In this document: in pieces, positions 1 to 64,000 of the stretch | Position numbering within the stretch: the first letter of the stretch is position 1 | Layout of the letters: every line of letters starts with the position of its first letter | Notes under the pieces: generated by a model | Databases searched by the model: none | Told to the model about the DNA's origin: nothing | Seen by the model: only the letters and a program-made list of their open reading frames with translations | Assembly (NCBI GenBank): GCA_043814055.1 | Contig: JBDRKL010000009.1 | Coordinates: 13,141-77,140, forward strand | Source: an archaeon | GTDB lineage: Archaea > Undinarchaeota > Undinarchaeia > Undinarchaeales > JBDRKL01 | Length of the DNA: 64,000 nucleotides | Reading direction: 5' to 3' | Translations under genes and position numbers: made by a program

Positions 1-312
1 ACCTAGAGGCACTCTTGCCTCAATGAAGCCTATGAAGAGAGGAATTGATGAGCAGGAGCAGAATGGAGTTACTGCGCCGAATGTGGACGCGAGCAGGTTG
101 CCGGAGCCAAACCGCCTGTTAGTCACCCACTGCTTTATCTTGCCAGGGGGCAGGTAAGACCTGAAAAATCCTATTAGGAAAATCATCACGAACAAGAGCG
201 CAATGATTTTTATTGAGTCATAGATAAAAAAGTTCAGCGACTGAGCTGCCCTGGATGCAGGATCCAGATTCACAAGGCTGTACAATATCCAATCAACAAT
301 TGATTGCAGCAT
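1..312 (-). CDS. Predicted permease (COG0701/ArsP-like), N-terminal part only; runs off the window start
   Basis: Absent from the ORF track because it is truncated. Minus-strand ATG at 312 is preceded by an in-frame TAA. Translation MLQSIVDWILYSLVNL...FFIYDSIKIIALLFVMIFLIGFFRSYLPPGKIKQWV...GAVTPFCSCSSIPLFIGFIEARVPLG; the TPFCSCSSIPLF segment is typical of this permease family. Confidence 0.6.
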   Translation of the reverse strand, partial: MLQSIVDWILYSLVNLDPASRAAQSLNFFIYDSIKIIALLFVMIFLIGFFRSYLPPGKIKQWVTNRRFGSGNLLASTFGAVTPFCSCSSIPLFIGFIEARVPLG

Positions 313-411
313 TTAGCTATCCGCAGCAGGAGCAAGGCTTTTTCTTTGATTTCGCTTCAAGCTTCTTGTCCAGCTTCTCAGCTGCTCGCTTTAGGAATCC
401 TTTCTTTTTCA

Positions 412-762
412 TTAGTCAATTAGTCCTGTGCATCGCCAGTTTATCTCAGCTGTCTTGCTGTTCACGTCCACGACGCACGCCGGGCTGCAGCCGCTTAAAG
501 GCTCTGCGGGCTCAAGCTCAATCCACCAAGTGCCTGTGTTCTCGTTGCACGTGTAATCCTCCGCAAGCTCGCCTTGCGCGTAGCACTCGCTGTCAAGCGC
601 GATTATCCAGGCCTCAGAAATTGTGAGGTATTCCCCAGTCTCTGTGTCCGTGCACTTCTCCGCGCGCTCTGCCGCAAGATCCTGCTCAGTCACCAGGATG
701 CAGCCGCTGGACAGCACAACAAGGACTAGCATAAGAACTGCTATAATTTTCATAAAATTCAA
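412..762 (-). CDS. Small secreted Cys-rich protein with a lipoprotein-like signal
   Basis: Hydrophobic N-terminus ending LSSGC, with 8 further Cys. Shares an E[LI]AED[YW]xC segment with 32686..33015. Confidence 0.55.
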   Translation of the reverse strand: MNFMKIIAVLMLVLVVLSSGCILVTEQDLAAERAEKCTDTETGEYLTISEAWIIALDSECYAQGELAEDYTCNENTGTWWIELEPAEPLSGCSPACVVDVNSKTAEINWRCTGLID

Positions 763-805
763 TAAGAACTTGCCGTATTTAAGGTTTTCAAACGCCGCTC
801 ACAAC

Positions 806-1165
806 TTACTTCTTTCCGTAACCAAACACCCTGTCATAGAATTTGTGGTTTATTAAGTCCAGGACAAAGCATATGATTTCAATTTGGTCGCCTTTTATTG
901 TGTAAAGCATTCTCCAGAAATTACTCAGTTCAACTCTCCACAAATTTGTTGCGTTATATTTTGTTGGAATTTGACTTTTCTTAATGCTGTTGCCGTAAAA
1001 TGGATTCTGCTTAATCAACTCAACTTTTTGGTTTATTGACCTTAAGAGGCTGCTTTCGTCAGTATTTTCTTTCCCTTCTGCAATTTGAGCCCCGACTAGC
1101 CCGTTCAGTTTTTTGTATGCTATTTCTGCATCCCCTAAAAGTATTACTCTTGCCGGCTTGTTCAC
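806..1165 (-). CDS. RelE/ParE-like toxin (putative)
   Basis: C-terminal NLWRVELSNFWRMLYTIKGDQIEIICFVLDLINHKFYDRVF resembles the RelE/ParE core. It has a 4-bp start/stop overlap with the small upstream gene. Confidence 0.5.
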   Translation of the reverse strand: MNKPARVILLGDAEIAYKKLNGLVGAQIAEGKENTDESSLLRSINQKVELIKQNPFYGNSIKKSQIPTKYNATNLWRVELSNFWRMLYTIKGDQIEIICFVLDLINHKFYDRVFGYGKK

Positions 1166-1452
1166 AATTCTGTTCCTGCGGCGGCCATTGCTTCAAGTTC
1201 TGCCCTTGGCGTAAAGACCCAGAGGATTCCCTTTGTCCCGATGAGTATTTTTCCGCTGAGCTGGAGATAGTCCAAAATGCTCAGTAACGTATTGTGCATT
1301 ACCTGCCTTGGGAGTTTGCGCTTCAACTCGGCAACGCTCATCGTGGCTTCTGCATTTTTCAATGTTTCTTCAACCATTAGCACTGTGTTTAGCGTGGGGG
1401 AATGTTCTGGTTTTTGGATTGTTTGCTGCATTTTAGTATAAATATATACCAA
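1162..1452 (-). CDS. Putative antitoxin / small wHTH-like protein (alternative start 1431)
   Basis: 96-aa ORF translationally coupled to the RelE-like gene. A TATA-like tttatatataag lies about 25 nt upstream. Confidence 0.4.
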   Translation of the reverse strand: MVYIYTKMQQTIQKPEHSPTLNTVLMVEETLKNAEATMSVAELKRKLPRQVMHNTLLSILDYLQLSGKILIGTKGILWVFTPRAELEAMAAAGTEL

Positions 1453-1532
1453 TAAAGTATATACTTATATATAAAGCTTCCCTTGGCCGCTCGCAGAATA
1501 ATAAGCGGATTAAGAGTTTATAAATTTAATTT

Positions 1533-1546
1533 AACTCGCGCGAGTT
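1533..1546. terminator. Perfect 14-bp palindrome AACTCGCGCGAGTT just downstream of the DMT gene stop
   Basis: Read directly from the sequence; the terminator role is inferred. Confidence 0.3.
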
Positions 1547-1553
1547 TGGTGAG

Positions 1554-2462
1554 TTAAACACCGCTCACGAGTTCACTCTTCATCTTAACCACGAACGCTG
1601 CGCCGATTAAGATTAATCCTGAGCCAACGAGCTGCAGCATTGGCGCTGGCTCGCCGAACCAGTAGATTCCGGCAATGAGCGAGATTACAGGGGCGAGCAG
1701 GAGAATCATCGCGGCTTTTGAAACATTGATGAACTTCAGGCTACCAAACCAGAAGAGCACGTAGAGCGTTAAAATGCCTGTTGAAATGAACAAATTCCTC
1801 AGCTGAATTGCAGAGAGCTCAAGAATCAAGTCCCACCTGCCGAGCACAATCACAGCGCCCCATAGGACCAGCGCGCCAAAGAACATTCTGCCGAACACAA
1901 CTACGAAATTGCTCTCGCCGTCTTTCATTACCTTGCGCGCGATTATGGCTTCAACTGCCCAGAGAATTGTGCCAAGGATTATGAGCACGTCGCCGAGCCC
2001 GGGGTTCGCCCACATTGCGCCAGGCGCGATTTGGGTGTAGTAAATTGCAGCTGTGCCTGCGAGCATTGCAACGAGCGCTAGTGATTGTTTAAGGTCAAAT
2101 TTCTCGCGCAGGAACACGTATGCGAGCACTGCGACGTAGAGTGGGAGAGTCTTGTGAAGGAATGCACCGCGGCCTGAGGTTGTTAGTTGTAGACCGGAGA
2201 AGTATAATAGGAATGCTAATCCACCACCTATGACACCAATCAAAAGCAACCAGGACCACTGGGTCTGCTTGAACTTTTTAAAATCAAACTTGCACTGCGC
2301 GCTGGCGATTATGAAAAAGACCACGCCGATTATTAATGCCCGGACTGCGGTGAAAACAACTGGATCAAGCCCGACGAGAAACATCTTGTTTATCGGAATT
2401 GCGAAACCAGAGACTACTGCAGTAAGAACTGCTAATAATGTGCCCAATGCTTCCTTGTTCAT
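1554..2462 (-). CDS. EamA/DMT-family transporter
   Basis: 302 aa, about 10 TM segments in two halves, typical EamA-repeat architecture. Confidence 0.8.
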   Translation of the reverse strand: MNKEALGTLLAVLTAVVSGFAIPINKMFLVGLDPVVFTAVRALIIGVVFFIIASAQCKFDFKKFKQTQWSWLLLIGVIGGGLAFLLYFSGLQLTTSGRGAFLHKTLPLYVAVLAYVFLREKFDLKQSLALVAMLAGTAAIYYTQIAPGAMWANPGLGDVLIILGTILWAVEAIIARKVMKDGESNFVVVFGRMFFGALVLWGAVIVLGRWDLILELSAIQLRNLFISTGILTLYVLFWFGSLKFINVSKAAMILLLAPVISLIAGIYWFGEPAPMLQLVGSGLILIGAAFVVKMKSELVSGV

Positions 2463-2929
2463 TTTTGCTCACTAAGTTTTTCTATTATATAATTGTAATG
2501 CAACACAACCTTATCCCCTGATTTCGCATCCGGGCAGAACTCCTTGTTAAAGCTTTCATCAAACTCAACAACCCGAGTTTTGCATGCTTCCTTATCAAAG
2601 TCCTGCTTGAGCAGCCAGCGCTGTTCCACTGCCTCGTCGTGCCGATTTATGAAATACTCTCGAATCACTTCAGCGTCAATCTCAGCTTTGCCTAAATCAT
2701 CAGCAGCCACGCAGCACATCACTGACGCGACCTTGAAAATATCGTGGAGCTCCTGTGAAGTTGGTTCACTGGGCTCGCTAAGCTGCCCAGCGGACTGGTT
2801 GGTTAATACCCACTCGCGAAGCTCATCAATCCGCGCCTGCTTGACATCTCCGCGCCTGACCAGAGTGCTTGAGCACGGTATTGCGTATTTCAAGAAGAGT
2901 TTCTTGTCTGTAATGTCTGGTTTAACCAT
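2459..2929 (-). CDS. Hypothetical protein (start moved to MVKPD; the ORF-track start at 3055 is unlikely)
   Basis: 4-bp overlap with the DMT start. The extended N-terminus would overlap the plus-strand wHTH gene. No family recognised. Confidence 0.5.
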   Translation of the reverse strand: MVKPDITDKKLFLKYAIPCSSTLVRRGDVKQARIDELREWVLTNQSAGQLSEPSEPTSQELHDIFKVASVMCCVAADDLGKAEIDAEVIREYFINRHDEAVEQRWLLKQDFDKEACKTRVVEFDESFNKEFCPDAKSGDKVVLHYNYIIEKLSEQK

Positions 2930-2992
2930 GATACAGAATAAACTCACTTGAGTTAATAAAGGTTTATAAAAGGTGTAATCTCCAGCCATGGC

Positions 2993-3256
2993 ATGAATTA
3001 TGATAGGTATAACTGGATAAAATATCTCATATTGAGAAGAATGCTGAGGGACCATATATGGGATGGTGCATACCGACCACTGCAGAAGTTTTTAGGAAGC
3101 ATAAAAGGCCATGAAAAAGGTTTTGCGCTGGAGATTTTAAACGACCTGATTAAAGAAGGTATACTGCTGAGCCATAAAGGCAGTGCTTGCATCTCATTAT
3201 CAACGCAGAAAAAGAGAGAAATTGAGGAATTCATTGTATGGATGAAAAATGAATGA
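2993..3256 (+). CDS. Small wHTH-like protein
   Basis: GFALEILNDLIKEGILLSHKGSACISLS looks like a recognition helix plus wing. AT-rich by eye. Confidence 0.4.
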   Translation: MNYDRYNWIKYLILRRMLRDHIWDGAYRPLQKFLGSIKGHEKGFALEILNDLIKEGILLSHKGSACISLSTQKKREIEEFIVWMKNE

Positions 3257-3317
3257 TTGTATAATTTTTATACAATACTGCATAAAGTTTATATAGTACT
3301 TAAATTAAGCATTCACC

Positions 3318-3641
3318 ATGGACCAAAGCATTTTCCTAAAAGTGGTGGGGAATAACCCGGAAACAAGGGTGCTTGACTTCTTTCTAGACAACGAGATATA
3401 CGATTATTCAAAGTCTCACATAGCGAGATCAGCAAACATTTCAAGGGTAACACTTGAGCCAATTCTCAAAAGAATTCTTAAGATAGGCATTGTCAAACAA
3501 ACCAGGAATTCTGGGGCGTCCAAGATGTACCAGATTGACCGCAAAAATGAAATCGCCAAGAAACTAATTGACTTTGACATAGAACTTAGTTTTTTGTTCG
3601 CCCCTAAAATTCCTGTTGAAGTTACGGCAAAAACTAAATGA
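3318..3641 (+). CDS. Winged-helix transcriptional regulator
   Basis: TRVLDFFLDN...SKSHIARSANISRVTLEPILKRILKIGIVKQTR is a typical archaeal wHTH. Confidence 0.6.
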   Translation: MDQSIFLKVVGNNPETRVLDFFLDNEIYDYSKSHIARSANISRVTLEPILKRILKIGIVKQTRNSGASKMYQIDRKNEIAKKLIDFDIELSFLFAPKIPVEVTAKTK

Positions 3642-3795
3642 GTTTCTCAATCACATAATTCCCAAAGCACTTCACTTTGTCCCCAACTTTAACCTCAACA
3701 TAAGGAGTCCGGACTTCCTGCTGCGTTCCACCTATGTCAACTATCGCGGTCTTTTCCCTGACCTCTACAACTGTGGCTTCGAGTGATATGCACAT
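3634..3795 (-). CDS. HypC/HupF-like small protein (53 aa, below the track cutoff)
   Basis: MCISLEATVVEVREKTAIVDIGGTQQEVRTPYVEVKVGDKVKCFGNYVIEKLI. The N-terminal MC and the overall pattern resemble HypC, but it is shorter than usual and no other hyp genes are present. Confidence 0.35.
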   Translation of the reverse strand: MCISLEATVVEVREKTAIVDIGGTQQEVRTPYVEVKVGDKVKCFGNYVIEKLI

Positions 3796-3825
3796 AATAA
3801 AACAATAGCGCGGCTGCTTAATAAA

Positions 3826-4179
3826 TTAATCGAAAATATTCCTGGTTATGTCAAGAGCCACGAAAATCGGGATTATAAACAGCGCGTTGGCCAGCAGAAA
3901 GTCAGTAACCCCAGAGTCAGGAAAGCTGTAAATGGCCTTCATCATGATTAGCGCTGAAAAAGTGATTATAAGCATCAGAACGTAGCCAATCGGGTTCTTG
4001 ATACCGAACATGAGGTGAATAAACTGCGACGCGAACAATATGATTGCAAAGATAAAGAAATACATTGTAGGGAACGCCGCACTCATTAGCAGGTAAGTGA
4101 AGTAGATGCCGCTCACTATGACAGCCCCCTGTATTCCGAGGCAGAGCGGATTCATGTGCGCTTTTCTGTTTCTTAGCAT
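3826..4179 (-). CDS. Membrane protein, unknown function
   Basis: 4 predicted TM helices. Start chosen at MLRNRK, about 25 nt downstream of atctatataaattt. Confidence 0.5.
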   Translation of the reverse strand: MLRNRKAHMNPLCLGIQGAVIVSGIYFTYLLMSAAFPTMYFFIFAIILFASQFIHLMFGIKNPIGYVLMLIITFSALIMMKAIYSFPDSGVTDFLLANALFIIPIFVALDITRNIFD

Positions 4180-4262
4180 AAAGCATATATTAACAATTGT
4201 TAAATTTATATAGATTTTGAACCGCAAGCTTTAAATAGAGTTATGAATATATATTCATAACT

Positions 4263-4715
4263 ATGGTAAGGTCAAGGCGATGTAGGTGGATACAGAACGA
4301 ACCAAATGTTACATATTTCAAGCCAGCAGGAGCAAGAATATCACATAGCGAAATTATTGAACTGCAGATGGACGAATACGAGGCGCTGCGGCTTAAGCAT
4401 ATTAAAAAACTGGACCAGGAGAAAGCGGCAGAAAAGATGAACATATCACAGCCGACTTTTCACAGGCTGCTGGAGAGCGCACATGAGAAAATTACCATTG
4501 CGCTAACAAAAGGCATTGCGATAAAAATTAAAGGAGGTGATTATATGACTGAAGAAGAGAGAAAAGGAGTTGCCAAGAGGGACGGCTCTGGAGAAGGAAG
4601 GCGCGCAAACAGGGGAAGAGGTGGATGCGAGCCTCCACAGGACAAGGGAACAGATTTTGGACCAGGCAGGCGCTGCCCACGAGGGCGTGGAAGAAGGCGC
4701 GGACCGCCGGCATAG
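4263..4715 (+). CDS. DUF134 (UPF0251) DNA-binding protein fused to a DUF5320-like Gly/Arg-rich tail
   Basis: The N-terminus RRCRWIQNEPNVTYFKPAG matches the DUF134 signature and is followed by an HTH. The C-terminal RDGSGEGRRANRGRGGC is DUF5320-like. A BRE/TATA aagctttaaatag lies about 27 nt upstream, consistent with a leaderless transcript. Confidence 0.7.
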   Translation: MVRSRRCRWIQNEPNVTYFKPAGARISHSEIIELQMDEYEALRLKHIKKLDQEKAAEKMNISQPTFHRLLESAHEKITIALTKGIAIKIKGGDYMTEEERKGVAKRDGSGEGRRANRGRGGCEPPQDKGTDFGPGRRCPRGRGRRRGPPA

Positions 4716-4750
4716 AAAGGTAAATAAAAGCCGAATTCAAAAGTGAGCAG

Positions 4751-6148
4751 ATGAGAAAAGCAGCCCTTTTGGTTTTAATTCTTGCACTCAGTTTAATTAG
4801 CCCTGCTCTTGCCCAGATTGAAGAGCCACACTGCGCGGTCTACTTCACTGGAATTGGCTGCCCGCATTGTGCAAACGCAGACCCTGTTGTTTTCGGCGAG
4901 CTCCTTGACAGCTGCGACGACTTGGTCGTGATTGAGTACGAGGTGTACCAGGACAGCGGGAACGCGGGGCTCATGTTCTACTATGACCAAGAGTTCAGCA
5001 GTGGCCTCAGCATCCCGCTTTTGATATTCGGCAAGGACAATATGATTGCCGGCGACAACCCGATAATCACTGAGTGCATCGCAGGAACAAATGCAAGGCA
5101 CCAGAGAATTTGCCCTGTAATAAATGGGGAAACTGAGTTTGAGAACCTTGACATCACAAAGCTCAGCGGCAAACCGAAAATCTGGACTAGCAGCGGAATA
5201 CTTCTTAGCTACGGAGACAAGGAAGGAGATTCTGAGCTTTTAAAATCACTCGTGCTTGGCGGGGATGTTGAAACACTCCTGAACGGCGAGGACTACAAAG
5301 TGGTTGAGCCGGTTGAAGTTGAACTCTCTGGCAGTTCTGTGGAGTTTGAGAACGCTGTGCAGATTGAGGACTGGGTGTTCCAGTGGAACGCAGGAGGTGC
5401 TGAAGGGGAAACTGGAGAGATAAATGACACTGGCGGCGGAGCAGGAGAAACTAAAGACCTCTCGCTCGCAACCATTTTCGCACTTGCCGCAGTTGACGCC
5501 ATAAACCCGTGCGCGCTCGCTGTGCTCACGCTTATGCTCATCGCGATAATCACTTACAACCCGAAGCGCAGGGAGAAGATACTCCACGCAGGGCTTGCGT
5601 TCGTGTTTTCAGTTTTTGTAATGTACTTGTTCTATGGCTTGGTGATAATCCGCTTCTTCCAGCTCGTTGACGCGCTCACTTCAGTCCGCTTAATGCTTTA
5701 CACAATCCTTGGCATAGTCGCGATTGCGCTCGGCCTGCTCAACATTAAGGACTATTTCAAATACAAGCCCGGCGGGCTCGCCACAGAAATGCCGATGAAG
5801 CTCAGGCCAATGGTCAAGAAGCTTACAGAGGGCGTGACATCTGCAAAGGGCGCTGCGCTCGTTGGCGTGTTTGTTACACTCTTCCTCCTGCCATGCACAA
5901 TCGGGCCTTATGTAATCGCGGGCGGGATGCTCTCCGCGCTTGAGCTTTTAAAAACCCTGCCGTGGCTCCTGATTTACAATTTCATATTCGTCCTTCCAAT
6001 GCTCGTGATAACACTTATTATCTACAGTGGAATAAAGAAAGTTGATGACGTTTCAGAGTGGAAGGACAATAATATAAAGAAACTGCACTTAATCGCAGGT
6101 ATTGTAATGCTCCTGCTGGGCATTGGAATGATTGGAGGATTCATATAA
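4751..6148 (+). CDS. Thioredoxin-fold (CPHC) ectodomain fused to a DsbD/CcdA-type membrane thiol-disulfide transporter
   Basis: Signal peptide, FTGIGCPHC motif, then TM helices containing DAINPCAL and LLPCTIGPY (the CcdA/DsbD Cys pair). Confidence 0.75.
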   Translation: MRKAALLVLILALSLISPALAQIEEPHCAVYFTGIGCPHCANADPVVFGELLDSCDDLVVIEYEVYQDSGNAGLMFYYDQEFSSGLSIPLLIFGKDNMIAGDNPIITECIAGTNARHQRICPVINGETEFENLDITKLSGKPKIWTSSGILLSYGDKEGDSELLKSLVLGGDVETLLNGEDYKVVEPVEVELSGSSVEFENAVQIEDWVFQWNAGGAEGETGEINDTGGGAGETKDLSLATIFALAAVDAINPCALAVLTLMLIAIITYNPKRREKILHAGLAFVFSVFVMYLFYGLVIIRFFQLVDALTSVRLMLYTILGIVAIALGLLNIKDYFKYKPGGLATEMPMKLRPMVKKLTEGVTSAKGAALVGVFVTLFLLPCTIGPYVIAGGMLSALELLKTLPWLLIYNFIFVLPMLVITLIIYSGIKKVDDVSEWKDNNIKKLHLIAGIVMLLLGIGMIGGFI

Positions 6149-6161
6149 GGAGGTAAGAAAA

Positions 6162-6332
6162 ATGGGTAATAATCCAATAACATTAAGGCACGTGGCAGGC
6201 GGAATTATCGGAGTGCTTGGAATTCTATTGATAGTTATACCAGGGATATTGACAAGCTGGAGCTGGTGGAACGAGACAATCGGGGTGCTTTTGCTGCTCT
6301 CGGCGTTTTTTGTATTGATTGGCGGAAGGTAA
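6162..6332 (+). CDS. Small two-TM membrane protein
   Basis: ATG preceded by aaggaggt. Hydrophobic 56-aa product. Confidence 0.3.
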   Translation: MGNNPITLRHVAGGIIGVLGILLIVIPGILTSWSWWNETIGVLLLLSAFFVLIGGR

Positions 6333-6368
6333 TATTTCTCTCGAGCTGATTGTGGGGAATAAAACTAG

Positions 6369-8030
6369 CTAATTTCTTCGCCCGCTCTTCTCGCTCTCAA
6401 GGTCGTCGTAAACATCCTTGATTGAGACCTCATCCCAGCCGTACTTGATTAGGTGCTGGCGTATCTTTTCAGGGTGGTGGCCTTGTGCCATATAAGTTTT
6501 AACATAATTCTTTAGCCGGGTGTGCTTCTCCGAGCCGGCCTCTTTTGGAATCTTATGCTCCTTGTTGAACCTGAAAATGTCCATTGATTTGTGGAACTTC
6601 TTCCTCGCGTTCTCGTTAAGCAGAATTACTGAAAAAAATCCTAAAACCCCAACTGCTGAGAAAATTGCGATTAAAAAAACAGGGTTTAGTTCAAGCCCTG
6701 GTGGCATCGTAGTAGTGTTTGTGGTATTGTTGCTTGTGTTCTGCACTACAACCGACTCAGGTGGATTCTCTGAAACAGTAACTGCGTCAATTGTCAGTTC
6801 GCGCGAAGCGGATGTGTAATTATGAGCAGTAATATCAGAACATCGAACCCACCATTCCCAAACACCGTTTGACAACTCAACATCATCAAACTTATTGTCC
6901 GTGTCCTTTGTAATGGACTTATCAGTTTCACGGGTACTGCCATTGGTTATAAGCTCACAATAGTCTACTGAAGCGGCAGAGGTGTATACCTCATACTCAA
7001 AATCGTTCGCGCGTGAAGTGCTGCGGCTGTTGTCTGCGGGAGATGTTAGCTTGATGTCCAGGAATGTGCTAGCCAGGGCAATTGTGTTCACAGTCATCAT
7101 TCTATTATCCGCCCACCCGTGATATCCCTCGCTGTCCGTGCAGTTCACAGTCCAGTTCCAGTAGCCGTCCGCGATTGACACGTACTTGAACGCATTGTAA
7201 GAATTGTTGATTATGTTGTTATCGCTTTGGTTCACTGAACCATTTATGAGTAGCGCGCAGGATATCAGTTTGTTTGGAGAGGCTGGTGTGTAGTTGAAAG
7301 TGATTTGGCGGCTTGGGATTATAGCACCCGATATTGGACTATTGAGTGCAACAATTGGCTTAGATGACGAAGTTATTACGTCAACTAGGGACTGGCTGCT
7401 AACAGCGTAGTTGCCGCGCCTATCACTGCAATTAACATACCAGGTATAGTAACCAGATGTCAGAGTCTTTGAGAACTGGTTGGTGTTGTTATTTGAGATG
7501 GTGCTGTCATTCTCCATAAGCTCGCCGCCGATGTAAAGGAGACAGAACTCTATGCCGGTGTGCACGTCAACAGGCAGGTATGAGAAGTTGACGTTGCCGG
7601 CGCTGTTGCTCGTTATGTTCGCCGAGTTCAGCGAAATCACTGGCTTTGTTATATCCAGGTCAATGATTACGCTCCAATTTGAAGAGTACCCTATGTTATG
7701 TGTCGGCGTGGCGTTGTCCTCGCACTTCACGTACCAAGTCCAAGTACCGTTGGTGATGTTGCGGTAGAACAAGTTGTCAGTATTGTTACCAGGCGATGAC
7801 TCCCCAATTATGATATTACTGACAGAGTTGTTCGCAAAGAGAGTACAGCTTATGAATCCTGTGTCGTCAACCGGCTTGTACTTGAACGTGATATTGTCAT
7901 AATAACTTGTTGCGGCGTTCGCAGGAGCGACCAGCGTTATCACAGGAGCGTTCGCTTCATCCGCGAGCGCGCAGTGAGCAAATGCTAAAAAGAACAAGAA
8001 AGTTGTGAATAGGGCAACGGATTTTCGCAT
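6369..8030 (-). CDS. Surface glycoprotein-like protein: signal peptide, four Ig-like repeats, C-terminal TM, short cytoplasmic domain
   Basis: Four repeats of about 100 aa, each ending G-x-[WY]-x-W-x-V-x-C-x-D (TWTWYVKCED, YYTWYVNCSD, YWNWTVNCTD, VWEWWVRCSD). Many N-x-S/T sequons. The TM segment VFLIAIFSAVGVLGFFSVILL is followed by LKNYVKTYMAQGHHPEKIRQHLIKYGWDEVSIKDVYDDL. Confidence 0.7.
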   Translation of the reverse strand: MRKSVALFTTFLFFLAFAHCALADEANAPVITLVAPANAATSYYDNITFKYKPVDDTGFISCTLFANNSVSNIIIGESSPGNNTDNLFYRNITNGTWTWYVKCEDNATPTHNIGYSSNWSVIIDLDITKPVISLNSANITSNSAGNVNFSYLPVDVHTGIEFCLLYIGGELMENDSTISNNNTNQFSKTLTSGYYTWYVNCSDRRGNYAVSSQSLVDVITSSSKPIVALNSPISGAIIPSRQITFNYTPASPNKLISCALLINGSVNQSDNNIINNSYNAFKYVSIADGYWNWTVNCTDSEGYHGWADNRMMTVNTIALASTFLDIKLTSPADNSRSTSRANDFEYEVYTSAASVDYCELITNGSTRETDKSITKDTDNKFDDVELSNGVWEWWVRCSDITAHNYTSASRELTIDAVTVSENPPESVVVQNTSNNTTNTTTMPPGLELNPVFLIAIFSAVGVLGFFSVILLNENARKKFHKSMDIFRFNKEHKIPKEAGSEKHTRLKNYVKTYMAQGHHPEKIRQHLIKYGWDEVSIKDVYDDLESEKSGRRN

Positions 8031-8174
8031 AGCTAGAGTAAAGTGGGAGAATATAAAAAGGTAACGTGGCAGCGGGAAGAAGCCTTTTATTGTGTTTTAG
8101 TTCACTAAATTCACCTAGAAAAGTTAAGAAAGCTATTTAAGTCAAATTTCCCGGAGATAAGCTGAGGTGGGAAA

Positions 8175-11100
8175 ATGAATGGGAAAATTTGGATGTTTGT
8201 GGTACTATTTCTTCTCAGCGGAATTTCAGGGGGTTTTGCTGAAGGCGTAATTGAAACGGCTGCTGCGCCAGTTGTAACAGTCTGCCCGAGCGGTTGTGAT
8301 TTTACTACGCTACAGGTAGCGGTTGATGCGGTTTCAGAAGGTGGGAAGGTTGAGGTTAGCAGCGGAGTTTACGTGGAGAATATTAGCATTACAAAGGGCA
8401 TAAACATTACTGGAACGTTCTTGCCAAGTATCACAGGAGGTTTCAACATAAATGCGAACAACACCATTATCCAGGGGTTCAGCATTTCACAGGGAACTGC
8501 CTCGGGAACCTTCTGGCCGCCAAATACACTCAGCCCTGGCATTTCCCACGCTGGCATAATCGTTGAGGGCGACAATATCACTATTCACAGCAACAGCATC
8601 TCAAGTATACAAGGGACTGGCGGTGCGTCTGATTGCAACAACAACTTTGTTGGCGGCGGAGTAGGCGGAGAGGCATTCGGAATAAAAGTAAAGAACTCCA
8701 ATAATGTTACAATCACCTCAAATTATATCATATCCATAACAGGCGGCAACGGCGGGATTACTTCTGCCGGCGGCGGCACAGGAGGAATGGCATCTGGCAT
8801 ATACCTTGATTCAGCCAGCGGGGTTGTGCAGGAGAATACACTAGTAGGCCTGACTGGAGGCCCTGGCGGGTCAGGAGGGGCTTGCTACAGCCACGCTGGA
8901 GGCGGCACAGGAGCAATCGCCACGGGCATATACACTATTAATTCACCAAACGTCAACGTCTCCTTAAATGATTTGAAAAATGTGAAGGGCGGTCCTGCGG
9001 GTCTTGGGGGAAATTATAATACCGGAGGAGGCTCAGGCGGGAAAGGCGCTGGTATTCATGTAAAATCTTCCAGCGAGCCCATCGCATTGTCAAATAGTGT
9101 TGAGAACTGTAGTGGCGGGGCGGGGCGCTGTGGAACGATTTATTGCGGAGCGGATGGCATCGGCGCCGGGCTTCTGGTTGAGGGGTCTAGCAATGGAGTG
9201 TTCCATTCAAACAACTTCACGTTAAGTGAGTATGGCGCGAGATTGGAGTCTGCTACTGGGAATATCCTCCACTGGAATAACTTCACTTCAAATACAGTGA
9301 ACGCGTGGGACAATGGAGTTAATCACTGGAACAGCAGTTACGAGGTTGGCGGGAACTACTGGGACGATTACGCGGGCGCTGACGATGGTTCTGGGGAGCC
9401 GCCGTACCACCAAGCAGGAGACGGCATTGGGGACACACTCATACCTTATAACTCATCAGGCAACATAACCAAAGGAGGAGACTACCTGCCATTGCTTGGA
9501 GGAAATCGGCCGCCGGTGATAAATAACATGTACAAAGCTCCGGCAAACCCTGCGCTTGGCAACACTTATTGGACAGTTGCCGAGATAGTGGACCCTGAGG
9601 GGGACGCCATAAATCTGGCTCAGTTTGCTCTGGTCAACCCGAGCGAAGTAACTGTGCTGAACAGCACGCAAAGCACAAACTGGAACACTAACACATGGAA
9701 TTCCACTAGCCACCAGCTCAATGCAGGCGGGACGTGGAAAGTCTATGTGTACGCCAGATCGGACGGGAACTCCAAGATCATCACAAAAACATTCAACTTC
9801 TCGATTGCAGGGGACGCCACCATAAGCCCAATGTCCCGCAATGTAACAGATATGCACCTCGGCAGCTATGAGGTGTTTGAACTGAATATTTCACACAGCT
9901 CCGCAGAGAGCCTGCAGTATGATTTGAGCACAAACCTGAACAGCACCTGGTTTGATGTAAAATTTGACCAGAATCCGGTGACTGTTCCTGGCAGCAACAA
10001 CATTAAAACAGTCGAGGTCAATATAAGCAATAAATACGGAACGCCACTCCAGTCATACACAGGGAATATAACAATAAACAGGACATTGGACGGCTTAATC
10101 CAACCCCTTTCGCTTAATTATACCATAACTGACACTGCTCCAACAATAGACTCAATATCGCCAATGGATATAGATGTGAACGAGGGTGAAACAGCTTACA
10201 TAACACCGGAAGTATCAGATCCTGACGGCGACCCAGTAATGATTACAGTTATCAATAATAATACCAACTTCACAAAAAACGGCAACAAATGGGAATGGCA
10301 AACCAGTATAGGCAATATGGGCAATTATAACATCACTATAATAGCAAATGACTCTGTCTTAACAGACATATTAAAAGTCAATATAATTGTGAACAAAACC
10401 CAAACCGCACCTATCATTACAATCCTCTCGCCAATAAATAACACCAATTACAACACCACAGAAATTGACCTGAACTGGAGCGTGAATCAGGAGCTGGACT
10501 GGGCTGCATTCTCGCTCAACGGAGCAGAAAACAACACTTCAATCTATGATGGCGGGCAGAAGAACGTGACGCTTTACCCTCTGGAGGGACTGAACCAAAT
10601 CATACTTTACGCCAACAACAGCTACGGGAATATGAGCAGCAGTAGCGCAGAGTTCCGAATTGACAGGACCGGTCCGAGCATAACTAAAGTGACACGGCCT
10701 GACACTGCAAGACCGGGAATTAGCTACAACATAACAGCGACCATAGAGGATGCCACTACAAATGTTTCAGGAGTTAATTTAACAATAAGGAATGAGAATG
10801 GCAATAACACAACCGCAGCTATAGTCAATACAGAGAACACTATGCAGTGGCAGTACGAATTCAACGGAAGCAATACAACCAACGGGGATAAATATTATTT
10901 CGGGATAACCGCTGTCGACGCACTTGGCAACAAAAACGTTCACGAGGACAATTTTATTGTAGAAACATATGTTGAACCACCACCAGATCCGAGTGGAGGT
11001 CCTAGCGGCGGAGGACCAAGCAGCACGCCAAAAGAAATCTGCGACGATGGCAAGGACAATGACGGGGACAAAGACATTGACTGCGCGGACTCTAACTGCT

Positions 11101-11672
11101 TGCTAGATGATGCCTGTGCTGTGAAGCTTGAAGAGCCGGTAAGCGCTCCAATCCCGCCGCCACCAGAAACCGTGAAGCCGGCGCAGGAAACGCAGCAGGC
11201 GCCCACCGGGCTTTCAATATATCAAAGAATGAAAAATCCGCTTCTCGCAGTTTTGCTTGGATGCCTGGTTATAGCAGCCCTGGTTGGGTACTCAATGCGA
11301 GAAAGAGAAATTGTGTATATTCCAAAAGAGACACAAGTTCAAGTTAAGCCAAAAGTTGAACCAGCACCAGTCCAGGCACCTGTTGAAAAACCAACCTTGG
11401 TTGAAAAGCGAATTGAGCTCCCAGAACACTCAAGCTCAATTATGCAGGGGCTCTCCCTGCGCGAGCAGGAAATCATGAACTCGTTGATTGAGCACGGCGG
11501 CGAAACTACCCAGGCAAGAATTTATCACCACACCGGCTTGAGCACAAGCGCACTGTCCCGCTGGGTAAACGCGCTTGAGCAAAAAGGACTTATTGAGAGC
11601 CATTACGTGGGAAAGTTAAGAAAGGTGAAGCTGGGTAAAAAGTTTATTGAAAATGGGAAGAGCGGGGTTTGA
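8175..11672 (+). CDS. Giant surface protein (beta-helix plus Ig-like domains) with a C-terminal TM and a cytoplasmic MarR/TrmB-like winged helix
   Basis: Signal peptide; PbH1-like coils with GGxGG turns; Ig-like modules; CDDGKDNDGDKDIDCADSNC motif; TM LLAVLLGCLVIAALVGYSM; then LSLREQEIMNSLIEHGGETTQARIYHHTGLSTSALSRWVNALEQKGLIESHYVGKLRKVKL. Confidence 0.75.
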   Translation: MNGKIWMFVVLFLLSGISGGFAEGVIETAAAPVVTVCPSGCDFTTLQVAVDAVSEGGKVEVSSGVYVENISITKGINITGTFLPSITGGFNINANNTIIQGFSISQGTASGTFWPPNTLSPGISHAGIIVEGDNITIHSNSISSIQGTGGASDCNNNFVGGGVGGEAFGIKVKNSNNVTITSNYIISITGGNGGITSAGGGTGGMASGIYLDSASGVVQENTLVGLTGGPGGSGGACYSHAGGGTGAIATGIYTINSPNVNVSLNDLKNVKGGPAGLGGNYNTGGGSGGKGAGIHVKSSSEPIALSNSVENCSGGAGRCGTIYCGADGIGAGLLVEGSSNGVFHSNNFTLSEYGARLESATGNILHWNNFTSNTVNAWDNGVNHWNSSYEVGGNYWDDYAGADDGSGEPPYHQAGDGIGDTLIPYNSSGNITKGGDYLPLLGGNRPPVINNMYKAPANPALGNTYWTVAEIVDPEGDAINLAQFALVNPSEVTVLNSTQSTNWNTNTWNSTSHQLNAGGTWKVYVYARSDGNSKIITKTFNFSIAGDATISPMSRNVTDMHLGSYEVFELNISHSSAESLQYDLSTNLNSTWFDVKFDQNPVTVPGSNNIKTVEVNISNKYGTPLQSYTGNITINRTLDGLIQPLSLNYTITDTAPTIDSISPMDIDVNEGETAYITPEVSDPDGDPVMITVINNNTNFTKNGNKWEWQTSIGNMGNYNITIIANDSVLTDILKVNIIVNKTQTAPIITILSPINNTNYNTTEIDLNWSVNQELDWAAFSLNGAENNTSIYDGGQKNVTLYPLEGLNQIILYANNSYGNMSSSSAEFRIDRTGPSITKVTRPDTARPGISYNITATIEDATTNVSGVNLTIRNENGNNTTAAIVNTENTMQWQYEFNGSNTTNGDKYYFGITAVDALGNKNVHEDNFIVETYVEPPPDPSGGPSGGGPSSTPKEICDDGKDNDGDKDIDCADSNCLLDDACAVKLEEPVSAPIPPPPETVKPAQETQQAPTGLSIYQRMKNPLLAVLLGCLVIAALVGYSMREREIVYIPKETQVQVKPKVEPAPVQAPVEKPTLVEKRIELPEHSSSIMQGLSLREQEIMNSLIEHGGETTQARIYHHTGLSTSALSRWVNALEQKGLIESHYVGKLRKVKLGKKFIENGKSGV

Positions 11673-11787
11673 GAAAACTGGGAAGGAGGAACTTCTAGTT
11701 ATTGATTTCCACCACATCCTTCCCACCCCTTTTCCCGCCGAGTTTTAATATAAGTTCCCAGTCGCAGTTGTTCCTGAGGTGATATGA

Positions 11788-12171
11788 ATGGATGAAATCG
11801 TTCACTACATGCAGAAACTCGGATTGAACCTTTACCAGAGCAGGGCAATGGTTGTTCTGCTCGCAACAGGCGAGGCAGAAGCGAAGCAGATATGCGAGTG
11901 CTCAGGAGTTCCGTACACCAAGATATACCAAATATTGAAACAGCTGGAAGACAAAGGACTGATTGAGTATAAACTCAACAGCCCGAGGACTTACAAGCCG
12001 CGCGGGAGAAAAGCCGTGCTGAACAAGCTCGTGAGAAAAGAGGCAAGGCGCGTGACATATTTGGAGAATGAAAAAGAGCGCCAACTTCAAAAGATAGGAA
12101 GGCTTAAGCTTGGGGCAACAAAAGGAATTGAGCAAGTACACCCAGTGTTTAATTCAGAACCAGGATTCTAG
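11788..12171 (+). CDS. TrmB-like wHTH transcriptional regulator
   Basis: MQKLGLNLYQSRAMVVLLATGEAEAKQICECSGVPYTKIYQILKQLEDKGLIEY matches the TrmB N-terminal domain pattern. Confidence 0.65.
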   Translation: MDEIVHYMQKLGLNLYQSRAMVVLLATGEAEAKQICECSGVPYTKIYQILKQLEDKGLIEYKLNSPRTYKPRGRKAVLNKLVRKEARRVTYLENEKERQLQKIGRLKLGATKGIEQVHPVFNSEPGF

Positions 12172-13667
12172 AAAACCTTGCTCAGGAACCACTCAGCATC
12201 AAATGACTTCATGTCCGCGTAGCCCTGCCCAGTGCCGAAGTAGAGGATTGGAGCGTCTGTAACGTATGAGACCGAAATGCACGAGCCGCCCTTTGGGTCG
12301 CAGTCAACCTTTGTTAAGACCGAGCCGTCTATTCCGACTGCCTCGTGGAATGCCTTTGCCTGGTCTGCTGCGTCGTTTCCTGTGAGAGCGTCGCCAACGA
12401 AGATTTTGAGGTCAGGCTTGTTAACGCGCACGACCTTCTTGAGCTCGTCCATTAGGTTTATGTTGGTTCCTGAGCGGCCTGCGGTGTCTGCGAGAACGAC
12501 GTCAATCTTTCTTGCCTTTGCGTGCGCTATCGCGTCGTAAATCACAGCTGCTGAGTCAGAGCCGCGCACCTGCTTGATGATTGGAACATTAAGGTTCTTT
12601 GCGTGAACGTCTAGCTGCTCAATTGCCGCGGCGCGGAACGTGTCCCCTGCCGCCATAACAACTGAAAGCCCAGCGTCCTGGAGCATTTTCGCGAACTTGC
12701 CTATGGTCATTGTCTTGCCAGTGCCGTTGAAGCCGAAAAAGACAATCACATAGGGTTTGTCCTTCTTGGCCTTGATGAGCTTGATTATGTCCGGCTGCTC
12801 CTTGGTGAGTATTTTTTGCAGCGAGTCCTTGATTGCAGATTCAATCATTTGCTCAGGGCTCTTGCTTGAGGTCTCCTCTTCCATCAGGCGCGCCTTGGTT
12901 TCGGCGGTTATTGCCTCTGTGACTTCTTTTGCAATGTCGTTCTCAAGCAGGAGTAGTTCAAGCTCCCAGAGTATTTTATCAAGATTTTTCTCTGAGATTT
13001 TTTTGCGGGTGATGGAAAGAAAACGCTTTTTTGGCTTTTCAGGTTCTTTATCAGGCTCTTTTGGCTTCCTGAATCTTCCGAAGAAACCTTTCTTTTTTGG
13101 TTCTCCGCCTGCTCGCGGAGGTAGAGCGGAGGCATTCGCCCCTGGCGAAGCCTCTATCTTGGTTTCTTCTTTTACTTCGGGTTCAATTTCAGGTTCTGGA
13201 GTTGGTTCCTCTTCAACAATTGGTTCTGGCTCGGGTTCTTCTTCAGATTCCTCCTCTACCTCTGGTTCAGGCTCATCCTCAATTTCAGGTTCAGGCTTGG
13301 ACTCCGACTCGGATTCAGGTTCAGCAACTGGCTCTAGCTCTTCAGGTTTTTCAGGTTCTGGCTCAAGCTCGACCTTAACTTCAGGCTTGGGTTCTTCAAC
13401 CACCAGCTCAAGTTCCGGCTCAACCTGCCCCGGCTCAAGCTCGGCTTCAACCTCTTTTAGAATTTCGTCTTCAACCGCAGCCGCCTTTTTCTTTTCTTTC
13501 TTCGACTTCGTTTCCTTCTTCTTGGCTATTGGCGGTTGGCTCTTGGCTTTTGGCGCTTTAGGAACTTCCTCAACAACTTCGTCTACTGGCTCCTTTACCT
13601 CAACCTCAACTTCAGCTGAGGCCTTGGACAAAAAGCCCTTGAGCTTCTTCTTGAGATTTTCAAACAT
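12168..13667 (-). CDS. ftsY: SRP receptor FtsY with an N-terminal extension of about 200 aa rich in acidic Glu/Pro
   Basis: GFNGTGKTMT (G1), DTAGR, TKVD motifs in an NG domain. The N-terminal E/P/K low-complexity region contains repeat copy A. Confidence 0.9.
   Translation of the reverse strand: MFENLKKKLKGFLSKASAEVEVEVKEPVDEVVEEVPKAPKAKSQPPIAKKKETKSKKEKKKAAAVEDEILKEVEAELEPGQVEPELELVVEEPKPEVKVELEPEPEKPEELEPVAEPESESESKPEPEIEDEPEPEVEEESEEEPEPEPIVEEEPTPEPEIEPEVKEETKIEASPGANASALPPRAGGEPKKKGFFGRFRKPKEPDKEPEKPKKRFLSITRKKISEKNLDKILWELELLLLENDIAKEVTEAITAETKARLMEEETSSKSPEQMIESAIKDSLQKILTKEQPDIIKLIKAKKDKPYVIVFFGFNGTGKTMTIGKFAKMLQDAGLSVVMAAGDTFRAAAIEQLDVHAKNLNVPIIKQVRGSDSAAVIYDAIAHAKARKIDVVLADTAGRSGTNINLMDELKKVVRVNKPDLKIFVGDALTGNDAADQAKAFHEAVGIDGSVLTKVDCDPKGGSCISVSYVTDAPILYFGTGQGYADMKSFDAEWFLSKVF
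13103..13152 (-). repeat. PE-1 copy A: 50-bp two-hairpin repeat, in-frame inside ftsY
   Basis: Minus strand reads ggcttcgccaggggcgaatgcctccgctctacctccgcgagcaggcggag. It matches copy B at 43/50 and copy C at 42/50. It encodes PGANASALPPRAGGE. Confidence 0.8.
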
Positions 13668-13697
13668 AGAATATGATTAGAACTCAGGCGTTAATAA

Positions 13698-14120
13698 CTA
13701 TTTCTTCTTCGCCTGCATCGTCTGTAGGTATGCCTGAAGCTCCGGCTCAAGCGCGCCAAGGCGCTCGCCCATCTTCTTTATCTGCCCCTCAAGCTTTGCC
13801 CTGCCGTCTGTAAGTGTCTCCAGCTGCGTTCCGATTGACTCCACAGCGTCGCTGACCTTTTTCTCAACCACAACACCAGCGCCGACGCCAGTTAAAACAT
13901 AGCCCTTGTCCTTGAGGTCTGCCATAACAAATGAGTTGCCGCCAAGCGGCACCATAATCTCAGAGTCCTTTGCGCCCTTCAGGCTCTCTATGGTGTTCTT
14001 CGCAGCCAGAAGCTCCATCTCGACTCCGCCCATCGCGTTTAGTTCCTGAATAAGACTTTCGATTTGGGTTTTTAAAATAGTGTATTCAGCGTACTTTTGT
14101 TGGAATTCTTCTTCCTTCAT
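13698..14120 (-). CDS. pfdA: Prefoldin alpha subunit
   Basis: 140 aa, coiled coil / beta hairpins / coiled coil, in the canonical position between rplX and ftsY. Confidence 0.8.
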   Translation of the reverse strand: MKEEEFQQKYAEYTILKTQIESLIQELNAMGGVEMELLAAKNTIESLKGAKDSEIMVPLGGNSFVMADLKDKGYVLTGVGAGVVVEKKVSDAVESIGTQLETLTDGRAKLEGQIKKMGERLGALEPELQAYLQTMQAKKK

Positions 14121-14479
14121 TCTCCGGCTGCTCCCGGAGGGTGAGCGGAGGCATTCGCATCCGGCGAAGCCGCTTTATTATCTCCTTTTTCCTTAGGCGC
14201 ACCTTCGTGCGCTGCTTCTTTTTCCCTGACTGAGGTGCCTTCTGCTTTTAACATCCCTTTCTTTGCCTTTGCCGGCAGAACTTTCTTTGCTTCTGGCTTG
14301 AACTCCTCAACTTTCTCAATCTTTATTTGAGCTCGCTTTATCCCGTGATTTGAGCCAACCAATGAATAGACCTTGTCAAGCGCGCGTGCTTCTTTAAGTT
14401 CGGTAACTTCCTTGGTAAAAATCTGCTTATTTCCACGCTGTACAAAACTTCCTATGATTCTAAAATGTTTAACACTCAT
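14117..14479 (-). CDS. rplX: Ribosomal protein LX (L18Ae/L20A family) with a C-terminal extension
   Basis: MSVKHFRIIGSFVQRGNKQIFTKEVTELKEARALDKVYSLVGSNHGIKRAQIKIEKVEEF followed by a tail of about 45 aa. The last 17 codons are repeat copy B. Confidence 0.75.
   Translation of the reverse strand: MSVKHFRIIGSFVQRGNKQIFTKEVTELKEARALDKVYSLVGSNHGIKRAQIKIEKVEEFKPEAKKVLPAKAKKGMLKAEGTSVREKEAAHEGAPKEKGDNKAASPDANASAHPPGAAGE
14122..14171 (-). repeat. PE-1 copy B: forms the C-terminal codons of rplX
   Basis: Minus strand reads ggcttcgccggatgcgaatgcctccgctcaccctccgggagcagccggag. It encodes PDANASAHPPGAAGE and ends 2 nt before the rplX stop / pfdA start overlap. Confidence 0.8.
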
Positions 14480-14489
14480 TTTGAATTTT

Positions 14490-14555
14490 CCTCCACTTCA
14501 TCAGCTTTAAAATAAACACGAAGCTGATTGACCTGCGTTATTGCTTTGCGTCTCA
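14490..14555 (-). promoter_or_regulatory. E-element copy E1 (conserved leader cassette) upstream of rplX
   Basis: Sense strand: gagacgcaaagcaa-N15-CAGCTTcgtgtttattttAAAGCTG-atgaagtggaggaaaattcaaaATG. Confidence 0.6.
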
Positions 14556-14561
14556 TTATAT

Positions 14562-15101
14562 TTACCTGAGCTTGATCACTGCTCTGCCGTTTTCATCTTC
14601 GCCAATCACAACTCGAAGCTGATATGGCGGTTTCTTGCGGCCGCGCTCCCAGATTTTCTCGTTTACTTCCTTTGTGATTACGACTTTGTCCGCCTTGGTG
14701 TGCTTCTTTGCGAACGCCTTGAGCATAGAAATTGTGTATCGCGCTTTCTTGCCCCTTACTGCGTTATTCCTAAGCGGGATTGTGTAAAGGTGGTCAGTGC
14801 CCTTGAGCCTGGTTGGCTTGACATTCTTCGGCGCAGCCTTGGATTCCTTGAGCTCGCTGATGGTGTCCATTGCGCGCTCCACAACCGTGCCCTTCTTCTT
14901 TGGCTGCGGCTTTGCCTTTGCCTCTTTCTTATCCTTGACTGCTGGCTCTTCCTTTGAGGCAGCCTTTGGCTTAGCCTTCTCTTCTTCTGCCGCTGCAGAC
15001 TGACGCTTCGCGTCAGTTGCACGCTTGACTTCGTCAAGCTGTGCCTCTGCCTGAGCTTCTTTCAGAATTTCATCTTCTACACTTGCTTTATCTTTAGCCA
15101 T
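14562..15101 (-). CDS. rpl31e: Ribosomal protein L31e with an N-terminal Lys/Ala/Glu-rich extension of about 90 aa
   Basis: YTIPLRNNAVRGKKARYTISMLKAFAKKHTKADKVVITKEVNEKIWERGRKKPPYQLRV is the L31e core. Confidence 0.85.
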   Translation of the reverse strand: MAKDKASVEDEILKEAQAEAQLDEVKRATDAKRQSAAAEEEKAKPKAASKEEPAVKDKKEAKAKPQPKKKGTVVERAMDTISELKESKAAPKNVKPTRLKGTDHLYTIPLRNNAVRGKKARYTISMLKAFAKKHTKADKVVITKEVNEKIWERGRKKPPYQLRVVIGEDENGRAVIKLR

Positions 15102-15224
15102 TTCAAAGTCTCCTAATCTTCATCTGCTTTGAAACTTCGGACGCGGGGCGTCCGAGGCACACACACTTCGTGTGTGATGTGCAGACGAAGCTGAAATTAT
15201 TTAACATGCTTTGTCTCGTCATGA
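15102..15224 (-). promoter_or_regulatory. E-element copy E3 upstream of rpl31e, carrying a nested double-hairpin insertion
   Basis: The flanks match E1 (gacaaagca...tcagcttcgt / gtttcaaagcagatgaagattaggagactttgaaATG). The interior at 15138..15154 and 15160..15176 holds two perfect 7-bp hairpins. Confidence 0.6.
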
Positions 15225-15380
15225 TTATTCACCGATGTCTGACGCGCGCCAGTACCTTCTTTGTGGATGCGTCCTAACCTTGCGGTTGGTCTTCATTATC
15301 ACCCACAGTGGAACTATCCTGTTCTGTCGCCCTTTCTTGGCGAGGCGCGTTTTTGTTGATATGTGTTTTATTGAACTCAT
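15225..15380 (-). CDS. rpl39e: Ribosomal protein L39e (51 aa, below the track cutoff)
   Basis: [55 protein letters not shown] overlap with the upstream gene stop. Confidence 0.8.
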
Positions 15381-15985
15381 TTTTTGTACCCTTTTACTAT
15401 TGTATGATAATGGTTCTCTGGGAATATATCCTTTTCCAAGCCATCTCCGCGAGCCCTGAGTGTGGCGCGTATCTCAGTTTCATACTCAGAAGTCGGTATA
15501 GAACCTGCCTGGACTGACTCTGTTAAGAAGATAGCGTCGGTTAAATACTTTATGGTCTTGTATGAAAGCCCGCAAAGAATTGGGCTGTATTCTATTTTGT
15601 GCCTGTCCTCCAGGGACTGCATTTCCGCAAGGGTTAGGCGCGGGGTTTTGTCATCCCGGCGCGTGCCATCGGTTATCAGCTTGTACGTGTCCTTATATTT
15701 TGCGCAAATTCCTTCCAAAGCGGCATGGTGTGCAATGTTTATCGCGTTGAGCGGGAACCCGTCCTTCTGCGCCTGGTCTGCTGCTTCCTCAATTGTTTTT
15801 GAATCAAGCGTGATTGGCTCAAATGGGAAACCGATTGACTCCGCTGCTTTCTGCGCGGTTTCAATGCACTCCGGCATTACCCCGAAGTTCGCCGTGACTA
15901 AAAGGACTTCGTATCCCCATTGCTTCAGGAAGTGCGCAACGAGCGAGGAGTCCTTGCCGCCTGAGTAGAGGACTATTGCTTTCAT
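15377..15985 (-). CDS. PP-loop ATP pyrophosphatase family protein (archaeal type of about 200 aa)
   Basis: [14 protein letters not shown] is a PP-loop (SGGxDS). The exact subfamily cannot be resolved by eye. Confidence 0.6.
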
Positions 15986-16317
15986 ACCCGCCTAATCTTA
16001 AACTCCCTATGCGTTTGACTTGAAACTGCACCCAGAACTATCTTGAGCTGCTCAAGAGTGATTTTGCCCTTGATTTGCCCGGATTCAACCGCTTTCACAA
16101 GAGTTATCGCAGCTGCGTAGGCGTTGTTCTCGTTGGCCATCCGCGCAGTGCTCCATTGCGCCCAGGCTTCCTGTGTCAAAATCTGCCTTAGAACCTGCTG
16201 AACTTGCTTCTTTGCATTTGTCTCAGCCTGGTGCATTTGAGCCTCTTGCTCCTGCTCCTGCTGGAGCTCAGCCATCTTACGCTGCCTAATTGCCTCAAGT
16301 TCTGCGTCGTCGTTCAT
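15982..16317 (-). CDS. PDCD5/TFAR19-like dsDNA-binding protein
   Basis: ELEAIRQRKMAELQQ...VLRQILTQEAWAQWSTARMANENNAYAAA... is typical of archaeal PDCD5 homologs. Confidence 0.7.
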   Translation of the reverse strand: MNDDAELEAIRQRKMAELQQEQEQEAQMHQAETNAKKQVQQVLRQILTQEAWAQWSTARMANENNAYAAAITLVKAVESGQIKGKITLEQLKIVLGAVSSQTHREFKIRRV

Positions 16318-16326
16318 GAGAATAAG

Positions 16327-16911
16327 TTACTTCTTTTCCGATTTTGCCGCTGCCGGCTTTGACTCTTCTTTCTTTCCTTCGGCTTTTGGCTGATGGGACT
16401 TTGCCCTCTGCTCTTGCTTGAACTTTTCATGACCAGGGAGTGCTATCTTCTCCTTTCTCGGAGCTTCCTTATAAACCGCCTCTTTCTTTACTTTCGGCGT
16501 TTTGTAAACCACATAAGCCACATTGTCCAAGAGCTTCTGCCCCTGCGGGGTGATGCTCCTGCCTTTCTTGGAGTTTTTCACGTAGCCTGCGAGCTCAAGC
16601 TGCTTCATAAGCGCCCTGATAATTGAGCCTGACGCTTTTCTGTGCTCTTCCGGCTTTACCCCGCGGTTCCTTGCCCCGCCGTATTCTGTCCTTAGCCTTG
16701 AAACACCAACAGGACCTCTTACGTAAATCTTGCGCAGCATTGAAGCGGCGCGGATATACCAAAAGTCCGGCTGCTCAGGCGGCCTCTCGCAGTGCGCTCC
16801 GCTCTTGGCGAACTGCGCCCACTCCGGCGGCTTTATCTGCTCGTTCTTCTTCAGCTCTTCTTTTACCGCATTGATTAAGTCCAATGCGTCAACATCGTTT
16901 ACATTTACCAT
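16327..16911 (-). CDS. rps19e: Ribosomal protein S19e with a Lys-rich C-terminal extension
   Basis: VNDVDALDLINAVKEELKK...PEWAQFAKSGAHCERPPEQPDFWYIRAASMLRKIYVRGPVGVSRLRTEYGG. Confidence 0.85.
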   Translation of the reverse strand: MVNVNDVDALDLINAVKEELKKNEQIKPPEWAQFAKSGAHCERPPEQPDFWYIRAASMLRKIYVRGPVGVSRLRTEYGGARNRGVKPEEHRKASGSIIRALMKQLELAGYVKNSKKGRSITPQGQKLLDNVAYVVYKTPKVKKEAVYKEAPRKEKIALPGHEKFKQEQRAKSHQPKAEGKKEESKPAAAKSEKK

Positions 16912-17002
16912 TTTTATTCCTGTAACCCTAATTAACTGGAAATCGTGCTTTATGAAATGGGTTAAGTAATATATAAAAGCATCTTTGAATAATCAAACAA
17001 AG

Positions 17003-17548
17003 ATGGAGATTAAGAAGTTTAGTAAAAAAGGCATAGAGAAGCGTTTTGCTAAACTTTCAGAGGATTACATAAAATTTCTCAAAGAAGCCGGGGAATTCAC
17101 GAATAAATTTAACGCAAAGGAGAGCATACGGGACTCAAGCGTCATTTTTGCAGCGTATTGGTTTGGTGACATAATTGGGTGGGTTACTTTAATAGAGAAA
17201 GACAGTCCATTATATGAAAGATACTATGCGGAAGTCAAAGCGGAAAAGTTTCTCCCTAAGAAAGATATTGCATTTGGAGCGGACCTTTTAGTCCATCCAA
17301 AACACAGAGAAGGGAAATTGGAGATAGAACTCTATCAAAAACACGTCAAGGATGCCATAAAGAGAAATCTTGTTTTTGTTGATATTGTAAATTTTGACAA
17401 AGTTGAAATGTACACTAAAGCAGTGAATGAGAAAGACATGACTCTGGATTATACAGGGTTAGTATCAAATAGGAGCATTTTAAAAGAGGAAGAAGTGCTT
17501 ATTTGCATAAAGAAGAAGATTAAACGAAAAAGAAAGAAGCGGAAATAA
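17003..17548 (+). CDS. Hypothetical protein, weakly GNAT-like, with a poly-Lys/Arg tail
   Basis: IIGWVTLIEKD...LLVHPKHREGKLEIELYQKHVKDAIKRN resembles GNAT motif A. AT-rich by eye. Confidence 0.35.
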   Translation: MEIKKFSKKGIEKRFAKLSEDYIKFLKEAGEFTNKFNAKESIRDSSVIFAAYWFGDIIGWVTLIEKDSPLYERYYAEVKAEKFLPKKDIAFGADLLVHPKHREGKLEIELYQKHVKDAIKRNLVFVDIVNFDKVEMYTKAVNEKDMTLDYTGLVSNRSILKEEEVLICIKKKIKRKRKKRK

Positions 17549-17872
17549 TTATTTCTTATACGGAATCCGCATTACTTCACCGCATTCCTCGCAGTGAATT
17601 ACAAGATGAGGGAAGCGGTTTTGGTTCAGCCTGACCTTGCAGTTCTTGCCCATTTTCAGGTACGCGTGGCAGTGCTTGCAGTATTTGCGCTTGTATTCCT
17701 TTGAGATTCGCACGCGGTATTTCATCCCGATTTTTCTTGCCAGCTCAACATAGCGGTTGGCGTGCTCTGAGCTTCCCTCAGCTTCCTTGAATAAAATTTC
17801 AATCCGCTCAGCTGCGATAGACTTCTGCGCAGGGGATTTCTTGAATCTTCGTTTCATCTCAGGAGTTCGCAA
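17549..17872 (-). CDS. rnp4: RNase P protein component 4 (Rpp21/Rpr2)
   Basis: AERIEILFKEA...ANRYVELARKIGMKYRVRI...YCKHCHAYL...IHCEECGEVMRIPY is a zinc ribbon of the Rpr2 family. Confidence 0.8.
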   Translation of the reverse strand: MRTPEMKRRFKKSPAQKSIAAERIEILFKEAEGSSEHANRYVELARKIGMKYRVRISKEYKRKYCKHCHAYLKMGKNCKVRLNQNRFPHLVIHCEECGEVMRIPYKK

Positions 17873-18089
17873 CAGCCATCAGGTCGCGCTCTTGCTTGGT
17901 GACTTTCTTCCAGCACTTCTTGCAGTAGCGCTCGTTCTTCCACTGGCGCGAGCAGGACTTGTGCATTGGTTTTTCGCAGTTTTTGCACACGAGGTCCGGG
18001 TTTGCTCCTGCGCAGGTCACGCAATTTGAGCTTTCGCTCGGCTGTTCAGATTCCTCTGCTTCTTTTTTCTTGAATAGGTTTAGAGCCAT
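17859..18089 (-). CDS. Small zinc-ribbon protein
   Basis: Cys pairs CVTC...CKNC...CKKC. It overlaps the rnp4 start by 14 nt. Confidence 0.45.
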   Translation of the reverse strand: MALNLFKKKEAEESEQPSESSNCVTCAGANPDLVCKNCEKPMHKSCSRQWKNERYCKKCWKKVTKQERDLMAVANS

Positions 18090-18183
18090 AAGATAGAATA
18101 GATTAGCAGGATATTAAAGCTTAGCATTGAGCGCCCGATAGAAAACATATAAATCACCTAATAGAAAAGAACCAGAGGTTAAA

Positions 18184-18468
18184 ATGAAAGTAAAAGAACT
18201 AATGGACAGAATCCCTGTGGACGAGATAACGCTGAAGATAACTGACAAGCAGGAGCCGCGCAAAATACCAGGCAAAACGCTCACGGTCTGCGAGTGCACA
18301 GGCGAGGACGACACAGGCAAGGTTATAGTGACGCTTTGGAACGACGAGATTCGCCTGATTGACATAGATGACACTGTAAAAATCACCAAGGGCTGGGCGT
18401 CCAGGTATGATGACGAGTTAACGGTTTCAGCCGGCAAGTTTGGGAAGATTGAAGTTGTGGATGAGTAG
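18184..18468 (+). CDS. Single OB-fold nucleic-acid-binding protein
   Basis: ITLKITDKQEPRKI...CECTGEDDTGKVIVTLWNDEIRLIDIDDTVKITKGWASRYDDELTVSAGKFGKIEV is a typical short OB/RPA-like pattern. Confidence 0.55.
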   Translation: MKVKELMDRIPVDEITLKITDKQEPRKIPGKTLTVCECTGEDDTGKVIVTLWNDEIRLIDIDDTVKITKGWASRYDDELTVSAGKFGKIEVVDE

Positions 18469-18557
18469 AGAAAAGATATTAAAAAAATAAACCCACAATA
18501 GTTAAGAAAAGTATAAAAGAACAGCAATAAATAAACAGATAAGGGGTAGGCAAAAGA

Positions 18558-19379
18558 ATGATGGAATCATACTACGAAAAACCAGGATTTAAGCTATATC
18601 ACTCGGATTCGTTTGAACTTTTGAAGGATTTGCCAGAGAATTCTGTAGATATGATTTTTGCCGATCCACCATATTTCCTTTCAAACGGCAGTTTCACATG
18701 TCAAAATGGAAAAATGGTTAGCGTAAAGAAAGGAAATTGGGACATGGGCAATGGCACAAAACAAGATTTTGATTTTCATTTGGATTGGCTAAACGCTTGC
18801 AGGAGAGTCCTAAAGCCAAATGGAACAATTTGGATTAGCGGAACATACCACTCAATTTACCAGTGCGGCTTTGCACTACAAATGAATAATTTCCACATTT
18901 TGAATGATATTGCCTGGTTTAAGCCTAACGCCTCACCTAATTTGAGCTGCAGATTCTTTACCGCTAGCCACGAAACCCTAATTTGGGCTCGCAAGAATAA
19001 GGAAGCAAAGCACACTTTTAATTATGATATTACTAAAACCGGAAACTGGCCTGAAGACCAGTTAAAAAAAGAGGGGTTACAGATGCGCTCTGTTTGGTCA
19101 ATACCAACGCCCAAGCCACAGGAGAAAACCTTCGGCAAACACCCAACGCAAAAGTCATTGGATCTGCTGAGAAGAATTGTATTAGCAAGCACTAACAAGG
19201 GCGATTTGATTCTTGATCCTTTTACAGGAAGCTCCACAACAGGTCTGGCTGCCCATATGTATGGAAGGGATTTTATTGGAATTGACAATGAACAAAAATA
19301 TCTAGATCTATCCATTAAACGCTTTGAAGAACTGGAAAATAATCTAAAAAAAGAGAAAACCACCGGCGGTTTGATATGA
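18558..19379 (+). CDS. N6-adenine DNA methyltransferase, DpnA (M2.DpnII)-like, beta class
   Basis: SVDMIFADPPYFLSNG...LKPNGTIWISG...PNLSCRFFTASHETLIWARK...GKHPTQKSLDLLRRIVLASTNKGDLILDPFTGSSTTG is near-collinear with DpnA as I recall it. Confidence 0.85.
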   Translation: MMESYYEKPGFKLYHSDSFELLKDLPENSVDMIFADPPYFLSNGSFTCQNGKMVSVKKGNWDMGNGTKQDFDFHLDWLNACRRVLKPNGTIWISGTYHSIYQCGFALQMNNFHILNDIAWFKPNASPNLSCRFFTASHETLIWARKNKEAKHTFNYDITKTGNWPEDQLKKEGLQMRSVWSIPTPKPQEKTFGKHPTQKSLDLLRRIVLASTNKGDLILDPFTGSSTTGLAAHMYGRDFIGIDNEQKYLDLSIKRFEELENNLKKEKTTGGLI

Positions 19380-20293
19380 AAAAAATTGAATTTTATGAAA
19401 AGACGCTAAAATGCAACACAGCGGATGAAGTTTTTAACCACATTATTTCAACTTTTAAACCAAGCATACTTACATGGTCTTATTTTGTGAATTGGGATAA
19501 GGTTTTTCAGAACACGAAAGATATTGAGATAGGGCTTAACAAACTAAATTATCTAATCGGCAAAGAGGATTTTGATAAAGAATTCAGATATCTAATAAAA
19601 AAAGAGGCAGAGCTTCTAAAAATCATTCCAGCACTGGTTGTGAGGGATGGTCAGAACACTTTAAAATTCAAAATTTTGGTTGATTACAGTCAAAAAAAGA
19701 TGGTGTATGAAGAATATGACTTTAACAAAGATACTTTAACAGACGAGAATATTGAAAAGTGCCTGACTTTTGTTAAGGAAACTGGCTTGAAAAAATTGAT
19801 TACCTCCGGAAGTATCAAAAATTTAGTGGATTATATGATTGGGGTTGAGGCAGGATTGGACAGCAATGGACGAAAAAACCGTTCCGGCAGTGCAATGGAA
19901 AACATTGTTGAAATGTTCATAAAAGACATTTGCAACAGGAAGAACTTCAGATATTTAAGGCAGGCAGATGCAAAAAAGATCAAAGAAGAGTTTGGATACG
20001 ATGTCCCGGTTGACAAGTCATCAAGAAGGTATGATTTTGTAATTGACACTGGAAAAGAGCTTGTCCTTTTTGAAACAAACTTTTACGGCGGCGGTGGCTC
20101 AAAACTAAAATCAACAGCAGGCGAGTACAGAAATCTGTTTGACATACTTGAAGACAAATACAAATTTATTTGGATTACAGACGGACTTGGCTGGAAAACA
20201 ACTCAAAAACCGTTGCGAGAAACATTTGAGCATAATGATTATCTGTTTAATTTGGATATGCTGGAAAAAAAGGTATTAGATGTAGTGTTGTAG
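19376..20293 (+). CDS. Type II restriction endonuclease, DpnII/MboI (GATC) family
   Basis: LVDYMIGVEAGLDSNGRKNRSGSAMENIVE...RYDFVI...LFETNFYGGGGSKLKSTAGEY...FIWITDGLGWKTTQKPLRETF matches the R.DpnII pattern. 4-bp overlap with the methyltransferase gene. Confidence 0.85.
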   Translation: MKKIEFYEKTLKCNTADEVFNHIISTFKPSILTWSYFVNWDKVFQNTKDIEIGLNKLNYLIGKEDFDKEFRYLIKKEAELLKIIPALVVRDGQNTLKFKILVDYSQKKMVYEEYDFNKDTLTDENIEKCLTFVKETGLKKLITSGSIKNLVDYMIGVEAGLDSNGRKNRSGSAMENIVEMFIKDICNRKNFRYLRQADAKKIKEEFGYDVPVDKSSRRYDFVIDTGKELVLFETNFYGGGGSKLKSTAGEYRNLFDILEDKYKFIWITDGLGWKTTQKPLRETFEHNDYLFNLDMLEKKVLDVVL

Positions 20294-20304
20294 GAGAGTA
20301 AGAG

Positions 20305-20376
20305 TGGACCCGGCCCGGATTGAACGGGCGACCTCTGCCATGTGAGGGCAGTGTCATACCACTAGACCACGGGTCC
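20305..20376 (-). tRNA. tRNA-Val (CAC), no intron, CCA not encoded
   Basis: GGACCCGTGGTCTAGTGGTATGACACTGCCCTCACATGGCAGAGGTCGCCCGTTCAATCCGGGCCGGGTCCA folds as a cloverleaf with anticodon loop CTCACAT. Confidence 0.85.
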
Positions 20377-20404
20377 AACGGCATACAAATCAGCTAGAAT
20401 CTAT

Positions 20405-20971
20405 TTAAACCTTAGTTAGCTCAGCAAAATTCTTAAAAATCTCCGCCCCGTGCTCTGTGTGCTGGACTTCAGGGTGGAATTGCACGCCGAATATTGGTTT
20501 TGACACGTGCCTGATTGCCTCGTAGGGGCAGTCCTTTGAATGCGCCAGAGCCTTGAGCTGGTCAGAGATTGCGGTTACTTCGTCATTGTGCGAGTTCCAT
20601 ACCTTTATTGTGCTCGGCAGGCCTTTGAAGAGCTCGTCGGGCTCGTCGATTATTAGTTCTGTAATGCCGTACTCAGGAGTTCCCGCGGGTTTTGCCTCCC
20701 CGCCGAAGTGCTTTGCGATTAACTGGTGTCCTGCGCACATGCCGAGTATTGGGCCGTTGAACTTGTCCAGGTATAACTCGCAGTTGCCCATGCCGAATTC
20801 TTCACCGCCGCCAACGCTCAACCCAGAGCCGGAGAACGCGACTGCATCCGCGCTGAGCTCTTCAATCGGAGTTGTGTTCGGCAGGATTTCGGAGTCGTAC
20901 TCTAAGTCCTGAAAAGTGCGCATAATGCGATGCGTGTACTGCCCTCCGTTGTCGATAACTGCGATGTTCAT
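20405..20971 (-). CDS. guaAA: GMP synthase, glutamine amidotransferase subunit A (start at MNIAVIDNGGQY)
   Basis: GATase-1 motifs GMCAGHQL and HPE. Confidence 0.85.
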   Translation of the reverse strand: MNIAVIDNGGQYTHRIMRTFQDLEYDSEILPNTTPIEELSADAVAFSGSGLSVGGGEEFGMGNCELYLDKFNGPILGMCAGHQLIAKHFGGEAKPAGTPEYGITELIIDEPDELFKGLPSTIKVWNSHNDEVTAISDQLKALAHSKDCPYEAIRHVSKPIFGVQFHPEVQHTEHGAEIFKNFAELTKV

Positions 20972-20975
20972 TTTA

Positions 20976-21935
20976 TTATTCCCACTCAATAGTCCCCGGC
21001 GGCTTGTTCGTGATGTCATAAACCACGCGGTTCACGTCCTTCTTCAGCGTGTTCGTGATTCTTGTTGAAATACGCTCCATCAATTCAGGCGGAAACCTTG
21101 AAAAGTTCGCAGTCATCCCGTCCGCGCTCGCGACTGCGCGCAGGCCAATCACGTAGCCGTATGTCCTCAAATCACCCTGCACCCCAACAGTCCGCACTGG
21201 AAGCAGAACCGCGAAGTACTGCCACGGTTCTTCAATCTCGCCGCGCTCTACTGCCTGTTTGATTTCATCTCGGTAAATATAATCTGCTTCCTGAAGAACT
21301 GCGGCTTTTTCAGGCGTAACCTCGCCCAAAATTCGTACTCCAAGCCCTGGACCTGGAAATGGCTGTTTCTCGTAAAGCTCTTTCGGAACTCCGAGAGCTT
21401 CGCAGACCTGCCGCACCTCGTCCTTGTAAAGGTCGCGTAGCGGTTCTACGAGTTTAAGATTCATTTTTTCAGGGAGTCCACCCACGTTGTGATGCGATTT
21501 AATATTGTCGCGCAGTCCACCCCCAGATTCAATCCAGTCAGGCGCGATTGTGCCTTGAACTAAGTACTCAGCACCCACTGCTTTTGCCTTTTTCTCAAAA
21601 ACTTCAATGAATTTGTTCCCGATAATCTTGCGCTTCTCTTCCGGCTCTGTTGCGCCCTTGAGCGCTGTGAAGAATAAATCTTTCTCATCCGCGAGCTCTG
21701 CGTTAACACCCATCATTTTGAGCGCTTCAACAACTTCAATGCTCTCGTTTTTCCTCATTAAGCCAGTGTCAACGTGAACTGCGTGCAATCTGTCACCAAG
21801 AGCTTTGGCGCACAATGCCGTGGCTGCTGTAGAATCAACCCCGCCTGAGACTGCGATTATTGCCTTGCCTGGAGCTGGGATGTCCTGCTTGAGCTTGTTT
21901 ATTGCTTTTTGAATAAATGCGTTTGGGTCTTTCAT
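20976..21935 (-). CDS. guaAB: GMP synthase, ATP pyrophosphatase subunit B
   Basis: PP-loop AVSGGVDST and the C-terminal dimerisation domain ending GTIEWE. Confidence 0.9.
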   Translation of the reverse strand: MKDPNAFIQKAINKLKQDIPAPGKAIIAVSGGVDSTAATALCAKALGDRLHAVHVDTGLMRKNESIEVVEALKMMGVNAELADEKDLFFTALKGATEPEEKRKIIGNKFIEVFEKKAKAVGAEYLVQGTIAPDWIESGGGLRDNIKSHHNVGGLPEKMNLKLVEPLRDLYKDEVRQVCEALGVPKELYEKQPFPGPGLGVRILGEVTPEKAAVLQEADYIYRDEIKQAVERGEIEEPWQYFAVLLPVRTVGVQGDLRTYGYVIGLRAVASADGMTANFSRFPPELMERISTRITNTLKKDVNRVVYDITNKPPGTIEWE

Positions 21936-22924
21936 TAGTATACCGTGCCCTTGAACTTAACGTGATTTCCGTTCACTGCCTTGCCCAAAATCATTGGCTG
22001 GTCTTTCTCAAGCAATCTGAGCGTTGGCTCAACATTACTCTCTGAAACCACTACGCAGAAGCCGATGCCCATGTTGAATGTCTTGTACATTTCGTCTTCA
22101 GGAATATTACCGCCGCGCTGGATTTTCTCAAATATCAGGTGCGGGTTGGGCCAGTTCTTTACGTCAAAACCGATTTCCTTGTTTAATCTTTTCAGGTTCA
22201 TCAGCCCACCACCGGTCATATGAGCCAATCCCTTTACCGGGACGTGGTTGAGCAGGTGGAGTATTTGTTTGACGTAAATCTTGGTTGGTGTCAAAAGTTC
22301 CGCGAGAATAGCTGTGTCATTCATGTCAAGAACTTTGCGCGCAAGCGTCAGCCCGTTTGAATGAACCCCTGAGCTCTTCAGGCCGATGAGCACGTCGCCT
22401 TCCTTGATGTGCTCGCCTGTGATGACTTTGTCCTTGTCAATTATGCCGAGCGCGGTTCCTGCCAAATCATAGCCCTTGAGCATATCCGGCAGAGTCGCGG
22501 TTTCCCCGCCGATTACAGCAACCCCTGCCTGGTTCGCGCCGTCGCATATTCCGCGCATCAATTGTTCAATTACAGCAGGCTCGTGCTTCTCCACCGCGAG
22601 ATAGTCAACCATGGCAATTGGAGTTGCGCCAAGGCAGATTAAGTCGTTCACGTTCATCGCGACCATGTCTATGCCAACTGTGTCAAACTTGCCAAGCGCT
22701 TCAGCAACTAGCATTTTTGAGCCTACTCCGTCAGTGCACATCACAACTGCCTGGCCGTGGCCAACATCAACCAAATTAGCATAATGCCCCATTGAGGCCA
22801 TCACCTTGTCAGGCTGGTTCTCAAAAGTGCTGGACAGCATCGCGGTTATCCTGCCGACTGAATCGTCCTCCTGTTTCCGGTCAACCCCTGCGTTCGCGTA
22901 GGTCCAGAAGTCGGTCAAAACCAA
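21935..22924 (-). CDS. purM: AIR synthetase
   Basis: Typical PurM pattern DGVGSK...GGETA...HMTGGG. Confidence 0.9.
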
Positions 22925-23520
22925 TCACCTCTTCGCTCTTTCTTTTTTGGCTTTGGCGCTTCTTCAGTTGTTGAGCTTTCCTCGCTTCCGAAAAAGCCTC
23001 CAATATTAACTGGCTCGTCAGGCTTTGTGGAGCGCATGAAATCTGGAACATAGTCCGCGCTTGAGCTGGTTGAGCTTTCGTAAGAACGAGGACTCTCGTC
23101 AGAGTCAGATGACCGCTCTCTGAGAACCTCAGGATACTTTATCGCGAGTATGCGTATTGCAAGATACGCTGCGTTCTTGCCGTTGTCAATGCCTACTGTT
23201 GCAGTCGGGACACCTGGAGGCATTTGAACAATTGACAAAAGCGCGTCAAGCCCGCCGAGCTTGGAATCAACAGGCACTCCGATTACAGGCTTCGCGGTCA
23301 TTGAAGCAACAACACCCGGCAACGCAGCTGCGAGGCCAGCGATGCATATGAAAACATCAGACTCAGCGCTTCGCACAATATCCTTGACCTTATCTGGGTT
23401 GCGGTGCGCGGACGCGACCTGAAGGTCGTAGGGGATTGAATACTTCTCAAGAACCTCAACAGCTTTGTCAGCGATGTGCTTGTCGCTTTCAGAGCCCATT
23501 AGGATTGTTACGTGTTTCAT
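22915..23520 (-). CDS. purE: PurE (CAIR mutase family) with a Ser/Glu/Lys-rich C-terminal tail of about 60 aa
   Basis: [14 protein letters not shown]...SAHRNPDKV...[12 protein letters not shown]...PVIGVP. Confidence 0.85.
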
Positions 23521-23551
23521 AGGTTAGTCTATGCCTCCGTACTTATTAATA

Positions 23552-24874
23552 TTATCCACGCAGCTCTTTCATATGGTCAATGCGCTTCTGCACCAGCTCT
23601 GGCTTGCCAATGTCAGGCCTGTAGAACAATTTGTCGCACTGCACGGATGAGATTGCAGACTCTGCGATTTTCTCAGCTTCTTCAATCGTGTCTGCGAAGC
23701 CTGTGATTCCAAATGAGCGCGATGTGCTTGTGTAAAGCTCGCCATCTTTCAGGTCAACTGAGGCGTAGTAGAGCTTTGCGCCGAGCCGCGTGATTTCTTC
23801 CTCGTCAATTGAGACCTTTGCGCCTGACTCAGGGCTCTCAGGGTAGCCTGTTGGGACAAGGTACTTGCAGACCGAGGCAAGATTTTCAAACTCAATAACT
23901 TTTGGCAAACTACCCTCAAGCATTGACTGGCACAGGAAGCTGAAATCGGTCTTGAGTAATGGGAGAATGTTCATCGCTTCCGGGTCGCCGAAGCGCACGT
24001 TGTATTCAATAATTTTTGGTCCGTCCTTTGTGAGCATAAACTGCCCGTAGAGAACGCCCTTGTAAATTGTTCCGGTTCTTTTCTTCAGCGCAGCGATTGT
24101 GCGCTTCATAATGTCAAGCGCTTCGTCAACATCTTTCTGCTCAAGAAAAGGCAATAGGTGATTTGCGTCAGAGTATGAGCCCATTCCGCCTGTCATCGGT
24201 CCTGTGTCGCCCTCGTGCGCCTGCTTGTGGTCCTGCACAAGTGGAAGCGGAACAACTTCTGTGCCGTCTGTGAAAACATGGAGCGTGAACTCCTCCCCAA
24301 CGAGTTTTTCCTCAATTACCACAACGCCTGAGCCGCCAATTTGGTTCTCAACAACCTCAAGCGCGTAGTCCCGCGCCTCATACAAGTCCCTGAGCTGCTG
24401 ACCCATGACCTTGACGCCCTTGCCGCCGGTGAGCCCTGCGGGCTTGATGACTATTTCTGTGTCAAATTCCTGAATCGCTTTGAGAACATCCTCGCGGTTG
24501 GAGCACACGCGGAACTTGGGGTAGCCGCCGTCAAGATGCTCCTGCATCAGGTCGCGGCAGAACGCCTTGTCAGACTCAAGCCGGGCTGCAGCGCTTGTCG
24601 GACCAACCACGCCAAAGCCGTTCTTCTGCAATTCATCCCCAACGCCTTTAGCAAGCGGGTCCTCAGGGCCGATGAAAATGTAGTCAGGCTTCACGTGGAG
24701 CGCGTATTTCAAAACTGCTTTTGAATTATTAATGTCGCCGAGTTCGTGACCTTTTGCAAGCGCCATTATGCCAGGGTTGCGGGCCTTCATAAACGCGTAG
24801 AGCTCTGAGCCCTTTGCCATCTGCTCAGCAAGCGCGTGTTCACGCGCTCCGTTGCCTATTAGGAGGGATTTCAA
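23552..24874 (-). CDS. purD: GAR synthetase (TTG start)
   Basis: MKSLLIGNGAREHALA and an ATP-grasp body. The start lies inside E-element E2. Confidence 0.9.
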   Translation of the reverse strand: MKSLLIGNGAREHALAEQMAKGSELYAFMKARNPGIMALAKGHELGDINNSKAVLKYALHVKPDYIFIGPEDPLAKGVGDELQKNGFGVVGPTSAAARLESDKAFCRDLMQEHLDGGYPKFRVCSNREDVLKAIQEFDTEIVIKPAGLTGGKGVKVMGQQLRDLYEARDYALEVVENQIGGSGVVVIEEKLVGEEFTLHVFTDGTEVVPLPLVQDHKQAHEGDTGPMTGGMGSYSDANHLLPFLEQKDVDEALDIMKRTIAALKKRTGTIYKGVLYGQFMLTKDGPKIIEYNVRFGDPEAMNILPLLKTDFSFLCQSMLEGSLPKVIEFENLASVCKYLVPTGYPESPESGAKVSIDEEEITRLGAKLYYASVDLKDGELYTSTSRSFGITGFADTIEEAEKIAESAISSVQCDKLFYRPDIGKPELVQKRIDHMKELRG

Positions 24875-24879
24875 AGCTT

Positions 24880-24944
24880 CACCGCCCTTAACAGCTTTGA
24901 AATAAACGCGAAGCTGTATAACAAATTTCTTGCTTTGCGTTTCA
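24880..24944 (-). promoter_or_regulatory. E-element copy E2 between purF and purD
   Basis: Sense strand: gaaacgcaaagcaa-N16-CAGCTTcgcgtttatttcAAAGCTG-ttaagggcggtgaagcTTTGaaa. Confidence 0.6.
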
Positions 24945-24946
24945 CT

Positions 24947-26392
24947 TCAATTGTCCTCCCCGCGCTCGCACTTCCTGCACTTGTCAAGAAGGTCTGCGTA
25001 TTTTTTAATATCAGTTGGGTATTCCCCGTTTAGGCAGGCAAGGCAGAGGTTTTCCTTTGGCATTCCGGTTGACTCCACGAGGCCGTCAATTGTCTGGTAA
25101 GTGAGGGAGTCTGCTCCGATTTTCTTTGCGATTTCATCAACCGACAGCCCAGAAGCTATGAGCTCATCCTTAGTTGGGAAGTCAACGCCGTAGTAGCACG
25201 GCTCTGTGAGCGGCGGGCAGGAGCTGAGGAAGTGTACTTCCTTTGCGCCGACTTCGCGGAGCATTTGGATTATGCGCTTTGAAGTTGTGCCGCGGACAAT
25301 GCTGTCGTCAACGAGCGCAACGCGCTTCCCGCTGATTTCTTTGATTACAGGATTGAGCTTTGTGCGCACAGCGCTTTCCCTGTTTTTCTGAGTAGGCATT
25401 AAGAATGTTCTCCCCACGTAGCGGTTCTTGATAAGGCCTTCGCGATATGGGACTCCGATTTCAGTTGCAAAAGTTAGCGCAGCTGTTCGGGAAGTGTCTG
25501 GCGCAGGTATTACAACATCAACTTCAATCTTCTTTTTCATCCACTCCTTGGCAAGCATCCTGCCGAGCTCAAGCCGAGCTTCGTAAACGCCGTGCTTTTC
25601 TATAACAGAGTCAGGCCGTGCGAAGTAGACCCATTCAAACATGCAGTGCCTGCGCTGTTCTTTTTTTATGCTTTTTGTAGTGACTACTCCGTCCTTGGAA
25701 ATGAACACTGCTTCGCCGGGCTCTAAATCTTTAACAACCTTGTAGCCGAGTACGTCAAGCACAACGGTTTCGGATGCAAATATGTGTTGATCTTTTCCAT
25801 CAACCACGCGCTTGCCCCAGATGATTGGCCTTATGCCGTGCGGGTCGCGGAAAGCGAGCAGGCCTTCGCGCGCGATAAGCGTTACTACAGAATAGCTACC
25901 GTTCAGGCGCTCCATTGTTTTTGAAATTGCGTCAAATATGATTTCAGGGTTGAGGCCGTTGCCGTTTGCTTTTGAAAGCTCGGTCGCGAAGAGCTTGAGT
26001 ATGAGTTCAGCATCGCAGTTAGTGCGTATCTGCCTGTGGCACTCACCCATCAGGTGCTTGCGGAGCTCGTCGTAGTTCACTGTGTTTCCGTTGTGCGCCA
26101 TCCCAATGCCATATGGGTAGCCGGTCTGGATTGGCTGGGCGTCCCTGCGCACGTCAGAGCCGATGGTGGGGTAGCGCACGTGGCCGATGCCAATATTGCC
26201 TTTGAGTTCGTGCAGGTTCACGCTGTTGAAGCATTCTGATACAAGCCCTGGGCCTTTCTTCATGTGAAGCGCATCACCATCAAAAGTTAGAATTCCACAG
26301 CCATCCTGCCCGCGGTGCTGTATCTGCAGCAATCCATTGAATAGCTCAAATGCAACATTTTCCGGGCCAATGATTCCTATAAATCCGCACAT
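24947..26392 (-). CDS. purF: Amidophosphoribosyltransferase
   Basis: N-terminal MCGFIGI (Ntn Cys), PRTase motif VALVDDSIVRGTT, C-terminal Cys cluster. Confidence 0.9.
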   Translation of the reverse strand: MCGFIGIIGPENVAFELFNGLLQIQHRGQDGCGILTFDGDALHMKKGPGLVSECFNSVNLHELKGNIGIGHVRYPTIGSDVRRDAQPIQTGYPYGIGMAHNGNTVNYDELRKHLMGECHRQIRTNCDAELILKLFATELSKANGNGLNPEIIFDAISKTMERLNGSYSVVTLIAREGLLAFRDPHGIRPIIWGKRVVDGKDQHIFASETVVLDVLGYKVVKDLEPGEAVFISKDGVVTTKSIKKEQRRHCMFEWVYFARPDSVIEKHGVYEARLELGRMLAKEWMKKKIEVDVVIPAPDTSRTAALTFATEIGVPYREGLIKNRYVGRTFLMPTQKNRESAVRTKLNPVIKEISGKRVALVDDSIVRGTTSKRIIQMLREVGAKEVHFLSSCPPLTEPCYYGVDFPTKDELIASGLSVDEIAKKIGADSLTYQTIDGLVESTGMPKENLCLACLNGEYPTDIKKYADLLDKCRKCERGEDN

Positions 26393-26437
26393 GCCATTTC
26401 TCCGTGTTGTATTTTGATTCGTGGGTTATATATGTTG

Positions 26438-27214
26438 TTATAATAATTGTTTTTCAGCATACTCAACCGCATTCTTGAATATTTTAATTCCTTCAGGCTC
26501 TTTAACATCCTCGCGGGTCCACCTTGGGTGGTTGGTCCTGTGGATGAACGCTTCAGGGTGCGGCATAAGACCAAAGATTCTTCCTGATTTGCCGCAGAAA
26601 CCTGCAATTCCATCTACTGAGCCGTTCGGATTAAATGGATAAGGAGGATTTAGGTTTCCTTCTGAATCTGTGTAGCGCATCACGAGCTGCTTGTTCTTCT
26701 GCATTTCTTTGAGCACTGAATCGTCTTTTGGAACGAATTTGCCTTCGCCGTGCCTCACTGGGAGATACATTTTTTCAATTCCTTTTGTCCAGATGCACGG
26801 CGAGTCCTGCTCAACTTTCAGATAGGTCCAGCGGTCTTCAAGCCGCGCAGAATCGTTGTGCGTCAAGGTGAAAGATTGCTCGTCAGGAGTTGGGAGAAGC
26901 GGGTATTTCATAAGCACTTGGAAGCCGTTGCAGATTCCGATTATGAGCTTCTGGTCAGAAACGAACTGCTGAATCTGCTCATCCAGGTTGTTCTTCATCT
27001 TGAGCATCAGCACTTTGCCGCCGCCGAGGTTGTCCGCGAATGAGAACCCACCGGGCAGTGCGAGGATTTGGTAGTCCTCAAGCTTCTTCGCGCCGTTGAT
27101 TAATTCATTAATGTGAACTTTTTCAGCTTCAGCACCGGCTAGCTCAAACACGTGCTGCGTTTCGTAGTCGCAGTTTATTCCATAGCCGGTTAGGATGAGT
27201 GCTTTAACGTCCAT
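26438..27214 (-). CDS. purQ: FGAM synthase I (glutaminase); start at MDVKALILTGYG
   Basis: GICNGFQ and HPE motifs. Confidence 0.9.
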   Translation of the reverse strand: MDVKALILTGYGINCDYETQHVFELAGAEAEKVHINELINGAKKLEDYQILALPGGFSFADNLGGGKVLMLKMKNNLDEQIQQFVSDQKLIIGICNGFQVLMKYPLLPTPDEQSFTLTHNDSARLEDRWTYLKVEQDSPCIWTKGIEKMYLPVRHGEGKFVPKDDSVLKEMQKNKQLVMRYTDSEGNLNPPYPFNPNGSVDGIAGFCGKSGRIFGLMPHPEAFIHRTNHPRWTREDVKEPEGIKIFKNAVEYAEKQLL

Positions 27215-27215
27215 T

Positions 27216-30161
27216 TTAGAATCCTCCAAACGTGCTTTGCCACGCCCCCTTGAGCTCTGCAATGCTCTTATTGATTAGTTCGTTTCCGCCCTGAGTTATT
27301 TTGAGAATTGGTTCTTTTGTTACAACCCCAACCTCTGCAAATGGAATACCTTCCATTAGTTTTTCAAACTCTGCTTTTTTCTCTGGGTTGATTGTAACCA
27401 CAAACCTGCCCGGGCTTTCTGAGTATAAAATCCGGGTTTCGTCATCCATATCAGCTGGGACTTTTGCCAGGTCAATTTCCAAGCCAAGCCCGCCGCCGAA
27501 CGCAACCTCTGCGAGCGAAACCGCTAAGCCGCCGAGGTAAACTCCGTGACAAGATTGAATCAAGCTGTTTGAAATTGCAGATGAAACCGCTTTGTAAGTG
27601 TCAAGCGCGATTTCCTTGTCAAGTGTTGGAACATTTTTCCCAACTTTGTTGTGCATTTCGTAAAACTCAGAAGCTCCTAATTCATCTCGTGTTCCGCCAA
27701 TCACATAAACCAAATCACCTTGGCTTTTCGCGTCCATTGAAACGCACTTCTCAACATCCTCAACTTTCGCAATTGCAGTGAAGTGGAGAGCAGGAAGCCC
27801 TGAGACTTTGTGCATCTTGCCTTTTGAGTCTTCAATGTTGCCGTCCACGAACATGCTGTCTTTTCCAGAAATACACGGCGTGTTGAAATGAGTTGTGTAA
27901 TCGTAGAGCGCTTTGTTCGCACGGACTAGCTGGGCAAGCTTGTGCTTGCCGTCAGGGTTATGCTTTTTGTCATAGATTGAGTTCGGCCAACAGAAGTTGT
28001 CGTTGAGCGCGATTTGCTCAAGTGAGCCTCCGACTGCAATTACGCGGCGGATTGCTTCATCCAAAACGCACGCAGTCATGTGATAAGCGTCAATTTTTGA
28101 ATACCGCGGGTTTATGGCAGACGCAGTTGCAAGCCCTTCGTTTGAATCCAGCAGAGGTTTCACAACTGCTGCATCTCCGCGCGCATCGTTCTCCGCGCCG
28201 ATGAACATCTTCAGGGCGCTGCCTGCTTGAACTTCGTGGTCGTATTGCCGCTGGATGAACTCCTTGCTCGCGATGTTCTCGCGGGCAAGCATCTTGAGAA
28301 GTGTTTCGTTGTGATCTTTTACTTTAATTTTTGGCTCAGCCTCAGATTTTGGATTGAACTCTGCCTCAAGCTCCAGTCTTGGAAAGCCGGAGTGCAGGAA
28401 CTCCATATCAAGATACGCTGCTGTTTTGCCATCGTAGAGCAGGTGCAGTTTGCCAGTGCTCTTATACTCGCCAACAACAGCCATTTCAACATCATGCACT
28501 TTTGCAAGTGCCTCAAGCTCCCTGAGTTTGCCTGGCTTTGTTGCGATTATCATTCTTTCCTGTGATTCTGAAATCCAAATTTCCCACGGCGCTAAGCCGG
28601 CATATTTTGACTTGACTTTATCCAAGTGCACTTCGCACCCGTTTGAGTAGCGCGCGGTTTCTCCAATCGCTGAAGACAAACCCCCACCGCCGCAGTCGGT
28701 TATGCAGTTGTACATTCCTTTGTCCCTTGCTTCAAGCAAAAAGTCGTGCACTTTCTTCTGCGTGTAAGGGTCTCCAATTTGCACGTGGCCTGCGGTTATT
28801 TTCTCACTCAGCTCAAGCGAGGATTCTGTAACTCCGTGTATGCCGTCCTTCCCAACTCTGCCGCCGAGAATTATTATCAAGTCGCCGTTGTCTATGCTTT
28901 TCTCGTGCGCTGGAGCTCCGTTCACTTCTTTTGGCATCATCCCGAGCGCAGTAACATAAACAAGCGGTTTTCCAATGTAAGAGTTATCAAAGAATGTCAA
29001 GCCGAAAGAAGTTGGAATTCCAGAGTTGTTACCGCCGTCTTTCACGCCTTCAATTATTCCTTCCAGCAGTCTGCGCGGTGGCATCTTCGGTTTTAAATCT
29101 CCAGTGTAAAAAGGGCTTCCTGTGCAGTAGCCGTACATTCCTGCGATGATTTTTGAGCCAAGTCCTGTGCCCATTGGATCCCTGTAAACTCCAACTATTC
29201 CAGTGAGCGCGCCGCCGTAGGGGTCCATTGCCGAAGGGCTGTTGTGCGTCTCGCACTTCACAACATAGTTCCAAGCGTCATTGAATTTTGCCACACCTGC
29301 GTTGTCCCAGAACATTGAAACAATCCAAGGCACTTTTTTCCTGATTTCCTCTGCGGATTTTTTTATGTAAGTGTCAAACAGGCTGTCAATCTGCCAGCCC
29401 TCATAGTTTATCAAGCCGTTGAAAATTCTGTGCTTGCAGTGCTCGCTCTGGGTCTGCCCAATCATTTCAAGCTCTACATCTGTTGGTTTCTCGCTGAGTC
29501 CTGCTTTTTTTCTCGCTTCCTGCACCTCGGGTTTTTCGTAATATGATTTTACCACGTGCATGTCCGCCAAGCTTAAAGCAAGCGACCTGGACTCGCTGAG
29601 TTTTAAAAGCTCCTTGTCATTGCCAAGCTCAAGCTCTTTCACTTCTGGCTCGTGCTTGAGCTCAACTTTAGGGATTTTGAATTCCGGCTTGAACTCAGAT
29701 TTTGAAAAAATGCTCCACCGCTCAATCATGTCGTTTCCGAGCAGCTCGCCAGCGATTTGCTCAGCCTGCTTTTTCGTGATTTTGCCCTTGAGCAGGTACT
29801 GCGCCGCGGTGTAAACGTGCTCCCCGCCCTTGAGCTTGAATTTCAGAACATCTTCAATCGCTCTTGCAGCCACGTCGCCTGTGTTGTCCTTCACACCCGG
29901 CAGATAGCCAACTTCAACAATGTAGTCCAAATCCTCTGCGAGCGAGTCGTAAGAGGAGGTTTGCGTGATTTGGTCTGTGAAAACTTCATTCTTAACTTTC
30001 TCAAGCTGCTCATCGCTCAGCACAGCATCAATCAAAAACAAGTCAATCTTCTGCACTGAGTCCAGCGCGATGCCAAAATAGTCCCTGACGCGCTTTTTGA
30101 CATAGTCTCCCTTAGAGTCCGTGAACTCCGGCTTGAACATTACAGATAAGCGGTGCGCCAT
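27216..30161 (-). CDS. purL: FGAM synthase II with a fused N-terminal PurS-like domain and linker (PurSL); start at MAHRL
   Basis: SEHCKHRIF, two AIRS-like halves, and about 230 extra N-terminal residues. TATA gtttttatatatt lies about 26 nt upstream of ATG 30161, consistent with a leaderless transcript. Confidence 0.9.
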   Translation of the reverse strand: MAHRLSVMFKPEFTDSKGDYVKKRVRDYFGIALDSVQKIDLFLIDAVLSDEQLEKVKNEVFTDQITQTSSYDSLAEDLDYIVEVGYLPGVKDNTGDVAARAIEDVLKFKLKGGEHVYTAAQYLLKGKITKKQAEQIAGELLGNDMIERWSIFSKSEFKPEFKIPKVELKHEPEVKELELGNDKELLKLSESRSLALSLADMHVVKSYYEKPEVQEARKKAGLSEKPTDVELEMIGQTQSEHCKHRIFNGLINYEGWQIDSLFDTYIKKSAEEIRKKVPWIVSMFWDNAGVAKFNDAWNYVVKCETHNSPSAMDPYGGALTGIVGVYRDPMGTGLGSKIIAGMYGYCTGSPFYTGDLKPKMPPRRLLEGIIEGVKDGGNNSGIPTSFGLTFFDNSYIGKPLVYVTALGMMPKEVNGAPAHEKSIDNGDLIIILGGRVGKDGIHGVTESSLELSEKITAGHVQIGDPYTQKKVHDFLLEARDKGMYNCITDCGGGGLSSAIGETARYSNGCEVHLDKVKSKYAGLAPWEIWISESQERMIIATKPGKLRELEALAKVHDVEMAVVGEYKSTGKLHLLYDGKTAAYLDMEFLHSGFPRLELEAEFNPKSEAEPKIKVKDHNETLLKMLARENIASKEFIQRQYDHEVQAGSALKMFIGAENDARGDAAVVKPLLDSNEGLATASAINPRYSKIDAYHMTACVLDEAIRRVIAVGGSLEQIALNDNFCWPNSIYDKKHNPDGKHKLAQLVRANKALYDYTTHFNTPCISGKDSMFVDGNIEDSKGKMHKVSGLPALHFTAIAKVEDVEKCVSMDAKSQGDLVYVIGGTRDELGASEFYEMHNKVGKNVPTLDKEIALDTYKAVSSAISNSLIQSCHGVYLGGLAVSLAEVAFGGGLGLEIDLAKVPADMDDETRILYSESPGRFVVTINPEKKAEFEKLMEGIPFAEVGVVTKEPILKITQGGNELINKSIAELKGAWQSTFGGF

Positions 30162-30223
30162 TCTAAAGCTTATTAGGCGCGGCAATATATAAAAACTTTG
30201 AGGATGAAAAGAATAAATTAATT

Positions 30224-30979
30224 ATGAACGAACACAGTAAAAAATTCTGTGCATTTGAGCATGAAAGGTATGGGCATATTTTTAACGGGTACTGCATGCG
30301 GCCGAACTCGCCAGCAACAAAACTAAGAGCTGATATAGGCGAGATTAGGGTTGTGGGAACTGACTTTAAAGTACTACAGGAATTTCTGCTGAAACATGGA
30401 ACCCGCTATTACCCTAAGGGTCTGCTGGGGAATGACTGGATTGGGGACATTAACATTTTATGGTTTTACGAAGCTGTGAATGCTGAAAGCGGCTACAGGA
30501 AAGAGCTGGATAGAAAGGTAATAAGCGCGCTTGGGGATGAAAGAAAAACACTGGCTGAGATAAGCAAGGAATTGGAACTGCAGACGAGAGCTACATGGGA
30601 TTGCATGCGCGAAGCTTTAAGAATAAATATCATAGTAAAAGAGCACGATACAATAAAAGGGACTGTCTACAGAGTTAATTATGAATTCTTAAAGGCAGTG
30701 CTGGAGTATCACAATAGCCATGCTGAGCGCTTTGTTAAAATCATGGAAGCAGCCCTGAAAGATGACATGGAAAAAAGAAAGATTGGAAGTTTGCAGGGCT
30801 TGGCAATAAAATCCAATATTATAAGAGATAAATATGAAAACGCAGAGAGAATCACAATGCACGTCAAGACCAATACGAGGAAGCATAAAAGGAAATTAGA
30901 GCTAAAGATTGCATTTTTTGCAAACCCGATACTGGTAAATCTGGATGAGGGGGGAATACCCTTGGAAAAATTGGAATAA
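30224..30979 (+). CDS. Hypothetical protein with a central wHTH-like segment
   Basis: RKTLAEISKELELQTRATWDCMREALRINIIVKEHDTIKGTVYRVN. It interrupts the pur/pyr block on the opposite strand. No family recognised. Confidence 0.4.
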   Translation: MNEHSKKFCAFEHERYGHIFNGYCMRPNSPATKLRADIGEIRVVGTDFKVLQEFLLKHGTRYYPKGLLGNDWIGDINILWFYEAVNAESGYRKELDRKVISALGDERKTLAEISKELELQTRATWDCMREALRINIIVKEHDTIKGTVYRVNYEFLKAVLEYHNSHAERFVKIMEAALKDDMEKRKIGSLQGLAIKSNIIRDKYENAERITMHVKTNTRKHKRKLELKIAFFANPILVNLDEGGIPLEKLE

Positions 30980-32578
30980 TCAACCCAAACACGCTTTAAT
31001 GAAACTCTTAAACAGCGGCGCCGGCTTCTCAACCCTAGACTTGAACTCCGGGTGGAACTGCGACGCGATGAAGAACGGATGCTCTTTCTTTGGCAGTTCA
31101 AGTATCTCCATTATTTCACCATCCGGCGACCTGCCTGAGAATACCAATCCTGCTTTCTCCAGAGTCTTGACATACTTTGGATTGAACTCATACCGGTGCC
31201 TGTGCCTCTCGTCAATCCTGTCCTTGTTGTAAATTGAATGCGCGAGTGTTCCTTTCTTCAGCCTGCACGGCCACGTGCCCAATCTCATTGTCGCGCCCAT
31301 ATCAATTCCCTTGTATTGCGTGGGCAGGATGAATATGACCGGGTGCTTTGTTTTTGGATCAACTTCAGTGCTGTTCGCTCCTTTCAACCCAGCGGCATCT
31401 CTTGCAAACCCCACACTCGCCAATTGGAACCCATAGCACAACCCGAGGAATGGAATCTTGTTCTTCCTTGCGTAGTTAATCGCTGCGATTTTGCCCTCTA
31501 CCCCGCGACCGCCGAACCCGCCAGGCACAATTAAACCGTCAATATCATCAAGAACCTTAAGCTTTTTTGGGTCATTCTCAAAGTCAGTCATCTCAAGCCA
31601 TTTTATCTCAACCTTGCAGTTGTTCGCGCCTGCCGCGTGCTTGAGCGACTCGGTTATGCTCACATAAGAATCGTTAAGCGCGGTGTATTTGCCTGCCATT
31701 GCGATTTTCACAGTTTTCTTCGCGTTGTTCATATCCTGCACGACTTTCTTCCAGCTCTTGAAATCATTCTTTCGTTTCTTCAAACCCAGCTTCTTCAGGA
31801 TTTTTTCCCCGATTCGTTCTTCCTGCAGGACAAGCGGGACCTCATACAGGTTTGAAACATCCGGGTCTGAGATTATGTATTTCTCGTCAACATTGCAGAA
31901 CAGGGAAATTTTCTCCTTGGTCTTCTTTAACAGCTTGTTCGGCGAGCGCGCCAGTATGAAATCCGGCTGTACCCCGGCTTCCTGCAGTCTTTGAATTGAG
32001 TGCTGTGTCGGCTTGGTCTTCTGCTCCCCGACAACTGAAATCTCCGGCACAAGCGTTACGTGGAGAAACAGGACATTCTCAGGCCCTGCCTCCCTGTGCA
32101 ACTGCCTCGCTGCCTCCAGAAATGGCATGCTCTCTATGTCCCCGACTGTTCCGCCAATTTCAACTATCACAAAATCCGTGCCTTTTGAAACTGCTTTTAT
32201 CTGATTCTTGATTTCGTCTATGACGTGCGGGATAATTTGAACGGTTTTTCCAAGGTAGTCGCCCTTGCGCTCCTTGTCAATAACGGCCTTGTAAACCTTG
32301 CCGGTCGTTATGTTATTTTTCCGCTCCAGATTCAAGTTTAAGAACCGCTCGTAATTGCCAAGGTCCATGTCCACTTCGCCGCCATCGTCCAAAACGAAGA
32401 CCTCGCCGTGCTCAAATGGATTCATTGTGCCGGCGTCAACATTCAAGTAGGGGTCAACCTTGACCATATTAACCTTAAAACCGTAGCACTGCAGAATCTT
32501 GCCAATAGAAGAAGATACGATGCCCTTGCCTAATCCTGAAAGAACTCCACCTGTTGTGATTATGTACTTGGTTTGCAT
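30980..32578 (-). CDS. pyrG: CTP synthase
   Basis: [19 protein letters not shown]... GLCYGFQ ... full-length match to the PyrG pattern. Confidence 0.95.
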
Positions 32579-32624
32579 AATTATTGATGGTCGAGGTTAT
32601 ATAAAAGGATTTCTTTGAGATAGG

Positions 32625-32674
32625 GGCTTCGCCGAAGGTGAATGCCCCAGCTTTACCTCCGCAAGCAGGCGGAG
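32625..32674 (+). repeat. PE-1 copy C, intergenic, inverted relative to copies A and B
   Basis: ggcttcgccgaaggtgaatgccccagctttacctccgcaagcaggcggag, lying between two TATA-like boxes upstream of pyrG. Confidence 0.8.
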
Positions 32675-32685
32675 ATATAAAAGAC

Positions 32686-33015
32686 TTACTCAGCCCTTAT
32701 GAACGCGCAGCTCGTGGTGACCTCAACAAAGTGGTGCGTTTCGCCGTTTATGAAAGACTCGCACTGGTTCTCAGCCAAGTCATCAACTGCCTGCCGCGGT
32801 GAGTGCGCGATGTCGCAGACCCAGTCCTCAGCAATTTCCTGGTTTAAACATGGTCCTGCCTCGGTTAAAGTGCCGTCAGCCATTGAGCGAATGCACGCGG
32901 TTATGCAGAACTGCTTGGCGTCTTCAACTGGCGCGGGAATTTTTTCCTTAGCGCTGATGCAGCCGCTCATAAGAATTACAAGAATAAGAACAATTGCAAA
33001 TGTCTTAAGCTTCAT
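32686..33015 (-). CDS. Small secreted Cys-rich protein with a lipoprotein-like signal
   Basis: Signal peptide ending LMSGC and 7 further Cys. Related to 412..762. Confidence 0.55.
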   Translation of the reverse strand: MKLKTFAIVLILVILMSGCISAKEKIPAPVEDAKQFCITACIRSMADGTLTEAGPCLNQEIAEDWVCDIAHSPRQAVDDLAENQCESFINGETHHFVEVTTSCAFIRAE

Positions 33016-33051
33016 GATTGCACAAAGGGCTCTGCGTTTATAAGGGTTACG

Positions 33052-33711
33052 CTACGCTACAAATTCAAGCAGTTTTGGGGCGAGCAGAATCGCAAAATAA
33101 TAATTTATAACAAAGCAGGTCATGTTTGAGACTCCGACTTTTATAGGGGGTATTTGACCCACTATCAAAAGAGCCATTTTCATAGAACGGCCTGCTGCAA
33201 ATGCAATCATGTAAACCAGCAGAAAATTTGCAAGCACAAAATTCATGCCAAAGAATGACAAGAACACCCAAAGAACCGTGGACGATGTCATTAAATTAAG
33301 AAAATTTGACAAGTTGTGAAGGAAGCTCTTCTCAATAAATGCATCCAGTGGGGTTTCATATAATTCAAGGAGGAATGTAACCATTGCTGCAGCAAGCGCA
33401 GTGATAAACCCCACAGTTGGACCAAAGGTTATAGTTATCACAAACAGCATGAGAAATGCCATTTCCAAACCGTTTCTATTCATTTGCGCCGCGCTTGAAA
33501 ACGCAAATATAGGGAACAATAAGAACAGCATTAGATAGGAAGGTCCGCTTGAAGGGCTGGAAATACCTGAAGTGAAGAGACCAAGCAAGATTAAAAACGT
33601 AAGAACTCCAAGCAAGATGATAATAAGGAGAATAGCCCATGCTGGAAGTCTGAAAATGAGGTCCTTGACCTTCTGAAATGGACCAGATCGCTTTCCATAG
33701 GTCATGAACAA
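33052..33711 (-). CDS. Polytopic membrane protein, unknown function
   Basis: About 6 TM helices. The C-terminal FAAGRSMKM segment resembles FMFGRNMAKR in 54585..55070. Confidence 0.5.
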   Translation of the reverse strand: MFMTYGKRSGPFQKVKDLIFRLPAWAILLIIILLGVLTFLILLGLFTSGISSPSSGPSYLMLFLLFPIFAFSSAAQMNRNGLEMAFLMLFVITITFGPTVGFITALAAAMVTFLLELYETPLDAFIEKSFLHNLSNFLNLMTSSTVLWVFLSFFGMNFVLANFLLVYMIAFAAGRSMKMALLIVGQIPPIKVGVSNMTCFVINYYFAILLAPKLLEFVA

Positions 33712-33749
33712 CTAATAGATTAAGAGTTTAATAAGCTATTGCATATAGG

Positions 33750-34631
33750 TTAGAACAGCTCTTCGCCGACTAGGCGGACATATGCCTCAAGGTACTTGTC
33801 GCTCGTGTTCTTCACAACTTCAGGGGGTAGTTTTGGCACAGGCGGCGCCTTGTTCCAGTTCTGACTTACTAGGTAATCGCGTACGTACTGCTTGTCAAAG
33901 CTCGGCTGGTCCGCGCCTGGCACATAATTATCAAACGGCCAGAAGCGCGAAGAGTCTGGTGTTAAAACTTCGTCAATGATTATGACTTCATTGCCGAATT
34001 TGCCGAACTCAAATTTGGTGTCCGCGAGAATTATGTTCTTTGTGAGCGCGTATTCAGCCGCCTTGTTGTAAATTGCGATTGACTTTTCCTGAAGCTCGTA
34101 AATCACGTCACCAACTTGTTTTGCCGCTTCGTCAATGCTGGTATTAACATCGTGACCGCCAACCGCCGCCTTGGTTGAGGGAGTGAATATTGGCTGGGGC
34201 AACTGCTCTCCGTTCGTGAGGCCGCCAGGCAATTCCTGCCCGCAGACCTTGCCTGTTTTTTGGTATTCTTTCCAGCCAGAGCCAGCAAGATAGCCACGCA
34301 CAATGCACTCAATCGGGAACGGCTTGGCCTTTTTTACTATAAGCGAGCGGTCCTGAAGCTCAATGTGCTGTCTCAACTCCTCTGGGAATTGCGCAAAGTC
34401 CCACTGAACCACATGATTTGGAACTATGTCCTTGATGAGATCAAACCAGAATACTGAGAGCTTTGTTAGAACAACGCCCTTGTAGGGAATGCCATTTGGC
34501 AGTATGTGGTCAAACGCGGAAATCCTGTCAGTCGCTACCATCAGGTAGTTGTCGCCAAGGTCGTACATCTCGCGCACCTTGCCAGAGTTCACGTGCTTGA
34601 AAGGGAGGTTTAGTTTTGTTACAACATTCAT
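33750..34631 (-). CDS. purC: SAICAR synthetase (long form)
   Basis: SGKVREMYD...LMVATDRISAFD...LADTKFEFG. Confidence 0.9.
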   Translation of the reverse strand: MNVVTKLNLPFKHVNSGKVREMYDLGDNYLMVATDRISAFDHILPNGIPYKGVVLTKLSVFWFDLIKDIVPNHVVQWDFAQFPEELRQHIELQDRSLIVKKAKPFPIECIVRGYLAGSGWKEYQKTGKVCGQELPGGLTNGEQLPQPIFTPSTKAAVGGHDVNTSIDEAAKQVGDVIYELQEKSIAIYNKAAEYALTKNIILADTKFEFGKFGNEVIIIDEVLTPDSSRFWPFDNYVPGADQPSFDKQYVRDYLVSQNWNKAPPVPKLPPEVVKNTSDKYLEAYVRLVGEELF

Positions 34632-34632
34632 T

Positions 34633-36159
34633 TTAGTGCCTGAAAGCCCTCACCCCTGTGAAAGCCATTGCAATTCCGTGTTCGTCAGCAGCCTTTATTA
34701 CCTCTTCGTCCCGAACTGAGCCGCCCGGCTGCACGATTGCGATTACTCCGCCCTTTGCAACCTCGTCAATCCCGTCGCGGAACGGGAAGAATCCGTCAGA
34801 GGCGAGAACCGCGCCCTTTGAAAGTTCACCCGCCTTCTTGGTCGCGAGCATTGAGGAATCCACGCGAGACATCTGCCCTGCGCCTACGCCGACTGTTTTT
34901 TTATCCTTAACTAATAGAATTGCGTTTGACTTCACGTATTTTATCACATTGTACGCGAAGAGCATGTCCGCAATTTGCTCTTTTGTCGGCTTTTTCTTGG
35001 TGACAACCTTGAGGTCTTTCTCAGTTATAGTCGGGGTGTTGTTCTCGCGCACGAGTATGCCGCCGCCAACTGAAGTAATGAAATGCTCGCGGGTGCGCTC
35101 AAGCCCAGGATCCTTCAGCCGGATGATTCGAATATTCTTTTTCCCCTTTAGGATTTCAAGCGCCTCTGGCTCAAAGTCAGGGGCATAAACAACTTCCATG
35201 AAGATTTCCGCAATCTGGTTCGCGACTTCAGCGCAGCAGGTCCTGTTAAGCCCGACAACGCCGCCGAAAGCTGAAACCGGGTCGCAGTCCAGCGCGTTCC
35301 TGAACGCGTCAACTATGTTCGTTGCTGATGCCACGCCGCATGGAGTGACGTGCTTGAGTATTATAGCTGTCGGCTCTGTGAAGTCGTGAGCCATTTCAAT
35401 CGCAGTGTCTATGTCTAATATATTATTATAGGAGAGCTCTTTGCCGTGGAGCTGCTCAGCATTGGGGAAGCACGCACCCTGCGGGTTCTTCTTCGCGTAG
35501 AACGCTGCGCCCTCGTGCGGGTTTTCGCCGTAGCGCAGGTTTTCCACTTTTGAATAGGAGCCCAGAAGCTGGGCTGGGAATTTTTCCTTCTCAAGGTAAT
35601 TTGAAATCGCAACATCGTAATTCGCAGTGTGCTGGAACGCTTCTTTAGCAAGTTCGTATCTGAACCCGGAGTCAATTTTTCCTTTTTTAAGCTCTGCCAG
35701 GACCCTGCTGTATCTTGAAGGGTCAACCACCACAAGAACATTCTCGTGGTTCTTCGCTGCAGCGCGAATCATTGTGGGCCCGCCGATGTCAATGTTCTCT
35801 ATTGCGTCCTCAAACGTGTGTTCGCCTGAGATTACACTTTCAAATGGATAGAGGTTAACAACAACAATGTCAATCGGCTCAATGCCGTGCTCTTTCATCT
35901 CCTTTATGTGGCCATTGTCATTTCTGTTTGCAAGTATGCCGCCGTGGATTTTCGGGTGCAGGGTCTTCATGCGACCGCCGAGCATATGCGGGTATTCTGT
36001 GAGCTCTGAAACTTCTGTGACTGCGATTCCAGCTCCTTGTAGGTGCTTAGCTGTGCCGCTGGAGGAAATTATTTCATAGCCGAGCTCAGTGAGCCCTTTG
36101 CAAAATTCAGCAATGCCTTCCTTGTCATAAACGCTAATAAGCGCTAGTTTTTTTGCCAT
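34633..36159 (-). CDS. purH: Bifunctional AICAR transformylase / IMP cyclohydrolase
   Basis: ALISVYDKEGI...SSGGTAKHL...LHPKIHGGIL...VQPGGSVRD. Confidence 0.9.
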   Translation of the reverse strand: MAKKLALISVYDKEGIAEFCKGLTELGYEIISSSGTAKHLQGAGIAVTEVSELTEYPHMLGGRMKTLHPKIHGGILANRNDNGHIKEMKEHGIEPIDIVVVNLYPFESVISGEHTFEDAIENIDIGGPTMIRAAAKNHENVLVVVDPSRYSRVLAELKKGKIDSGFRYELAKEAFQHTANYDVAISNYLEKEKFPAQLLGSYSKVENLRYGENPHEGAAFYAKKNPQGACFPNAEQLHGKELSYNNILDIDTAIEMAHDFTEPTAIILKHVTPCGVASATNIVDAFRNALDCDPVSAFGGVVGLNRTCCAEVANQIAEIFMEVVYAPDFEPEALEILKGKKNIRIIRLKDPGLERTREHFITSVGGGILVRENNTPTITEKDLKVVTKKKPTKEQIADMLFAYNVIKYVKSNAILLVKDKKTVGVGAGQMSRVDSSMLATKKAGELSKGAVLASDGFFPFRDGIDEVAKGGVIAIVQPGGSVRDEEVIKAADEHGIAMAFTGVRAFRH

Positions 36160-36246
36160 TCTCTACCTCAGGTTCTGCTAAGCCGCGTGACTATTTAATT
36201 CTTGCGCCGCGCAACATTTATAACCCCTCTGCACTTACGATTTTTC

Positions 36247-36714
36247 ATGGTTGTACCAATAATTGAATTACTCGCAGGCGGCGAAGGAACTGTTGGGCTC
36301 ATCAGGACTCTCGTACTGCTTTTAGTAGTTTTGATATCCATCCTCTCGCTTTACTTCTCGCGGCTCCAGGGCGCAAAGCTCAAACTAATTGACATTCGGG
36401 AGCAGGTCCCTCTGAGCGCGGCACACCACACAATCATATTCACGAACTATGGGAACAAGACTGGTGTTGTCATAGGTCCGAAAGTGATTGCAGGCGAGGA
36501 TGCCGAGTGCGAGGACATCAACGCTGACAAAGACGTTCTTGCAATAGAGCCGCACAGCACGCTGGTCCGCAACGTGGAAGTTCACTCAGAAGTGGAGAAG
36601 AACTTTGACTACCACATAGAATACACAACGCACAAGGGCAAAATCTTGAAGCTTCCGAAGAGCACCTATCTTGGTAGCTCAAAGGGCCTGGGCGACGCAG
36701 GCAGTAGTCAGTAA
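36247..36714 (+). CDS. Hypothetical membrane-anchored protein
   Basis: One N-terminal TM segment. No family recognised. Confidence 0.35.
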   Translation: MVVPIIELLAGGEGTVGLIRTLVLLLVVLISILSLYFSRLQGAKLKLIDIREQVPLSAAHHTIIFTNYGNKTGVVIGPKVIAGEDAECEDINADKDVLAIEPHSTLVRNVEVHSEVEKNFDYHIEYTTHKGKILKLPKSTYLGSSKGLGDAGSSQ

Positions 36715-36836
36715 AAGCTATAAAAACTATAGCTTACATAGTTTTGTTGCATCCTTTCCGAAAGGGGAAGGGATGCTGTTCAAAAGTTAATTTCGCAAAA
36801 CGGTGACCAAAGGCAACCAGATTGCTTTTGTAAGGT

Positions 36837-36894
36837 GGCTTCGCGAACGCAGTGAGCGAATGCCGCCTAAAGTGTCAACTGCTTTTGCAGTTGT
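36837..36894 (+). repeat. Degenerate PE-1-like two-hairpin unit (copy D) abutting the 5' end of tRNA-Ser
   Basis: ggcttcgcgaacgcagtgagcgaatgccgcc followed by the perfect hairpin caactgc-tttt-gcagttg. Confidence 0.45.
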
Positions 36895-36983
36895 GTCGGG
36901 GTGGCACAACCTGGTACTGCGTAGGGTTGCTAACCCTATTGGACGTAAGTCCTTCGCGAGTTCAAATCTCGTCCCCGACGCCA
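36895..36983 (+). tRNA. tRNA-Ser (GCU), long variable arm, CCA encoded
   Basis: GTCGGGG...TAGGGTTGCTAACCCTA...TGGACGTAAGTCC...GAGTTCAAATCTC...CCCCGACGCCA. Confidence 0.85.
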
Positions 36984-36990
36984 TACTCAC

Positions 36991-37530
36991 ATGAGCAATG
37001 ACATAACAATACGTCAAATTAGAATTCAGGATGAGATTCCGCTCTTGAATTCCTTGTATTGGGGAGAATATGAAAAGGGAACATTGGGTGGTGTTTTGCC
37101 TCCAATGTCTGAGAAAGAGATAGTTGACAATAAGTACTATTTTATTCAGAAAAAAGAGCAAATAATAGGAGCTTTTGCATTTCTATCATTCCCAGCTCTT
37201 CCAATACAGTTTACTGACCAGCCACATTTTATGAGACTCATACTAAAAGAGGAGTTCCGAGGGAAAAAAATATTTAGAAAAGTGCATGAGCTTGCATTAA
37301 TAGAAGCAAAAAAGCTTGGTTACACAGCAATATACACTAGAATAAATCCATCCAATAGCCAAATGTTGTGGGTAATACAAAAGTATGGATGGGAAAAAAT
37401 TGCAGATGATTCTGTAGATTCTTCACAACTTGACAAAAAGCAGATGTATAAACGTGTTTTGTCACTTATTTTAGAAAAATCTGGGAAAGAGCAAGTATAC
37501 GAGGATATAATTTTTAAGAAAGAATTATAA
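36991..37530 (+). CDS. GNAT-family N-acetyltransferase (putative)
   Basis: IIGAFAFLSF...LILKEEFRGKKIFRKVHELALIEAKKLGYTAIYTRINPSNSQMLWVIQKYGWEKI. AT-rich by eye. Confidence 0.6.
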   Translation: MSNDITIRQIRIQDEIPLLNSLYWGEYEKGTLGGVLPPMSEKEIVDNKYYFIQKKEQIIGAFAFLSFPALPIQFTDQPHFMRLILKEEFRGKKIFRKVHELALIEAKKLGYTAIYTRINPSNSQMLWVIQKYGWEKIADDSVDSSQLDKKQMYKRVLSLILEKSGKEQVYEDIIFKKEL

Positions 37531-37556
37531 GTATAGACAAATAGATATTACAATCT

Positions 37557-37704
37557 TGGGCCCGTGGTCTAGTGGCTATGACGTCTCCCTTACAACCCTT
37601 TTGCTTCGCAAAAGCGTTGACGGAAAAGAAACCGTCTTCGCGGCGATTGGAGCACGAGGGAAAGAACGGAGAAGTTCACAGGTTCGACTCCTGTTGGGCC
37701 CACC
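37557..37704 (+). tRNA. tRNA-Val (UAC) with a 72-nt intron at the canonical 37/38 site (37594..37665), CCA encoded
   Basis: GGGCCCGTGGTCTAGTGGCTATGACGTCTCCCTTACA[intron]CGGAGAAGTTCACAGGTTCGACTCCTGTTGGGCCCACCA. Confidence 0.8.
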
Positions 37705-37732
37705 AATCTTTATAGTGGCAAGAAACATAGCC

Positions 37733-37790
37733 ACTTCGCGACTTGATGGCGCGAATGTGGCTAGACCTACGTCCGCGGTCAGGCGGACGT
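37733..37790 (+). repeat. Degenerate PE-1-like two-hairpin unit (copy F) downstream of tRNA-Val
   Basis: cttcgcg-acttgatgg-cgcgaatg ... acgtccgc-ggtcag-gcggacgt. The second hairpin parallels ctccgc-gagcag-gcggag of copy A. Confidence 0.45.
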
Positions 37791-37813
37791 TTGAGTCCTG
37801 TTGGACCCACTAA
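37789..37813 (+). pseudogene. Orphan copy of the tRNA-Val(UAC) 3' end (T-arm 3' half plus acceptor)
   Basis: cgtttgagtcctgttggacccacta against ggttcgactcctgttgggcccacca gives 20/25 identical. No matching 5' half is present. Confidence 0.55.
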
Positions 37814-37820
37814 TACTCAA

Positions 37821-38141
37821 ATGACAAGAATACAGCACGAAGTAATCGGAGGGCAGGACTATCTCAAGATAGGCGATGATTATGCACTTGTGGTATTTGA
37901 CCATAAAGACCCACAAAGGATACTCGCTGAGCTGAGGACGCTACACGTTTTTGATGAGGGGCAGGGACACGGCAGAGCGCTCGTGGAAGCTGCAGTTGAA
38001 TTTGCAGAAGGTAAACACGCGAAAGTTATATGGGGAACAATTGCGGCAATGCCTCAAAACCACCACGCCAAAGTAATTCGCATACTCACAGGATTAGGAT
38101 TTAAAGTTGAGCCGGGTGGCGACTTCTCAAAGAATCTTTAG
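37821..38141 (+). CDS. Small GNAT-like protein (start at MTRIQHEV)
   Basis: LHVFDEGQGHGRALVEAAVEFAEGKHAKVIWG resembles a GNAT acetyl-CoA-binding motif. The track's longer N-terminus would read through the tRNA-like fragment. Confidence 0.45.
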   Translation: MTRIQHEVIGGQDYLKIGDDYALVVFDHKDPQRILAELRTLHVFDEGQGHGRALVEAAVEFAEGKHAKVIWGTIAAMPQNHHAKVIRILTGLGFKVEPGGDFSKNL

Positions 38142-38150
38142 ACTACCAAT

Positions 38151-38163
38151 CTTTTTATATAAT
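38151..38163 (+). promoter_or_regulatory. TATA-like box ctttttatataat (near-duplicate of the SRP RNA promoter)
   Basis: It differs from the box at 38320..38332 by one extra T and is followed by an 11-bp-stem hairpin at 38168..38218. Confidence 0.35.
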
Positions 38164-38319
38164 CATTAGAGCATAGAATACTCGGCACGGGCTCGTCCGC
38201 AACCTTTTTCTATGCTCTGTTGAAGTGATTACTCTGGTTAAAAAAGCTTGACCAAAAACACAGTCCCGCGCCAAGAGCTTGATGCAGCGGGACTACCAGG
38301 CAAATTGAGCGCCACCATA

Positions 38320-38332
38320 CTTTTATATAATT
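38320..38332 (+). promoter_or_regulatory. TATA box of the SRP RNA gene
   Basis: cttttatataatt lies about 25 nt upstream of the predicted SRP RNA 5' end. Confidence 0.5.
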
Positions 38333-38348
38333 GGGAACAGAAGAATTA

Positions 38349-38627
38349 CCCGGTACAGGCTAGGCCGGGAGAGTAGCAGTCTCCCTTTCTCAAATCTGCT
38401 TTAGGAGGGCTGAATGCCGGTGTGAGTTGCAGTATTGGGGGAGTCGTCTTGGGCTCTGGCGTCGAAGCCTCGTCCTGCGGGACTGACTGCCCTGCTAACC
38501 GGGTCAGATGGGGAACCAAGCAGCCCTACACAGGGCGCGTTGGTGCTCGCGGGTTCGCGGGGTGGAGCCTCTGCTCAAGGTCAGCGGCTTTCTTAGTATT
38601 GCAGCGAGCTCCGGATGCCTGTGCCAC
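38349..38627 (+). ncRNA. Signal recognition particle RNA (archaeal 7S)
   Basis: The 5' GGTACAGGCTAGGCCGGG pairs with the 3' CCGGATGCCTGTGCC. The internal CCGGGTCAGATGGGGAACCAAGCAGCC resembles the conserved helix-8 SRP54-binding motif. An oligo-T run (38632..38636) follows. The ends are approximate, about +/-5 nt. Confidence 0.75.
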
Positions 38628-38741
38628 AAACTTTTTATTGATTATATTTGTGAAAAAAGCTTGACCAAAAAACTCGCTTCAGCACACAGCGCTTACGCGC
38701 CGTGTGTCTCTACATGCTTCGCATGTAGACCGCTCGGCAGT

Positions 38742-39641
38742 TTAAATTTCTTCCAAAGTCGCACAATACTTGCAAATTTTAGCAGGAGTTCTTTCTCCGC
38801 ACTCTGGGCAGTTGTTCAATTTGGGATTGTCAAACTTGCCCTCAAGCAATGGCATAAGATTGTTAACGCCCTTGAGAATCTGGAACTTTGTACCAGGGTG
38901 CGCTGCCTCTAATTCATTGAGCTTGTTCCTGATTGAGCAGCGCAGGGACTGCTGGACATATGGGCACTCGTCGTTGTGGAATGGAAAACCCTGCACGATT
39001 GTGTACAACCCAATTTCCTTTTCAGGCACTTCGCGTAGCGGCTTCACGCGCGGCACATAGCCCTTTTGAGTTGGAGTTTTTGCACCAATGCGGGACATTC
39101 TTGCGAAGTCCCCGCGGAAATAATTCATCACTGTGCTCTGCACTTCATCGTCCAAATTGTGCCCTGTTGCGACAACATCAGCTTTTAATTCTTTCGCCGC
39201 GTTGTTCATGATTCGCCTGCGGATTACGCCGCAGTAGGTGCACGGAATTTTGTCGCCCTTCTTCGCAATCTGATCCATTGTCTTCCCGACTTCGTCCTTG
39301 AAATTGTAAATCACTGCAGGCACGTCAAGCTCTTCAAAATTCTTAATCGCGATTTTGACACTTTCGTCACGGTAGCCCTTGATGCCCTCGTCAACCACAA
39401 TGCCTGTGAGCCTGAGTGGCATTTGCTTTGCGAACTTGTGCATAAACCTGAGCAGTGTGACTGAGTCCTTGCCGCCGGAGATGCCCATCACAACGTGGTC
39501 GTTGCGTTTGAAAAGTTTGTTCTTGCTGATGTTCTTTCTGATTCTGTCATCGGTCAATTTGATAAAATGGTCTGTGCAGAGCTTGCGATTCATATAGCGC
39601 AGGTAGGCCACGGCTTTCTTGGAACAGCGGTCGCATTTCAT
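38742..39641 (-). CDS. ttuA: tRNA 2-thiolation enzyme, TtuA/NcsA family (start at MKCDRC)
   Basis: N-terminal CxxC...CxxH, PP-loop GISGGKDS, central PCTYCG, C-terminal CPECG...CKYC. Collinear with archaeal TtuA as I recall it. Confidence 0.8.
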   Translation of the reverse strand: MKCDRCSKKAVAYLRYMNRKLCTDHFIKLTDDRIRKNISKNKLFKRNDHVVMGISGGKDSVTLLRFMHKFAKQMPLRLTGIVVDEGIKGYRDESVKIAIKNFEELDVPAVIYNFKDEVGKTMDQIAKKGDKIPCTYCGVIRRRIMNNAAKELKADVVATGHNLDDEVQSTVMNYFRGDFARMSRIGAKTPTQKGYVPRVKPLREVPEKEIGLYTIVQGFPFHNDECPYVQQSLRCSIRNKLNELEAAHPGTKFQILKGVNNLMPLLEGKFDNPKLNNCPECGERTPAKICKYCATLEEI

Positions 39642-39701
39642 CTCGAAGCACCTCCGCTTTGAGATGAGCCCGGTCTCAAATTGCAAGGTCTGGGCCTCAT
39701 T

Positions 39702-39902
39702 CTATCCCCCGCTCACCACTCGAATCAACTCAACCTCGTCGCCTGATTTGAGCTTTTCAATTTCAATCGCTACTTCGCTGTTGCGCTTTACAACATAGGA
39801 CTCCGAGCACTCGCCGAGCTCGTTGAATAAGTCAAGAATTGTAGAGTTTGGCTTGAGCTCAACGGTCTTGGATTTGCCAGGGAGTTTGACGCGGATTTTC
39901 AT
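39702..39902 (-). CDS. Ubiquitin-like sulfur carrier (ThiS/MoaD/TtuB/SAMP family) ending in Gly-Gly
   Basis: 66 aa, beta-grasp-like pattern, C-terminus ...IRVVSGG immediately before the stop. Confidence 0.75.
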   Translation of the reverse strand: MKIRVKLPGKSKTVELKPNSTILDLFNELGECSESYVVKRNSEVAIEIEKLKSGDEVELIRVVSGG

Positions 39903-40582
39903 TTTGGCTTGCTGTTGAGACTAACAAATTTTGTAGCATACTGCTCTAATTGTGCCTCTGTAAGCCGATTAAACATGCGGTTATGATAACGACACAGTAT
40001 ATCGCGATTAACTCCATAAATCTCGCTCAGCGTAATCTCCCCATCAAACCTCTTATAGGATCCTGCCTTTTTTAGGATGTCCTCCTCTGATACAAGACCA
40101 TTCTTGCTCTTGCCAACAAGCTCCAGCCCAAGCTTGACAAAAAATAGGAGGGTCGCCCGTGTCCGTGCTATCACAGTCATAGTCAACAGCACCCTGTACA
40201 GTTTTCGTATGCCCTGTTTGTCAATTGTGTCCAGCCTGTACATTTCAAATATTTCCTGCAGTTCAGGGGCAATTATTGTGTAATTGATGATTGCCTCGTA
40301 GAGGCCTGACTCTACGTTGACCTCGTTGAAATTCACCTTTTTAAGGCGCGGAGCAACGTGATTAACAAAGAGCTCCATCTGGAAGAATATGAACTTCAAT
40401 TGGTCAGAGGTGGGCTTAAAATTTTCCATTTTAATTAGGTCAGCCCCCTGGGCTAGATAAGCGTAAGAGAAACCACGCACAGGTGCTACCTGTGCATCAT
40501 CGGATGTATCGCCTTTTGGCGCAGCACTGACATCTAATTCCTTCTTCAATTGCTCAAGTGCAGCTTGGTTATACACACCCAT
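39899..40582 (-). CDS. Hypothetical, predicted all-helical protein, translationally coupled to both neighbours
   Basis: 227 aa with no recognisable family. It has a 4-bp overlap with the Ubl start and a 14-bp overlap with the trm56 end. Confidence 0.5.
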   Translation of the reverse strand: MGVYNQAALEQLKKELDVSAAPKGDTSDDAQVAPVRGFSYAYLAQGADLIKMENFKPTSDQLKFIFFQMELFVNHVAPRLKKVNFNEVNVESGLYEAIINYTIIAPELQEIFEMYRLDTIDKQGIRKLYRVLLTMTVIARTRATLLFFVKLGLELVGKSKNGLVSEEDILKKAGSYKRFDGEITLSEIYGVNRDILCRYHNRMFNRLTEAQLEQYATKFVSLNSKPK

Positions 40583-41078
40583 TTTTCTTCACCTCTTTTC
40601 CGTTTTCCTTGGGACTTATATGCTGTTTCGCGTTCTTAAACTTTGGCTTGGTTGAGATGTTTTCAAGCAGAACAGCGAGCGCGGCAATCTCTGAGTGCGG
40701 CTGGTTCGTAACTCCGATGTTGTAATCAGCAATTTGGTAAACATCCGCGGGAACTTTCTGCCCGCCGACTATGATGAGCTTGTCTTTTGCGCTGAGCTTC
40801 CTGATCGTTTCTTCATACGGCAGACCATACATTGTCAGGTGGATTGTCTCGCCTTTGAAGTTCTTGATAAAGCTTGCGTAACCCTTGATGTGTTCAATTG
40901 TGAAAGGTCCGCCCCAGGACTCTACAATCTTCCGAACGCTCAGCTCAAGCTCAGAGTCCTTGTCTCCGGTGTAGTAAATCTTCTCAGCGCCGAAAGCTCG
41001 ACCTACCAGAGCGCAGTGCGTTGAAACTCGCTTGTCGCGGGCTGTGCGGTGGCCTAAACGCAGTATTGAGATTGCCAT
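40569..41078 (-). CDS. trm56: tRNA (cytidine56-2'-O)-methyltransferase aTrm56 (SPOUT); start at MAISILRLGHR
   Basis: ILRLGHRTARDKRVSTHCALVGRAFGA...WGGPF...HLTMYG...IIVGGQKVPADVYQIADYNIGVTNQPHSEIAALAVLL. Confidence 0.8.
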   Translation of the reverse strand: MAISILRLGHRTARDKRVSTHCALVGRAFGAEKIYYTGDKDSELELSVRKIVESWGGPFTIEHIKGYASFIKNFKGETIHLTMYGLPYEETIRKLSAKDKLIIVGGQKVPADVYQIADYNIGVTNQPHSEIAALAVLLENISTKPKFKNAKQHISPKENGKEVKKNGCV

Positions 41079-41111
41079 GATAACACATATAAAAGAGGGC
41101 GCACACATATA

Positions 41112-41537
41112 ATGATTGCTATGAAAAACAGCCACTTTGAACTTACGTTTATACCAAATAATAACTCAGCAATGGAATTGCTCGAGGTCAGCCTGAACGC
41201 GAACAACCTCAAGAAAGTAAAGGAAGGAACAGGCAAAAAGGACTCAATTTTTGAGGGCTTTGACTTTAAGAGGTATGAGGGCAAGGGGTTCAGCATACAC
41301 CTGCTCTCCAGCAAAACTCGCAACGGGATAATGTTCAAGAGCGCGAGCGAAAAAGCAAAGGAAACCGGGCTTGAGGTTTACACCGAGCTCGTGAACTCAA
41401 TCCGCGCGGAAATCGGAGCTGTGCCGTGGAACGAAATGGTCCGGATAGGTCCGAGCAACGTGGCGAGCGGGTTCAAGACCATGGGCGGCAAGGCTGCGCA
41501 ACAACTGCCGGGTGGCTGGGCAACTGACTCGTTCTAA
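41112..41537 (+). CDS. Hypothetical protein
   Basis: ORF with coding-like composition. No family recognised and the start is uncertain. Confidence 0.35.
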   Translation: MIAMKNSHFELTFIPNNNSAMELLEVSLNANNLKKVKEGTGKKDSIFEGFDFKRYEGKGFSIHLLSSKTRNGIMFKSASEKAKETGLEVYTELVNSIRAEIGAVPWNEMVRIGPSNVASGFKTMGGKAAQQLPGGWATDSF

Positions 41538-41603
41538 AGCCTGACCATCCCCGCAAAGTTTTAAAAGTTAAATTAGCTTAGCTTATAGCATAATCATAAA
41601 TTT

Positions 41604-41704
41604 AGCCCCGTAGTGTAGCGGCCAAGCACTCCGGCCTTTGACCTGTGTTTGATAAAAACTCAGGAAGACAGCCGGTAACGGCAGTTCGAATCTGCCCGGG
41701 GCTA
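41604..41704 (+). tRNA. tRNA-Gln (UUG) with a 28-nt intron at 37/38 (41642..41669)
   Basis: AGCCCCGTAGTGTAGCGGCCAAGCACTCCGGCCTTTGA[intron]AGCCGGTAACGGCAGTTCGAATCTGCCCGGGGCTA. Confidence 0.8.
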
Positions 41705-41705
41705 C

Positions 41706-43064
41706 TCAAAATTTAGTGGTTAGTATTTTTTGCTTTTTTGCATAGAGAGTGATAAGAAAGTTTAATTTTTGTTTCCATTTATGTGATTTAAAATCAGCAG
41801 GGTATATTTCTATAAGTTTGCTTTGAAACCCTAGTTTTTGATACAGAGGTAACTTAACCTCAATAGTTTTGATGTCATAAAATTCCTTTCCAGCAAGCCC
41901 CCAAATTTCAACCCAGTGCTGTCCTATTTTAAAATCCGTACGAGATTTTGGGTCTGTTTTAGATTTGGATATTCTCACCCCAACTTGATGGGAAATGCCA
42001 TTATAAAATAGCCAATTGTCAACAACACGCTCATAAGTAGAATTAACCATATGGCCATCTTTACATACTAATTTCTCTGTGTAACCGAATAGAGAGGCTC
42101 GTATAGGGATATTATATTCTTTTAGCCACCTTATTACAGAAGTAGAAGCAACTCCACAGGATAATGCAATCTCATAAGAAGATAGTTTATCATTTAAATA
42201 CCATCCAATAAGCTCAGTTCTAGTAGGCTTATATGAATTAAATAATCGGGTCTCACTAGAGGTTCTTGATTCAACCCTATATCTTTTTAATAAGTTTGAA
42301 ATGGACACATCACTAATGTTGTACATATTTGCTATCTGGCATATAGAGAATCCCTTTTTAACATATAGGTCTTGCAATTCTTGTTTAATGGGGAACTTTG
42401 CGTCTTTTTTGAGATTTCGGGAACCCCCTTTTCGGATAGGTATACCATATTTTTTTAACCATCTAGCAACACTGCCCTTGGTAACTCTGCAGATTTTTGC
42501 AATTTTAATAGTTGATTGATGTTCATCTAGATACCACTGTTCTAATTCTTTTTTTGAAGGCACATACGATTTAAAAAGACGAGTTTCAATACCTTTTCTT
42601 GCTGTTATCCCATATTTTTTCAGATAATCGGCAATCGTAGATGGATCGATATTACATAGTTTTCCTATCTTCAAAACAGATAAACCTTGAACTAAATACC
42701 AATCTTGAAGTTCTTCTTGAGTAGGCATATGAGCATTTGATTTAAGATTTGCTTCAGAAGCAGAACGGATAGAGACTTTGTATTTTTTTAATAGGCGTCC
42801 AATAACTGAACGGGATACACCATATTTTTTTGCTATTATTAGAGGATGTACTCTTTGTGTCAGATACATTGCCTCTAATTCACTTTTGGACGGAAGAACA
42901 ACCCCTTCGTTTAAACGTGCCTCAGAGGGCGTCCTTACTAAATTTCTTTTTTTTAGAAATTGCCAAACAAAACCCTGAGAAACATTTAAGATTTTTGCAA
43001 TCTCGTGTGTTGTTTTTCTTTTAGTTATATATAAGTCGATAATTTGTTTCTCATCAATTTCCAT
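41706..43064 (-). CDS. Six tandem HTH modules plus a C-terminal PD-(D/E)xK-like nuclease domain (homing-endonuclease-like)
   Basis: Six repeats of about 57 aa of the form P-x-x-x-EL-x-x-WY...S...IA..[YC].V[ST]...[IV]..[WL]LKKY.I..R. The C-terminus STYERVVDNWLFYNGISH...RTDFKIGQHWVEIWG resembles the Vsr/DUF559-type D...E-x-K core. Strongly AT-rich by eye. Its stop lies 2 nt from the tRNA-Gln 3' end. Confidence 0.6.
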   Translation of the reverse strand: MEIDEKQIIDLYITKRKTTHEIAKILNVSQGFVWQFLKKRNLVRTPSEARLNEGVVLPSKSELEAMYLTQRVHPLIIAKKYGVSRSVIGRLLKKYKVSIRSASEANLKSNAHMPTQEELQDWYLVQGLSVLKIGKLCNIDPSTIADYLKKYGITARKGIETRLFKSYVPSKKELEQWYLDEHQSTIKIAKICRVTKGSVARWLKKYGIPIRKGGSRNLKKDAKFPIKQELQDLYVKKGFSICQIANMYNISDVSISNLLKRYRVESRTSSETRLFNSYKPTRTELIGWYLNDKLSSYEIALSCGVASTSVIRWLKEYNIPIRASLFGYTEKLVCKDGHMVNSTYERVVDNWLFYNGISHQVGVRISKSKTDPKSRTDFKIGQHWVEIWGLAGKEFYDIKTIEVKLPLYQKLGFQSKLIEIYPADFKSHKWKQKLNFLITLYAKKQKILTTKF

Positions 43065-43095
43065 ACTAAATACTCCACTTAGTTTTCAAACCTTA

Positions 43096-43707
43096 TTAAT
43101 CCAATTCAACCCCAAACCCTTTCAAATCCTCTTTGAGCTTTTCTGAATTTTCAAACAAAACCGCATTCATACCCAAAGATTTCGCAATATCAACAAACGC
43201 CTGAATATCGTCAATAAACAAAACCTCTTCTGGTTTAAGATTCAACTTGTCCAGCGCGAATTTGAAAAACTCAGGGTTGTCCTTGGTCATCTTCGCGTCA
43301 ACTGATGCAATGATTCCCTCTAGAAAATCAAACCAGCCCTGCTGAACCACGATGTCTTTGTGCTTCTGTATCGCGTTTGTGAGCGCGACAATTTTGTAAT
43401 TCTTTTTGAGCTCAAGCGCGATTTCTTTAACCGACTCGTTCACCTTGACCATTTCAGCATAGTTCCAAACGAAGATTGCCTTGAGCAAGTCCAAATTCAC
43501 GTCCTTGCCCATGCGCTCGTTGAGCTTTTTCAAGAACTCTGTGCCGCTCATCTCGCCCCTGCACGCAGGGAGCGATTCCATGTTTATTATTTTCCAGAAC
43601 TCAGGCTTGCCCTCTCCCTTTACCCCGTAGAACTCCGCGGCTTTTTCAAGAATCGGGCGCATGTCAAGCAATACACCGCCGATATCAAACATAATTGTAG
43701 TAATCAT
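43096..43707 (-). CDS. HAD-superfamily hydrolase
   Basis: MFDIGGVL (motif I DxG), LTNA, and FIDD near the C-terminus. Confidence 0.75.
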   Translation of the reverse strand: MITTIMFDIGGVLLDMRPILEKAAEFYGVKGEGKPEFWKIINMESLPACRGEMSGTEFLKKLNERMGKDVNLDLLKAIFVWNYAEMVKVNESVKEIALELKKNYKIVALTNAIQKHKDIVVQQGWFDFLEGIIASVDAKMTKDNPEFFKFALDKLNLKPEEVLFIDDIQAFVDIAKSLGMNAVLFENSEKLKEDLKGFGVELD

Positions 43708-44879
43708 TTAAACCCCAGGAGAATGTCCCGCGCGGTCTTTCCAACCTTTTTCAAATTTTCCTCCTTGCAGTAAACTCCAACATTCCAGTAGGCCCATTGC
43801 TCGTCCTTGAGCGACTTGAGCAGGAGCGACACATCCGTGAGCTTTACAGGCTTGCCCTTCTGCATTATGGTTGCCTCAGCCTCTTTTGGGTAGAGTGGCG
43901 GCGGAATGTCCAGGAGAACTTCGCCATCAGCCAACCCGCAGGTGTCTGTGAGCTCAATCTCAAGCGCGCGGAGCTTTTTTGACGTCAGGCTGATGAGCTT
44001 TTTGGGCGGTATTCCAAAATCAGAAATCTCCAGCACTGCGGCGCGCTTGTAGAGCCGCCTTGATTCTATTCGCTCTATCATTTCGTTGTCAAGCGACCTG
44101 AGCTTTGCGATTATACCAATGTCGTCCATTGCATAGAGCTCATCAACTGTGAATAAATTCTCGCGCAGGCAGGAAAGCACTGCGCTCGTGAACATTGAGT
44201 TTATTATACGCACTGTGTGATGCTCGTAGACATTCGGGTACATCAAGTACCTGCCCTGCACAAGCGACTCAGCTGCGGAGAGTCCGCCCTCTGCAAGCAC
44301 TAGCTTGCGGTTGTAGAGCTTCAAGACGCTGAGCAGGCGGTCAATGTCAATCATCCCGTACGCAGCGCCTGTGTAATATGAATCGCGAACAAGATAGTCC
44401 ATCCGGTCTATGTCAATCTCACCAGAAAGGATTTCGCCGAGCTGGGTTTCTCCAGATACAATTTTTGCAATCTCGTCCGGCTTGAAACCGAGCTTTTTTA
44501 TTAAATCCGCGAGCCTGCTCTTTTTTATCAGGTTAATGGTTTTCCCCTCGTGCTTGCCCTCGTCTCCGATATGCGCCTTTATGACATCCTCTGAAGTATG
44601 CGAAAGCGGGCCGTGGCCAACGTCGTGCAGGAGAGCGGCGAGCTTTATTTTCTCAGCAGCGTCCGTTTCAAGCTCAATGTTTTCCGCGAGCCTGCCCGCA
44701 AGATAGAAAGTTCCAAGAGAATGCTCAAAGCGGGTGTGCGTCGCTGTTGGGTAAACAAGGTATGTGAACCCGAGCTGCTTGATGTTCCGAAGGCGCTGCA
44801 TCTGAGGCGAGTCCAGCATTTCAATCTCACCATCTGAGACTTTTATGTTGCCATGCACTGCGTCGCGTATCGTTTTCAT
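43704..44879 (-). CDS. HD-domain phosphohydrolase (COG1078-like; the dNTPase relationship is inferred)
   Basis: RFEHSLGTFYLAGRLA...AALLHDVGHGPLSH...DRMDYLVRDSYYTG. Confidence 0.8.
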   Translation of the reverse strand: MKTIRDAVHGNIKVSDGEIEMLDSPQMQRLRNIKQLGFTYLVYPTATHTRFEHSLGTFYLAGRLAENIELETDAAEKIKLAALLHDVGHGPLSHTSEDVIKAHIGDEGKHEGKTINLIKKSRLADLIKKLGFKPDEIAKIVSGETQLGEILSGEIDIDRMDYLVRDSYYTGAAYGMIDIDRLLSVLKLYNRKLVLAEGGLSAAESLVQGRYLMYPNVYEHHTVRIINSMFTSAVLSCLRENLFTVDELYAMDDIGIIAKLRSLDNEMIERIESRRLYKRAAVLEISDFGIPPKKLISLTSKKLRALEIELTDTCGLADGEVLLDIPPPLYPKEAEATIMQKGKPVKLTDVSLLLKSLKDEQWAYWNVGVYCKEENLKKVGKTARDILLGFK

Positions 44880-45016
44880 GGTAAAAAGTAGTGTATTTGC
44901 TTATTTATACCCTCCTAGAAAAACAAAAAGCTTAAAAACAATCAAGTATAGACATACTGCGTTAGGACACTTTTTCTCAAAGTTAGTCCACTGAGCGGGA
45001 GAATAATCAAATGGCA

Positions 45017-45086
45017 CAACAAAGCCTGACAAGGCACACCAGCTTTGTGTGGATTTCAAAGCTGGATAAAAAGGAGGAACTTTGAA
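45017..45086 (+). promoter_or_regulatory. E-element copy E4 upstream of the FKBP gene
   Basis: cacaacaaagcc-N14-CAGCTTtgtgtggatttcAAAGCTG-gataaaaaggaggaactttgaaATG. The hairpin-to-ATG spacing of 22 nt is the same as in E1 and E3. Confidence 0.6.
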
Positions 45087-45800
45087 ATGGCAGAAAAGAT
45101 ACAGGAAGGGGATTTCATCACAATAGATTACATTGGGCGTGTCAAGGACACGGGAATGATTTTTGACCTCACGAATGAGGAGATTGCGAAAAAGGAAGGC
45201 CTGAACACAGAGGGTACGGTTTACGGCCCTGTCACGGTTGTTGTAGGAGCTAGGCATGTTGTGCCTGGGCTTGACAAACAGCTCAGCTCGCTCAGCGTGG
45301 GGGAGAAGAAAAAGATTGACATTGAATCAGCTGATGCATTCGGCAGCAAGGACGCTGAACTCGTGAAGCTCGTTCCAATGAATGTTTTCAAGAGGCAGAA
45401 GGTGAACCCGATTCCGGGAATGCCTGTTGAGCTTGAAAGGCAGAAGGGAATTGTGAAATCAGTGAGCGGCGGCCGCGTTAAAGTGGATTTCAATCACCCG
45501 CTTGCTGGAAAAACACTGGAATATGAGGTTGAGGTCAAGGGAAAAATAATCAAGGCTGAGGAGCAGGTTAGAAGCATACTCAAACTGCACGTGCCAAGTG
45601 TTGAAATTAAGGACGTCAAGATAGCGGTTACGGAAAAAGAAGTTGAAATTAGCACGCCGAATGAGATGCAAACCAGAAGGTATATAAACCTAACAGAGGA
45701 AATAACTGCACGAGATATACTTAAGTACGTCAAGGGGGCAAATCGCGTGCGGTTTGTTGATGTATTTGAAAAGGGAGAATCTAATATTAAAAACTCTTAG
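45087..45800 (+). CDS. FKBP-type peptidyl-prolyl isomerase (long archaeal SlyD-like type)
   Basis: GDFITIDYIGRVKDTGMIFD...GPVTVVVGARHVVPGLDKQL...VKVDFNHPLAGKTLEYEVEV. Confidence 0.8.
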   Translation: MAEKIQEGDFITIDYIGRVKDTGMIFDLTNEEIAKKEGLNTEGTVYGPVTVVVGARHVVPGLDKQLSSLSVGEKKKIDIESADAFGSKDAELVKLVPMNVFKRQKVNPIPGMPVELERQKGIVKSVSGGRVKVDFNHPLAGKTLEYEVEVKGKIIKAEEQVRSILKLHVPSVEIKDVKIAVTEKEVEISTPNEMQTRRYINLTEEITARDILKYVKGANRVRFVDVFEKGESNIKNS

Positions 45801-45812
45801 AGGGAGGAAAAA

Positions 45813-46910
45813 ATGAAGCTTATGAAACATGAAGAGGGCACTGGTAAACTTTATCAGATGCCGTCAAATCCTAACTTGGAAGACCTTGTAAGGACAAAGA
45901 GAACTTCCATAAAAGTTATAGGAGCAGGCGGAGCAGGAAACAACACAATCAACCGATTGATGGACATTGGTGTGGAAGGAGCAGACTGCATCGCAATCAA
46001 CACAGACGCGCAGGACCTGCTTTACACCAACGCACACAGCAAGGTACTCATAGGCAAAGAGATTACCGGCGGGCTTGGAGCTGGAAGCGACCCACAGGTT
46101 GGCGCTGAAGCGGCCAAGGAAGATGAGAAGGAACTTAAGGAAGTTCTTCATGGCGCAGACCTTGTTTTTGTCACATGCGGTCTTGGCGGCGGAACCGGAA
46201 CAGGCAGCGCGCCAATTATCGCAGAGCTTGCAAAGAAGACCAAGGCGCTCACAATTGGAATCGTAACACTGCCGTTCAGCATTGAAGGCGCTGTCCGATG
46301 GGAAAACGCACAGGCAGGACTCAGCGCGCTGCGCGAGAACACAGACACAGTTATTGTAATACCAAACGACAAGCTTCTTGAAATTGTCCCTGAACTTCCA
46401 CTCAATGCAGCCTTCAAGGTTGCGGATGAGATTCTTGTGAACGCAGTGCGCGGAATCACTGAACTCGTCACTAAGGAAGGACTCGTGAACTTGGACTTCG
46501 CTGACATAAGGACAATAATGAGAGACGGCGGAACCGCGATGATAGGCCTTGGCGAGTCAGATACCGAGGAGAAAGCAAGGGACGCTGTTGAGAAAGCACT
46601 TACAAACCCGCTTCTGGACATTGACATCACTGGCGCAAAGGGCGCACTGATAAATGTCATCGGCGGCTCTGACATGACCCTGCAGGATGCGCGGGTTGTG
46701 ATGGAAGCAGTTTCAGACAAGCTTGACTCGAATGCACGGATAATCTGGGGCGCACGAATTGACCCAGATCTTCAGAACCTTATGCGAGTCATGCTGGTTG
46801 TCACAGGACTGAAACAGCAGAAGCAGATTCTCGGCCCAGAGGGCGTTGAGGAAAAAAAGGTTTACAGAAGCAAGATGGAGAAGGAATACGGCATCGAGTT
46901 CGTCGGATAA
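45813..46910 (+). CDS. ftsZ: Cell division GTPase FtsZ
   Basis: GAGGAGNN...[16 protein letters not shown]...NLDFADIR. Confidence 0.95.
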
Positions 46911-46945
46911 AGCCGCACTCGTTCCCTGACCCTTTTTGAGACCAG

Positions 46946-47101
46946 ATGAGGAAAATAAGAGATTATCTGCGCATATTGAAAGTGGCAAAGAAGCCCACGT
47001 TTACCGAGTACAAAACAATCCTGAAGGTTACGGGCATCGGCGTCATAATCATAGGCGCAATCGGCTTTGCAGTAAGAATGCTGGCCAATCTCATAAAATA
47101 G
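46946..47101 (+). CDS. secE: Preprotein translocase SecE/Sec61-gamma (51 aa, below the track cutoff)
   Basis: MRKIRDYLRILKVAKKPTFTEYKTILKVTGIGVIIIGAIGFAVRMLANLIK. Canonical position before spt5. Confidence 0.75.
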   Translation: MRKIRDYLRILKVAKKPTFTEYKTILKVTGIGVIIIGAIGFAVRMLANLIK

Positions 47102-47656
47102 GTGATTTCTTTGGGAATATACGCGATACGAACAACTGCAAACAAGGAAAAGAATGTTGCGAGCAAGCTAGTTGACCGTATCGAGAGGGATAAGTTCCCG
47201 ATTAGTTCAATAATCGTGCCTGGCTTGAAGGGCTACGTCCTCGTTGAGGGGGACAAGCAGGATATTGACAAGGCATACCGCGGAGTTGCGCACGCGCGCG
47301 GCCTCGTGGAAGGCGAGACAAGTGTCAACGAAATTGAGCACTTCCTAGCGCCAAAACCGGCTGCAACATCGCTTGAGGAGGGCTACACCATTGAAGTAAC
47401 GTCCGGGCCGTTCAAGGGTGAGAAGGCAAAGATAATCAAGGTGGACAACACCAAGAATGAAGTCACTATTGAACTGCTTGAGGCAACAGTTCCGATTCCA
47501 ATCACAGTCCCTGCTGAATCCGTGCGAGTGCTTGAGAGAGAGGGAAAAGAGAAGAAAGACGGCGCAGAGGAAGCAGAAGAGAAAAAAGGAAAAGCTGATA
47601 AAGAAGAAAAGACAGAGGAGATAGAACCTGAGACGATTGATCCGTTTAAACTTTAG
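47102..47656 (+). CDS. spt5: Transcription elongation factor Spt5/NusG with a Lys/Glu-rich tail (GTG start)
   Basis: NGN domain IYAIRTTANKEKNV and KOW motif IEVTSGPFKGEKAKIIKVD. Confidence 0.85.
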   Translation: MISLGIYAIRTTANKEKNVASKLVDRIERDKFPISSIIVPGLKGYVLVEGDKQDIDKAYRGVAHARGLVEGETSVNEIEHFLAPKPAATSLEEGYTIEVTSGPFKGEKAKIIKVDNTKNEVTIELLEATVPIPITVPAESVRVLEREGKEKKDGAEEAEEKKGKADKEEKTEEIEPETIDPFKL

Positions 47657-47658
47657 AA

Positions 47659-48447
47659 ATGGTAGAAAAAATTAAGTCACTTGTTGAGGGAGGCAAGGCA
47701 TCCGCCGGACCTCCGCTTGGCCCTGCGCTGGGACCTCTAGGAGTGCCCATAAACAAGGTGATTGAAGCCATTAACGAGAAGACCAAAGACTACAAGGGGA
47801 TGCAGGTTCCTGTTACTGTTTCTGTTGACCCGAAGACAAAGGCTTTTGAAATTGAAGTCGGCTCACCTCCTGTTTCAGCATTGATAAAAAAAGAACTCAA
47901 CCTGGATAAGGGCTCAGGAAGCCCGAAGAGCGAGAAGGTCGCGAACATGGCTATTGAGCAGGCAATCAAGATTGCAAAGATGAAGGAAGACGCGATTCTT
48001 GCAAAGGACCTAAAAGCCCGCGTCAAATGCGTTATTGGCACTTGCGTTTCAATGGGAGTACTTGTTGAAGGGAAAACCCCGCAGGAAACTACTGCAGATA
48101 TCAACGCGGGAATTTATGATCAACCAATTTCTGAGGTAAGGACTGAAGCGAGCGCAGAGAAGCTGGCAAAGCTTGAAGCACAGAAGAAGGAGCTCGCTGC
48201 GGCAGCTGCAAAGGCACATGAGGAAGAGGAAAAGAAGGGCAAGGATATTCTGGAGAGCATGAAGAACAAGGACAAGGCAGATATCCGCGCTGCGATGAAG
48301 GCAGAAGGACTAAGCACTGCGATAGTAATGAAGCTCGTGCCGGAAGATGTGGTTGTAGCCGAGGGTGCAGAAGGCGCGGCAGCCGAGGGCGAGAAGAAGG
48401 AAGGAGCAGCAGCTCCGGCAAAAGAAGAGAAGAAGAAAGAAGAATAA
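47659..48447 (+). CDS. rpl11: Ribosomal protein L11 with a C-terminal extension of about 100 aa
   Basis: GGKASAGPPLGPALGPLGVPINKV...VTVSVDPKTKAFEIEVGSPPVSALIKK core, then a helical and Ala/Glu/Lys-rich tail ending EGAAAPAKEEKKKEE. Confidence 0.9.
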   Translation: MVEKIKSLVEGGKASAGPPLGPALGPLGVPINKVIEAINEKTKDYKGMQVPVTVSVDPKTKAFEIEVGSPPVSALIKKELNLDKGSGSPKSEKVANMAIEQAIKIAKMKEDAILAKDLKARVKCVIGTCVSMGVLVEGKTPQETTADINAGIYDQPISEVRTEASAEKLAKLEAQKKELAAAAAKAHEEEEKKGKDILESMKNKDKADIRAAMKAEGLSTAIVMKLVPEDVVVAEGAEGAAAEGEKKEGAAAPAKEEKKKEE

Positions 48448-48478
48448 TTATAAATACTTCTCAGGATTATTCGGTTCT

Positions 48479-48889
48479 ATGGCAGAATTACTTGGACTTG
48501 CTTGGGACGCCTGGCTTATGGGCATTATAGTTATCGTATTGTCAGTCGTGACTGCGTACATTTTCATATGGAAAGTCGTGGGCGCGCTGAGGCAGTACCT
48601 TGACCGCTATATTGGCGACCACAAGCTGAGCGATGCGCTGATAAGGCTGCTCGGACTCTCAATACTGTTCAGCGCGCTTGACATTGGCTTTAACAATCTG
48701 CAGATACAATATATTTCAACCGTGCTTGAGCCCATCATAGACGTTGCGCTGATGGCACTGAGCATGCTCCGCTGGGGCGTTTACATAGCCGCCCTGCTGT
48801 TCATTGGGTTTGCAATATACCACGCGTCCACTAAAACAAAGGGAGCAGAACCAGCAGCTCAACAGCAGTACCAGCAACCACAGCAATAG
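48479..48889 (+). CDS. Membrane protein, unknown function (start at MAELLG)
   Basis: 3-4 TM helices and a Gln-rich C-terminus. The longer N-terminus in the track only reads through the rpl11 tail. Confidence 0.45.
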   Translation: MAELLGLAWDAWLMGIIVIVLSVVTAYIFIWKVVGALRQYLDRYIGDHKLSDALIRLLGLSILFSALDIGFNNLQIQYISTVLEPIIDVALMALSMLRWGVYIAALLFIGFAIYHASTKTKGAEPAAQQQYQQPQQ

Positions 48890-48971
48890 AATTTGTGGAC
48901 AAAGAGCCTACTTTATGGACTGACTCCTTTTATTCATAAAGATTAAATAAGCATATTTGTTATGTAAGGAT

Positions 48972-49838
48972 ATGAAAAAGTTATCAAAAATTCTATTGAT
49001 AATAGGTATTATATTACTTATTCTTTCTATTGGAGCTATACTTCAAGCAACAAAATTTGTTTCTGAAGCAAAATCTATGCTTGAATCTAGAGACGCACAA
49101 GAAATTGAGTTATATTCTCCGGGGGAGATAGCAGAAGCGGAACTGAGCTGTTCATGGAGTGCAGATACAATGTTTAAACAACCGAACGAGGTAGTTAATA
49201 TTATTACTGAAGAAGAAGCTAAAGATTATCTAGAATCTTATTATGCAAATACTATTTCTAGGGTTAAAAGTCAACCATTACTTCAATATTTCTCTTCGAT
49301 TACCCTACTTGAAAGAGATAGTGATATCTTTGTCAAGATTGATAACAATCTTTGTTCAAAATTATTTCCAATAACTGGTTTCAAATTTGAAGGAAAGTAT
49401 GGTAATAGCATTGTAAATAGTTATTTAGTCACTAAAGCCGGAGAAGTATATCAGTATAATCTAAATAAAGATAATTGTGTTGAATCTTACTTAGAACATT
49501 GTTTATCTAACACTGAAAATGAAAAGCTAGAACCTCTCGTTCCTTTAATCTCTACAGTGATTATAGAAGAAGATGTAATTCGAGATGTAGAAACTAGAAT
49601 CGCTCCTAGCAAAACAGCAGTAGATAATAATTGTATGTTTATAGATTATTCAGATATTCAAAAAGAGATTGCAGAAATAAGGGAGTCTAAAGGTTACATT
49701 GTAACTTTAACTATACGAGGAGACATAGAAAAAAGGGTTTATGATTGGGGCTCATGCCAACCTGTTGAAATAAGGTCAATTTGCGGAGCTCATGAATGGC
49801 AGTGTATTAATGTTAAAGAAGTTATAGGTGTCGTATAA
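48972..49838 (+). CDS. Hypothetical membrane-anchored protein, strongly AT-rich
   Basis: N-terminal anchor KILLIIGIILLILSIGAIL and a Cys-containing ectodomain. No family recognised. Confidence 0.45.
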   Translation: MKKLSKILLIIGIILLILSIGAILQATKFVSEAKSMLESRDAQEIELYSPGEIAEAELSCSWSADTMFKQPNEVVNIITEEEAKDYLESYYANTISRVKSQPLLQYFSSITLLERDSDIFVKIDNNLCSKLFPITGFKFEGKYGNSIVNSYLVTKAGEVYQYNLNKDNCVESYLEHCLSNTENEKLEPLVPLISTVIIEEDVIRDVETRIAPSKTAVDNNCMFIDYSDIQKEIAEIRESKGYIVTLTIRGDIEKRVYDWGSCQPVEIRSICGAHEWQCINVKEVIGVV

Positions 49839-50013
49839 TCTATCTTATACTCCCCCCATAGCGCAACAGGGCAAAAGGAATGCTTAACTAATTCTGTTTA
49901 AAAAGTGACACTTGTTTTCGACTTATTAAACAAAGCTGTAGCAATAGAAACCTTTAAAAAGGTCTTGCTACATTAGAATAGCTCACCACTAACTGCTTCG
50001 GCAGTAGGACAAC

Positions 50014-50751
50014 ATGGAAGTTAAAGAAATCGTTGAATCCGTAAAGGCAGCCCGTGACGGCGCCAAAAAGCGAGGTTTTATCCAATCCTTCGACCTAGCC
50101 CTGAATCTAAAAGGCTTGGACTTGAAGAAGCCAGAGGGCAAGATTAAGGAAGAGGTTGTTCTCCCGCACGGCCGCGGAAAAAATATTACTGTTGCAGCTT
50201 TTGTTGAGGGTGAAGTCGCTGAAAGCGCGAAGAAAGCTGGCATTGAAACGCTCATAAACAAGGCAAAACTCTCTGAGCTCGGCGCGAACAAGAAGGAAGC
50301 AAAGAAGTTGTGCTCAAATTTTGATTTTCTCATAGCCCAGCCAGACCTAATGGCTGAGGTAGGCAAGAACCTTGGCGCTATTCTCGCGCCGAGGGGAAAA
50401 ATGCCAAAACCAGTCCCGCCAAAAGGAGACCTGAAACCAGTTCTTGAAAGGCTCAAGCGGCTCGTGAACCTTCAGAATAAGGGTCAGCCTGTAGTTCACT
50501 GCCTGGTCGGAATTGAAACAATGGAAGATATGCAGATTGCGCAGAACATTGAGGCGGTTTACAATGCAGTCACCAAAAAGCTTCCGCGTGGCGATGCCAA
50601 CATAAAGTCCGCGCACGTCAAGCTCACAATGGGCCACGCAGCCAGAATTGGCGGCGAAACCGCAATGAGCAAGGCAGGCGCAGAGGAGTCAAAAACTATT
50701 AACCACGAACTACCAACTACAAACTCCAAAAAGGATGGTGATTTAAAATGA
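50014..50751 (+). CDS. rpl1: Ribosomal protein L1 with a short C-terminal extension
   Basis: AKKRGFIQSFDLALNLKGLDLKKPEGKIKEEVVLPHGRGK... Confidence 0.9.
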   Translation: MEVKEIVESVKAARDGAKKRGFIQSFDLALNLKGLDLKKPEGKIKEEVVLPHGRGKNITVAAFVEGEVAESAKKAGIETLINKAKLSELGANKKEAKKLCSNFDFLIAQPDLMAEVGKNLGAILAPRGKMPKPVPPKGDLKPVLERLKRLVNLQNKGQPVVHCLVGIETMEDMQIAQNIEAVYNAVTKKLPRGDANIKSAHVKLTMGHAARIGGETAMSKAGAEESKTINHELPTTNSKKDGDLK

Positions 50752-51701
50752 GAGACGGCACAGTACCAGAGTGGAAAATAAAGGCCGTGTCCGACCTCGC
50801 CAACCTAATCAAGGAGTACCCAGTGGTGTGCGCGATAAACCTGCAGGGGCTTCCAGCAAAGCAGTTAGTCAAGATAAAGCAGAGCTTTGGCGAAGACGCG
50901 ACTGTAAAGATGGCCAAGAAGAGCATACTCATCCGTGCGCTTGCCAATGTAAAGATGGATGAGCTAACTGATTATTTCAAGGACCAGCCAGCACTCTTGC
51001 TTTCAAAGGTTGGCCCTTTCAAGCTCTCAAGGAAAATTCAGGACTCCAAGGTCAGCGCGGCTGCAAAAGCAGGCGACATCGCACCGAAAGACATTATAAT
51101 TCCAGCAGGCGAAACCAGCTTTGCACCAGGACCAATAGTCAGCGAGCTCAACAAAGCAGGAATCGCTGCATCAATTGAGGGTGGAAAAGTTGTTATCAAG
51201 AAAGAATCCGTGATTGCAAAGAAGGGCGCCAAGATTACCAAGCTGCAGGCTAATACTATGACCAAAATGCAGATTGAGCCAATGGAAATTGGGCTTGACC
51301 TGGTTGCTGCTTATGAAGACGGAAGGATATACAATTCAGACGTGCTCGCGATTAACACCGAGCAGGTGCTGGGTAACATGCAGCTTGCGAAGATTAGCGC
51401 GTTCAATTTGGCTTTCTACATTACGTACCCGACAAAAGACAACATTGAGATGTTCATTGCAAAAGCTTTCAGGGAGGCGAAGTCGCTTGCAACTGAGGCG
51501 AACTTTATGTGCCCTGCAACAGCAAAGGATCTGCTTGCCAAGGCCAATGCGCAGGCAAATAATTTGAAGGCGAAATTGCCGGATGTTCCGGCAGCTCCAG
51601 CTGAAGAAAAGAAAGAGGAAACTGCTGAAGAGCCTAAAACCGAAGAAGTGAAGGAAGAAGCAAAGCCTGAAGAAGAGAAACCCGCAGAAGAGAAGAAATA
51701 A
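50748..51701 (+). CDS. rplP0: Ribosomal stalk protein P0 (L10)
   Basis: PEWKIKAVSDLANLIKEYPVVCAINLQGLPAKQLVKIKQSF... with an acidic tail PAEEKKEETAEEPKTEEVKEEAKPEEEKPAEEKK. The usual terminal hydrophobic GLxxLF-type motif is absent. Confidence 0.9.
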   Translation: MRDGTVPEWKIKAVSDLANLIKEYPVVCAINLQGLPAKQLVKIKQSFGEDATVKMAKKSILIRALANVKMDELTDYFKDQPALLLSKVGPFKLSRKIQDSKVSAAAKAGDIAPKDIIIPAGETSFAPGPIVSELNKAGIAASIEGGKVVIKKESVIAKKGAKITKLQANTMTKMQIEPMEIGLDLVAAYEDGRIYNSDVLAINTEQVLGNMQLAKISAFNLAFYITYPTKDNIEMFIAKAFREAKSLATEANFMCPATAKDLLAKANAQANNLKAKLPDVPAAPAEEKKEETAEEPKTEEVKEEAKPEEEKPAEEKK

Positions 51702-51726
51702 ATACATAAAGACCTATTTTTAGGAT

Positions 51727-52407
51727 ATGGCTTATGATTTACACTCAATAGAACCAGATCAAGATTTAAGATATGACAACAGACCGAGTTATTTTAAAAT
51801 GCGAGATAACTCACTATTAAAAATATATAGCGAAACATATTTTAAAAAACTCAAAAAGTTCCCGGATGAAGCGGTTTTGTTCAGGCTGGAGCTGTCAGCA
51901 AATTTAAATATCTATAAAGAGACACACTGGGAACGTTCATTTTGGGAGATTCCAAAAAATAAACCGAAAAAAATTGAGAGCTATATACAATTTGTCGATA
52001 AGATGTATAATTGCTGGAGGTCAGTTATTGACTGGTATTCTTGGTATGAGTATAAGAAATATTTTCTGGGCGGTACTTTGTGGGATAAGTTAAAAACAGA
52101 AACTGGGAAAAAAGATGCAGAGATTAAAGAGAGGGTTTATGGAAAACACTTTTTAACAGAACAGAAAGTAATCAATATTTTTAAGATGTCAGCAAAACAA
52201 ATGTTTATGCCGACCTGGTTGATTCCAGAAGACATTAAAAAAATAGAAGGTTTTTGGGGTGGCGGAGACTGGAAAAAGGATAAAAAAATATGCTCATTTA
52301 ATAGGAAGAATCATGAGGAATGGAGAAATATAAAAGTTTTTGATATTCTCTTCTGTAGATTTTTTGACAATGTGGTTGAAAAAAAGATGCTTGGTGATGA
52401 CATATAG
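51727..52407 (+). CDS. Hypothetical Trp/Tyr/Lys-rich protein, strongly AT-rich, in the canonical rpl12/P1 slot
   Basis: 226 aa with no similarity to P1/L12. Its TAG stop is followed in-frame by 37 stalk-like codons. Confidence 0.45.
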   Translation: MAYDLHSIEPDQDLRYDNRPSYFKMRDNSLLKIYSETYFKKLKKFPDEAVLFRLELSANLNIYKETHWERSFWEIPKNKPKKIESYIQFVDKMYNCWRSVIDWYSWYEYKKYFLGGTLWDKLKTETGKKDAEIKERVYGKHFLTEQKVINIFKMSAKQMFMPTWLIPEDIKKIEGFWGGGDWKKDKKICSFNRKNHEEWRNIKVFDILFCRFFDNVVEKKMLGDDI

Positions 52408-52521
52408 AAGGAAGAGGCTCCTGCGACAGAGGGAGAAGCTCCAGCTGAGGAGAAGAACGAAGAAGCTGAAGCTCCAAAGGAAGAGCCTGCGGTTGAAGGC
52501 GCCGAGAAAAAGAGTAAATAG
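52408..52521 (+). pseudogene. Orphan stalk-like acidic tail coding remnant
   Basis: KEEAPATEGEAPAEEKNEEAEAPKEEPAVEGAEKKSK*. It has no start codon of its own, has host-like GC, and is in-frame directly after the TAG at 52405. Confidence 0.45.
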
Positions 52522-52563
52522 AACTATTTTTGCACGTTAGAACAATTGTTGTCGCTGACCATA

Positions 52564-54549
52564 TCACTTTTGCGGCGGCAGGGTAACGTTATACCCGTCA
52601 ACCTCGTTTGCCAGTATCGTAAATGTAGCGGTGTTTGTGCCAAAAGGGGACAGCGTGGTCGTGATGATGTGCAGGTATAGTGGAACGACTCTAGTGTAGC
52701 CGCCGGGCGCGAACTCCTCGTATTCGTAGTCAATGTTCCACGGCCAGGAGTCAGACGTCCTGCCGCTTGAGCCAGTTGTTGCGTTCCAGGACGGGCTGCC
52801 GACAAAGTCAATAGAGGATACTGAGGCGCCGGACAGGTTTGTCCCGTTCGTGTGAATTGCCCTGACAACGCTGTACCAGCCGCGCCTGATTGTGGACGTG
52901 TCTTTGAGGATAGTCTTGGACGTGTTATAAGTGGTGTTCACGAGCCGGACTGTGCTGTTGAGCTCCGCCGATGCATGGAACGCCACATTTGAGGAGTCAA
53001 GCTTAGTGTCGTAGATGAACAGGACTGAGTTCTTGCTGGAATAAAACGCTGACGTGCGGGAATTCGTGATTTTGTTGCTCCTGATGTAAAGCCCGTTCGA
53101 GTCAGAGGTATCGTACATGTCAACTGCATAGCTGCAGTTCTTCAGCGTGTTGCCCTCAAAGAAGTTGTTCGCCCCTGCGTTGTTGTTTATGCGCAGGCAG
53201 GACTGGCCGCCAAGGAAGGTGTTGTTGGATATGGTGTTGTTTTCGTTAAAGTATGACAAGGGATTGGTGGTCTCAAACCAGAAGCCGTAGTTGCTGAACT
53301 TAACATAATTGTCGTGGATGGAATTTTGGTGCGCCATGTCATAGACATTAATCCCGTTGTTAACGTCCAGCAAATTTTTGTAGACCTCGTTGTTGGTTGA
53401 GTTCAGGACGGCTATGCCAACATTGGTGAGGTTGTTGAGCATTGTGTTGTAGCGGATTGTTATGTTGAATGACTCGGACTGAAGGAGTATGCCAACCAGG
53501 CTGTTCTTGTAAAAAACATTATTCTCAACAGTGCTGCTGTCCGTGCCTCTGAGGCTTATGCCATAGCGCGAACTTGCAAACGTATTGTTCGCGAAGCTGC
53601 TGCCGGTGCACCTTGTAGCGATTAGTGAATAACCGGCGTTCGTGAAGGTTGAGTTGAACAAGTTGCCAATGACACTGAGATTGCTGCAGTCAGTTGCGAT
53701 TATGGATACAGAGTAATAGCTCATTGTCGGGGTAAAATTGTTGAAGCCCACAACACAGTCGTTGCAATTGTCCAGCCCAAAGCCGCTGAACCTGTGGTCA
53801 AGGACGCTATTGCCGCTGATTTGCAGGCCGGACGACACGTTGGAATATATCTCGCCGAAGTCAACGTACAAGAGAGTTTTGTTGGTGTTGTTCAGGAAAA
53901 CATTGTCGGATATGCTGGTATAGTTGGAGTTGTTGTTGTAAATACCGTACAAGAGATTCAGGAGAATCTTGTTGCCGGTAATTTGGGCAGAGTTTGAGCC
54001 CGCTGATGCGAACACACCATAGTTGTTCCCAGTGATTGTGTTTTCCTTGACCACGGCAGAGGAGGACGCCTCAAGAAACACGCCGCGCTTGGAACTATAG
54101 AGCGTGTTGTTCTCCACAACAACGCCGTCCGCCGAACTGGAGTATATGTTATACCTGTAGCCGTGCAAAATGCAGTTCTTAACCGTGGACCCGCTGAAAT
54201 TAGTGTAGATGCCGTCCACGGACGTGCTGCCAGTAATGTTTGCGCCGCTACAGTCAAGGGTTATGTTTGTTGCGTTGAACACGAGGACTCCTTTTGCAGG
54301 CTTTGCAACAAAAACGTAGTTCCCGGCACACAGGGTTGTGTCGTTGTTAAGGTAGTATGGAGCTGTGACGCTGGACAGGTTGACGCACGCAACGCCGGCA
54401 TTTGCCGCCTTCTTTGCCAAGCCGGGCGGCATGGCATTTTCCTTGTCGCTGCGGGCGACGCACGGGGCTGATATGAGGAGAAATCCTAGAAAAATTAGGA
54501 GCAGTATGGGTCCAATTGCAACTGATTTTGTAGTATTGATTTGCGCCAT
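52564..54549 (-). CDS. Secreted right-handed beta-helix (PbH1/NosD-like) repeat protein
   Basis: Signal peptide. Many coils of the type NNTLYSSKRGVFLEASSSAVVKENTITGNNYGVFA. Dense N-x-S/T sequons. Confidence 0.7.
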   Translation of the reverse strand: MAQINTTKSVAIGPILLLIFLGFLLISAPCVARSDKENAMPPGLAKKAANAGVACVNLSSVTAPYYLNNDTTLCAGNYVFVAKPAKGVLVFNATNITLDCSGANITGSTSVDGIYTNFSGSTVKNCILHGYRYNIYSSSADGVVVENNTLYSSKRGVFLEASSSAVVKENTITGNNYGVFASAGSNSAQITGNKILLNLLYGIYNNNSNYTSISDNVFLNNTNKTLLYVDFGEIYSNVSSGLQISGNSVLDHRFSGFGLDNCNDCVVGFNNFTPTMSYYSVSIIATDCSNLSVIGNLFNSTFTNAGYSLIATRCTGSSFANNTFASSRYGISLRGTDSSTVENNVFYKNSLVGILLQSESFNITIRYNTMLNNLTNVGIAVLNSTNNEVYKNLLDVNNGINVYDMAHQNSIHDNYVKFSNYGFWFETTNPLSYFNENNTISNNTFLGGQSCLRINNNAGANNFFEGNTLKNCSYAVDMYDTSDSNGLYIRSNKITNSRTSAFYSSKNSVLFIYDTKLDSSNVAFHASAELNSTVRLVNTTYNTSKTILKDTSTIRRGWYSVVRAIHTNGTNLSGASVSSIDFVGSPSWNATTGSSGRTSDSWPWNIDYEYEEFAPGGYTRVVPLYLHIITTTLSPFGTNTATFTILANEVDGYNVTLPPQK

Positions 54550-54584
54550 TATAGTTTCCTACTGAAGTGCATACTATTTAAAGT

Positions 54585-55070
54585 TTACACCAGCCACGCG
54601 AAGACAAAAGTCAGGTAAGTGAATATAAAGAAATTCAGCACAGGCTCAAGCAGGACTTCCATATAGCGCTTAGCCATGTTCCGGCCAAACATAAATCCAG
54701 TTAGGATTGCAGCGCCCCACTTTACCAGACCGAGCAGAGCGCCGTATATGCCCCAGCCAAACATGTCTATAGTCCCGGCTCCGAGGAACGTGGCGAACGC
54801 GACCATTGGCACAAGAGTGAATATGTCAGGCATGAAGAGCGAAATGTCTTTTCTTAAGACGAAGTGCGCGGCGAGGATTGCGAACAGGCTGATTACGAAA
54901 ACCGGCACGAAGCCGAACGCGATTGCAGTCATTCCAATTAAGAGCGACGACAGTGAAACACCGGGAATGAGATAAAACACGAGCTCAACAAGGAACAAGA
55001 GCACGGCTATGATTATGAAAGTCATAATGTCGCCGCCCAGAACACTGTGCGGCAGTAAGTTGATTGCCAT
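54585..55070 (-). CDS. Membrane protein, unknown function
   Basis: About 5 TM helices. Possibly related to 33052..33711. Confidence 0.45.
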   Translation of the reverse strand: MAINLLPHSVLGGDIMTFIIIAVLLFLVELVFYLIPGVSLSSLLIGMTAIAFGFVPVFVISLFAILAAHFVLRKDISLFMPDIFTLVPMVAFATFLGAGTIDMFGWGIYGALLGLVKWGAAILTGFMFGRNMAKRYMEVLLEPVLNFFIFTYLTFVFAWLV

Positions 55071-55123
55071 AAATAATTTATCGCAGATAAGGTTTATTTA
55101 GTTTAGGGTTCAAATGATTGGAT

Positions 55124-55897
55124 ATGCAAGCGCTGAACAAGCCGAAACTTGAGGAAGCCGAGCCGATTGTATCGCGGAGCCTGGCGAACAAGGAACTTCT
55201 GTTGATTATTGGCTCGTGCAGCGTGGATTACAGAGGCAGGGCGAGCTCAAAAATGGGAGAGGGCGAGCGCATTGTAATGGTCAAGGAGGATTCTTCTTTG
55301 ACTGTGCACAAGAAGGACAGGCACGCGCCAGTAAATTACCAGACTGCTGGGTGCGAGATGAAAGCTTATTTGGAGGATGATAAACTTGTTCTTGAGTCCT
55401 ACAAGCGAAAAGTGCAGGACCACATCACGATTAAATTCTCAAGCCTGAATTTTGTTGGGAACTTCAAGCTCAAAGACGAGGAGGACATCACAGTCGCAGG
55501 GAAGGAGAAGGACTGGGTCAAGATGGTCTTGGCACAGCCGGAGCTCGTTGAAGAAGGTCTGAGGACTGAGAAAGTTGAGAAACGAATCAGTACGGGTGGA
55601 ATTGACATTTACTGCAAGGATAAAGATGGAAATTACGTAATCGTTGAGATGAAGCGGCGCACTGCAGGACTTAACGAAGTTAATCAACTTAAGCGCTACG
55701 TGGATGAGATGAACAGGACTAAAAAGGAGAAAGTGCGCGGCATACTCTGCGCTCCGCGCTTGAGCCCGAACGCGAAGGATATGCTGCACAGAAATGGCTT
55801 GGAATTCGTTAAGCTTGACCCGAGCATTGAGAAATTTGAAGAGGGTGTTGTGGATTTGAGGAAAGACCAGAAGAGTTTGGGCGAATTTGTCAAGTAA
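55124..55897 (+). CDS. nucS: Endonuclease NucS/EndoMS
   Basis: C-terminal RecB-like core GGIDIYCKDKDGNYVIVEMKRRTAGLNEVNQLKRYV. Size and two-domain layout fit NucS. Confidence 0.8.
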   Translation: MQALNKPKLEEAEPIVSRSLANKELLLIIGSCSVDYRGRASSKMGEGERIVMVKEDSSLTVHKKDRHAPVNYQTAGCEMKAYLEDDKLVLESYKRKVQDHITIKFSSLNFVGNFKLKDEEDITVAGKEKDWVKMVLAQPELVEEGLRTEKVEKRISTGGIDIYCKDKDGNYVIVEMKRRTAGLNEVNQLKRYVDEMNRTKKEKVRGILCAPRLSPNAKDMLHRNGLEFVKLDPSIEKFEEGVVDLRKDQKSLGEFVK

Positions 55898-55985
55898 CCC
55901 GCTTGGAAGAGTTTGCTAAGCTCAGCCAAAACAAACTCCATCCAGTTAAATTAACTTTTTAAACACCAAAGAGCCCCCCTAGTTT

Positions 55986-56114
55986 GTGAAAAGAATAATA
56001 TTGCGCGACGGCGAGGCAGAGCATTTTCTTGATTTGGGCGAGCTGTGCCTGGAATTTAACTCAGAATGGGAGCTGATTGGGATTGAATTTAGCAAGGGAA
56101 AATGTTGCATATGA
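55986..56114 (+). CDS. Possible 42-aa ORF, weakly DUF2283-like (GTG start)
   Basis: VKRIILRDGEAEHFLDLGELCLEFNSEWELIGIEFSKGKCCI. Support is weak. Confidence 0.2.
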   Translation: MKRIILRDGEAEHFLDLGELCLEFNSEWELIGIEFSKGKCCI

Positions 56115-56189
56115 AATCCACTCCGCGCTAGAACAAAACAAAAAACAAATAAAAAAAAATAGTAAGGGGACCCTGCGTTGGGTACCGCC

Positions 56190-56630
56190 TTACTCGTATT
56201 CGCCAGATAGCAAGCCTGTTTCAGTGTGGTTTATGCTGCTACCAGCTATGGTATAAGCTATCGATACCTCAATGCCCGTGTATGGATTTCCTGCGGTTCC
56301 AGCCGTTGCAGTGCCTGTGCATGTTTTTGAAGCGCCAACTATTGCGGCACCTGTTGCACCGTTGCAAGCGTTATCATCAACAGTTATACTGCTAATAGTT
56401 ACAGTTCGGCTCTGCTTGTCTGCGTTTTCGAAGTTAACGGTGACTGCACCCGCTGCAGTTATCGTGTAGTCTGTTACCTGAAATTCTTCGAATCCACTGG
56501 CCACTGTCCCTGCGCTCGGCGTGAAGACACCAAGTCTCCAAAGAGCGACTCCAACTATCACTACGATAATTATGGCCCATCCATAGGTCATGAGGTATTC
56601 CATTGCTGTTTGTCCTTTTTTGTTACCCAT
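56190..56630 (-). CDS. Archaeal type IV pilin with a class III signal peptide
   Basis: MGNKKGQTAMEYLMTYGWAIIIVVIVGVAL carries the KGQ / xxxEYL prepilin peptidase motif. TATA and gaggtgat lie upstream. Confidence 0.75.
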   Translation of the reverse strand: MGNKKGQTAMEYLMTYGWAIIIVVIVGVALWRLGVFTPSAGTVASGFEEFQVTDYTITAAGAVTVNFENADKQSRTVTISSITVDDNACNGATGAAIVGASKTCTGTATAGTAGNPYTGIEVSIAYTIAGSSINHTETGLLSGEYE

Positions 56631-56698
56631 TTAAGATCACCTCTGAGTGTGGCATACGGAACCGTGCTATATAAAGGTTTTGTAAGTGGAGAGAAGCG

Positions 56699-57904
56699 TT
56701 ACATAACCATCATGCTGCCAAACATTTGGGTTATAAAGTACCGCACAAGGAAGAAAATAGTAACCCCGCAGATTACGAAAATTGGAGCGTACTGGAGGCC
56801 TTTCTTCTCGTCGCCATTCTTGATTAAACCATAGAGGAGCGAAGCAAAGAACGTAATTATGATGATTGCAGTCAGTGCAAAGTAGAATAGGAAGTCAGGA
56901 CCAATTGAGGATGTAAAGCCCATAAGCCCCATGCCGCTAGCCGATGCGTCTGTAGACATATCACCAAACCCAATTGCCTCAGTCATCTTGGTAATCATTT
57001 CAACGAAGAATGTGGATATGCCAAGCAAAAGCGGGGCACCTCCGAGTGATGCAAACGCAACGAACATAGTGTACATAGAGGTGTTGGTTGCCATCTCTTT
57101 TTCAAGAATTAATAGTGATTGTATTTCTTCAGCGGTTTCGTCCAGCAATTTTGCAAGCTCTCCGCCGGATTCCATTCCCTCTACTATCAGGCGAACGGTT
57201 CTCCCGAGTATAGGGGAGCGAACGTGCTCACTCATTATGAGAAACGCCTCTGTGAGAGGAGTTCCACCCAGAGATTCTGAACCGACCTTTTTTATTTCCT
57301 TTGCGAACTCGCCAAATTCTTCGCGGGCAGACATCCATATGGCGCGGTCAGGCGTCATTCCCGCCCGTATGTTTGCAGCTATGAGCTGCAGGGCGCTCGG
57401 GAGTATTTTTTCAATCTCAATTGCCCGCTTGTTTACTTTTAGGGAGAGCATTGTAAACGAGCCGCCGAATATGCTGACAAACACAATGGGAACAGCGATT
57501 AGTGCGTAGAACATTGGGAGATATCCCAACATAAAAAGAGCCAACGGCAATGCAATTGCCATCACTATGGCTAGGATTATGCGCTTTGCAACCCAGATAG
57601 AGCCTGAACCTGAGAGCCCAGCGTACACCAGTAGCTTGGAAGCACTAACACCCCATTTTGTTGGGAGCATGCGGCTAAATTTCTTGTAGCGATTCTTGGT
57701 TTTTTCCGCGTTCTTCACCTTTGGCATTTCCTTTGAGGCTTCCTTTAGGATTTCCTTTGAGGCTTCCTTGGGCATTTCCTTCAGCACCCTCTTTAGAATT
57801 TCCTTTGATTTTTCCTTGGGCATTTCCTTCAGAGCCCCCTTTAGGATTTCCTTTGCTTTTTCCTTTGGCGGTTCCTTGGAGATTTTCTTTGCTTTTTTCA
57901 TCAC
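56699..57904 (-). CDS. Type IV pilus platform protein (T2SS-F / TadC / FlaJ-like) with an N-terminal KEILKE repeat region
   Basis: T2SSF-like segment LPSALQLIAANIRAGMTPDRAI, multiple TM helices, and N-terminal PKE[KA]SKEILK repeats. Confidence 0.75.
   Translation of the reverse strand: MMKKAKKISKEPPKEKAKEILKGALKEMPKEKSKEILKRVLKEMPKEASKEILKEASKEMPKVKNAEKTKNRYKKFSRMLPTKWGVSASKLLVYAGLSGSGSIWVAKRIILAIVMAIALPLALFMLGYLPMFYALIAVPIVFVSIFGGSFTMLSLKVNKRAIEIEKILPSALQLIAANIRAGMTPDRAIWMSAREEFGEFAKEIKKVGSESLGGTPLTEAFLIMSEHVRSPILGRTVRLIVEGMESGGELAKLLDETAEEIQSLLILEKEMATNTSMYTMFVAFASLGGAPLLLGISTFFVEMITKMTEAIGFGDMSTDASASGMGLMGFTSSIGPDFLFYFALTAIIIITFFASLLYGLIKNGDEKKGLQYAPIFVICGVTIFFLVRYFITQMFGSMMVM
57690..57900. 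repeat. Imperfect tandem DNA repeats encoding the KEILKE-type peptide repeats
   Basis: Units such as ggcatttccttcag.../tttaggatttcctttg... recur. Three spurious overlapping ORFs appear in the track here (one on the minus strand, two on the plus strand). Confidence 0.7.
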
Positions 57905-58806
57905 GCACCTATTATTGGCCTCTTAGTCTTCATGAAACTCAGATAGAACACCTGGAAGAAGAGGATGAATATGAGTATTAAATAAAACACTGATGCTCCT
58001 GCGCCAACACCCATAAACGCGCTCATCACAATGAGGAACGTTATTCCGAGAGAGGGCATTATAATGCCGCCCATCATGTACATCATGGTCCACGGATTCA
58101 TTTCCTGCCCATACTTCTTGATTGTAAGCATCTGCTCTTTCTCAAGGTCCTTGACAAGCGATTTGAGGGTTTCCCCGATATCAGAACCAGCCTTGAGGGC
58201 GTTTGAAATTTGCCAGATAACTTTTCTCAATGGGAGGGATGGATTTTCAAACGCTGCCTTCTCAAGCGCTTGCTCCTCAGGCATTCCAACGTTCACGTCC
58301 TTGATAACGCTGCGGAACTCATCAGATACAGTTCCATAGCCCCCTTTTGCAACACTTGCTATCCCATTGAACAGCGTAACGCCGGAGCGCACTTCAATGA
58401 GAATGTGCCTTATCGCGAAAAGCAGGTCGCGCTCAAGAAATTTCATCCTGCGCTTGGCTTGCACAAGCGGGAACGCAAGCAAGTAAAAGAAGCACATCAC
58501 TGTAAGAGGGATTGAAACCATAAATATTATGTCAATTGATGCCAGCAAACTTTCCCCGCCAGCGAGTATGGTGCCGACCATTAAAAGCGACGAGAGCACA
58601 AACCAGAAAATCGTGCTGTAAATTGTAATCGCAAGGTACTCCTCTGCCTTTATGTCAATGCGGCCCTGGATAAGGTTTGAAGAAAGATTTGGAAACTTTA
58701 GGAGCAGCTTCGTGGCAATACCCCTGAATCGCTTCGCCTTCTGCTTCGCCGTTTCTATTGGAAATGGAACAAATGGAATTCTCATTTTATCATTGATTGT
58801 TGACAA
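57901..58806 (-). CDS. Second pilus platform protein (T2SS-F / TadB-like)
   Basis: RDLLFAIRHILIEVRSGVTLFNGIASVA plus TM helices. Coupled to both neighbours by overlaps. Confidence 0.7.
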   Translation of the reverse strand: MSTINDKMRIPFVPFPIETAKQKAKRFRGIATKLLLKFPNLSSNLIQGRIDIKAEEYLAITIYSTIFWFVLSSLLMVGTILAGGESLLASIDIIFMVSIPLTVMCFFYLLAFPLVQAKRRMKFLERDLLFAIRHILIEVRSGVTLFNGIASVAKGGYGTVSDEFRSVIKDVNVGMPEEQALEKAAFENPSLPLRKVIWQISNALKAGSDIGETLKSLVKDLEKEQMLTIKKYGQEMNPWTMMYMMGGIIMPSLGITFLIVMSAFMGVGAGASVFYLILIFILFFQVFYLSFMKTKRPIIGA

Positions 58807-60517
58807 TCTTGAACGGGTCCTCGTTTTTCTTCAGTGCTGTGAGCACTTTATCCGGATCAATGTAATAGGTGCTGACCAGCTTGCCAACATCGTTTATGTT
58901 TCGCAGGTTGTGCTTAAGCATCCAGTTAAGCAGATTCTCCTTATCCACCAGGTCTTGCCCTATTTCCTTGGCGTTCATTCCTGTGCGGATTTCAAGCTCG
59001 TTTATGATTCGCGTACTCGGATTGACCGAAAGCTGTGCATCATCCTTGGCTGTCCACTTGTAGAGTATGTTGAACTTGACCTTGAGCTCGCCCGCGTACT
59101 CCTCTGGGAGCTCAACCTCTGCAACTTGGAATGTTCTTCTTATGTTCAACTGCCTCTGCCTGAATTGGACGAGTATCAAGTGCAGTGACTCAAGCATTTC
59201 CATTGGCACGTTTATTGGCGGGTTGACAAGGCGCCGGTAGGTCTGTGAGACCGTGTCCGCGTGGAGCGTTGCATAGACCGCGTGGCCCGTGTGCATTGCC
59301 TCAAAGAGAACCTCAGCCTGCTCTGCTCGCCTCACCTCACCCACGATTATCCTGTCAGGCCTCTGCCTGAGCGAGTTTACCATCAGGTCCAGCATGCTTA
59401 TCTCACCCTTACCTTCTGGGTTGGGCGAGCGCGTTACCATTGGAACCCAGTGCAAGAAATCTGGAAGCTGGAGCTCGCGGGTGTCTTCTATGCTCACTAT
59501 GCGCTGATTCGGCGGTATGAACGGGGTGAGAGCGTTGAGCATTGAGGTTTTTCCAGAGCCTGTGCCGCCAGCGATGAGCATATTCATCTCATTTTGGATT
59601 GCCATCCAGAGCATAGCTGCAACCTTGCTGTTCAGCGTGTTCACTTTTGGGTCAAGAAAGTCAATCATTGTCCACGGCTTGCGCGCGAACTTTCTTATCG
59701 TGATTGTGTTTCCGTGAGTGGAAATCGGGGAGAGTGTTGCGTTGACACGGTCCCCTGAGGATAGGCGAGCGTCCATTAACGGGTGCAGGCTCGTTATTTC
59801 TCGGCCAACCCTGCGGCCTATGAGAGATGAGTAATTGTGGATTTGCTCCTCACTGTCAAGCGAGATATTGCTCTTGAGCCAGCCATACTTCTTGTGATAC
59901 ACCCAAGTTGGCTCCTCCGCGTTGTTGATAACTATTTCTTCAAGGTCGTCGTCCGCGAAGAGAAGCTCAAGCTTGCCCAGCCCAAGCATCCGGTGAATTA
60001 GGTAGTTCAGGAGAACGTCCTTCTGCTCGCCCTGCAGCTGCTTGAACTCATTTGTTATGACCTTGTTTGCAGTGTCCTTGTAGCGCTTCTTGAGCTCGTT
60101 GAAAGCGTGGGGATTAACTATTTCCTCAACTTCAACCTTGACCTCTTCTATGAGGCGTTCGCGAATGTCCTCCATCAAGAGCTGTGTTGCTGGCGGCACT
60201 CGGGGGTACTCGCAATTGTAGAGCAGCACGAATTCCTGGGGGTCCTTGATTATCTGAACCTTGGTAGTGAGCTCGTCTGACTTCACGTCGTAGGCGCAAA
60301 GAACTTTTGCACCCGATGAAACCACGAAGCTGGAATGATTTTTCAGGCTCTCTGCCTTTGTGAGAGACCGCAGAAGTTCTTTGGTGTCACTTGCAGGGAT
60401 TAGTTTTTTTTCTTCTTTTTTTGTAGGAGGCTTTTTTAGTATTGCCCGCTCAAACTCCAGCTCAAGCTTCTTTACTTGTTCATTCGTATCCACCTGCTTT
60501 TTCGCGTGTTTTTTCAC
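58790..60517 (-). CDS. Type II/IV secretion ATPase (FlaI/TadA/VirB11 family)
   Basis: Walker A AGGTGSGKTSMLNAL, SIEDTRELQL, Walker B DRIIVGEVR, and His box ATLHA. Confidence 0.9.
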   Translation of the reverse strand: MKKHAKKQVDTNEQVKKLELEFERAILKKPPTKKEEKKLIPASDTKELLRSLTKAESLKNHSSFVVSSGAKVLCAYDVKSDELTTKVQIIKDPQEFVLLYNCEYPRVPPATQLLMEDIRERLIEEVKVEVEEIVNPHAFNELKKRYKDTANKVITNEFKQLQGEQKDVLLNYLIHRMLGLGKLELLFADDDLEEIVINNAEEPTWVYHKKYGWLKSNISLDSEEQIHNYSSLIGRRVGREITSLHPLMDARLSSGDRVNATLSPISTHGNTITIRKFARKPWTMIDFLDPKVNTLNSKVAAMLWMAIQNEMNMLIAGGTGSGKTSMLNALTPFIPPNQRIVSIEDTRELQLPDFLHWVPMVTRSPNPEGKGEISMLDLMVNSLRQRPDRIIVGEVRRAEQAEVLFEAMHTGHAVYATLHADTVSQTYRRLVNPPINVPMEMLESLHLILVQFRQRQLNIRRTFQVAEVELPEEYAGELKVKFNILYKWTAKDDAQLSVNPSTRIINELEIRTGMNAKEIGQDLVDKENLLNWMLKHNLRNINDVGKLVSTYYIDPDKVLTALKKNEDPFKIVNNQ

Positions 60518-61416
60518 TTTTTACGACCCCACCGCTTCTTGGAATTCATCTTGACCTGCGCCTTGTCAACTGTTTTTGCCTTTTTTTCAATGTCCTTAAG
60601 CTCCTTTTCAAGCTTCTTAAGTTCAAACTCTATCGCGTTTATGCTTTCTGGGCTTGATTTCTTGAGCTTCTTGAGTTCGTCCAAGTGCGAAGTTACGTCC
60701 TTTGCCTGTGATAATTTTTGAAGCAGGGATCCCACCAAAGAGTTTAGGTGATTTTTTGTTTCCACCAGTGTTATTCGCGCGTGGTCTGTCTTTTCTATGA
60801 GTTCCTTCTCTTCCTGCTCTGTCTTTTTCAAAGCAGACTCAACAGCCTCACATTCCTTCTTGATGCCAATGAATTCCTTTTCAAGGCCTTCCATCAGCTT
60901 CACCTTGTCTGTGAGTTCCTTAACGAGATGAATTAAATCCTGCTTCTCTGGGAGAGGTTCCTTTGCGGTTTTCTTCGCGAGCTCTGCACCTTCCTCAACT
61001 GCCTTTGAAAGCTTTTCCTCCGCGAGCTTTATCTCAGATACCTTGTCCTTGATGGTGCGTGTATCCTCGGTCTCGTCTTCAAAGAGTGCTTCGCCCTCTT
61101 CAAGTTTTTTAGGCACTTCAGTCTTTTCCTCAGTTAGCTTTGTCCCCTTCTTCTGATTTTTAAGATCCGCGACCTTTTCGTTTATTTCCTCTTTTTTCTT
61201 CTCAATGGTCGAGACTATTATAGGGTCGCCCATTCTAGGGTATTGTATTTCAATGTGAGTTTCATTCTTGTGTTTTGAGAGCAGATTTGCCCATTCCTCT
61301 ACCTGCCCCTCGGATATTCCAAGAATCGAGGCAGCCTCTGGGAAAGTCATCTTGCCGCGCTTCATAATTTCATCTACAAACCTGTCCATTTGAGTTTCAA
61401 GTTGTTCTGTTGTCAT
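60514..61416 (-). CDS. Coiled-coil protein with an N-terminal HTH-like domain, pilus-operon member
   Basis: MTFPEAASILGISEGQVEEWANLLSK followed by about 200 aa of heptad-like Glu/Lys/Leu sequence. Confidence 0.5.
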   Translation of the reverse strand: MTTEQLETQMDRFVDEIMKRGKMTFPEAASILGISEGQVEEWANLLSKHKNETHIEIQYPRMGDPIIVSTIEKKKEEINEKVADLKNQKKGTKLTEEKTEVPKKLEEGEALFEDETEDTRTIKDKVSEIKLAEEKLSKAVEEGAELAKKTAKEPLPEKQDLIHLVKELTDKVKLMEGLEKEFIGIKKECEAVESALKKTEQEEKELIEKTDHARITLVETKNHLNSLVGSLLQKLSQAKDVTSHLDELKKLKKSSPESINAIEFELKKLEKELKDIEKKAKTVDKAQVKMNSKKRWGRKK

Positions 61417-61429
61417 TTCATATCACCTC

Positions 61430-62524
61430 TTAATCGTATAGCGCCCCATCAACATTGTAATATGACGCGTGGTCGTTAGTCCCTGCCTGATCATCTATCC
61501 TAAACCAGCTGTACTGGGCGGTCACGTTTATCACTTTCCTGCCCCCAACTGGCGAGCCGAAATACACGTGGTCAACACAGCTCTGGTTCTCCTTGATTAT
61601 TGTGGACTGGAGCCCGCTTGGTATTCTGGACTGCAATTCGGAGACGCTAACGAACGTTTCCAGGCCTATGGTAACGTTAGCTTTGGGTATATTTAACCCT
61701 TCTTCTACAAACATGTCGTGAGCCATCGTCACGTAATAATCGTGCCGCGTGGCGTCGTCCAAGTCGCCGAGCTTGCCCTCAAGCCGCTCAAAAAAGCACG
61801 GGCCGTCTATGCTCTCGTAGTAAGTCTTGTTGTATATTGCGTCAATCATCAGGTCAGTATTGCCAAGCTCACCTGGGCTGTGCGAGCCTTGCGAGATGAC
61901 CCTGCTCACGTGGCCGTAGGTTTCCAGCGTGTACAGGGGGTCTTCTGTGCCGGTTATGCCAACCTCGCCGTTTATCCAGTTGTCAGCTCTTGGCAAGGAG
62001 CCGTTAAAAGTGCAGTAGCCGTAATTGTCAACAAGCGTGAAATTTTCAACCCGGATTCTAACCCGGAATTCCCAGGGGGTGTAGGGCACGACATCTATGG
62101 TGAATTGTGAAAGCTCCATGTTTGAGGTGAACGCGCGCTGCTCTGCAAGCGAATTTATCTTTGGAATCCAGTCTGCAAGAGTCTGATTTTCCAACTGGTA
62201 AACCGCCTCCCCGTCCAGGGTTCCGTTGCGCACCATAACCTCAATGCGCTCGGTGGCATTTCCAAATGGATTGCCCTCGGTTACCACAAGGTCAACCGCA
62301 TGGATCGCTGACCTCTTTCCAGAAATCACCGCAGCCCTGTCAAGGTCGCGCTCCATATCGTCAAGGAATGATATCATTTCATCACACCTTACGCGATAGA
62401 CCATTGACTCGCCGTGCTCGCGGGTCTGCTCCATCCTGATTGCGACCGTGCTGAGAAGCACCACTGCAAAAAGCGCTGCAATCACTGTGAGAACCATTGC
62501 CTTTTTGTTCCTGATTGCCCTCAT
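61430..62524 (-). CDS. Large pilin-like / pilus-associated secreted protein (start at MRAIRNKKA)
   Basis: Basic N-terminus followed by a hydrophobic helix MVLTVIAALFAVVLL (class-III-signal-like). ATGA overlap with the vWA gene. Confidence 0.45.
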   Translation of the reverse strand: MRAIRNKKAMVLTVIAALFAVVLLSTVAIRMEQTREHGESMVYRVRCDEMISFLDDMERDLDRAAVISGKRSAIHAVDLVVTEGNPFGNATERIEVMVRNGTLDGEAVYQLENQTLADWIPKINSLAEQRAFTSNMELSQFTIDVVPYTPWEFRVRIRVENFTLVDNYGYCTFNGSLPRADNWINGEVGITGTEDPLYTLETYGHVSRVISQGSHSPGELGNTDLMIDAIYNKTYYESIDGPCFFERLEGKLGDLDDATRHDYYVTMAHDMFVEEGLNIPKANVTIGLETFVSVSELQSRIPSGLQSTIIKENQSCVDHVYFGSPVGGRKVINVTAQYSWFRIDDQAGTNDHASYYNVDGALYD

Positions 62525-64000
62525 TGCCACACCTCCAGCGTGAATCGGCTTGGACCCCACAGGGACGGGATTTTGAGAGCCGCTGTTGAGTTTACCTCAA
62601 TATTGTTTATGTTTATGTTGATACCTCTCTCCGCAAGGGCGTTCTGCAGGCGCTCAAGCGCGTCCTGCTCTGCGTCAGTTTGATTGGAGAACACACCCCC
62701 AAAGCCAATGCGCTCTGAAATCATAACAGTGTAAATAAGACGGTTGTGAGGCGAGCCGCCGGTTGCATTGTATGGCGTGTTTCCTGTCCCAACGCCAAGA
62801 CTGAAATTCTCACCCTCATCAAAGTACTGCAGGGGCAGCTGCACTGTGAACGGGTCGCCGAGCGCATAGTAAGTTGTGCTGTAATCGGCGAGCGTGTAAG
62901 AGACATGCCACTGACCAGTTGTCTGGTTCTTGACCTGGACCCTGTCTGTCCACTTTGAGCCGGAGTAGGAGGTTGTTTTCGCGTCTGTCACAAGAACCTC
63001 GGTAGGCACTTGGAAGGTAAAGTTCTTGTAAGGGGACGCAACCTCGCCGCCGAAGCGCTCGGTTTGCAGAGTGAGGCTTATGTTGCCGAAGCTGTACGCC
63101 TGCACAATTGGAGTGTAATTGTATCTTATGTATGAGTCAGTATAGAGCGTGTTGTTGTACGCGGTTGTGTTCGCACGCTGGTATGAGTAAGTGACATTTG
63201 CGTTTGTTGAGAGGTTCGCTATTTGCTTGTAGATTTCCTTGAGCTCGGTGAAATTATTGCTGGAGAAGTAAGTACCATTGGCACAGTCTGCAATTGCCTG
63301 CAGTGTCTCAGCGTCAGCACCAGTCCCAAACCCGACAGTGTAGATTATTATGCCGTAGTCATTAAACGCGTCGCAGGAGAGGTTTATCGCCTGCTGCTTC
63401 GCGACCGCAACTGTGCAAAATGCCGCAGGAATTCCATAGCACTTGTCAGCTGTGCCGTCACCCATCAGGACTATTGAGCGCTTGTGAAGGGCGCTGCTCT
63501 GCTCAACCAGAATAGCCTCAGACTCGGCTATTGCGCAGGCAAAGCAGGTGTTGGCGGTTGATGTGCCGTAACTTGAGATTCGGTTCTGCAGCGTGGCGTT
63601 ATTGTTGGTGAGGTCAATCGTGTGACCCCAGATAACTGTCGCGTGGTACGAGATAAGCCCAACCCTATTCCACGGGACCGAGAGTACATAGTTCACGAAG
63701 TCGCTGTCAAGCACTTTTGCAACATCAAGCCGGCTCATCCCTGGCGCGCCAACTACGTCCTGGGTGTCCATGCTTGACGAAACATCAGTCGTGAGCACAA
63801 TGTCGCTGGGCACTGCGCCCTCTGCAGAGTAGAAACCAGGCTTGGTTCCCAGGCGAACCGGAACTGTCCTGTTGCTGAGGAAGTTATAGTCAAGCAGTTG
63901 CGAGAGCTGTGAATTCGTAAGCGTGACGTTTACTTCTTCATCAAAAACACTTGCCTCGTGAACTGTGATGTTTCCAATTGTGAGATTCATTGGATTTTGA
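62521..64000 (-). CDS. vWA-domain protein (probable pilus adhesin); the ORF stays open to the window end
   Basis: MIDAS-like DIVLTTDVSSSMD, later MGDGT. Many N-x-S/T sequons. No stop lies between Met 63990 and position 64000, and no signal peptide follows that Met, so the N-terminus probably lies outside the window. Confidence 0.65.
   Translation of the reverse strand, partial: QNPMNLTIGNITVHEASVFDEEVNVTLTNSQLSQLLDYNFLSNRTVPVRLGTKPGFYSAEGAVPSDIVLTTDVSSSMDTQDVVGAPGMSRLDVAKVLDSDFVNYVLSVPWNRVGLISYHATVIWGHTIDLTNNNATLQNRISSYGTSTANTCFACAIAESEAILVEQSSALHKRSIVLMGDGTADKCYGIPAAFCTVAVAKQQAINLSCDAFNDYGIIIYTVGFGTGADAETLQAIADCANGTYFSSNNFTELKEIYKQIANLSTNANVTYSYQRANTTAYNNTLYTDSYIRYNYTPIVQAYSFGNISLTLQTERFGGEVASPYKNFTFQVPTEVLVTDAKTTSYSGSKWTDRVQVKNQTTGQWHVSYTLADYSTTYYALGDPFTVQLPLQYFDEGENFSLGVGTGNTPYNATGGSPHNRLIYTVMISERIGFGGVFSNQTDAEQDALERLQNALAERGINININNIEVNSTAALKIPSLWGPSRFTLEVWQ

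Follow-up and report, generated by a model that had tools for sequence, protein, structure and literature searches.

An archaeal DUF7343 protein with an adhesin-like ectodomain of about 1000 residues is a candidate membrane-tethered transcription regulator

Transmembrane transcription regulators are already known as a widespread class in archaea, for which a survey lists 1,384 archaeal members, finds 56% of all such regulators to be single-pass, and proposes action at the membrane (PMC10269533). In bacteria, ToxR, TcpP and CadC act at the membrane, and TcpP also undergoes proteolysis (PMC10269533, PMC11323476). ArnR and ArnR1 of Sulfolobus acidocaldarius are characterised archaeal membrane-bound HTH transcription factors (PMC10269533; PMC13286277 citing Bischof et al. 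2019). The archaeal protein ABIG20_03005, encoded in a 64,000-nucleotide stretch of DNA (the window), resembles ToxR, TcpP and CadC in joining an extracytoplasmic part through one transmembrane (TM) helix to a cytoplasmic winged-helix (wHTH) domain lacking its own dimerisation domain. The three bacterial regulators differ from it in their opposite topology, N-terminal OmpR-type wHTH, lack of a signal peptide and small periplasmic domains. ArnR and ArnR1 are, like ABIG20_03005, archaeal, membrane-bound and HTH-containing, but they have an N-terminal HTH, C-terminal TM helices and no large ectodomain, and belong to another family.

The gene at 8175..11672 (+) is a complete ORF with an ATG start, encoding 1165 aa followed by a stop codon, exactly as the first-pass annotation of the window described it, and an NCBI entry holds the identical protein ('MAG: hypothetical protein ABIG20_03005 [archaeon]'). 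The annotation's order of parts, an ectodomain, a single TM helix and a cytoplasmic wHTH, is borne out by Pfam, AF2 and hydropathy. The features of the locus are as follows.

6369..8030, minus strand: divergent surface protein of 553 aa with a signal peptide, four repeats, one TM helix and an 80-aa cytoplasmic tail (ORF, Pfam)
8133..8170, plus strand: putative promoter with ribosome-binding region upstream of the ORF, from inspection of the sequence: TATA-like CTATTTAA (8133-8140), then SD-like GAGGTG (8165-8170)
8175..8243, plus strand: signal peptide, residues 1-23, with K4, a hydrophobic core at 5-23 and a GFA-EG cleavage-like site (hydropathy)
8262..9509, plus strand: right-handed parallel beta-helix of the NosD/CASH type, residues 30-445 (Pfam NosD, AF2, Foldseek, repeats)
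9510..10094, plus strand: beta-rich, sequon-rich ectodomain stretch without assignment, residues 446-640 (AF2 pLDDT <50)
10095..10982, plus strand: three probable Ig/FN3-like beta-sandwich modules, at about residues 641-750, 746-836 and 834-936 (sub-threshold Pfam, BLAST, AF2, Foldseek)
10983..11129, plus strand: Gly/Pro-rich stalk with the four-Cys acidic motif CDDGKDNDGDKDIDCADSNC..C at residues 952-981, DNA 11028-11117 (NCBIfam, sub-threshold)
11130..11234, plus strand: conserved juxtamembrane segment, residues 986-1020, where homology to the closest relatives begins (BLASTP)
11235..11303, plus strand: single TM helix, residues 1021-1043 (hydropathy score 2.46; AF2 helix at pLDDT 91-95)
11304..11423, plus strand: residues 1044-1083, a disordered, predicted cytoplasmic linker about 40 aa long with much Pro, Lys, Val and Glu (no secondary structure in AF2)
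11424..11651, plus strand: C-terminal wHTH, residues 1084-1159 (Pfam DUF7343, AF2, Foldseek, PDB profiles)
11679..11725, plus strand: perfect 9-nt inverted repeat TGGGAAGGA / TCCTTCCCA with a 29-nt spacer, then a C/T-rich run, just past the stop codon
11788..12171, plus strand: stand-alone TrmB-type wHTH protein of 127 aa (PF01978, 65.1 vs 25.6 bits)

Hydropathy finds only two hydrophobic segments in the protein, residues 5-23 and 1021-1043, in agreement with the signal peptide and one TM segment read earlier; the signal peptide, within which AF2 places a helix at residues 4-16, is either cleavable or anchoring. N-x-S/T sequons are confined to the ectodomain, which holds 42 against 20 +/- 3.9 expected (a count of 42 was reached in 0 of 2000 shuffles), with zero in the cytoplasmic part. 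Over 123 relatives, the 15-aa flanks of the TM helix carry a mean of 5.14 K+R on the inner side against 1.75 on the outer, and the inner flank is the richer one in 112. Because of the segment count, the sequons and these family statistics, the wHTH is predicted to lie on the cytoplasmic side, as the earlier reading had it, even though the positive-inside signal of ABIG20_03005 itself is weak (3 vs 2). The Pro/Lys linker also noted there is disordered in the AF2 models, at pLDDT 63-74 in one and <50 in another. On the outer side, the BLASTP alignment with the product of the closest relative (L001) starts at residue 986, an A-P-T-G-L motif occupies residues 1009-1013 (DNA 11199-11213), and [PAST]-T-G-[LFY] occurs 0-16 aa upstream of the TM helix in 9 of the 12 closest relatives as well as in L003 and L004.

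The beta-helix coils with GGxGG turns reported in the first pass are present: the loops sit on five Gly-rich coil repeats, each about 42 aa long (residues 125-330), AF2 models residues 30-445 at pLDDT 90-98, and Pfam NosD exceeds its threshold when the ectodomain is scanned alone (30.8 vs 23.6 bits). Foldseek likewise returns beta-helix matches for the model, and the domain carries the cap motif GGNYW..DY..D..G.GD...PL. TIGR04247 matches it at E 8.8e-16 but far under the NosD orthologue cutoff (57 vs 300 bits). Archaeal NosD/CASH surface proteins (PF05048, PF13229) are homologous to the N-terminal 420 aa; the 53 beta-helix homologues found carry PF13229 or PF05048, and none, unlike ABIG20_03005, carries DUF7343. 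A second NosD/CASH beta-helix surface protein is encoded in the window at 52564..54549.

The roughly 490 aa that follow the beta-helix are beta-rich and in part Ig/FN3-like; among them, residues 446-640 gave zero matches in the Pfam scan and residues 446-833 no confident AF2 model. The 'several Ig-like modules' claimed here have weak support: residues 834-930 form a beta-sandwich (AF2 pLDDT 57-75) with FN3 fold matches in Foldseek, and the Ig-like stretch has a BLAST match to the Cadherin_4/Big_9 region of P0070, but Big_9 at residues 641-750 reaches 21.0 bits (E 6e-4), under the 23.6 cutoff, and the other Pfam Ig-like matches (Big_7, Big_13, GldM_4th, FlgD_ig) are weaker still. The Cys/Asp-rich motif, found at residues 952-981, matches the NCBIfam 'acidic double-disulfide repeat' NF033662 under its cutoff (E 1.9e-4), and TPKEICDDGKDND recurs in the same-genome paralogue P0088. 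As predicted from sequence, the ectodomain is a glycosylated structure of about 1000 aa, made of a beta-helix, beta-sandwich modules and a disulfide-stabilised acidic stalk.

The C-terminal domain belongs to Pfam DUF7343 (PF24034; residues 1097-1152, DNA 11463-11630; 37.6 vs 27.6 bits). It had been called MarR/TrmB-like, and it does have a wHTH fold of the DNA-binding type, but MarR, MarR_2 and TrmB all stay under their Pfam thresholds, and the Pfam scan found no Trans_reg_C match in the protein. AF2 models an H-H-b-H-H-b-b-H topology at pLDDT 96-97 (90-97 over residues 1084-1159), for which Foldseek returns MarR, ArsR, CodY and TrmBL2 at probability 1.0. DNA-bound MarR-family regulators (8ylg, 3q5f; MarR, SlyA, MftR) head the structural matches, together with ArsR-family proteins, CodY, TrmBL2 and Sso10a. 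PDB profile matches are exclusively DNA-binding wHTH proteins (CodY 2e-5, SlyA 6.5e-5), and PADLOC matches are to the wHTH of Csa3 and CasR. With MarR/SlyA, ArsR, CodY and the C-terminal wHTH of Csa3 and CasR the domain shares the fold and a basic recognition helix and wing; unlike MarR, it is without dimerisation helices at its N- and C-terminal ends, where the AF2 model places none, and unlike CodY and Csa3 it has no sensor domain. Its pI is 9.7 (family median 9.9; 40 of 40 aligned members are basic), and the recognition-helix Arg (93%) and wing Lys (95-100%) are conserved across aligned members. Even very divergent members and paralogues share a strongly conserved H2/H3 motif, TQA.IYH.TG.P..SLSR, with a few recognition-helix positions varying (RW/RY/RH/RV/KT).

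DUF7343 is a catalogued, unstudied archaeal family whose members are named 'uncharacterized membrane protein' or 'helix-turn-helix domain-containing protein' and come from Woesearchaeota, Nanoarchaeota, Undinarchaeota and Methanothrix; a literature search returned no paper that mentions it. The fusion itself is the family standard, since 90 of 148 representatives have a signal peptide, ectodomain, TM helix and C-terminal wHTH. ABIG20_03005 shares with the typical member, of about 340 aa, the wHTH family, the order of parts, the basic linker and the position of the wHTH at the extreme C-terminus. What is unusual is ectodomain size only: the median is 185 aa, some typical members show sub-threshold CarboxypepD_reg-like matches where ABIG20_03005 has 1000 aa of beta-helix and Ig-like sequence, and at least 800 aa is reached in just 5 of the 90. 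Such giant ectodomains are a recurrent minority, recurring in the closest subfamily. The TM-linker-wHTH module is 30-58% identical between proteins with unrelated ectodomains.

The adjoining TrmB-like regulator is real, but the pairing suggested by its position finds no support: it is missing from four related loci and is preceded by a TATA-like element (11742-11752) and an SD-like one (11777-11783) of its own. The inverted repeat at 11679..11725 possibly marks a transcript end. The divergent neighbour at 6369..8030 (-) is, as annotated, a surface protein with its own cytoplasmic tail; its sole Pfam match is a weak Big_13, and the 80-aa tail scanned alone matches no Pfam family. Neither a conserved target gene nearby nor an operator turned up at this locus or at the four related loci, which weighs against the regulator proposed below.

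We propose, with a confidence that stops a little short of an even chance, that ABIG20_03005 is a one-component system acting as a tethered sensor: a transmembrane transcription regulator of the type-I, single-pass kind. The ectodomain would bind a polymer or surface outside the cell (a glycan, an S-layer or a partner cell, for example), and this binding would cluster or dimerise the ectodomains and TM helices, joining two wHTH domains that have no dimerisation domain of their own. Without leaving the membrane, and with the long linker reaching the nucleoid, the pair would bind DNA and alter transcription. Tethered DNA binding is proposed by likeness to ToxR, TcpP and CadC.

The closest relative, at 58% identity, has an ectodomain ORF and a TM-wHTH ORF in different frames with a 4-nt overlap (GTGA), which would fit two coupled genes, one for a secreted protein and the other for a small wHTH protein anchored in the membrane, that a sequencing or assembly error would have joined here. 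However, that relative lies on a 2.4-kb contig at 2.1x coverage, its frame change sits at a poly-C/poly-G tract, and a TM-wHTH protein made alone would have no signal peptide yet keep the conserved extracellular stalk. Fused ORFs run without interruption at five independent loci (706, 964, 794, 1557 and 1165 aa), further full-length representatives of 1044-1700 aa are on record, and uninterrupted proteins of equal plan (706-1700 aa) occur in Undinarchaeota and other archaeal MAGs. Because the same continuous architecture recurs in independent genomes and in two paralogues in the same MAG (three such proteins in one genome), the frameshift or assembly fusion that the first pass had allowed for is extremely improbable, and we conclude that the fusion is no artefact. 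The same conserved module on many unrelated ectodomains also recalls sortase or PGF-CTERM anchors, and TM, linker and wHTH may be a shared cytoplasmic anchor for diverse surface proteins that controls no transcription, an account we think unlikely. Such an anchor would tie proteins to the nucleoid non-sequence-specifically, or to a conserved cytoplasmic protein or RNA, and so position or stabilise envelope proteins. The putative recognition helix is unusually conserved between paralogues, and the H2/H3 conservation is unexpected if each receptor had its own DNA target, fitting equally a common, possibly non-DNA, partner. Structural surface proteins have adhesin-type beta-helix and Ig-like ectodomains as typically as sensors do, which counts against the regulator reading, and the divergent neighbour is likewise a surface protein with a cytoplasmic tail domain. 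Against an anchor, the single TM helix already achieves anchoring, a few recognition-helix positions do vary, and the closest sequence and fold relatives of the wHTH are without exception genuine transcription regulators or chromatin proteins. In the fold check raised in the first pass, the C-terminal region models as a wHTH of the DNA-binding type (AF2 pLDDT 96-97).

Signalling could instead pass through cleavage: binding or pulling on the ectodomain would lead to a juxtamembrane cut, possibly at x-T-G-[LFY], then to a cut in the TM helix by an S2P/M50, rhomboid or presenilin-like protease that frees a soluble linker-wHTH regulator, in the manner of Notch, SREBP or RsiV. The likeness to Notch- and SREBP-type receptors is one of layout only (a large modular ectodomain, one TM helix, an intracellular transcription-related domain), with no homology. 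The juxtamembrane motif of the closest subfamily, a conserved mid-helix Gly in the TM helices and an N-P at the outer TM edge in ABIG20_03005 and P0055 would suit such processing, and archaea encode several S2P homologues with substrates not known (PMC9263693). There are also wHTH-only database entries of 86-150 aa, most of which look like short-contig fragments. We nevertheless judge release improbable: no protease gene adjoins the ORF or occurs in four related loci (other ORFs of the window were read by eye), the motif is missing from the larger Woesearchaeota-type subfamily, and in the AF2 model the freed wHTH would be a monomer without any dimerisation element.

Returning to the tethered regulator, ABIG20_03005 probably links outside contact to gene control, and it would add a giant-ectodomain variant to the known class of transmembrane transcription regulators. 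One conserved output module on unrelated ectodomains, in paralogues and relatives alike, suggests a receptor family with differing inputs and a common output.

The 1165-aa window protein (ABIG20_03005) is a type I surface protein that carries a winged-helix (wHTH) domain of the Pfam family DUF7343 on the cytoplasmic side of the membrane. It is encoded at the following locus (window positions):

6369..8030 (-), divergent neighbour, 553 aa, with a signal peptide, four repeats, one TM helix and an 80-aa cytoplasmic tail
8133-8140 (+), TATA-like element CTATTTAA, read from the sequence
8165-8170 (+), Shine-Dalgarno-like (SD-like) GAGGTG, read from the sequence
8175..11672 (+), ORF of the large protein, 1165 codons without interruption
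11788..12171 (+), neighbour with a TrmB-type wHTH, 127 aa (PF01978, 65.1 bits against a threshold of 25.6)

An identical NCBI entry, 'MAG: hypothetical protein ABIG20_03005 [archaeon]', lies on an 81.7-kb contig.

The first-pass annotation had placed a cytoplasmic wHTH at the C-terminus, and both profile and structure comparisons agree with it. DUF7343 (PF24034) matches residues 1097-1152 with 37.6 bits against a gathering threshold of 27.6 and outscores MarR_2, HTH_24, MarR, IclR and TrmB, of which only HTH_24 clears its own cutoff (22.1 against 21.9). Residues 1010-1165, modelled by AF2 from 16 sequences, consist of the TM helix, a disordered linker of ~40 residues and a winged helix of the order H-H-b-H-H-b-b-H at a pLDDT of 96-97, and the same fold appears in the full-length AF2 model. 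Foldseek against the PDB returned only DNA-binding wHTH proteins for this domain (probability 1.0), including the DNA-bound MarR-family proteins MftR (8ylg) and SlyA (3q5f), PcaV, ArsR-family HlyU, SqrR and CzrA, the pNOB8 centromere-binding protein, Sso10a, TrmBL2 and CodY. A PDB profile search with 40 family members found CodY (2e-5), SlyA (6.5e-5), an Lrs14-like protein and LrpA. The domain is basic (pI 9.7, family median 9.9), as are 40 of 40 aligned members, in which helix 3 has a nearly invariant Arg and the wing has conserved Lys and Arg. The earlier label 'MarR/TrmB-like' holds for the fold, given the Foldseek matches, but not for the families: the Pfam thresholds are not reached for MarR (22.1 against 24.6), MarR_2 (23.9 against 27) or TrmB (13.6 against 25.6 bits). 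Where MarR proteins have N- and C-terminal dimer-interface helices, the window protein has a wHTH core and one short C-terminal helix; no dimerisation helices flank the domain in the AF2 model, in which the disordered linker precedes it. A defence-system reading was rejected, as the PADLOC matches reach just the generic C-terminal wHTH of Csa3 and CasR.

Three lines of evidence place the wHTH inside the cell. Kyte-Doolittle analysis gives just two hydrophobic stretches, the signal peptide (residues 5-23) and the TM helix (1021-1043), and a signal peptide followed by a single TM helix implies an N-out, C-in orientation. Across 123 relatives whose TM helix lies 81-201 residues ahead of the C-terminus, the 15-residue flanks carry on average 1.75 Lys and Arg on the ectodomain side against 5.14 on the wHTH side, with the wHTH side higher in 112 relatives and the reverse in one. 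The ectodomain contains 42 N-x-S/T sequons where its composition predicts 20 +/- 3.9 (0 of 2000 shuffles reached 42), and none occur C-terminal to the TM helix, a distribution that agrees with the C-in topology; the excess fits an ectodomain predicted to be glycosylated and extracellular. Family flank charge and sequons therefore argue against a wHTH outside the cell. An internal start producing a soluble wHTH is unlikely because no SD-like sequence lies ahead of M1089.

By Pfam's definition the window protein is a DUF7343 protein, and it is a transmembrane transcription regulator (TTR) by the computational definition of Demey et al. 2023 (PMC10269533), namely at least one predicted TM region together with a predicted DNA-binding domain. 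The TM region is seen in the hydropathy profile and as AF2 helix 1021-1043, and HMM, AF2 and Foldseek support a wHTH whose DNA binding is predicted. TTRs are known to be common in archaea (PMC10269533). ToxR and CadC begin with a cytoplasmic OmpR-type wHTH (Trans_reg_C), and their TM helix and periplasmic domain come after it, whereas the window protein is type I, has a C-terminal wHTH of a different family in the opposite topology and gives no Trans_reg_C match. To our knowledge almost none of the archaeal TTRs have been studied, the few characterised being ArnR and ArnR1; in these the HTH is N-terminal and an ectodomain is lacking, and the window protein differs in both. We rate it, on its sequence, as a putative type I TTR with a giant adhesin-like ectodomain, from a family that is catalogued but uncharacterised. 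A search of the literature library found no relevant paper on DUF7343, COG2512 or a surface-protein/HTH architecture in DPANN, and the DUF7343 family is absent from the treatment in a 2014 archaeal dark-matter paper.

On the outer side of the membrane, every element of the architecture first described was found in the order given, although the several Ig-like modules are weakly supported, by sub-threshold matches. Residues 30-445 are a right-handed parallel beta-helix of the NosD/CASH type, modelled by AF2 at a pLDDT of 90-98 and matched by Foldseek to beta-helix enzymes and tail fibres. Scanned alone, the segment scores 30.8 bits against the 23.6 of Pfam NosD (PF05048), and the cap motif GGNYW.DY.G.D...G.GD.PY....PL is visible in an alignment. 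An orthologue of NosD in nitrous oxide reductase maturation was rejected (TIGR04247, 57.4 bits against a cutoff of 300). The full-length search found 53 homologues that share the beta-helix region only, all archaeal surface-type proteins with PF13229 or PF05048, and no full-length orthologue besides the identical NCBI entry, because the beta-helix alone is common to other proteins. Residues 125-330 (window 8550-9170) comprise five consecutive coil repeats of ~42 aa each with Gly-rich GGxGG...GGGxGG loops; these loops are without the Asp of RTX repeats, and AF2 confidence drops there. Residues 641-750 match Big_9 with 21.0 bits, under the 23.6 cutoff, and align by BLAST to the Cadherin_4/Big_9 region of the relative P0070, while residues 746-936 give weak Big_7, Big_13, GldM_4th and FlgD_ig matches and a beta-sandwich at 834-930 (pLDDT 57-75) has FN3 fold matches. 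For the rest of residues 446-833 a shallow alignment keeps the model at a pLDDT <50. At residues 952-981 the Cys/Asp motif has a sub-threshold match to the 'acidic double-disulfide repeat', and TPKEICDDGKDND..DC..C recurs as a Cys/Asp stalk motif in P0088, a paralogue from the same genome. A PDB sequence search with the ectodomain gave nothing significant.

Searched exhaustively with HMMER against 1.84 billion representatives, residues 1013-1165 matched 225 proteins at E <= 1e-3, almost always at the extreme C-terminus. This exhaustive search was needed, as word-indexed searches with the C-terminal module or a 40-sequence profile returned few proteins, mostly fragments. The typical DUF7343 context, a wHTH at the extreme C-terminus, 80-200 aa beyond a single TM helix that is preceded by a signal peptide and an ectodomain, is also that of the window protein. 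The plan itself is not unusual: 90 of 148 representatives are type I, with a signal peptide and one TM helix, 33 have the single TM helix alone, and 20, mostly fragments <155 aa, have no hydrophobic segment. What is unusual is the size of the ectodomain, which has a family median of 185 aa and reaches at least 800 aa in five representatives (the window protein, P0059, P0066, P0067 and P0070, with protein lengths of 1153, 1700, 1557 and 1044 aa for the last four). P0070 has Cadherin_4, F5/8-type-C, Big_9 and PKD matches, and some short members give sub-threshold CarboxypepD_reg-like matches. Complete members of the closest subfamily, which is marked by TQARIYH.TG.P.T.LSRW, are mostly long. The DUF7343 threshold is also passed by the relatives P0059, P0062, P0088, P0195, P0057 and P0073. 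Members with a named source belong to Woesearchaeota, Nanoarchaeota, Undinarchaeota, unclassified archaeal MAGs and Methanothrix; their annotations are, without exception, hypothetical, 'uncharacterized membrane protein' or 'helix-turn-helix domain-containing protein'. P0059 (ABIG20_00410) and P0088 (ABIG20_01365; partial, at least 829 aa) share the NCBI locus-tag prefix of the window protein and are therefore paralogues in its MAG. That MAG has at least these two further giant surface proteins ending in TM-linker-DUF7343, and they have the TM-linker-wHTH module alone in common with the window protein, at 35-41% identity, the ectodomains being unrelated. The architecture is recurrent in DPANN-like archaea, with three copies in this genome, and combines a conserved output module with variable ectodomains.

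A frameshift or assembly fusion of two genes, which would undo this architecture, is barely credible. A profile search of genomes with a 9-sequence alignment found three loci; the fused ORF is uninterrupted at L002 (Undinarchaeota, 706 aa), L003 (964 aa) and L004 (UBA543, 794 aa), the relative P0067 is intact on a 49-kb contig, and two paralogues occur in the same MAG. The sole hint of a two-gene arrangement comes from locus L001, which encodes P0055, the single closest relative (58% identity), on the 2.4-kb ENA contig NODE_287567 with 2.1x coverage. At 543-621 of this locus the ectodomain ORF and the TM-wHTH ORF lie in different frames, with a poly-G/poly-C tract and a GTGA start/stop overlap. 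We read this frame split as a sequencing error or a pseudogene; a real two-gene version is a further alternative.

A TrmB-like wHTH gene does stand beside the large gene, as noted in the first pass, but a functional pairing of the two does not follow. TrmB proper adds a C-terminal sugar-binding domain to its N-terminal wHTH; the neighbour can be called a TrmB-type wHTH only, because it is 127 aa long and scores far under the TrmB, TrmBL1 and TrmBL2 equivalog cutoffs. Its gene has TATA-like and SD-like elements of its own, and the flanks of the homologues at the related loci L001-L005 hold no common TrmB-like gene, protease, target gene or other conserved partner, so the pairing is unsupported. 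A perfect 9-nt inverted repeat lies between the two genes; the search for operator-like repeats around the large gene gave two short 9-nt inverted repeats only, neither informative. No second DUF7343-like domain occurs anywhere in the 64-kb window. The divergent neighbour is a surface protein with a cytoplasmic tail, as proposed, and its sole Pfam match is a weak Big_13. Its tail of ~80 aa (6369-6620, -) contains LKNYVKTYMAQGHHPEKIRQHLIKYGWDEVSIKDVYDDL and resembles a small helical domain, and scanned alone it matches no Pfam family; this is a second surface protein with a cytoplasmic domain, directly beside the large one.

Further features of the window are as follows:

4263-6148 (+), DUF134 HTH protein (85 bits; Arg/Gly-rich tail), then a 465-aa protein that joins a CPHC thioredoxin-like exported domain to an SfLAP/DsbD-like membrane domain
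18558-20293 (+), ORFs of 273 and 305 aa in a low-GC segment (GC 0.38 for 18001-20000), beside a tRNA at 20305-20376
36895-36980, 37558-37702 and 41604-41704, tRNA matches of 86-145 nt against a 71-nt model
38353-38624, archaeal SRP RNA
41706-43064 (-), tandem-repeat protein, 452 aa, with ~six HTH-like repeats of ~47 aa (EIAKILNVSQGFVWQFLKKRNL, KIGKLCNIDPSTIADYLKKYGI) and a distinct C-terminal domain, adjoining a low-GC stretch (42001-44000, GC 0.395)
52564-54549 (-), second NosD/Beta_helix surface protein, 661 aa (PF13229, 120 bits)
56699-63990 (-), two polytopic membrane proteins, a 575-aa ATPase-like protein and large sequon-rich proteins, one possibly vWA-like

The 465-aa protein is possibly an extracytoplasmic disulfide system relevant to the Cys-rich surface proteins nearby. 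Read by eye, the 273- and 305-aa ORFs are DNA methyltransferase- and restriction endonuclease-like, and their segment could be a mobile restriction-modification island; the cluster at 56699-63990, also by eye, resembles a type IV pilus or archaellum cluster. The three long tRNA matches are probably intron-containing archaeal tRNA genes.

For the large protein we tentatively favour a one-component transmembrane transcription regulator that is driven by clustering. Clustering of the ectodomains would pair two otherwise monomeric wHTH domains, which would bind DNA while still tethered through the 40-residue flexible linker. The membrane-tethered action of ToxR, TcpP and CadC is an analogue, and the model is consistent with the TTR concept (PMC10269533). 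Proteolytic release of the wHTH seems unlikely to us, and would draw on a juxtamembrane motif, [PAST]-T-G-[LFY], that is conserved in the closest subfamily 0-16 residues N-terminal to the TM helix and could be a processing site. It is carried by the window protein (APTGL, residues 1009-1013, window 11199-11213), by the homologues at L003 and L004, and by P0055, P0057, P0059, P0060, P0062, P0063, P0066 and P0088. A conserved Gly in the middle of the TM helix in the closest subfamily also speaks for release, as do archaeal S2P proteases, which are without known substrates (PMC9263693). The motif is like sortase LPXTG-type signals, but a 124-residue cytoplasmic region follows; a sortase or archaeosortase sorting signal (LPXTG, PGF-CTERM) was rejected, as these residues after the TM helix are not a short basic tail. 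Among NCBIfam sorting-signal models just PEP-CTERM NF038129 matched, with 16.4 bits against 65, at residues 859-938 and off the TM helix. That the wHTH is a non-regulatory module for anchoring or nucleoid tethering we likewise consider improbable; it would suit the adhesin-like character of the ectodomains and the fact that helices 2 and 3 are so strongly conserved among paralogues.

A broader reading, to which we give little credence, is that this lineage, and DPANN-type archaea generally, may use a family of Notch-like contact receptors in which giant adhesin-type ectodomains, differing in what they bind, are each wired through one TM helix to the same DNA-binding module. Touching a host cell, surface or glycan would feed directly into transcription, either through clustering or through force- or ligand-triggered cleavage at x-T-G-[LFY] followed by intramembrane proteolysis. 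If true, archaeal S2P or rhomboid proteases would thereby gain their first natural substrates.

The window protein and its relatives share a distinct, recurrent type I design in which the ectodomain is adhesin-like, variable and in many cases giant, and the winged helix at the C-terminus is a conserved DUF7343 domain. It occurs chiefly in DPANN-like lineages, and many of these are believed to rely on contacts with other cells. Should the wHTH bind DNA, the proteins would be direct candidates for contact- or glycan-dependent control of archaeal gene expression, and also candidate substrates of orphan archaeal intramembrane proteases. The DUF7343 family thereby gains a concrete, testable functional hypothesis, together with domain boundaries for experiments.

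What the first reader, a model, noticed from the sequence alone, without database searches (positions are those of the whole stretch)
13103..14171. A 50-bp two-hairpin repeat (PE-1) sits in-frame inside ftsY and rplX and also occurs intergenically
Three 50-bp copies align over their whole length.
- Copy A, 13103..13152, inside ftsY.
- Copy B, 14122..14171, forming the last codons of rplX.
- Copy C, 32625..32674, intergenic and inverted.

A matches B at 43/50 and the reverse complement of A matches C at 42/50. The consensus is GGCTTCGCC-loop-GCGAATGCC...CTCCGC-N6-GCGGAG, which forms two short hairpins.

In the two genes the element is read as PGANASALPPRAGGE (ftsY) and PDANASAHPPGAAGE (rplX). 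These peptides fall at a domain junction and at a C-terminus, which are positions that tolerate insertions.

Two degenerate units with the same TTCGC...GCGAATG first hairpin and a second perfect hairpin flank tRNA genes (36837..36894 and 37733..37790).

This pattern recalls the Rickettsia palindromic elements, which insert in-frame into ORFs. I do not know of this having been described for an archaeon of this kind.
Basis: seen in the sequence. Interest (0 to 1): 0.7.

Follow-up and report, generated by a model that had tools for sequence, protein, structure and literature searches.

The report
Hairpin repeat inserted in archaeal genes
A short G+C-rich DNA repeat that folds into two hairpins has been inserted, in frame, into two essential genes of a tiny DPANN archaeon, much like the palindromic elements of Rickettsia; its relatives in other genomes sit next to tRNA genes beside a copied tRNA end, which hints at how it spreads.

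Summary
There are three 65-70-nt copies: A in ftsY, B at the end of rplX (LX/L18Ae), and C between genes and inverted. They are about 85% alike and match a covariance model at E 1e-24 to 1e-27.

All three look like insertions. The closest available relative (FtsY 73% identical, same gene order) lacks the element at all three sites. Fourteen FtsY homologues lack the peptide.

Differences between A and B fall in the hairpin loops and the linker, and one is a compensatory stem change. They do not follow codon positions. The constraint or ancestry therefore lies in the nucleic-acid structure, not in a peptide motif.

The same module occurs in other low-G+C archaeal contigs (archaeon UBA543 and marine metagenomes). 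There it lies downstream of tRNA genes. In four copies a third helix, or terminal inverted repeat, encloses it. In five of the six module-bearing sites outside the window, a copy of the last 13-23 nt of the preceding tRNA follows it directly. Window unit E (37716-37815) has this same layout.

Best reading: a lineage-specific, non-autonomous palindromic repeat that behaves like REP and RPE elements. Its in-ORF copies survive because they lie in disordered tails. The mobility mechanism, the genome-wide copy number and any RNA function are unresolved. No archaeal description was found in the searched library.

The parts
13095..13168 (-). PE-1 copy A (HP1 + linker + HP2), read in frame in ftsY as (E)ASPGANASALPPRAGGE, residues 172-189
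   Evidence: (75 bits); absent from the closest FtsY P0002 and 13 other homologues
14114..14187 (-). PE-1 copy B, the last 17 codons of rplX (LX/L18Ae). HP2 ends 1-2 nt before the ATGA overlap of the rplX stop and the pfdA start. Its HP2 stem is the CCGG/CCGG variant.
   Evidence: (69 bits); the relative's LX ends ...ATAEEKKE; the same HP2 stem variant occurs in the L001 tRNA-Ser module
32609..32682 (+). PE-1 copy C, intergenic and antisense to both flanking genes. ATATAAAAG lies at its right edge and again 17 nt upstream of HP1, a possible 9-bp target duplication of the pyrG TATA region.
   Evidence: 71 bits; empty syntenic spacer in L001; flank repeat p about 0.03
37716..37793 (+). Module E: diverged HP1 (GCCACTTCGCG...CGCGAATGTGGC, same bulged T) plus HP2 (CGTCCGC-GGTCAG-GCGGACG), 10 nt downstream of the annotated tRNA-Val(UAC) end (37705)
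   Evidence: 60 bits
37792..37815 (+). Tail: TTTGAGTCCTGTTGGACCCACTAA, a copy of the T-loop/T-stem 3' strand, acceptor 3' strand, discriminator and CCA region of the preceding tRNA-Val(UAC)
   Evidence: 13-mer with 1 mismatch; p<0.0005
37558..37705 (+). tRNA-Val(UAC) with a 72-nt intron and encoded CCA, the gene whose 3' end is duplicated after module E
36821..36894 (+). Module D: HP1 with the family stem (GGCTTCGCG...GCGAATGCC) plus an unrelated second hairpin (CAACTGC-TTTT-GCAGTTG). It ends 1 nt before tRNA-Ser(GCU) and is part of a roughly 93-nt insertion relative to L001.
   Evidence: (19 bits, E 3e-5)
12168..13667 (-). ftsY (host gene of A): acidic A domain, SRP54_N 221-283, GTPase 306-498
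14117..14479 (-). rplX (ribosomal protein LX/L18Ae, host gene of B); Pfam domain at residues 3-58, followed by a low-complexity tail

Best explanation
PE-1 is a lineage-specific family of short (about 55-70 bp), G+C-rich, two-hairpin interspersed repeats. It is non-autonomous, mobile or formerly mobile DNA that behaves like bacterial REP and RPE elements.

Shown:
- After this lineage split from its nearest sequenced relative, copies were added at three or more sites in this 64-kb window.
- Two of them landed inside coding sequence, in an orientation and frame without stop codons.
- Those sites lie in low-complexity segments: the FtsY A-domain just before the N domain, and the C-terminal tail of LX.
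- The family also exists in other low-G+C archaeal genomes. There it sits next to tRNA genes and is followed by a displaced copy of the tRNA 3' end.

Inferred:
- Because the ORFs stay open, the element is simply translated as a roughly 17-residue Ala/Pro/Gly/Ser-rich peptide.
- tRNA gene ends are the usual home of the family. Insertion there uses a site-specific mechanism that targets the T-loop region, either integrase-like or hairpin-recognising.
- PE-1 is a trimmed derivative (HP1+HP2 only) that has spread to secondary sites.

Unknown: the enzyme, the exact element ends and the target duplication.
For: **Real repeat:**

**Insertion polarity:**
- Clean gap over the element in the closest FtsY, and absence in 13 other homologues.
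- DNA-level gap in the L001 ftsY.
- Different LX tail in L001. LX is only 62-101 aa in three further relatives.
- Empty pyrG spacer in L001.
- D lies within a roughly 93-nt insertion relative to L001.

**Constraint at the nucleic-acid level:**
- A and B differ by 1 synonymous and 6 non-synonymous nucleotide changes, read. All lie in the HP1 loop, the linker, or as a compensatory C-G to G-C swap in HP2.
- Six of 17 stem pairs show double compensatory changes across nine family members. 93.5% of cells are paired against 34-46% in slid controls.

**Stop codons:** all three sense frames and one antisense frame of the hairpin core (HP1 through HP2) are stop-free in A, B and C; the stops seen in sense frames 1 and 2 fall in the flanks. 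Each of the other two antisense frames carries a stop in at least one copy. Read-through is therefore unsurprising.

**Family in other genomes:** L085/L133/L142, L124/L146, L137 and L145/L147 score 69-87 bits.

**tRNA linkage:**
- 6 of 14 tRNAs in these low-G+C loci are followed within 130 nt by a copy of their own 3' end: five detected by the 13-mer screen and tRNA-Leu in L085, which has a 1-nt deletion, seen in the pairwise alignment.
- Flank duplication tests give p<0.0005.

**Subfamilies:** the HP2 stem variant of B (CCTCCGG/CCGGAGG) is the one in the relative's tRNA-Ser module. This indicates separate source subfamilies rather than change in place.

**Terminal inverted repeat or closing helix:** found in four copies, with compensatory change.

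**Uneven density:** five members in this window against none in 57 kb of three related genomes.
Against: - Only 64 kb of the source genome could be examined, so 'interspersed, many copies' is not demonstrated.
- No transposase, integrase or casposase was found among the window ORFs scanned. Only 10 of about 70 ORFs were scanned.
- No clear target-site duplication for A, B, D or L147.
- PE-1 copies lack terminal inverted repeats.
- 10 of 11 family members are in sense orientation to local transcription. Sequence, not only structure, is 85-95% conserved between modules of different genomes. Both points fit a functional RNA at least as well.
- The nearest relative is distant (73% FtsY identity). 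Loss in that lineage cannot be formally excluded for C and D.
Confidence: 0.6

Rival explanations
1. The module is primarily a functional structured RNA, either a cis-acting element or a small RNA co-transcribed with tRNAs and mRNAs. It forms a three-way junction (P0, HP1 with a bulged U, HP2) that acts as a protein-binding, processing, stabilising or termination signal. The copies in ORFs and operons are recruited or tolerated instances. REP elements show that 'selfish repeat' and 'RNA function' are not exclusive.
For: - Covariation in HP1, HP2 and P0.
- 10 of 11 members are sense to the local transcript.
- High sequence conservation of loops and linker between modules at different tRNAs and in different genomes, while the spacers cannot be aligned.
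- Position is fixed relative to tRNA ends. D ends 1 nt before tRNA-Ser, and the other modules follow tRNAs.
- B sits exactly at the rplX/pfdA junction of a ribosomal-protein operon.
- Other G+C-rich hairpins flank the SRP RNA gene.
Against: - No Rfam family matches, even at E<=10.
- Copy C is antisense to both neighbours.
- Copy A is in the middle of a coding region, where an RNA signal has no obvious role.
- The closest relative lacks the element at all three sites, so no conserved function is attached to those loci.
- HP1 has no K-turn or C/D-box features on inspection. Hairpin covariation is equally expected for single-stranded DNA or cruciform recognition.
Confidence: 0.25
2. The tRNA-linked modules are scars, or miniature derivatives, of integrative elements that recombine in the T-loop region of tRNA genes through a tyrosine-recombinase-type att site. 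The intact tRNA is the regenerated target. The tail is the displaced original 3' fragment. HP1/HP2 are the conserved arm next to the att core. PE-1 copies in ORFs are secondary-site integrations or fragments moved by recombination.
For: - A regenerated tRNA plus a direct-repeat 3' fragment is the textbook signature of islands integrated in tRNA genes (Islander, PMC4383910).
- The duplication always starts at the T-loop/T-stem 3' strand. It runs through the 3' end and 0-10 nt beyond, as att identity blocks do.
- Orientation relative to the tRNA is constant.
Against: - The interval between the tRNA and the fragment is only 70-115 bp. It has no integrase gene and is far smaller than any described island.
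- The same module is joined to the ends of at least four different tRNA species (Gln UUG, Gln CUG, Leu, Arg, plus a diverged one at Val). Each would need its own tRNA-specific att core.
- The TTCGG after HP2 pairs with the leader and changes with it in L147. It therefore belongs to the module, not to a T-loop crossover site.
- No match in IMG/VR viral contigs, phage records or plasmids.
- A, B, C and L147 have no tRNA-like flanks.
Confidence: 0.2
3. The element is removed from the ftsY and rplX mRNAs, so the proteins never contain the peptide. The route would be the archaeal tRNA-splicing endonuclease plus RtcB, or a hairpin-triggered excision like the 'SOS splicing' of transposons in animals.
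For: Archaea have the enzymes (own knowledge), and an analogous excision of inverted-repeat transposons from mRNA exists in animals (PMC12779559, found). The element forms very stable hairpins.
Against: - The predicted folds contain no bulge-helix-bulge motif. There is only a single bulged U in HP1.
- Both copies keep an open frame through the whole element. That is unnecessary if it were spliced out.
- The intron of the window's tRNA-Val is not significantly similar to the module (p=0.15).
Confidence: 0.03
4. The similarity reflects a conserved peptide motif, or it is an assembly artefact.
For: A and B encode similar peptides in the same frame.
Against: - Copy C is non-coding and inverted.
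- Nucleotide identity (86%) exceeds peptide identity (about 72%). Substitutions follow the hairpin layout, not codon positions.
- Orthologues lack the peptide.
- The copies differ by 14-16% and lie in unique syntenic flanks. Repeat-induced misassembly would give identical copies at contig breaks.
Confidence: 0.01

Closest known systems
Rickettsia palindromic elements (RPEs; Ogata et al. 2000, own knowledge; RPE-4 and RPE-6 are classed with CGTC-tagged REPs in PMC3733652)
   Same: A hairpin-forming repeat found between genes and inside ORFs, in frame. It adds a short peptide to otherwise conserved proteins, and orthologues in relatives lack it. The host has a small genome and probably depends on another organism.
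   Different: The host is an archaeon. The unit is shorter (about 55-70 bp against about 100-150 bp). It has two different hairpins in tandem rather than one long palindrome. It is related to tRNA-linked modules that carry a copy of the tRNA 3' end. No sequence relationship was tested.
REP / CGTC-tagged palindromic repeats of bacteria (Di Nocera et al. 2013, PMC3733652)
   Same: Short G+C-rich imperfect palindromes, sometimes inside coding regions. The second hairpin starts with CGTC, TGTC or CCTC, the same three variants that paper lists for the tag. No dedicated transposase sits next to them.
   Different: Here the tetranucleotide is part of the stem. Stems are 6-7 bp with a 6-nt loop, against 8-9 bp with a 4-5-nt loop there. 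There are no A/T first stem positions, no CCA tail on the hairpin and no head-to-head dimers. That study reports these repeats from five bacterial phyla only.
MITEs (miniature inverted-repeat transposable elements) of archaea and bacteria
   Same: Small non-coding interspersed repeat. The UBA543-type copies have 5-7-bp inverted termini that change together. There is one candidate 9-bp target duplication at copy C.
   Different: PE-1 copies A to C lack inverted termini. There is no consistent target duplication and no autonomous partner was found. The element is G+C-rich with internal hairpins rather than having long TIRs.
Genomic islands integrated in tRNA genes (Islander signature, PMC4383910; T-loop crossover class of Williams 2002, own knowledge)
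   Same: An intact tRNA followed, in direct orientation, by a displaced fragment that starts in the T-loop/T-stem region and runs past the 3' end.
   Different: The 'island' is 70-115 bp with no integrase or cargo. The same module is attached to the ends of several different tRNAs.
IS200/IS605-derived hairpin elements (PATEs, REP/RAYT systems; own knowledge)
   Same: Imperfect hairpins with an extrahelical base (the bulged T in HP1). There is no obvious target duplication, and orientation is strongly biased.
   Different: The two hairpins are unrelated in sequence. No Y1 transposase or TnpB was seen in the window. No conserved tetranucleotide target was defined.

Membership tests
Rickettsia palindromic elements (RPE) | Repeat inserted in frame in ORFs, with the ORF kept open | tested here: met
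   A in ftsY and B in rplX, both open through the element
Rickettsia palindromic elements (RPE) | Orthologues in related genomes lack the inserted segment | tested here: met
Rickettsia palindromic elements (RPE) | Sequence homology to one of the RPE families and many copies genome-wide | not tested
   No RPE sequences were compared. Only 64 kb of the source genome was available (3 full and 2 diverged copies).
CGTC-tagged REP (PMC3733652) | Terminal CGTC tetranucleotide (variants TGTC, CCTC) | tested here: met
   HP2 begins with CGTC (E, UBA543, L147), TGTC (L124, L137) or CCTC (A, B, C, L001)
CGTC-tagged REP (PMC3733652) | Stem of 8-9 bp with A/T in the first two positions, loop of 4-5 nt, short CCA tail, head-to-head dimers | tested here: not met
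   HP2 stem is 6-7 bp and all G/C at the base, with a 6-nt loop. HP1 and HP2 are different hairpins in tandem.
MITE | Terminal inverted repeats | tested here: inconclusive
   A 5-7-bp inverted terminus or closing helix is present in 4 UBA543-type copies (p 0.015-0.04 each, with compensatory change). It is absent in PE-1 A/B/C and L124.
MITE | Target-site duplication directly flanking the element | tested here: inconclusive
   Only C has a candidate (ATATAAAAG, p about 0.03). A, B, D and L147 have none.
MITE | Related autonomous element encoding a transposase | not testable with these tools
   None among the window ORFs scanned.
tRNA-gene integrated island (tyrosine-integrase att signature) | Regenerated tRNA plus a displaced 3' fragment in direct orientation | tested here: met
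   Window E, L001 Ser, L085 Gln and Leu, L124 Arg, L137 Gln
tRNA-gene integrated island (tyrosine-integrase att signature) | Integrase gene and kilobase-scale cargo between the two repeats | tested here: not met
   The intervals are 70-115 bp and non-coding
Archaeal bulge-helix-bulge intron | Two 3-nt bulges separated by a 4-bp helix at the boundaries | tested here: not met
   Minimum-free-energy and centroid folds show two plain hairpins, one with a 1-nt bulge
Any Rfam RNA family | Covariance-model match | tested here: not met
   No match at gathering score or at E<=10 on A, on E plus tail, or on the two UBA543 modules

The most novel reading that the evidence does not exclude
The two-hairpin unit may be the core of a previously undescribed archaeal element that targets tRNA genes. 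It would be a roughly 85-nt three-way-junction module, closed by co-varying termini, that is always followed by a copy of the last 13-23 nt of the adjacent tRNA.

Two readings of that layout remain open:
- A miniature element that inserts at the T-loop region and rebuilds or duplicates the tRNA end without carrying an integrase.
- A scaffold-plus-tail RNA whose 3' tail matches the neighbouring tRNA gene, analogous to the guide-bearing RNAs of TnpB elements or to the tRNA-homing crRNAs of CRISPR-associated transposons.

PE-1 in ftsY and rplX would then be its stripped-down, dispersing derivative.
Probability: 0.15. Interest if true: 0.8.

Novelty: new variant of a known kind. Interest (0 to 1): 0.58.

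Why it matters
Hairpin repeats that enter genes in frame are a textbook curiosity of Rickettsia and a few other bacteria. Finding the same behaviour in a DPANN archaeon with a very small genome would show that this mode of protein 'decoration' by selfish DNA crosses domains. It would also show that even housekeeping genes of minimal genomes, here the SRP receptor and a ribosomal protein, can absorb it.

The link to tRNA genes gives a concrete handle on how such elements move in archaea. That link has three parts: a displaced copy of the tRNA 3' end, constant orientation, and co-varying termini. No enzyme has yet been tied to REP-like repeats in archaea.

There is also a practical point. These modules create partial tRNA fragments and extend ORFs, and both can mislead automatic annotation of MAGs.

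Tried and rejected
1. **Collection scan with the first-hairpin pattern (genome contigs).** Only L085 (archaeon UBA543) was informative.

2. **Protein-level search for other proteins carrying the PE-1 peptide.** The query was too short, and a concatenation of five element reading frames gave nothing at E<=10.

3. **Fetching the rest of the source contig.** The exact FtsY is not on record in the contig index.

4. **Viral, phage and plasmid origin.** Three IMG/VR pattern scans gave only chance hits in a high-G+C QueC-like gene. BLAST against phages and plasmids gave nothing relevant.

5. **Is the spacer between the tRNA and the module a decayed second tRNA copy?**
   - Local alignments were not significant, apart from a 15-nt promoter-like repeat in UBA543 Gln.
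   - Colinear seed chains were significant only for UBA543 Gln (p=0.02) and window E (p=0.009). The combined p was 0.15.
   - I treat this as suggestive only.

6. **Is the module derived from the tRNA-Val(UAC) intron?** Not significant, p=0.15.

7. **K-turn, C/D-box or H/ACA features in HP1.** None on inspection, and no Rfam match.

8. **Target duplications for A and B.** The purine-rich coding flanks give only low-complexity matches.

9. **Candidate mobilising enzyme.**
   - The 452-aa multi-HTH ORF that abuts tRNA-Gln has no recognisable catalytic domain.
   - Its AlphaFold model was too poor to use, pLDDT 40.

10. **Three more FtsY neighbourhoods of relatives.** They contain no module.
Full report
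**1. The observation**

The alignable unit is slightly longer than 50 bp:
- A, 13095-13160 on the minus strand.
- B, 14114-14179 on the minus strand.
- C, 32617-32682 on the plus strand.

A search for the first-hairpin pattern with up to three mismatches finds exactly these three sites, against 0.07 expected by chance. A covariance model built later scores them 69-75 bits, E 2e-24 to 8e-27.

Each copy folds into two hairpins. HP1 is GGCTTCGCC-loop-GGCGAA-T-GCC with a single bulged T. HP2 is CCTCCGC-GAGCAG-GCGGAG.

The window has about 47% G+C. The element has about 60%.

**2. Gene context**

The minus strand carries rpl39e, rpl31e, rplX (LX/L18Ae, 120 aa), pfdA and ftsY (499 aa) in one direction.

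- Copy A encodes FtsY residues 172-189. This is in the acidic low-complexity A domain, 32 residues before the SRP54_N domain (221-283).
- Copy B encodes LX residues 104-120, which is 45 residues after the end of the Pfam domain (3-58). Its second hairpin ends 1-2 nt before the ATGA in which the rplX stop overlaps the pfdA start.
- Copy C lies between the stop codon of a small signal-peptide ORF and the pyrG promoter. It is antisense to both.

A and B are read in the same element frame. All three sense frames and one antisense frame of the hairpin core (HP1 through HP2) have no stop codon in any of the three copies; the stops that one search shows in sense frames 1 and 2 lie in the flanks. Each of the other two antisense frames has a stop in at least one copy. 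An open frame through the element is therefore not remarkable in itself.

**3. Insertion, not a conserved motif**

FtsY homologues were collected. The source is an NCBI MAG labelled only 'archaeon'. The closest homologue, P0002, is 73% identical overall.

In the alignment, P0002 has a clean gap over exactly EASPGANASALPPRAGGEP, with good alignment on both sides (...KKKGLFGRFRKPK). None of the 13 other homologues has the segment.

The contig that encodes P0002 (L001) has the same gene order. On it:
- The ftsY DNA shows the same gap.
- LX has a different K/E-rich tail.
- The pyrG upstream spacer has no element.

LX is only 62-101 aa in three more distant relatives.

Between A and B the nucleotide differences are 1 synonymous and 6 non-synonymous. 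All fall in the HP1 loop, the linker, or as a compensatory C-G to G-C exchange in the HP2 stem (read). Nucleotide identity (86%) is higher than peptide identity (about 72%). Together with the non-coding, inverted copy C, this excludes a peptide motif. The 14-16% divergence between copies and their unique syntenic flanks exclude an assembly artefact.

**4. The family outside the window**

A pattern scan of reference genomes was mostly noise, but it hit archaeon UBA543 (L085). A stricter two-hairpin pattern scanned over metagenome contigs gave 32 stretches. Eight of them, with 36-39% G+C, are true members:
- L133 and L142, which are the same sequence as UBA543.
- L124 and L146.
- L137.
- L145 and L147.

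A nine-sequence alignment supports both hairpins. 93.5% of cells are paired, against 34-46% when partners are slid. Six of 17 pairs have changes on both sides.

Model R1 finds only A, B, C and E strongly in the window, plus D weakly. It finds no extra copies in the related loci and none in 57 kb around ftsY in three further relatives.

Rfam has no matching family, even at E<=10. Viral contigs, phage records and plasmids have nothing related.

That this clade belongs to or near Undinarchaeota rests on one homologue's annotation (P0019) and on my recollection of the GTDB placement of UBA543. NCBI lists UBA543 as unclassified Archaea.

**5.

In UBA543, tRNA-Gln and tRNA-Leu are each followed by the same five parts:
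- a conserved leader (GAACCAATTTCAAAACA);
- HP1;
- a linker (TCGTGCCAT);
- HP2 (CGTCCGC-GGCAAG-GCGGACG);
- TTCGGA plus a copy of the T-stem 3' strand, acceptor 3' strand, discriminator and CCA of that same tRNA.

The same layout follows four other tRNAs:
- tRNA-Arg(CCU) in L124.
- tRNA-Gln(CUG) in L137, where the copy extends into the trailer.
- tRNA-Ser(GCU) in the closest relative L001. There the first hairpin is different, and the second is CCTCCGG-ATTTTG-CCGGAGG, the stem variant of copy B.
- The intron-containing tRNA-Val(UAC) in the window itself, as unit E plus the tail 37792-37815.

Of 14 tRNAs in these low-G+C loci, 6 have such a downstream copy. Five were detected by the 13-mer screen; the sixth, tRNA-Leu in L085, carries a 1-nt deletion and was found in the pairwise alignment. 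One more has an upstream copy of its 5' end. The flank duplication is highly significant for the tRNA-linked copies (p<0.0005) and absent for A, B, D and L147. Most of these loci were chosen through the module pattern, so the fraction is biased. In the two unbiased sources, the window and L001, it is 2 of 6.

Unit D is part of a roughly 93-nt insertion, relative to L001, that ends 1 nt before tRNA-Ser. L147 shows that the module also occurs between two protein genes with no tRNA nearby.

**6. A third helix or inverted termini**

I folded the tRNA-Gln, spacer, module and tail together. The fold shows the leader CCGAAC pairing with the GTTCGG that follows HP2.

The same pairing occurs at the same register in:
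- UBA543 Leu (TTGAAC/GTTCGG);
- L137 (TCTGAAC/GTTCGGA);
- L147 (GTGAA/TTCAC), which has two compensatory changes.

Each is significant at p 0.015-0.04 against shuffled leaders. The pairing is absent in L124 and in PE-1 A, B and C, and it is weak in E.

So the 'T-loop-like' TTCGG belongs to the module. The tRNA-derived part is the 13-17 nt after it. This feature can be read in two ways: as the closing stem of a three-way-junction RNA, or as short terminal inverted repeats of a DNA element. The data do not decide between them.

**7. What it most likely is**

The three empty sites in the nearest relative, the uneven density between genomes, the existence of stem subfamilies, and the presence of copies in coding, intergenic and tRNA-flanking positions fit best with a non-autonomous interspersed repeat. 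It behaves like REP and RPE elements.

The steps, marked by status:
- Shown: copies entered new sites after the split from the L001 lineage.
- Inferred: those that fell in low-complexity protein segments in an open frame persisted and are translated.
- Inferred: tRNA gene ends are the usual residence of the family. The displaced tRNA fragment points to a site-specific insertion process at the T-loop region.
- Unknown: the enzyme.

Ten of the roughly 70 window ORFs were scanned against Pfam and none is a recognisable transposase or integrase. A 452-aa protein with five or six tandem HTH repeats abuts tRNA-Gln, but its C-terminal domain could not be assigned.

I put this reading at 0.6.

**8. 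Rivals**

- *Functional RNA module (0.25).* Favoured by the orientation bias (10 of 11 in sense), the sequence conservation between genomes and the fixed position at tRNA ends. Disfavoured by antisense copy C, the mid-ORF copy A and the empty orthologous sites. It is not exclusive with selfish spread.
- *Integrase att scar or mini-island (0.2), for the tRNA-linked form.* It matches the known signature of a regenerated tRNA plus a displaced fragment (PMC4383910). But the interval is only 70-115 bp, and the same module is joined to several different tRNA ends.
- *Removal from the mRNA (0.03).* Unsupported, because there is no bulge-helix-bulge motif.
- *Peptide motif or artefact.* Refuted.

**9. 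Comparison with what is known**

RPEs are the closest in behaviour. CGTC-tagged REPs share the CGTC/TGTC/CCTC head of HP2, but not stem length, loop size, tail or dimer organisation (PMC3733652). That study reports them from five bacterial phyla only.

Full-text searches found no description of such repeats in Undinarchaeota or DPANN, and no in-frame palindromic elements in archaea. The library is incomplete, so this is absence of evidence only.

**10. Verdict**

I class it as a new variant of a known kind: REP/RPE-like behaviour, in an archaeon, with a distinctive tRNA-linked parent form.

Interest is moderate to high. A specialist would not be astonished by a hairpin repeat in an ORF. The archaeal setting and the module-plus-tRNA-tail architecture are unexpected, and they can be tested directly on the full MAGs.

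Noticed in passing
window 38226-38258 and 38639-38671; hairpins at about 38260-38295 and 38676-38740: The SRP RNA gene (38353-38624) is bracketed by an 85%-identical 33-nt direct repeat (TGATTA...AAAAAAGCTTGACCAAAAA). Each repeat is followed by G+C-rich hairpins. One of them (AGTCCCGC...GCGGGACT) resembles the first hairpin of the L001 tRNA-Ser module. This may be another stable-RNA gene flanked by hairpin and repeat modules.
   Followed up: partly
window 41706-43064 (-), next to tRNA-Gln 41604-41705 (+): A 452-aa ORF whose stop abuts the 3' end of tRNA-Gln. It has five or six tandem homeodomain-like HTH repeats of about 58 aa and an unassigned C-terminal domain of about 130 aa. There is no Pfam or PDB match, and the AlphaFold model was too poor to use. 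It could be a sequence-specific DNA-binding enzyme of a mobile element.
   Followed up: partly
window 18558-20293 (+), next to tRNA-Val(CAC) 20304-20376 (-): A DpnII-type restriction endonuclease and an N6/N4 DNA methylase sit directly beside a tRNA gene. The local G+C is lower (0.42). This is a typical position for horizontally acquired DNA.
   Followed up: partly
L001 5016-5082, upstream of tRNA-Val(CAC) 5083-5155: A copy of the tRNA 5' end (GGACCCGTGGTTT), followed by a hairpin (CATTCAG...CTGAATG), lies 66 nt upstream of the gene. This is the mirror image of the 3'-tail arrangement.
   Followed up: partly
window 37558-37705 and 41604-41705: tRNA-Val(UAC) has a 72-nt intron and tRNA-Gln(UUG) has a 28-nt intron. 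tRNA-Ser and tRNA-Val(UAC) encode their CCA ends, while tRNA-Val(CAC) and tRNA-Gln do not.
   Followed up: partly
window 14480-14561; L001, L158-L160: In many archaea an eIF6 gene lies between rpl31e and rplX (own knowledge). Here and in the relatives the two genes are adjacent. L31e (179 aa), LX (120 aa) and FtsY all carry long K/E/A/P-rich low-complexity extensions.
   Followed up: no
L158 12842-17326 and L159 12381-14965: In two relatives, ftsY is followed by conjugation-type genes (TrbC/T4SS pilin, PrgI/TraC-like, AAA_10/TraG-like ATPase). This suggests an integrated conjugative element in DPANN genomes.
   Followed up: no
window 57694-57901 within ORF 56699-57904 (-): A 12-nt periodic tandem repeat of 13 registers encodes a repetitive K/E-rich N-terminal region (KEILK/KEMPK-like) of a 401-aa protein.
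   Followed up: no
window 37710-37726: The spacer between tRNA-Val(UAC) and module E contains TAGTGGC (the tRNA's D-loop) and AAGAAAC (part of its intron) in colinear order (p=0.009). In UBA543 the tRNA-Gln spacer repeats 15 nt of the gene's own upstream region (p=0.02). The tail may be the remnant of a decayed second tRNA copy, but the combined test was not significant.
   Followed up: yes

Follow-up and report, generated by a model that had tools for sequence, protein, structure and literature searches.

Short dispersed insertion elements at start codons in an undinarchaeal genome, probably spared by translational coupling

In a 64-kb stretch of undinarchaeal DNA, the whole of which was analysed and is called the window below, four diverged copies of a module of about 70 bases are situated at the starts of the LX, purD, L31e, and FKBP genes. 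The question is what this module is, and how it can occupy such positions without disrupting the genes behind it. The initial annotation described the module as a cassette comprising a palindrome, a Shine-Dalgarno (SD) motif, and a start codon, and this composition holds, as does the distance of 22 nt from hairpin to ATG that it gave for E1, E3, and E4. Each of the four copies was recovered in the place that it gave or close to it, and they represent one homologous module, not a chance resemblance. However, two features had been overlooked. Every copy is an insertion, and every copy constitutes a small ORF of 24–39 codons, presumably coupled in translation to the gene behind it, which opens at the native ribosome-binding site and start codon of the gene. 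The copies (E1 to E4) are as follows.

E1, 14476..14556, minus strand: in front of LX; the small ORF encodes MRRKAITQVNQLRVYFKADEVEENSK
E2, 24871..24945, minus strand: in front of purD; the small ORF encodes VKRKARNLLYSFAFISKLLRAVKL
E3, 15103..15222, minus strand: in front of L31e; the small ORF encodes MTRQSMLNNFSFVCTSHTKCVCLGRPASEVSKQMKIRRL
E4, 45017..45092, plus strand (45011-45092 when counted from the ORF start): in front of the FKBP gene; a 76-nt insertion relative to L066 and L067, consisting of the 68-nt core CAACAAAGCC...GGAACTTTG and a second copy of the 8-nt target AAATGGCA
E4 small ORF, 45011..45085, plus strand: encodes MAQQSLTRHTSFVWISKLDKKEEL, with the native FKBP ATG as its start

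All four copies lie in the sense orientation relative to their own genes, and each ends at the start codon. E1, E2, and E3 are located between cistrons, while E4 is located in a 5' UTR. The consensus runs in the order of CAAAGC, N14-16, CAGCTTYG, the loop, TTYAAAGCWG, about 16 nt containing GGAGG, AGGAG, or GGTGA, RCTTTG, and the start codon, giving a dyad-symmetric architecture with four alternating CAAAGC hexamers. The core is approximately 68 nt long, and the distance from the ORF start to the gene start is 75–81 nt per copy, or 120 nt in E3 with its nested insert. A single unit is found at each of the four loci in the window, with no tandem units. The family is known from these four copies, in one metagenome-assembled genome (MAG) and one 64-kb window.

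The copies are old, sharing 62–71% pairwise identity, and the palindromes of E1 and E2 are identical at 23 of 25 bases. Homology among the copies reaches 50 nt upstream of the SD motif. The pattern CAAAGC-N12-18-CAGCTTYG matches the window five times against 0.04 expected (100 shuffles), the matches being the four E copies and the reverse complement of the right half of E2. Window-wide searches with nhmmer and a covariance model return only E1–E4, with covariance-model scores of 70–91 bits. The extended pattern CAAAGC-N12-18-CAGCTTYG-N5-30-TTYAAAGCWG also occurs elsewhere, at 29 loci in genome contigs, 27 in metagenome contigs, and 2 in viral contigs; these are chance matches, none of them E-like by nhmmer.

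The positions of the small ORFs relative to the neighboring genes should be described in detail. SD-like motifs are found 6–9 nt upstream of the ORFs. The ORF start follows the stop codon of the previous gene by 5 nt in E1, 1 nt in E2, and 2 nt in E3. At the other end, the spacing between the ORF stop and the host start is −4 in E1 (ATGA) and E2 (TTGA), and +1 in E3 and E4 (both TGAAATG), with an element-borne SD motif 4–10 nt upstream of the host start. E2 has 5+15 nt between start and stem, against 6+14 nt in E3 and E4, the frame being kept despite indels, and the peptides of these three copies share the motif ..SF.(F/W)ISKL... E1 is offset by 1 nt and is consequently read in another frame, ending at a different stop (ATGA). 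The chance that the frame stays open after shuffling is 0.12–0.23 per copy, with a product of 5e-4. The different frame in E1 suggests that selection acts on the open frame and not on the peptide. The small ORFs are presumably translated.

In E1, the ATG of the ORF is located 5 nt past the L31e stop with AGGT 7 nt upstream, and the TGA overlaps the LX start at 14476-14479. Its palindrome has a TATA-like loop, placed 37 to 30 nt in front of the LX ATG. The end of this copy, formerly read as TTTGAAATG, is actually TTCAAAATG.

E1 palindrome, 14500..14528, minus strand: ATCAGCTT / AAGCTGAT, 8 bp, loop CGTGTTTATTTTA
E1 element-borne SD motif GGAGG, 14490..14494, minus strand: 10 nt upstream of the LX ATG

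The ORF in E2 opens with GTG 1 nt past the purF stop, and its TGA overlaps the purD start at 24871-24874. The initial annotation correctly had purD start on a TTG supplied by the element, while the GGAGG it placed in this copy is not borne out, the motif there being GGTGA (24879-24883).

E2 palindrome, 24891..24917, minus strand: ACAGCTT / AAGCTGT, 7 bp, loop CGCGTTTATTTCA

The ATG of the E3 ORF lies 2 nt past the L39e stop and is served by a native GGTGA. Its TGA ends 1 nt before the L31e ATG, and the element carries AGGAG at 15110-15114. The 3' arm of the stem reads AAGCAG instead of the AAGCTG given earlier, which leaves an uncompensated A.A mismatch. An insertion in the loop, previously put at 50 nt, is indeed present, but the net gain is 45 nt.

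Nested insert in the E3 loop, 15135..15185, minus strand: net 45 nt, corresponding to 15 codons, in frame and free of stops

This insert contains two G+C-rich hairpins, CACACAC/GTGTGTG and TCGGACGC/GCGTCCGA, and no second copy of it is found within the window. A second small repeat family, D6, sits in frame within FtsY of the same genome, which indicates that the genome tolerates such insertions; the nested insert shows no homology to D6.

In E4, GGGAG lies 9 nt upstream of the ORF start, and a single base separates the TGA from the new FKBP ATG at 45087. The element GGAGG is located at 45073-45077. The gene behind E4 had been regarded as monocistronic; however, ftsZ follows FKBP after 12 nt, and the gene order is the same in relatives. 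A native promoter-like box upstream of E4 is conserved in L066 and L067, suggesting that E4 needs no promoter of its own.

E4 palindrome, 45039..45065, plus strand: CCAGCTTTG / CAAAGCTGG, 9 bp, loop TGTGGATTT
Native promoter-like box of the FKBP-ftsZ unit, 44927..44939, plus strand: AAAGCTTAAAAAC
Direct repeat AAATGGCA (8/8), left copy 45009..45016, right copy 45085-45092, plus strand: includes the FKBP start codon

Comparison with relatives (Undinarchaeales-like genomes) clarifies the origin of the copies. In the genomes compared, none of the four orthologous sites holds the module, and each site is uninterrupted. In L001, the L39e|L31e site is TAA-GC-ATG with a 2-nt gap, and L31e and LX overlap by 4 nt as ATGA. 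The overlap of purF with purD measures 4 nt in L062, 4 nt in L064, and 1 nt in L065, three genomes with PurD identities of 79, 70, and 67%. The FKBP promoter and 5' UTR align with those of L066 and L067 up to AATGRCA, after which a clean 76-nt gap appears in the alignment. Neither nhmmer nor the covariance model detects a copy in 123 kb of the relatives' DNA, as against four in the 64-kb window. These observations indicate that the E copies are lineage-specific insertions, and the designation of a conserved leader cassette is not supported. The insertions are not datable, since the nearest relative is fairly distant (best identities of 79% for PurD, 67% for FKBP, and 52% for L31e).

The flanks of the copies were compared for direct repeats. 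E4 is flanked by AAATGGCA, the paired copies of which look like a target duplication, and E1 by AATGAG (6/6, or 7/8 when extended). E2 has TGAAA and E3 has ATG only, so the repeats are convincing for E4 and E1 and weak for the other two; their identity is partly forced because a start codon is required on both sides. Terminal inverted repeats are CAAAGC/GCTTTG (6 bp) in E2 and CAAAG/CTTTG (5 bp) in E3 and E4, and there are none in E1. From the vacant sites and the flanking repeats, we infer that E is or was mobile. A Pfam scan of 48 window proteins reveals no transposase domain; a 452-aa multi-HTH protein at 41706-43064 in the window, with weak matches to transposase HTH domains, is the sole lead. 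Elements of the IS200/IS605 and REPIN types were considered but are not supported, since the module forms a single real hairpin and lacks complementarity between its halves. Likewise, a G+C-rich palindrome doublet forming one long hairpin, which characterizes REP/REPIN sequences, is not found; the two halves share only their end hexamers, and the 14–16 nt spacers are non-complementary.

The palindrome arms are far better conserved across the copies than the spacers, and the stem base occurs as three Watson-Crick pairs (T:A, A:T, and C:G). To this extent the earlier proposal of a structural RNA or DNA element stands, but its RNA side is weak. One of ten pairs covaries, with a score of 0.217 that is reached by 32 of 500 shuffles. 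The RNA fold z-scores are 0.08 (E1), −1.34 (E2), and −1.70 (E4), and the value of −3.45 for E3 is due to the nested insert; the A.A mismatch in E3 also counts against an RNA structure. Rfam 15 gives no match at the gathering threshold, and a permissive scan of the four E regions yields only sub-threshold chance matches, CRISPR-DR20 (21.9 bits) and mir-30 (21.2 bits). A BHB intron was also rejected, as the predicted folds form no helix-bulge-helix-bulge-helix where the boundaries lie, and complementarity between the exon flanks is lacking. Palindrome and hexamers have been preserved next to spacers that have accumulated changes to saturation, which argues against neutral decay of dead copies and for constraint in place, through either host-level function or gene conversion. 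On the insertion-element reading, the palindrome and the four CAAAGC hexamers would be the recognition structure of the mover of E, not a host regulatory RNA.

A host function would nevertheless offer another explanation of this constraint. E could be a cis-regulatory leader, recruited or spread for that role, in which the hairpin, with or without alternative CAAAGC/GCTTTG pairings, controls translation, processing, or stability. The preservation of arms and hexamers in every copy next to spacers diverged beyond recognition fits this idea, as do the three pair types at the stem base, the lengthening of the E4 stem to 9 bp by a C-to-T change, the fixed 22 nt between hairpin and ATG in three copies, and the placement of the SD motif between hexamers 3 and 4, where a 3:4 pairing would enclose it. 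However, the same genes in relatives do without the module, which is therefore not needed for expression, and no function is common to the four genes. The non-significant covariation, the z-scores of E1, E2, and E4, the lack of an Rfam match, a minimum-energy fold of E2 without the hairpin, and the uncompensated mismatch and 45-nt loop insert of E3 likewise speak against such a leader, and we consider it unlikely. The palindrome might instead be a BRE-TATA-inverted-BRE arrangement, that is, an internal and possibly bidirectional archaeal promoter carried by the element and producing near-leaderless transcripts. In this genome, first genes have promoters of the form (A)AGC and TTTATATA some 36 to 27 nt ahead of their start codons, and such promoters occur also upstream of tRNA and SRP RNA genes. 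The loops of E1 (TTTATTTT, 37 to 30 nt before the LX ATG) and E2 (TTTATTTC, 32 to 25 nt before the purD TTG) resemble them, the antisense strands read AGCTTTAAAATAAA and AGCTTTGAAATAAA, respectively, and Neisseria REP2 and Borrelia IR set a precedent for a repeat equipped with promoter, ribosome-binding site, and ATG (PMC3184786). Contrarily, the loop of E4 (TGTGGATTT) and the interrupted loop of E3 are not TATA-like, so the family does not conserve the promoter feature, and E4 already has the conserved native promoter upstream. The sense-strand TATA is 6 nt away from AGC instead of adjoining it, and transcription starting about 24 nt after the TATA would drop the SD motif of the element from the transcript and leave purD with a leaderless TTG start. 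A mobile promoter is thus rather improbable. With a TATA-like loop confined to E1 and E2, the module does not look like just a duplicated promoter either, the outcome that the initial annotation had named as fatal to its own reading.

The remaining two explanations concern the peptides and the reality of the family. Functional small proteins of 24–39 aa encoded upstream of the four genes would account for open frames with SD-like motifs and proper stops, and for the motif shared by E2, E3, and E4. This reading was rejected since homologous DNA in E1 is read in another frame to give an unrelated peptide; moreover, conservation tracks DNA blocks and not codons, the E3 peptide tolerates a 15-residue insert, and the ORFs are missing in relatives, all of which make it very improbable. 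Native starts in this lineage do resemble one another, e.g., GAATAATCA(A)ATGGC at L31e and FKBP, so that gene-start contexts (an SD motif, an A-rich spacer, and ATG) might have converged or matched by chance with no common origin. This is refuted by the excess of pattern matches, the near identity of the E1 and E2 palindromes, the model scores, and the homology beyond the SD motif, leaving it a negligible probability.

We therefore consider that E is probably a MIRU-like family of short dispersed insertion elements at start codons, spared by translational coupling. On insertion, a few target bases including the start codon would be duplicated, and the original ribosome-binding site and start codon would then open a short ORF. 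This ORF would cross the whole element, with its stop either overlapping the regenerated start codon or falling 1 nt ahead of it, while the element would add its own SD motif upstream of that codon. Ribosomes would keep the inserted RNA covered so that polarity is avoided, and would reinitiate, or be freshly recruited, on the host gene. In this way, even an essential operon junction with tight coupling could take up an insertion at almost no cost. We infer that this coupling is what makes the E copies tolerable. Against this reading weigh the small number and the age of the copies, their origin in a single MAG, the weak direct repeats of E2 and E3, the short or missing terminal inverted repeats, the lack of a transposase gene in the window, and the constraint on palindrome and hexamers.

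Mycobacterial interspersed repetitive units (MIRUs) are read as start-codon insertions that spare expression through translational coupling (Supply et al. 1997, as summarised in PMC3184786 and PMC12548453). As far as those summaries describe them, MIRUs share with E a dispersed repeat of 40–100 bp between operon genes in the orientation of the genes, a small ORF overlapping or abutting the stop and start of the neighbors (−4 nt spacing), sites that are filled in one genome and empty in its relatives, and internal inverted repeats; short flanking direct repeats, another MIRU feature, are convincing in E4 and E1. On the same description, E differs in its archaeal (DPANN) host, in occurring as single copies instead of tandem arrays, and in a direct repeat of up to 8 nt versus 4 nt. 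Also different are the +1 spacing (TGAAATG) in two copies, the strong GGAGG of its own, the dyad symmetry with four CAAAGC hexamers, and the location of one copy in a 5' UTR. E is accordingly classed as working like a MIRU and is not assigned to the MIRU family, sequence homology not being expected across domains. The coupling itself has archaeal precedent, since ATGA and TTGA overlaps and very short stop-start distances support termination-reinitiation coupling in Haloferax and Escherichia coli (Huber et al. 2019, PMC6728339; reviewed in PMC12548453). E has the same geometry as these overlapping gene pairs, but the upstream partner is an ORF of 24–39 codons made by insertion, not a gene.

Neisseria REP2 and Borrelia IR, as outlined in PMC3184786, resemble E in lying immediately upstream of unrelated genes, and REP2 is described there as carrying a demonstrated bacterial promoter and coordinating the regulation of its genes. 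By this comparison, a ribosome-binding site and a start codon (ATG, or TTG in E2) are found in all four E copies, whereas there is at most a hint of a promoter, in E1 and E2, where a TATA-like loop is suitably spaced from the start; three of the copies are internal to operons. E also has features in common with MITEs, being small, present in multiple copies, and devoid of a transposase gene, with target-site-like duplications and empty sites in relatives, and able to carry expression signals. Its terminal inverted repeats are, however, only 5–6 bp and missing in E1, the window genes include no partner insertion sequence, and the exact start-codon placement in the same orientation relative to the gene in all copies is unlike a MITE. 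MITEs include the Correia elements of Neisseria and SM1-SM4 of Sulfolobus.

More tentatively, E may be an active or recently active DPANN mobile element that homes to translation starts and is made translationally transparent by its open frame, its own SD motif, and a stop set on the regenerated start; archaea would then have arrived at the MIRU strategy independently, and the CAAAGC hexamers would serve as sites for some recombinase or DNA-binding protein; this extension is possible but doubtful. In a bolder variant, alternative pairings of the hexamers (1:2 and 3:4 versus 2:3) would be read out by translation of the small ORF, and E would be a transposable translational attenuator.

Start-codon insertion with ribosome read-through has been known until now from mycobacterial MIRUs, and E would be its archaeal counterpart. 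If this is true, E would suggest that start-codon insertion with sustained ribosome flow evolved more than once. Elements of this type create unannotated small ORFs and shift apparent intergenic distances, and can mislead operon and start-site prediction in MAGs. The cassette is also a natural "ribosome delivery" module, testable in archaeal expression systems. DPANN genomes are tiny and densely packed, with many genes joined by overlapping stop and start codons, and an insertion of the E type at such junctions without broken expression would show how selfish DNA persists where neutral space is nearly nil.

The window is archaeal, with an archaeal SRP RNA at 38353-38624 and a G+C content of 46.8%, and the closest matches of its proteins are in MAGs labelled Candidatus Undinarchaeales. 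The initial annotation described a hairpin, Shine-Dalgarno, and start leader cassette ahead of four unrelated genes. Reading of the sites confirms one homologous module, E, at all four. The copies, each with the native Shine-Dalgarno motif of the small ORF that it contains, are as follows.

15103-15222 (-): E3, between L39e and L31e, at the L31e start; GGTGA, 6 nt upstream
14476-14556 (-): E1, between L31e and LX, at the LX start; AGGT, 7 nt upstream
24871-24945 (-): E2, between purF and purD, at the purD start; GGAGG, 9 nt upstream
45011-45092 (+): E4, between a conserved promoter with its 5' UTR and the FKBP gene; GGGAG, 9 nt upstream

The module reads CAAAGC, N14-16, CAGCTTYG, loop, TTYAAAGCWG, about 16 nt with GGAGG, AGGAG, or GGTGA, RCTTTG, and the start codon. 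Its left-half pattern has five matches in the window against 0.04 expected from shuffling, and the fifth match is the reverse complement of the right half of E2, indicating that E is dyad-symmetric. Each copy contains the hexamer CAAAGC four times, its orientation alternating and the spacers measuring 16-18, 9, and 16-17 nt, and inverted repeats of 5-6 bp, CAAAG(C)/(G)CTTTG, are found at the ends of three copies. Searches by nhmmer and by covariance model give E1-E4 as the only copies within the window.

E3 and E1 lie on the minus strand in the order S19e, dsDNA-binding protein, DUF7411, L39e, E3, L31e, E1, LX, prefoldin alpha, and FtsY. The L31e protein (14562-15101, -) is extended at its N terminus by about 85 residues rich in Lys, Glu, and Ala, as is also the case in one relative, and FtsY (12168-13667, -) contains a long stretch of acidic Pro/Glu repeats that varies in length. 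In many archaea, eIF6 is encoded between L31e and LX; this interval of the L39e-L31e-LX operon has no gene in the window and the relative alike. At E2, the purF frame past its TGA is open through the element and in frame with purD (24871-24949, -), so that readthrough of a single stop would yield a PurF-E2-PurD fusion, probably a coincidence. The gene behind E4 is not monocistronic as originally proposed, since ftsZ begins 12 nt after FKBP.

The window contains a second dispersed repeat family, D6 (about 60-80 nt, core 82-87% identical), with two G+C-rich hairpins, GGCTTCGCC..GCGAATGCC and CTCCG..CGGAG.

13090-13171 (-): D6, in frame in FtsY, ASPGANASALPPRAGGE, a 20-residue insertion compared with the relative L001
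14109-14190 (-): D6, in frame in the LX tail, ASPDANASAHPPGAAGE
32618-32675 (+): D6, intergenic, some 40 nt ahead of pyrG

D6 is similar to the RPEs of Rickettsia, palindromic elements that lie in frame. The window also encodes a DpnII-type restriction-modification pair (18558-20293, +), in which the N6_N4 DNA methylase comes first and the DpnII endonuclease second.

The corresponding sites in relatives should be noted, since they bear on whether the module is a conserved leader. The mutually overlapping loci L001, L062, and L066 represent one organism, the nearest retrievable genome (PurD 79%, FKBP 67%, and L31e 52% identical to the window). In this relative, the L39e-L31e gap is 2 nt (TAA-GC-ATG), and the LX start overlaps the end of L31e as ATGA. 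The purF and purD genes overlap by 4 nt (L062 and the further relative L064) or 1 nt (L065). The FKBP promoter box AAAG(C/T)TTAAAAAC and 5' UTR align among the window, L066, and L067 up to AATGRCA, beyond which the window has 76 extra bases over both relatives. No E-like sequence is found in 123 kb of these relatives' DNA. With three outgroups of graded distance for purF-purD and two for FKBP, insertion of E in the lineage of the window is the parsimonious reading, the alternative being repeated precise loss. Thus, the module is homologous at its four sites, but these sites are empty in the relatives, and the conserved-leader reading is supported only in part. A hairpin-like stretch in the FKBP-ftsZ 5' UTR, GGACACTTTTTCTCAAAGTTAGTCC (44960-45000, +) and GGGCACTCTTTTTCCCAAAGTTTGTCC (L066 9690-9730), may be a genuine conserved leader. 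The pattern scan also gave chance matches to an abundant repeat, unrelated to E, of two Dehalococcoidia genomes (L013-L016, L019, L023, L025, L028, L031, and L033). This repeat has the form CAAAGCTRAG..CCAGCTTTGAGGTC..ATTTAAAGCTG, with short repeats of the CTGCCGCACCTGCCGC type on its flanks.

Both borders of E4 carry AAATGGCA, at 45009-45016 and 45085-45092 (8/8 match), a sequence that occurs once in the relatives, and both borders of E1 carry AATGAG (7/8 when extended). The flanks of E2 share TGAAA, and those of E3 only ATG and scattered matches. Part of this identity is forced because a start codon is required on both sides. Judged from these flanks, target duplication probably accompanied E4 and E1, the case of E2 and E3 being undecided.

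All four copies are themselves small ORFs, a feature overlooked in the initial annotation. Comparison with the relatives shows that each begins at the former start codon of the host gene, with its own Shine-Dalgarno motif, and crosses the element to end at ATGA (E1), TTGA (E2), or TGAAATG (E3 and E4); the proposed TTG start of purD is indeed supplied by E2, through the TTGA overlap. From start to stem there are 5+15 nt in E2 and 6+14 nt in both E3 and E4; E1 is 1 nt longer and uses another reading frame and a different stop. The E3 loop contains a nested insert (15135-15185, -; net 45 nt) that has two hairpins and is in frame and stop-free; no second copy of it was found in the window. When each ORF body is shuffled, 12-23% of trials remain open; the product, 5e-4, is an upper bound on significance, the copies being related. 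Upkeep of the frame looks selected. The E1 peptide is unrelated to the other three despite homologous DNA, so that an open frame is kept rather than a protein.

The palindrome has stems of 8 bp (E1), 7 bp (E2), and 9 bp (E4); that of E3 includes an A.A mismatch, and the nested insert allows this copy an alternative stem. As for the stem being a structural element, the hexamers and the arms of the palindrome are intact, whereas the spacers can hardly be aligned at all (core identity just 62-71% pairwise), and this contrast argues for some constraint on the blocks. However, only one of ten pairs covaries in the four-sequence alignment (U:A twice, A:U, and C:G; score 0.217, equalled in 32 of 500 shuffles), fold z-scores are unremarkable save where the nested insert adds, and no Rfam family is matched by E. 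For these four old copies from a single MAG, candidate constraints are recognition by a mobilising enzyme in a master-copy lineage, a DNA-binding protein, gene conversion, and an RNA role. A 452-aa protein of repeated helix-turn-helix domains (HTH_23, HTH_28, HTH_29, and HTH_38; 41706-43064, -) weakly matches HTH domains of IS630 and ISL3 transposases, has no catalytic domain, and is possibly a domesticated DNA-binding protein. Its gene adjoins a putatively intron-containing tRNA gene. Two tRNA genes given by Rfam (145 nt, 37558-37702, +; 101 nt, 41604-41704, +), neither of which ARAGORN reports, presumably contain introns.

A promoter is another possible role. In this genome, promoters consist of (A)AGC and then TTTATATA, about 36 to 27 nt ahead of the start codons of first genes, and the same boxes precede tRNA and SRP RNA genes. 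The loops of E1 (TTTATTTT, 37 to 30 nt ahead of the start codon) and E2 (TTTATTTC, 32 to 25 nt) have the right geometry, and their antisense strands are still more promoter-like. The loops of E3 and E4 are not promoter-like and E4 lies downstream of a conserved native promoter, so a promoter is not a family-wide property; promoter activity is possibly an extra in one subfamily. A near-identical box, TGATTA..AAAAAAGCTTGACCAAAAA, is found on either side of the SRP RNA gene (38226-38258 and 38639-38671, +).

By analogy, the closest functional match to E is the mycobacterial MIRU, an intercistronic element of 40-100 bp with ORFs overlapping neighbour genes, both empty and occupied sites, and short direct repeats, which is explicitly read as mobile, start-codon-inserting, and harmless via -4 nt coupling (PMC3184786; PMC12548453). 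Neisseria REP2 and Borrelia IR repeats likewise carry an RBS, an ATG, and internal stem-loops right before genes (PMC3184786). E differs from these systems in its archaeal host, single units instead of tandem arrays, longer direct repeat, strong Shine-Dalgarno of its own, and four-hexamer dyad architecture. No archaeal counterpart surfaced in searches of the literature on mobile promoters, Undinarchaeota, or MITEs with start codons or translational coupling.

Once E has inserted, the old ribosome-binding site would go on loading ribosomes, which would translate across E and keep the inserted RNA covered; in archaea, RNA left untranslated probably triggers FttA-dependent polarity (review PMC12548453). 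Termination would fall on the regenerated start codon or 1 nt before it, with the GGAGG or GGTGA of E 4-10 nt upstream, and reinitiation or fresh initiation would restore host gene expression. Stop/start spacings like these support termination-reinitiation in Haloferax and Escherichia coli (PMC6728339; PMC12548453). Under this model, the small ORFs would be translated and coupled to the host genes. The best explanation, which we regard as moderately probable, is that E is a MIRU-like insertion element that compensates translationally for its own insertion.
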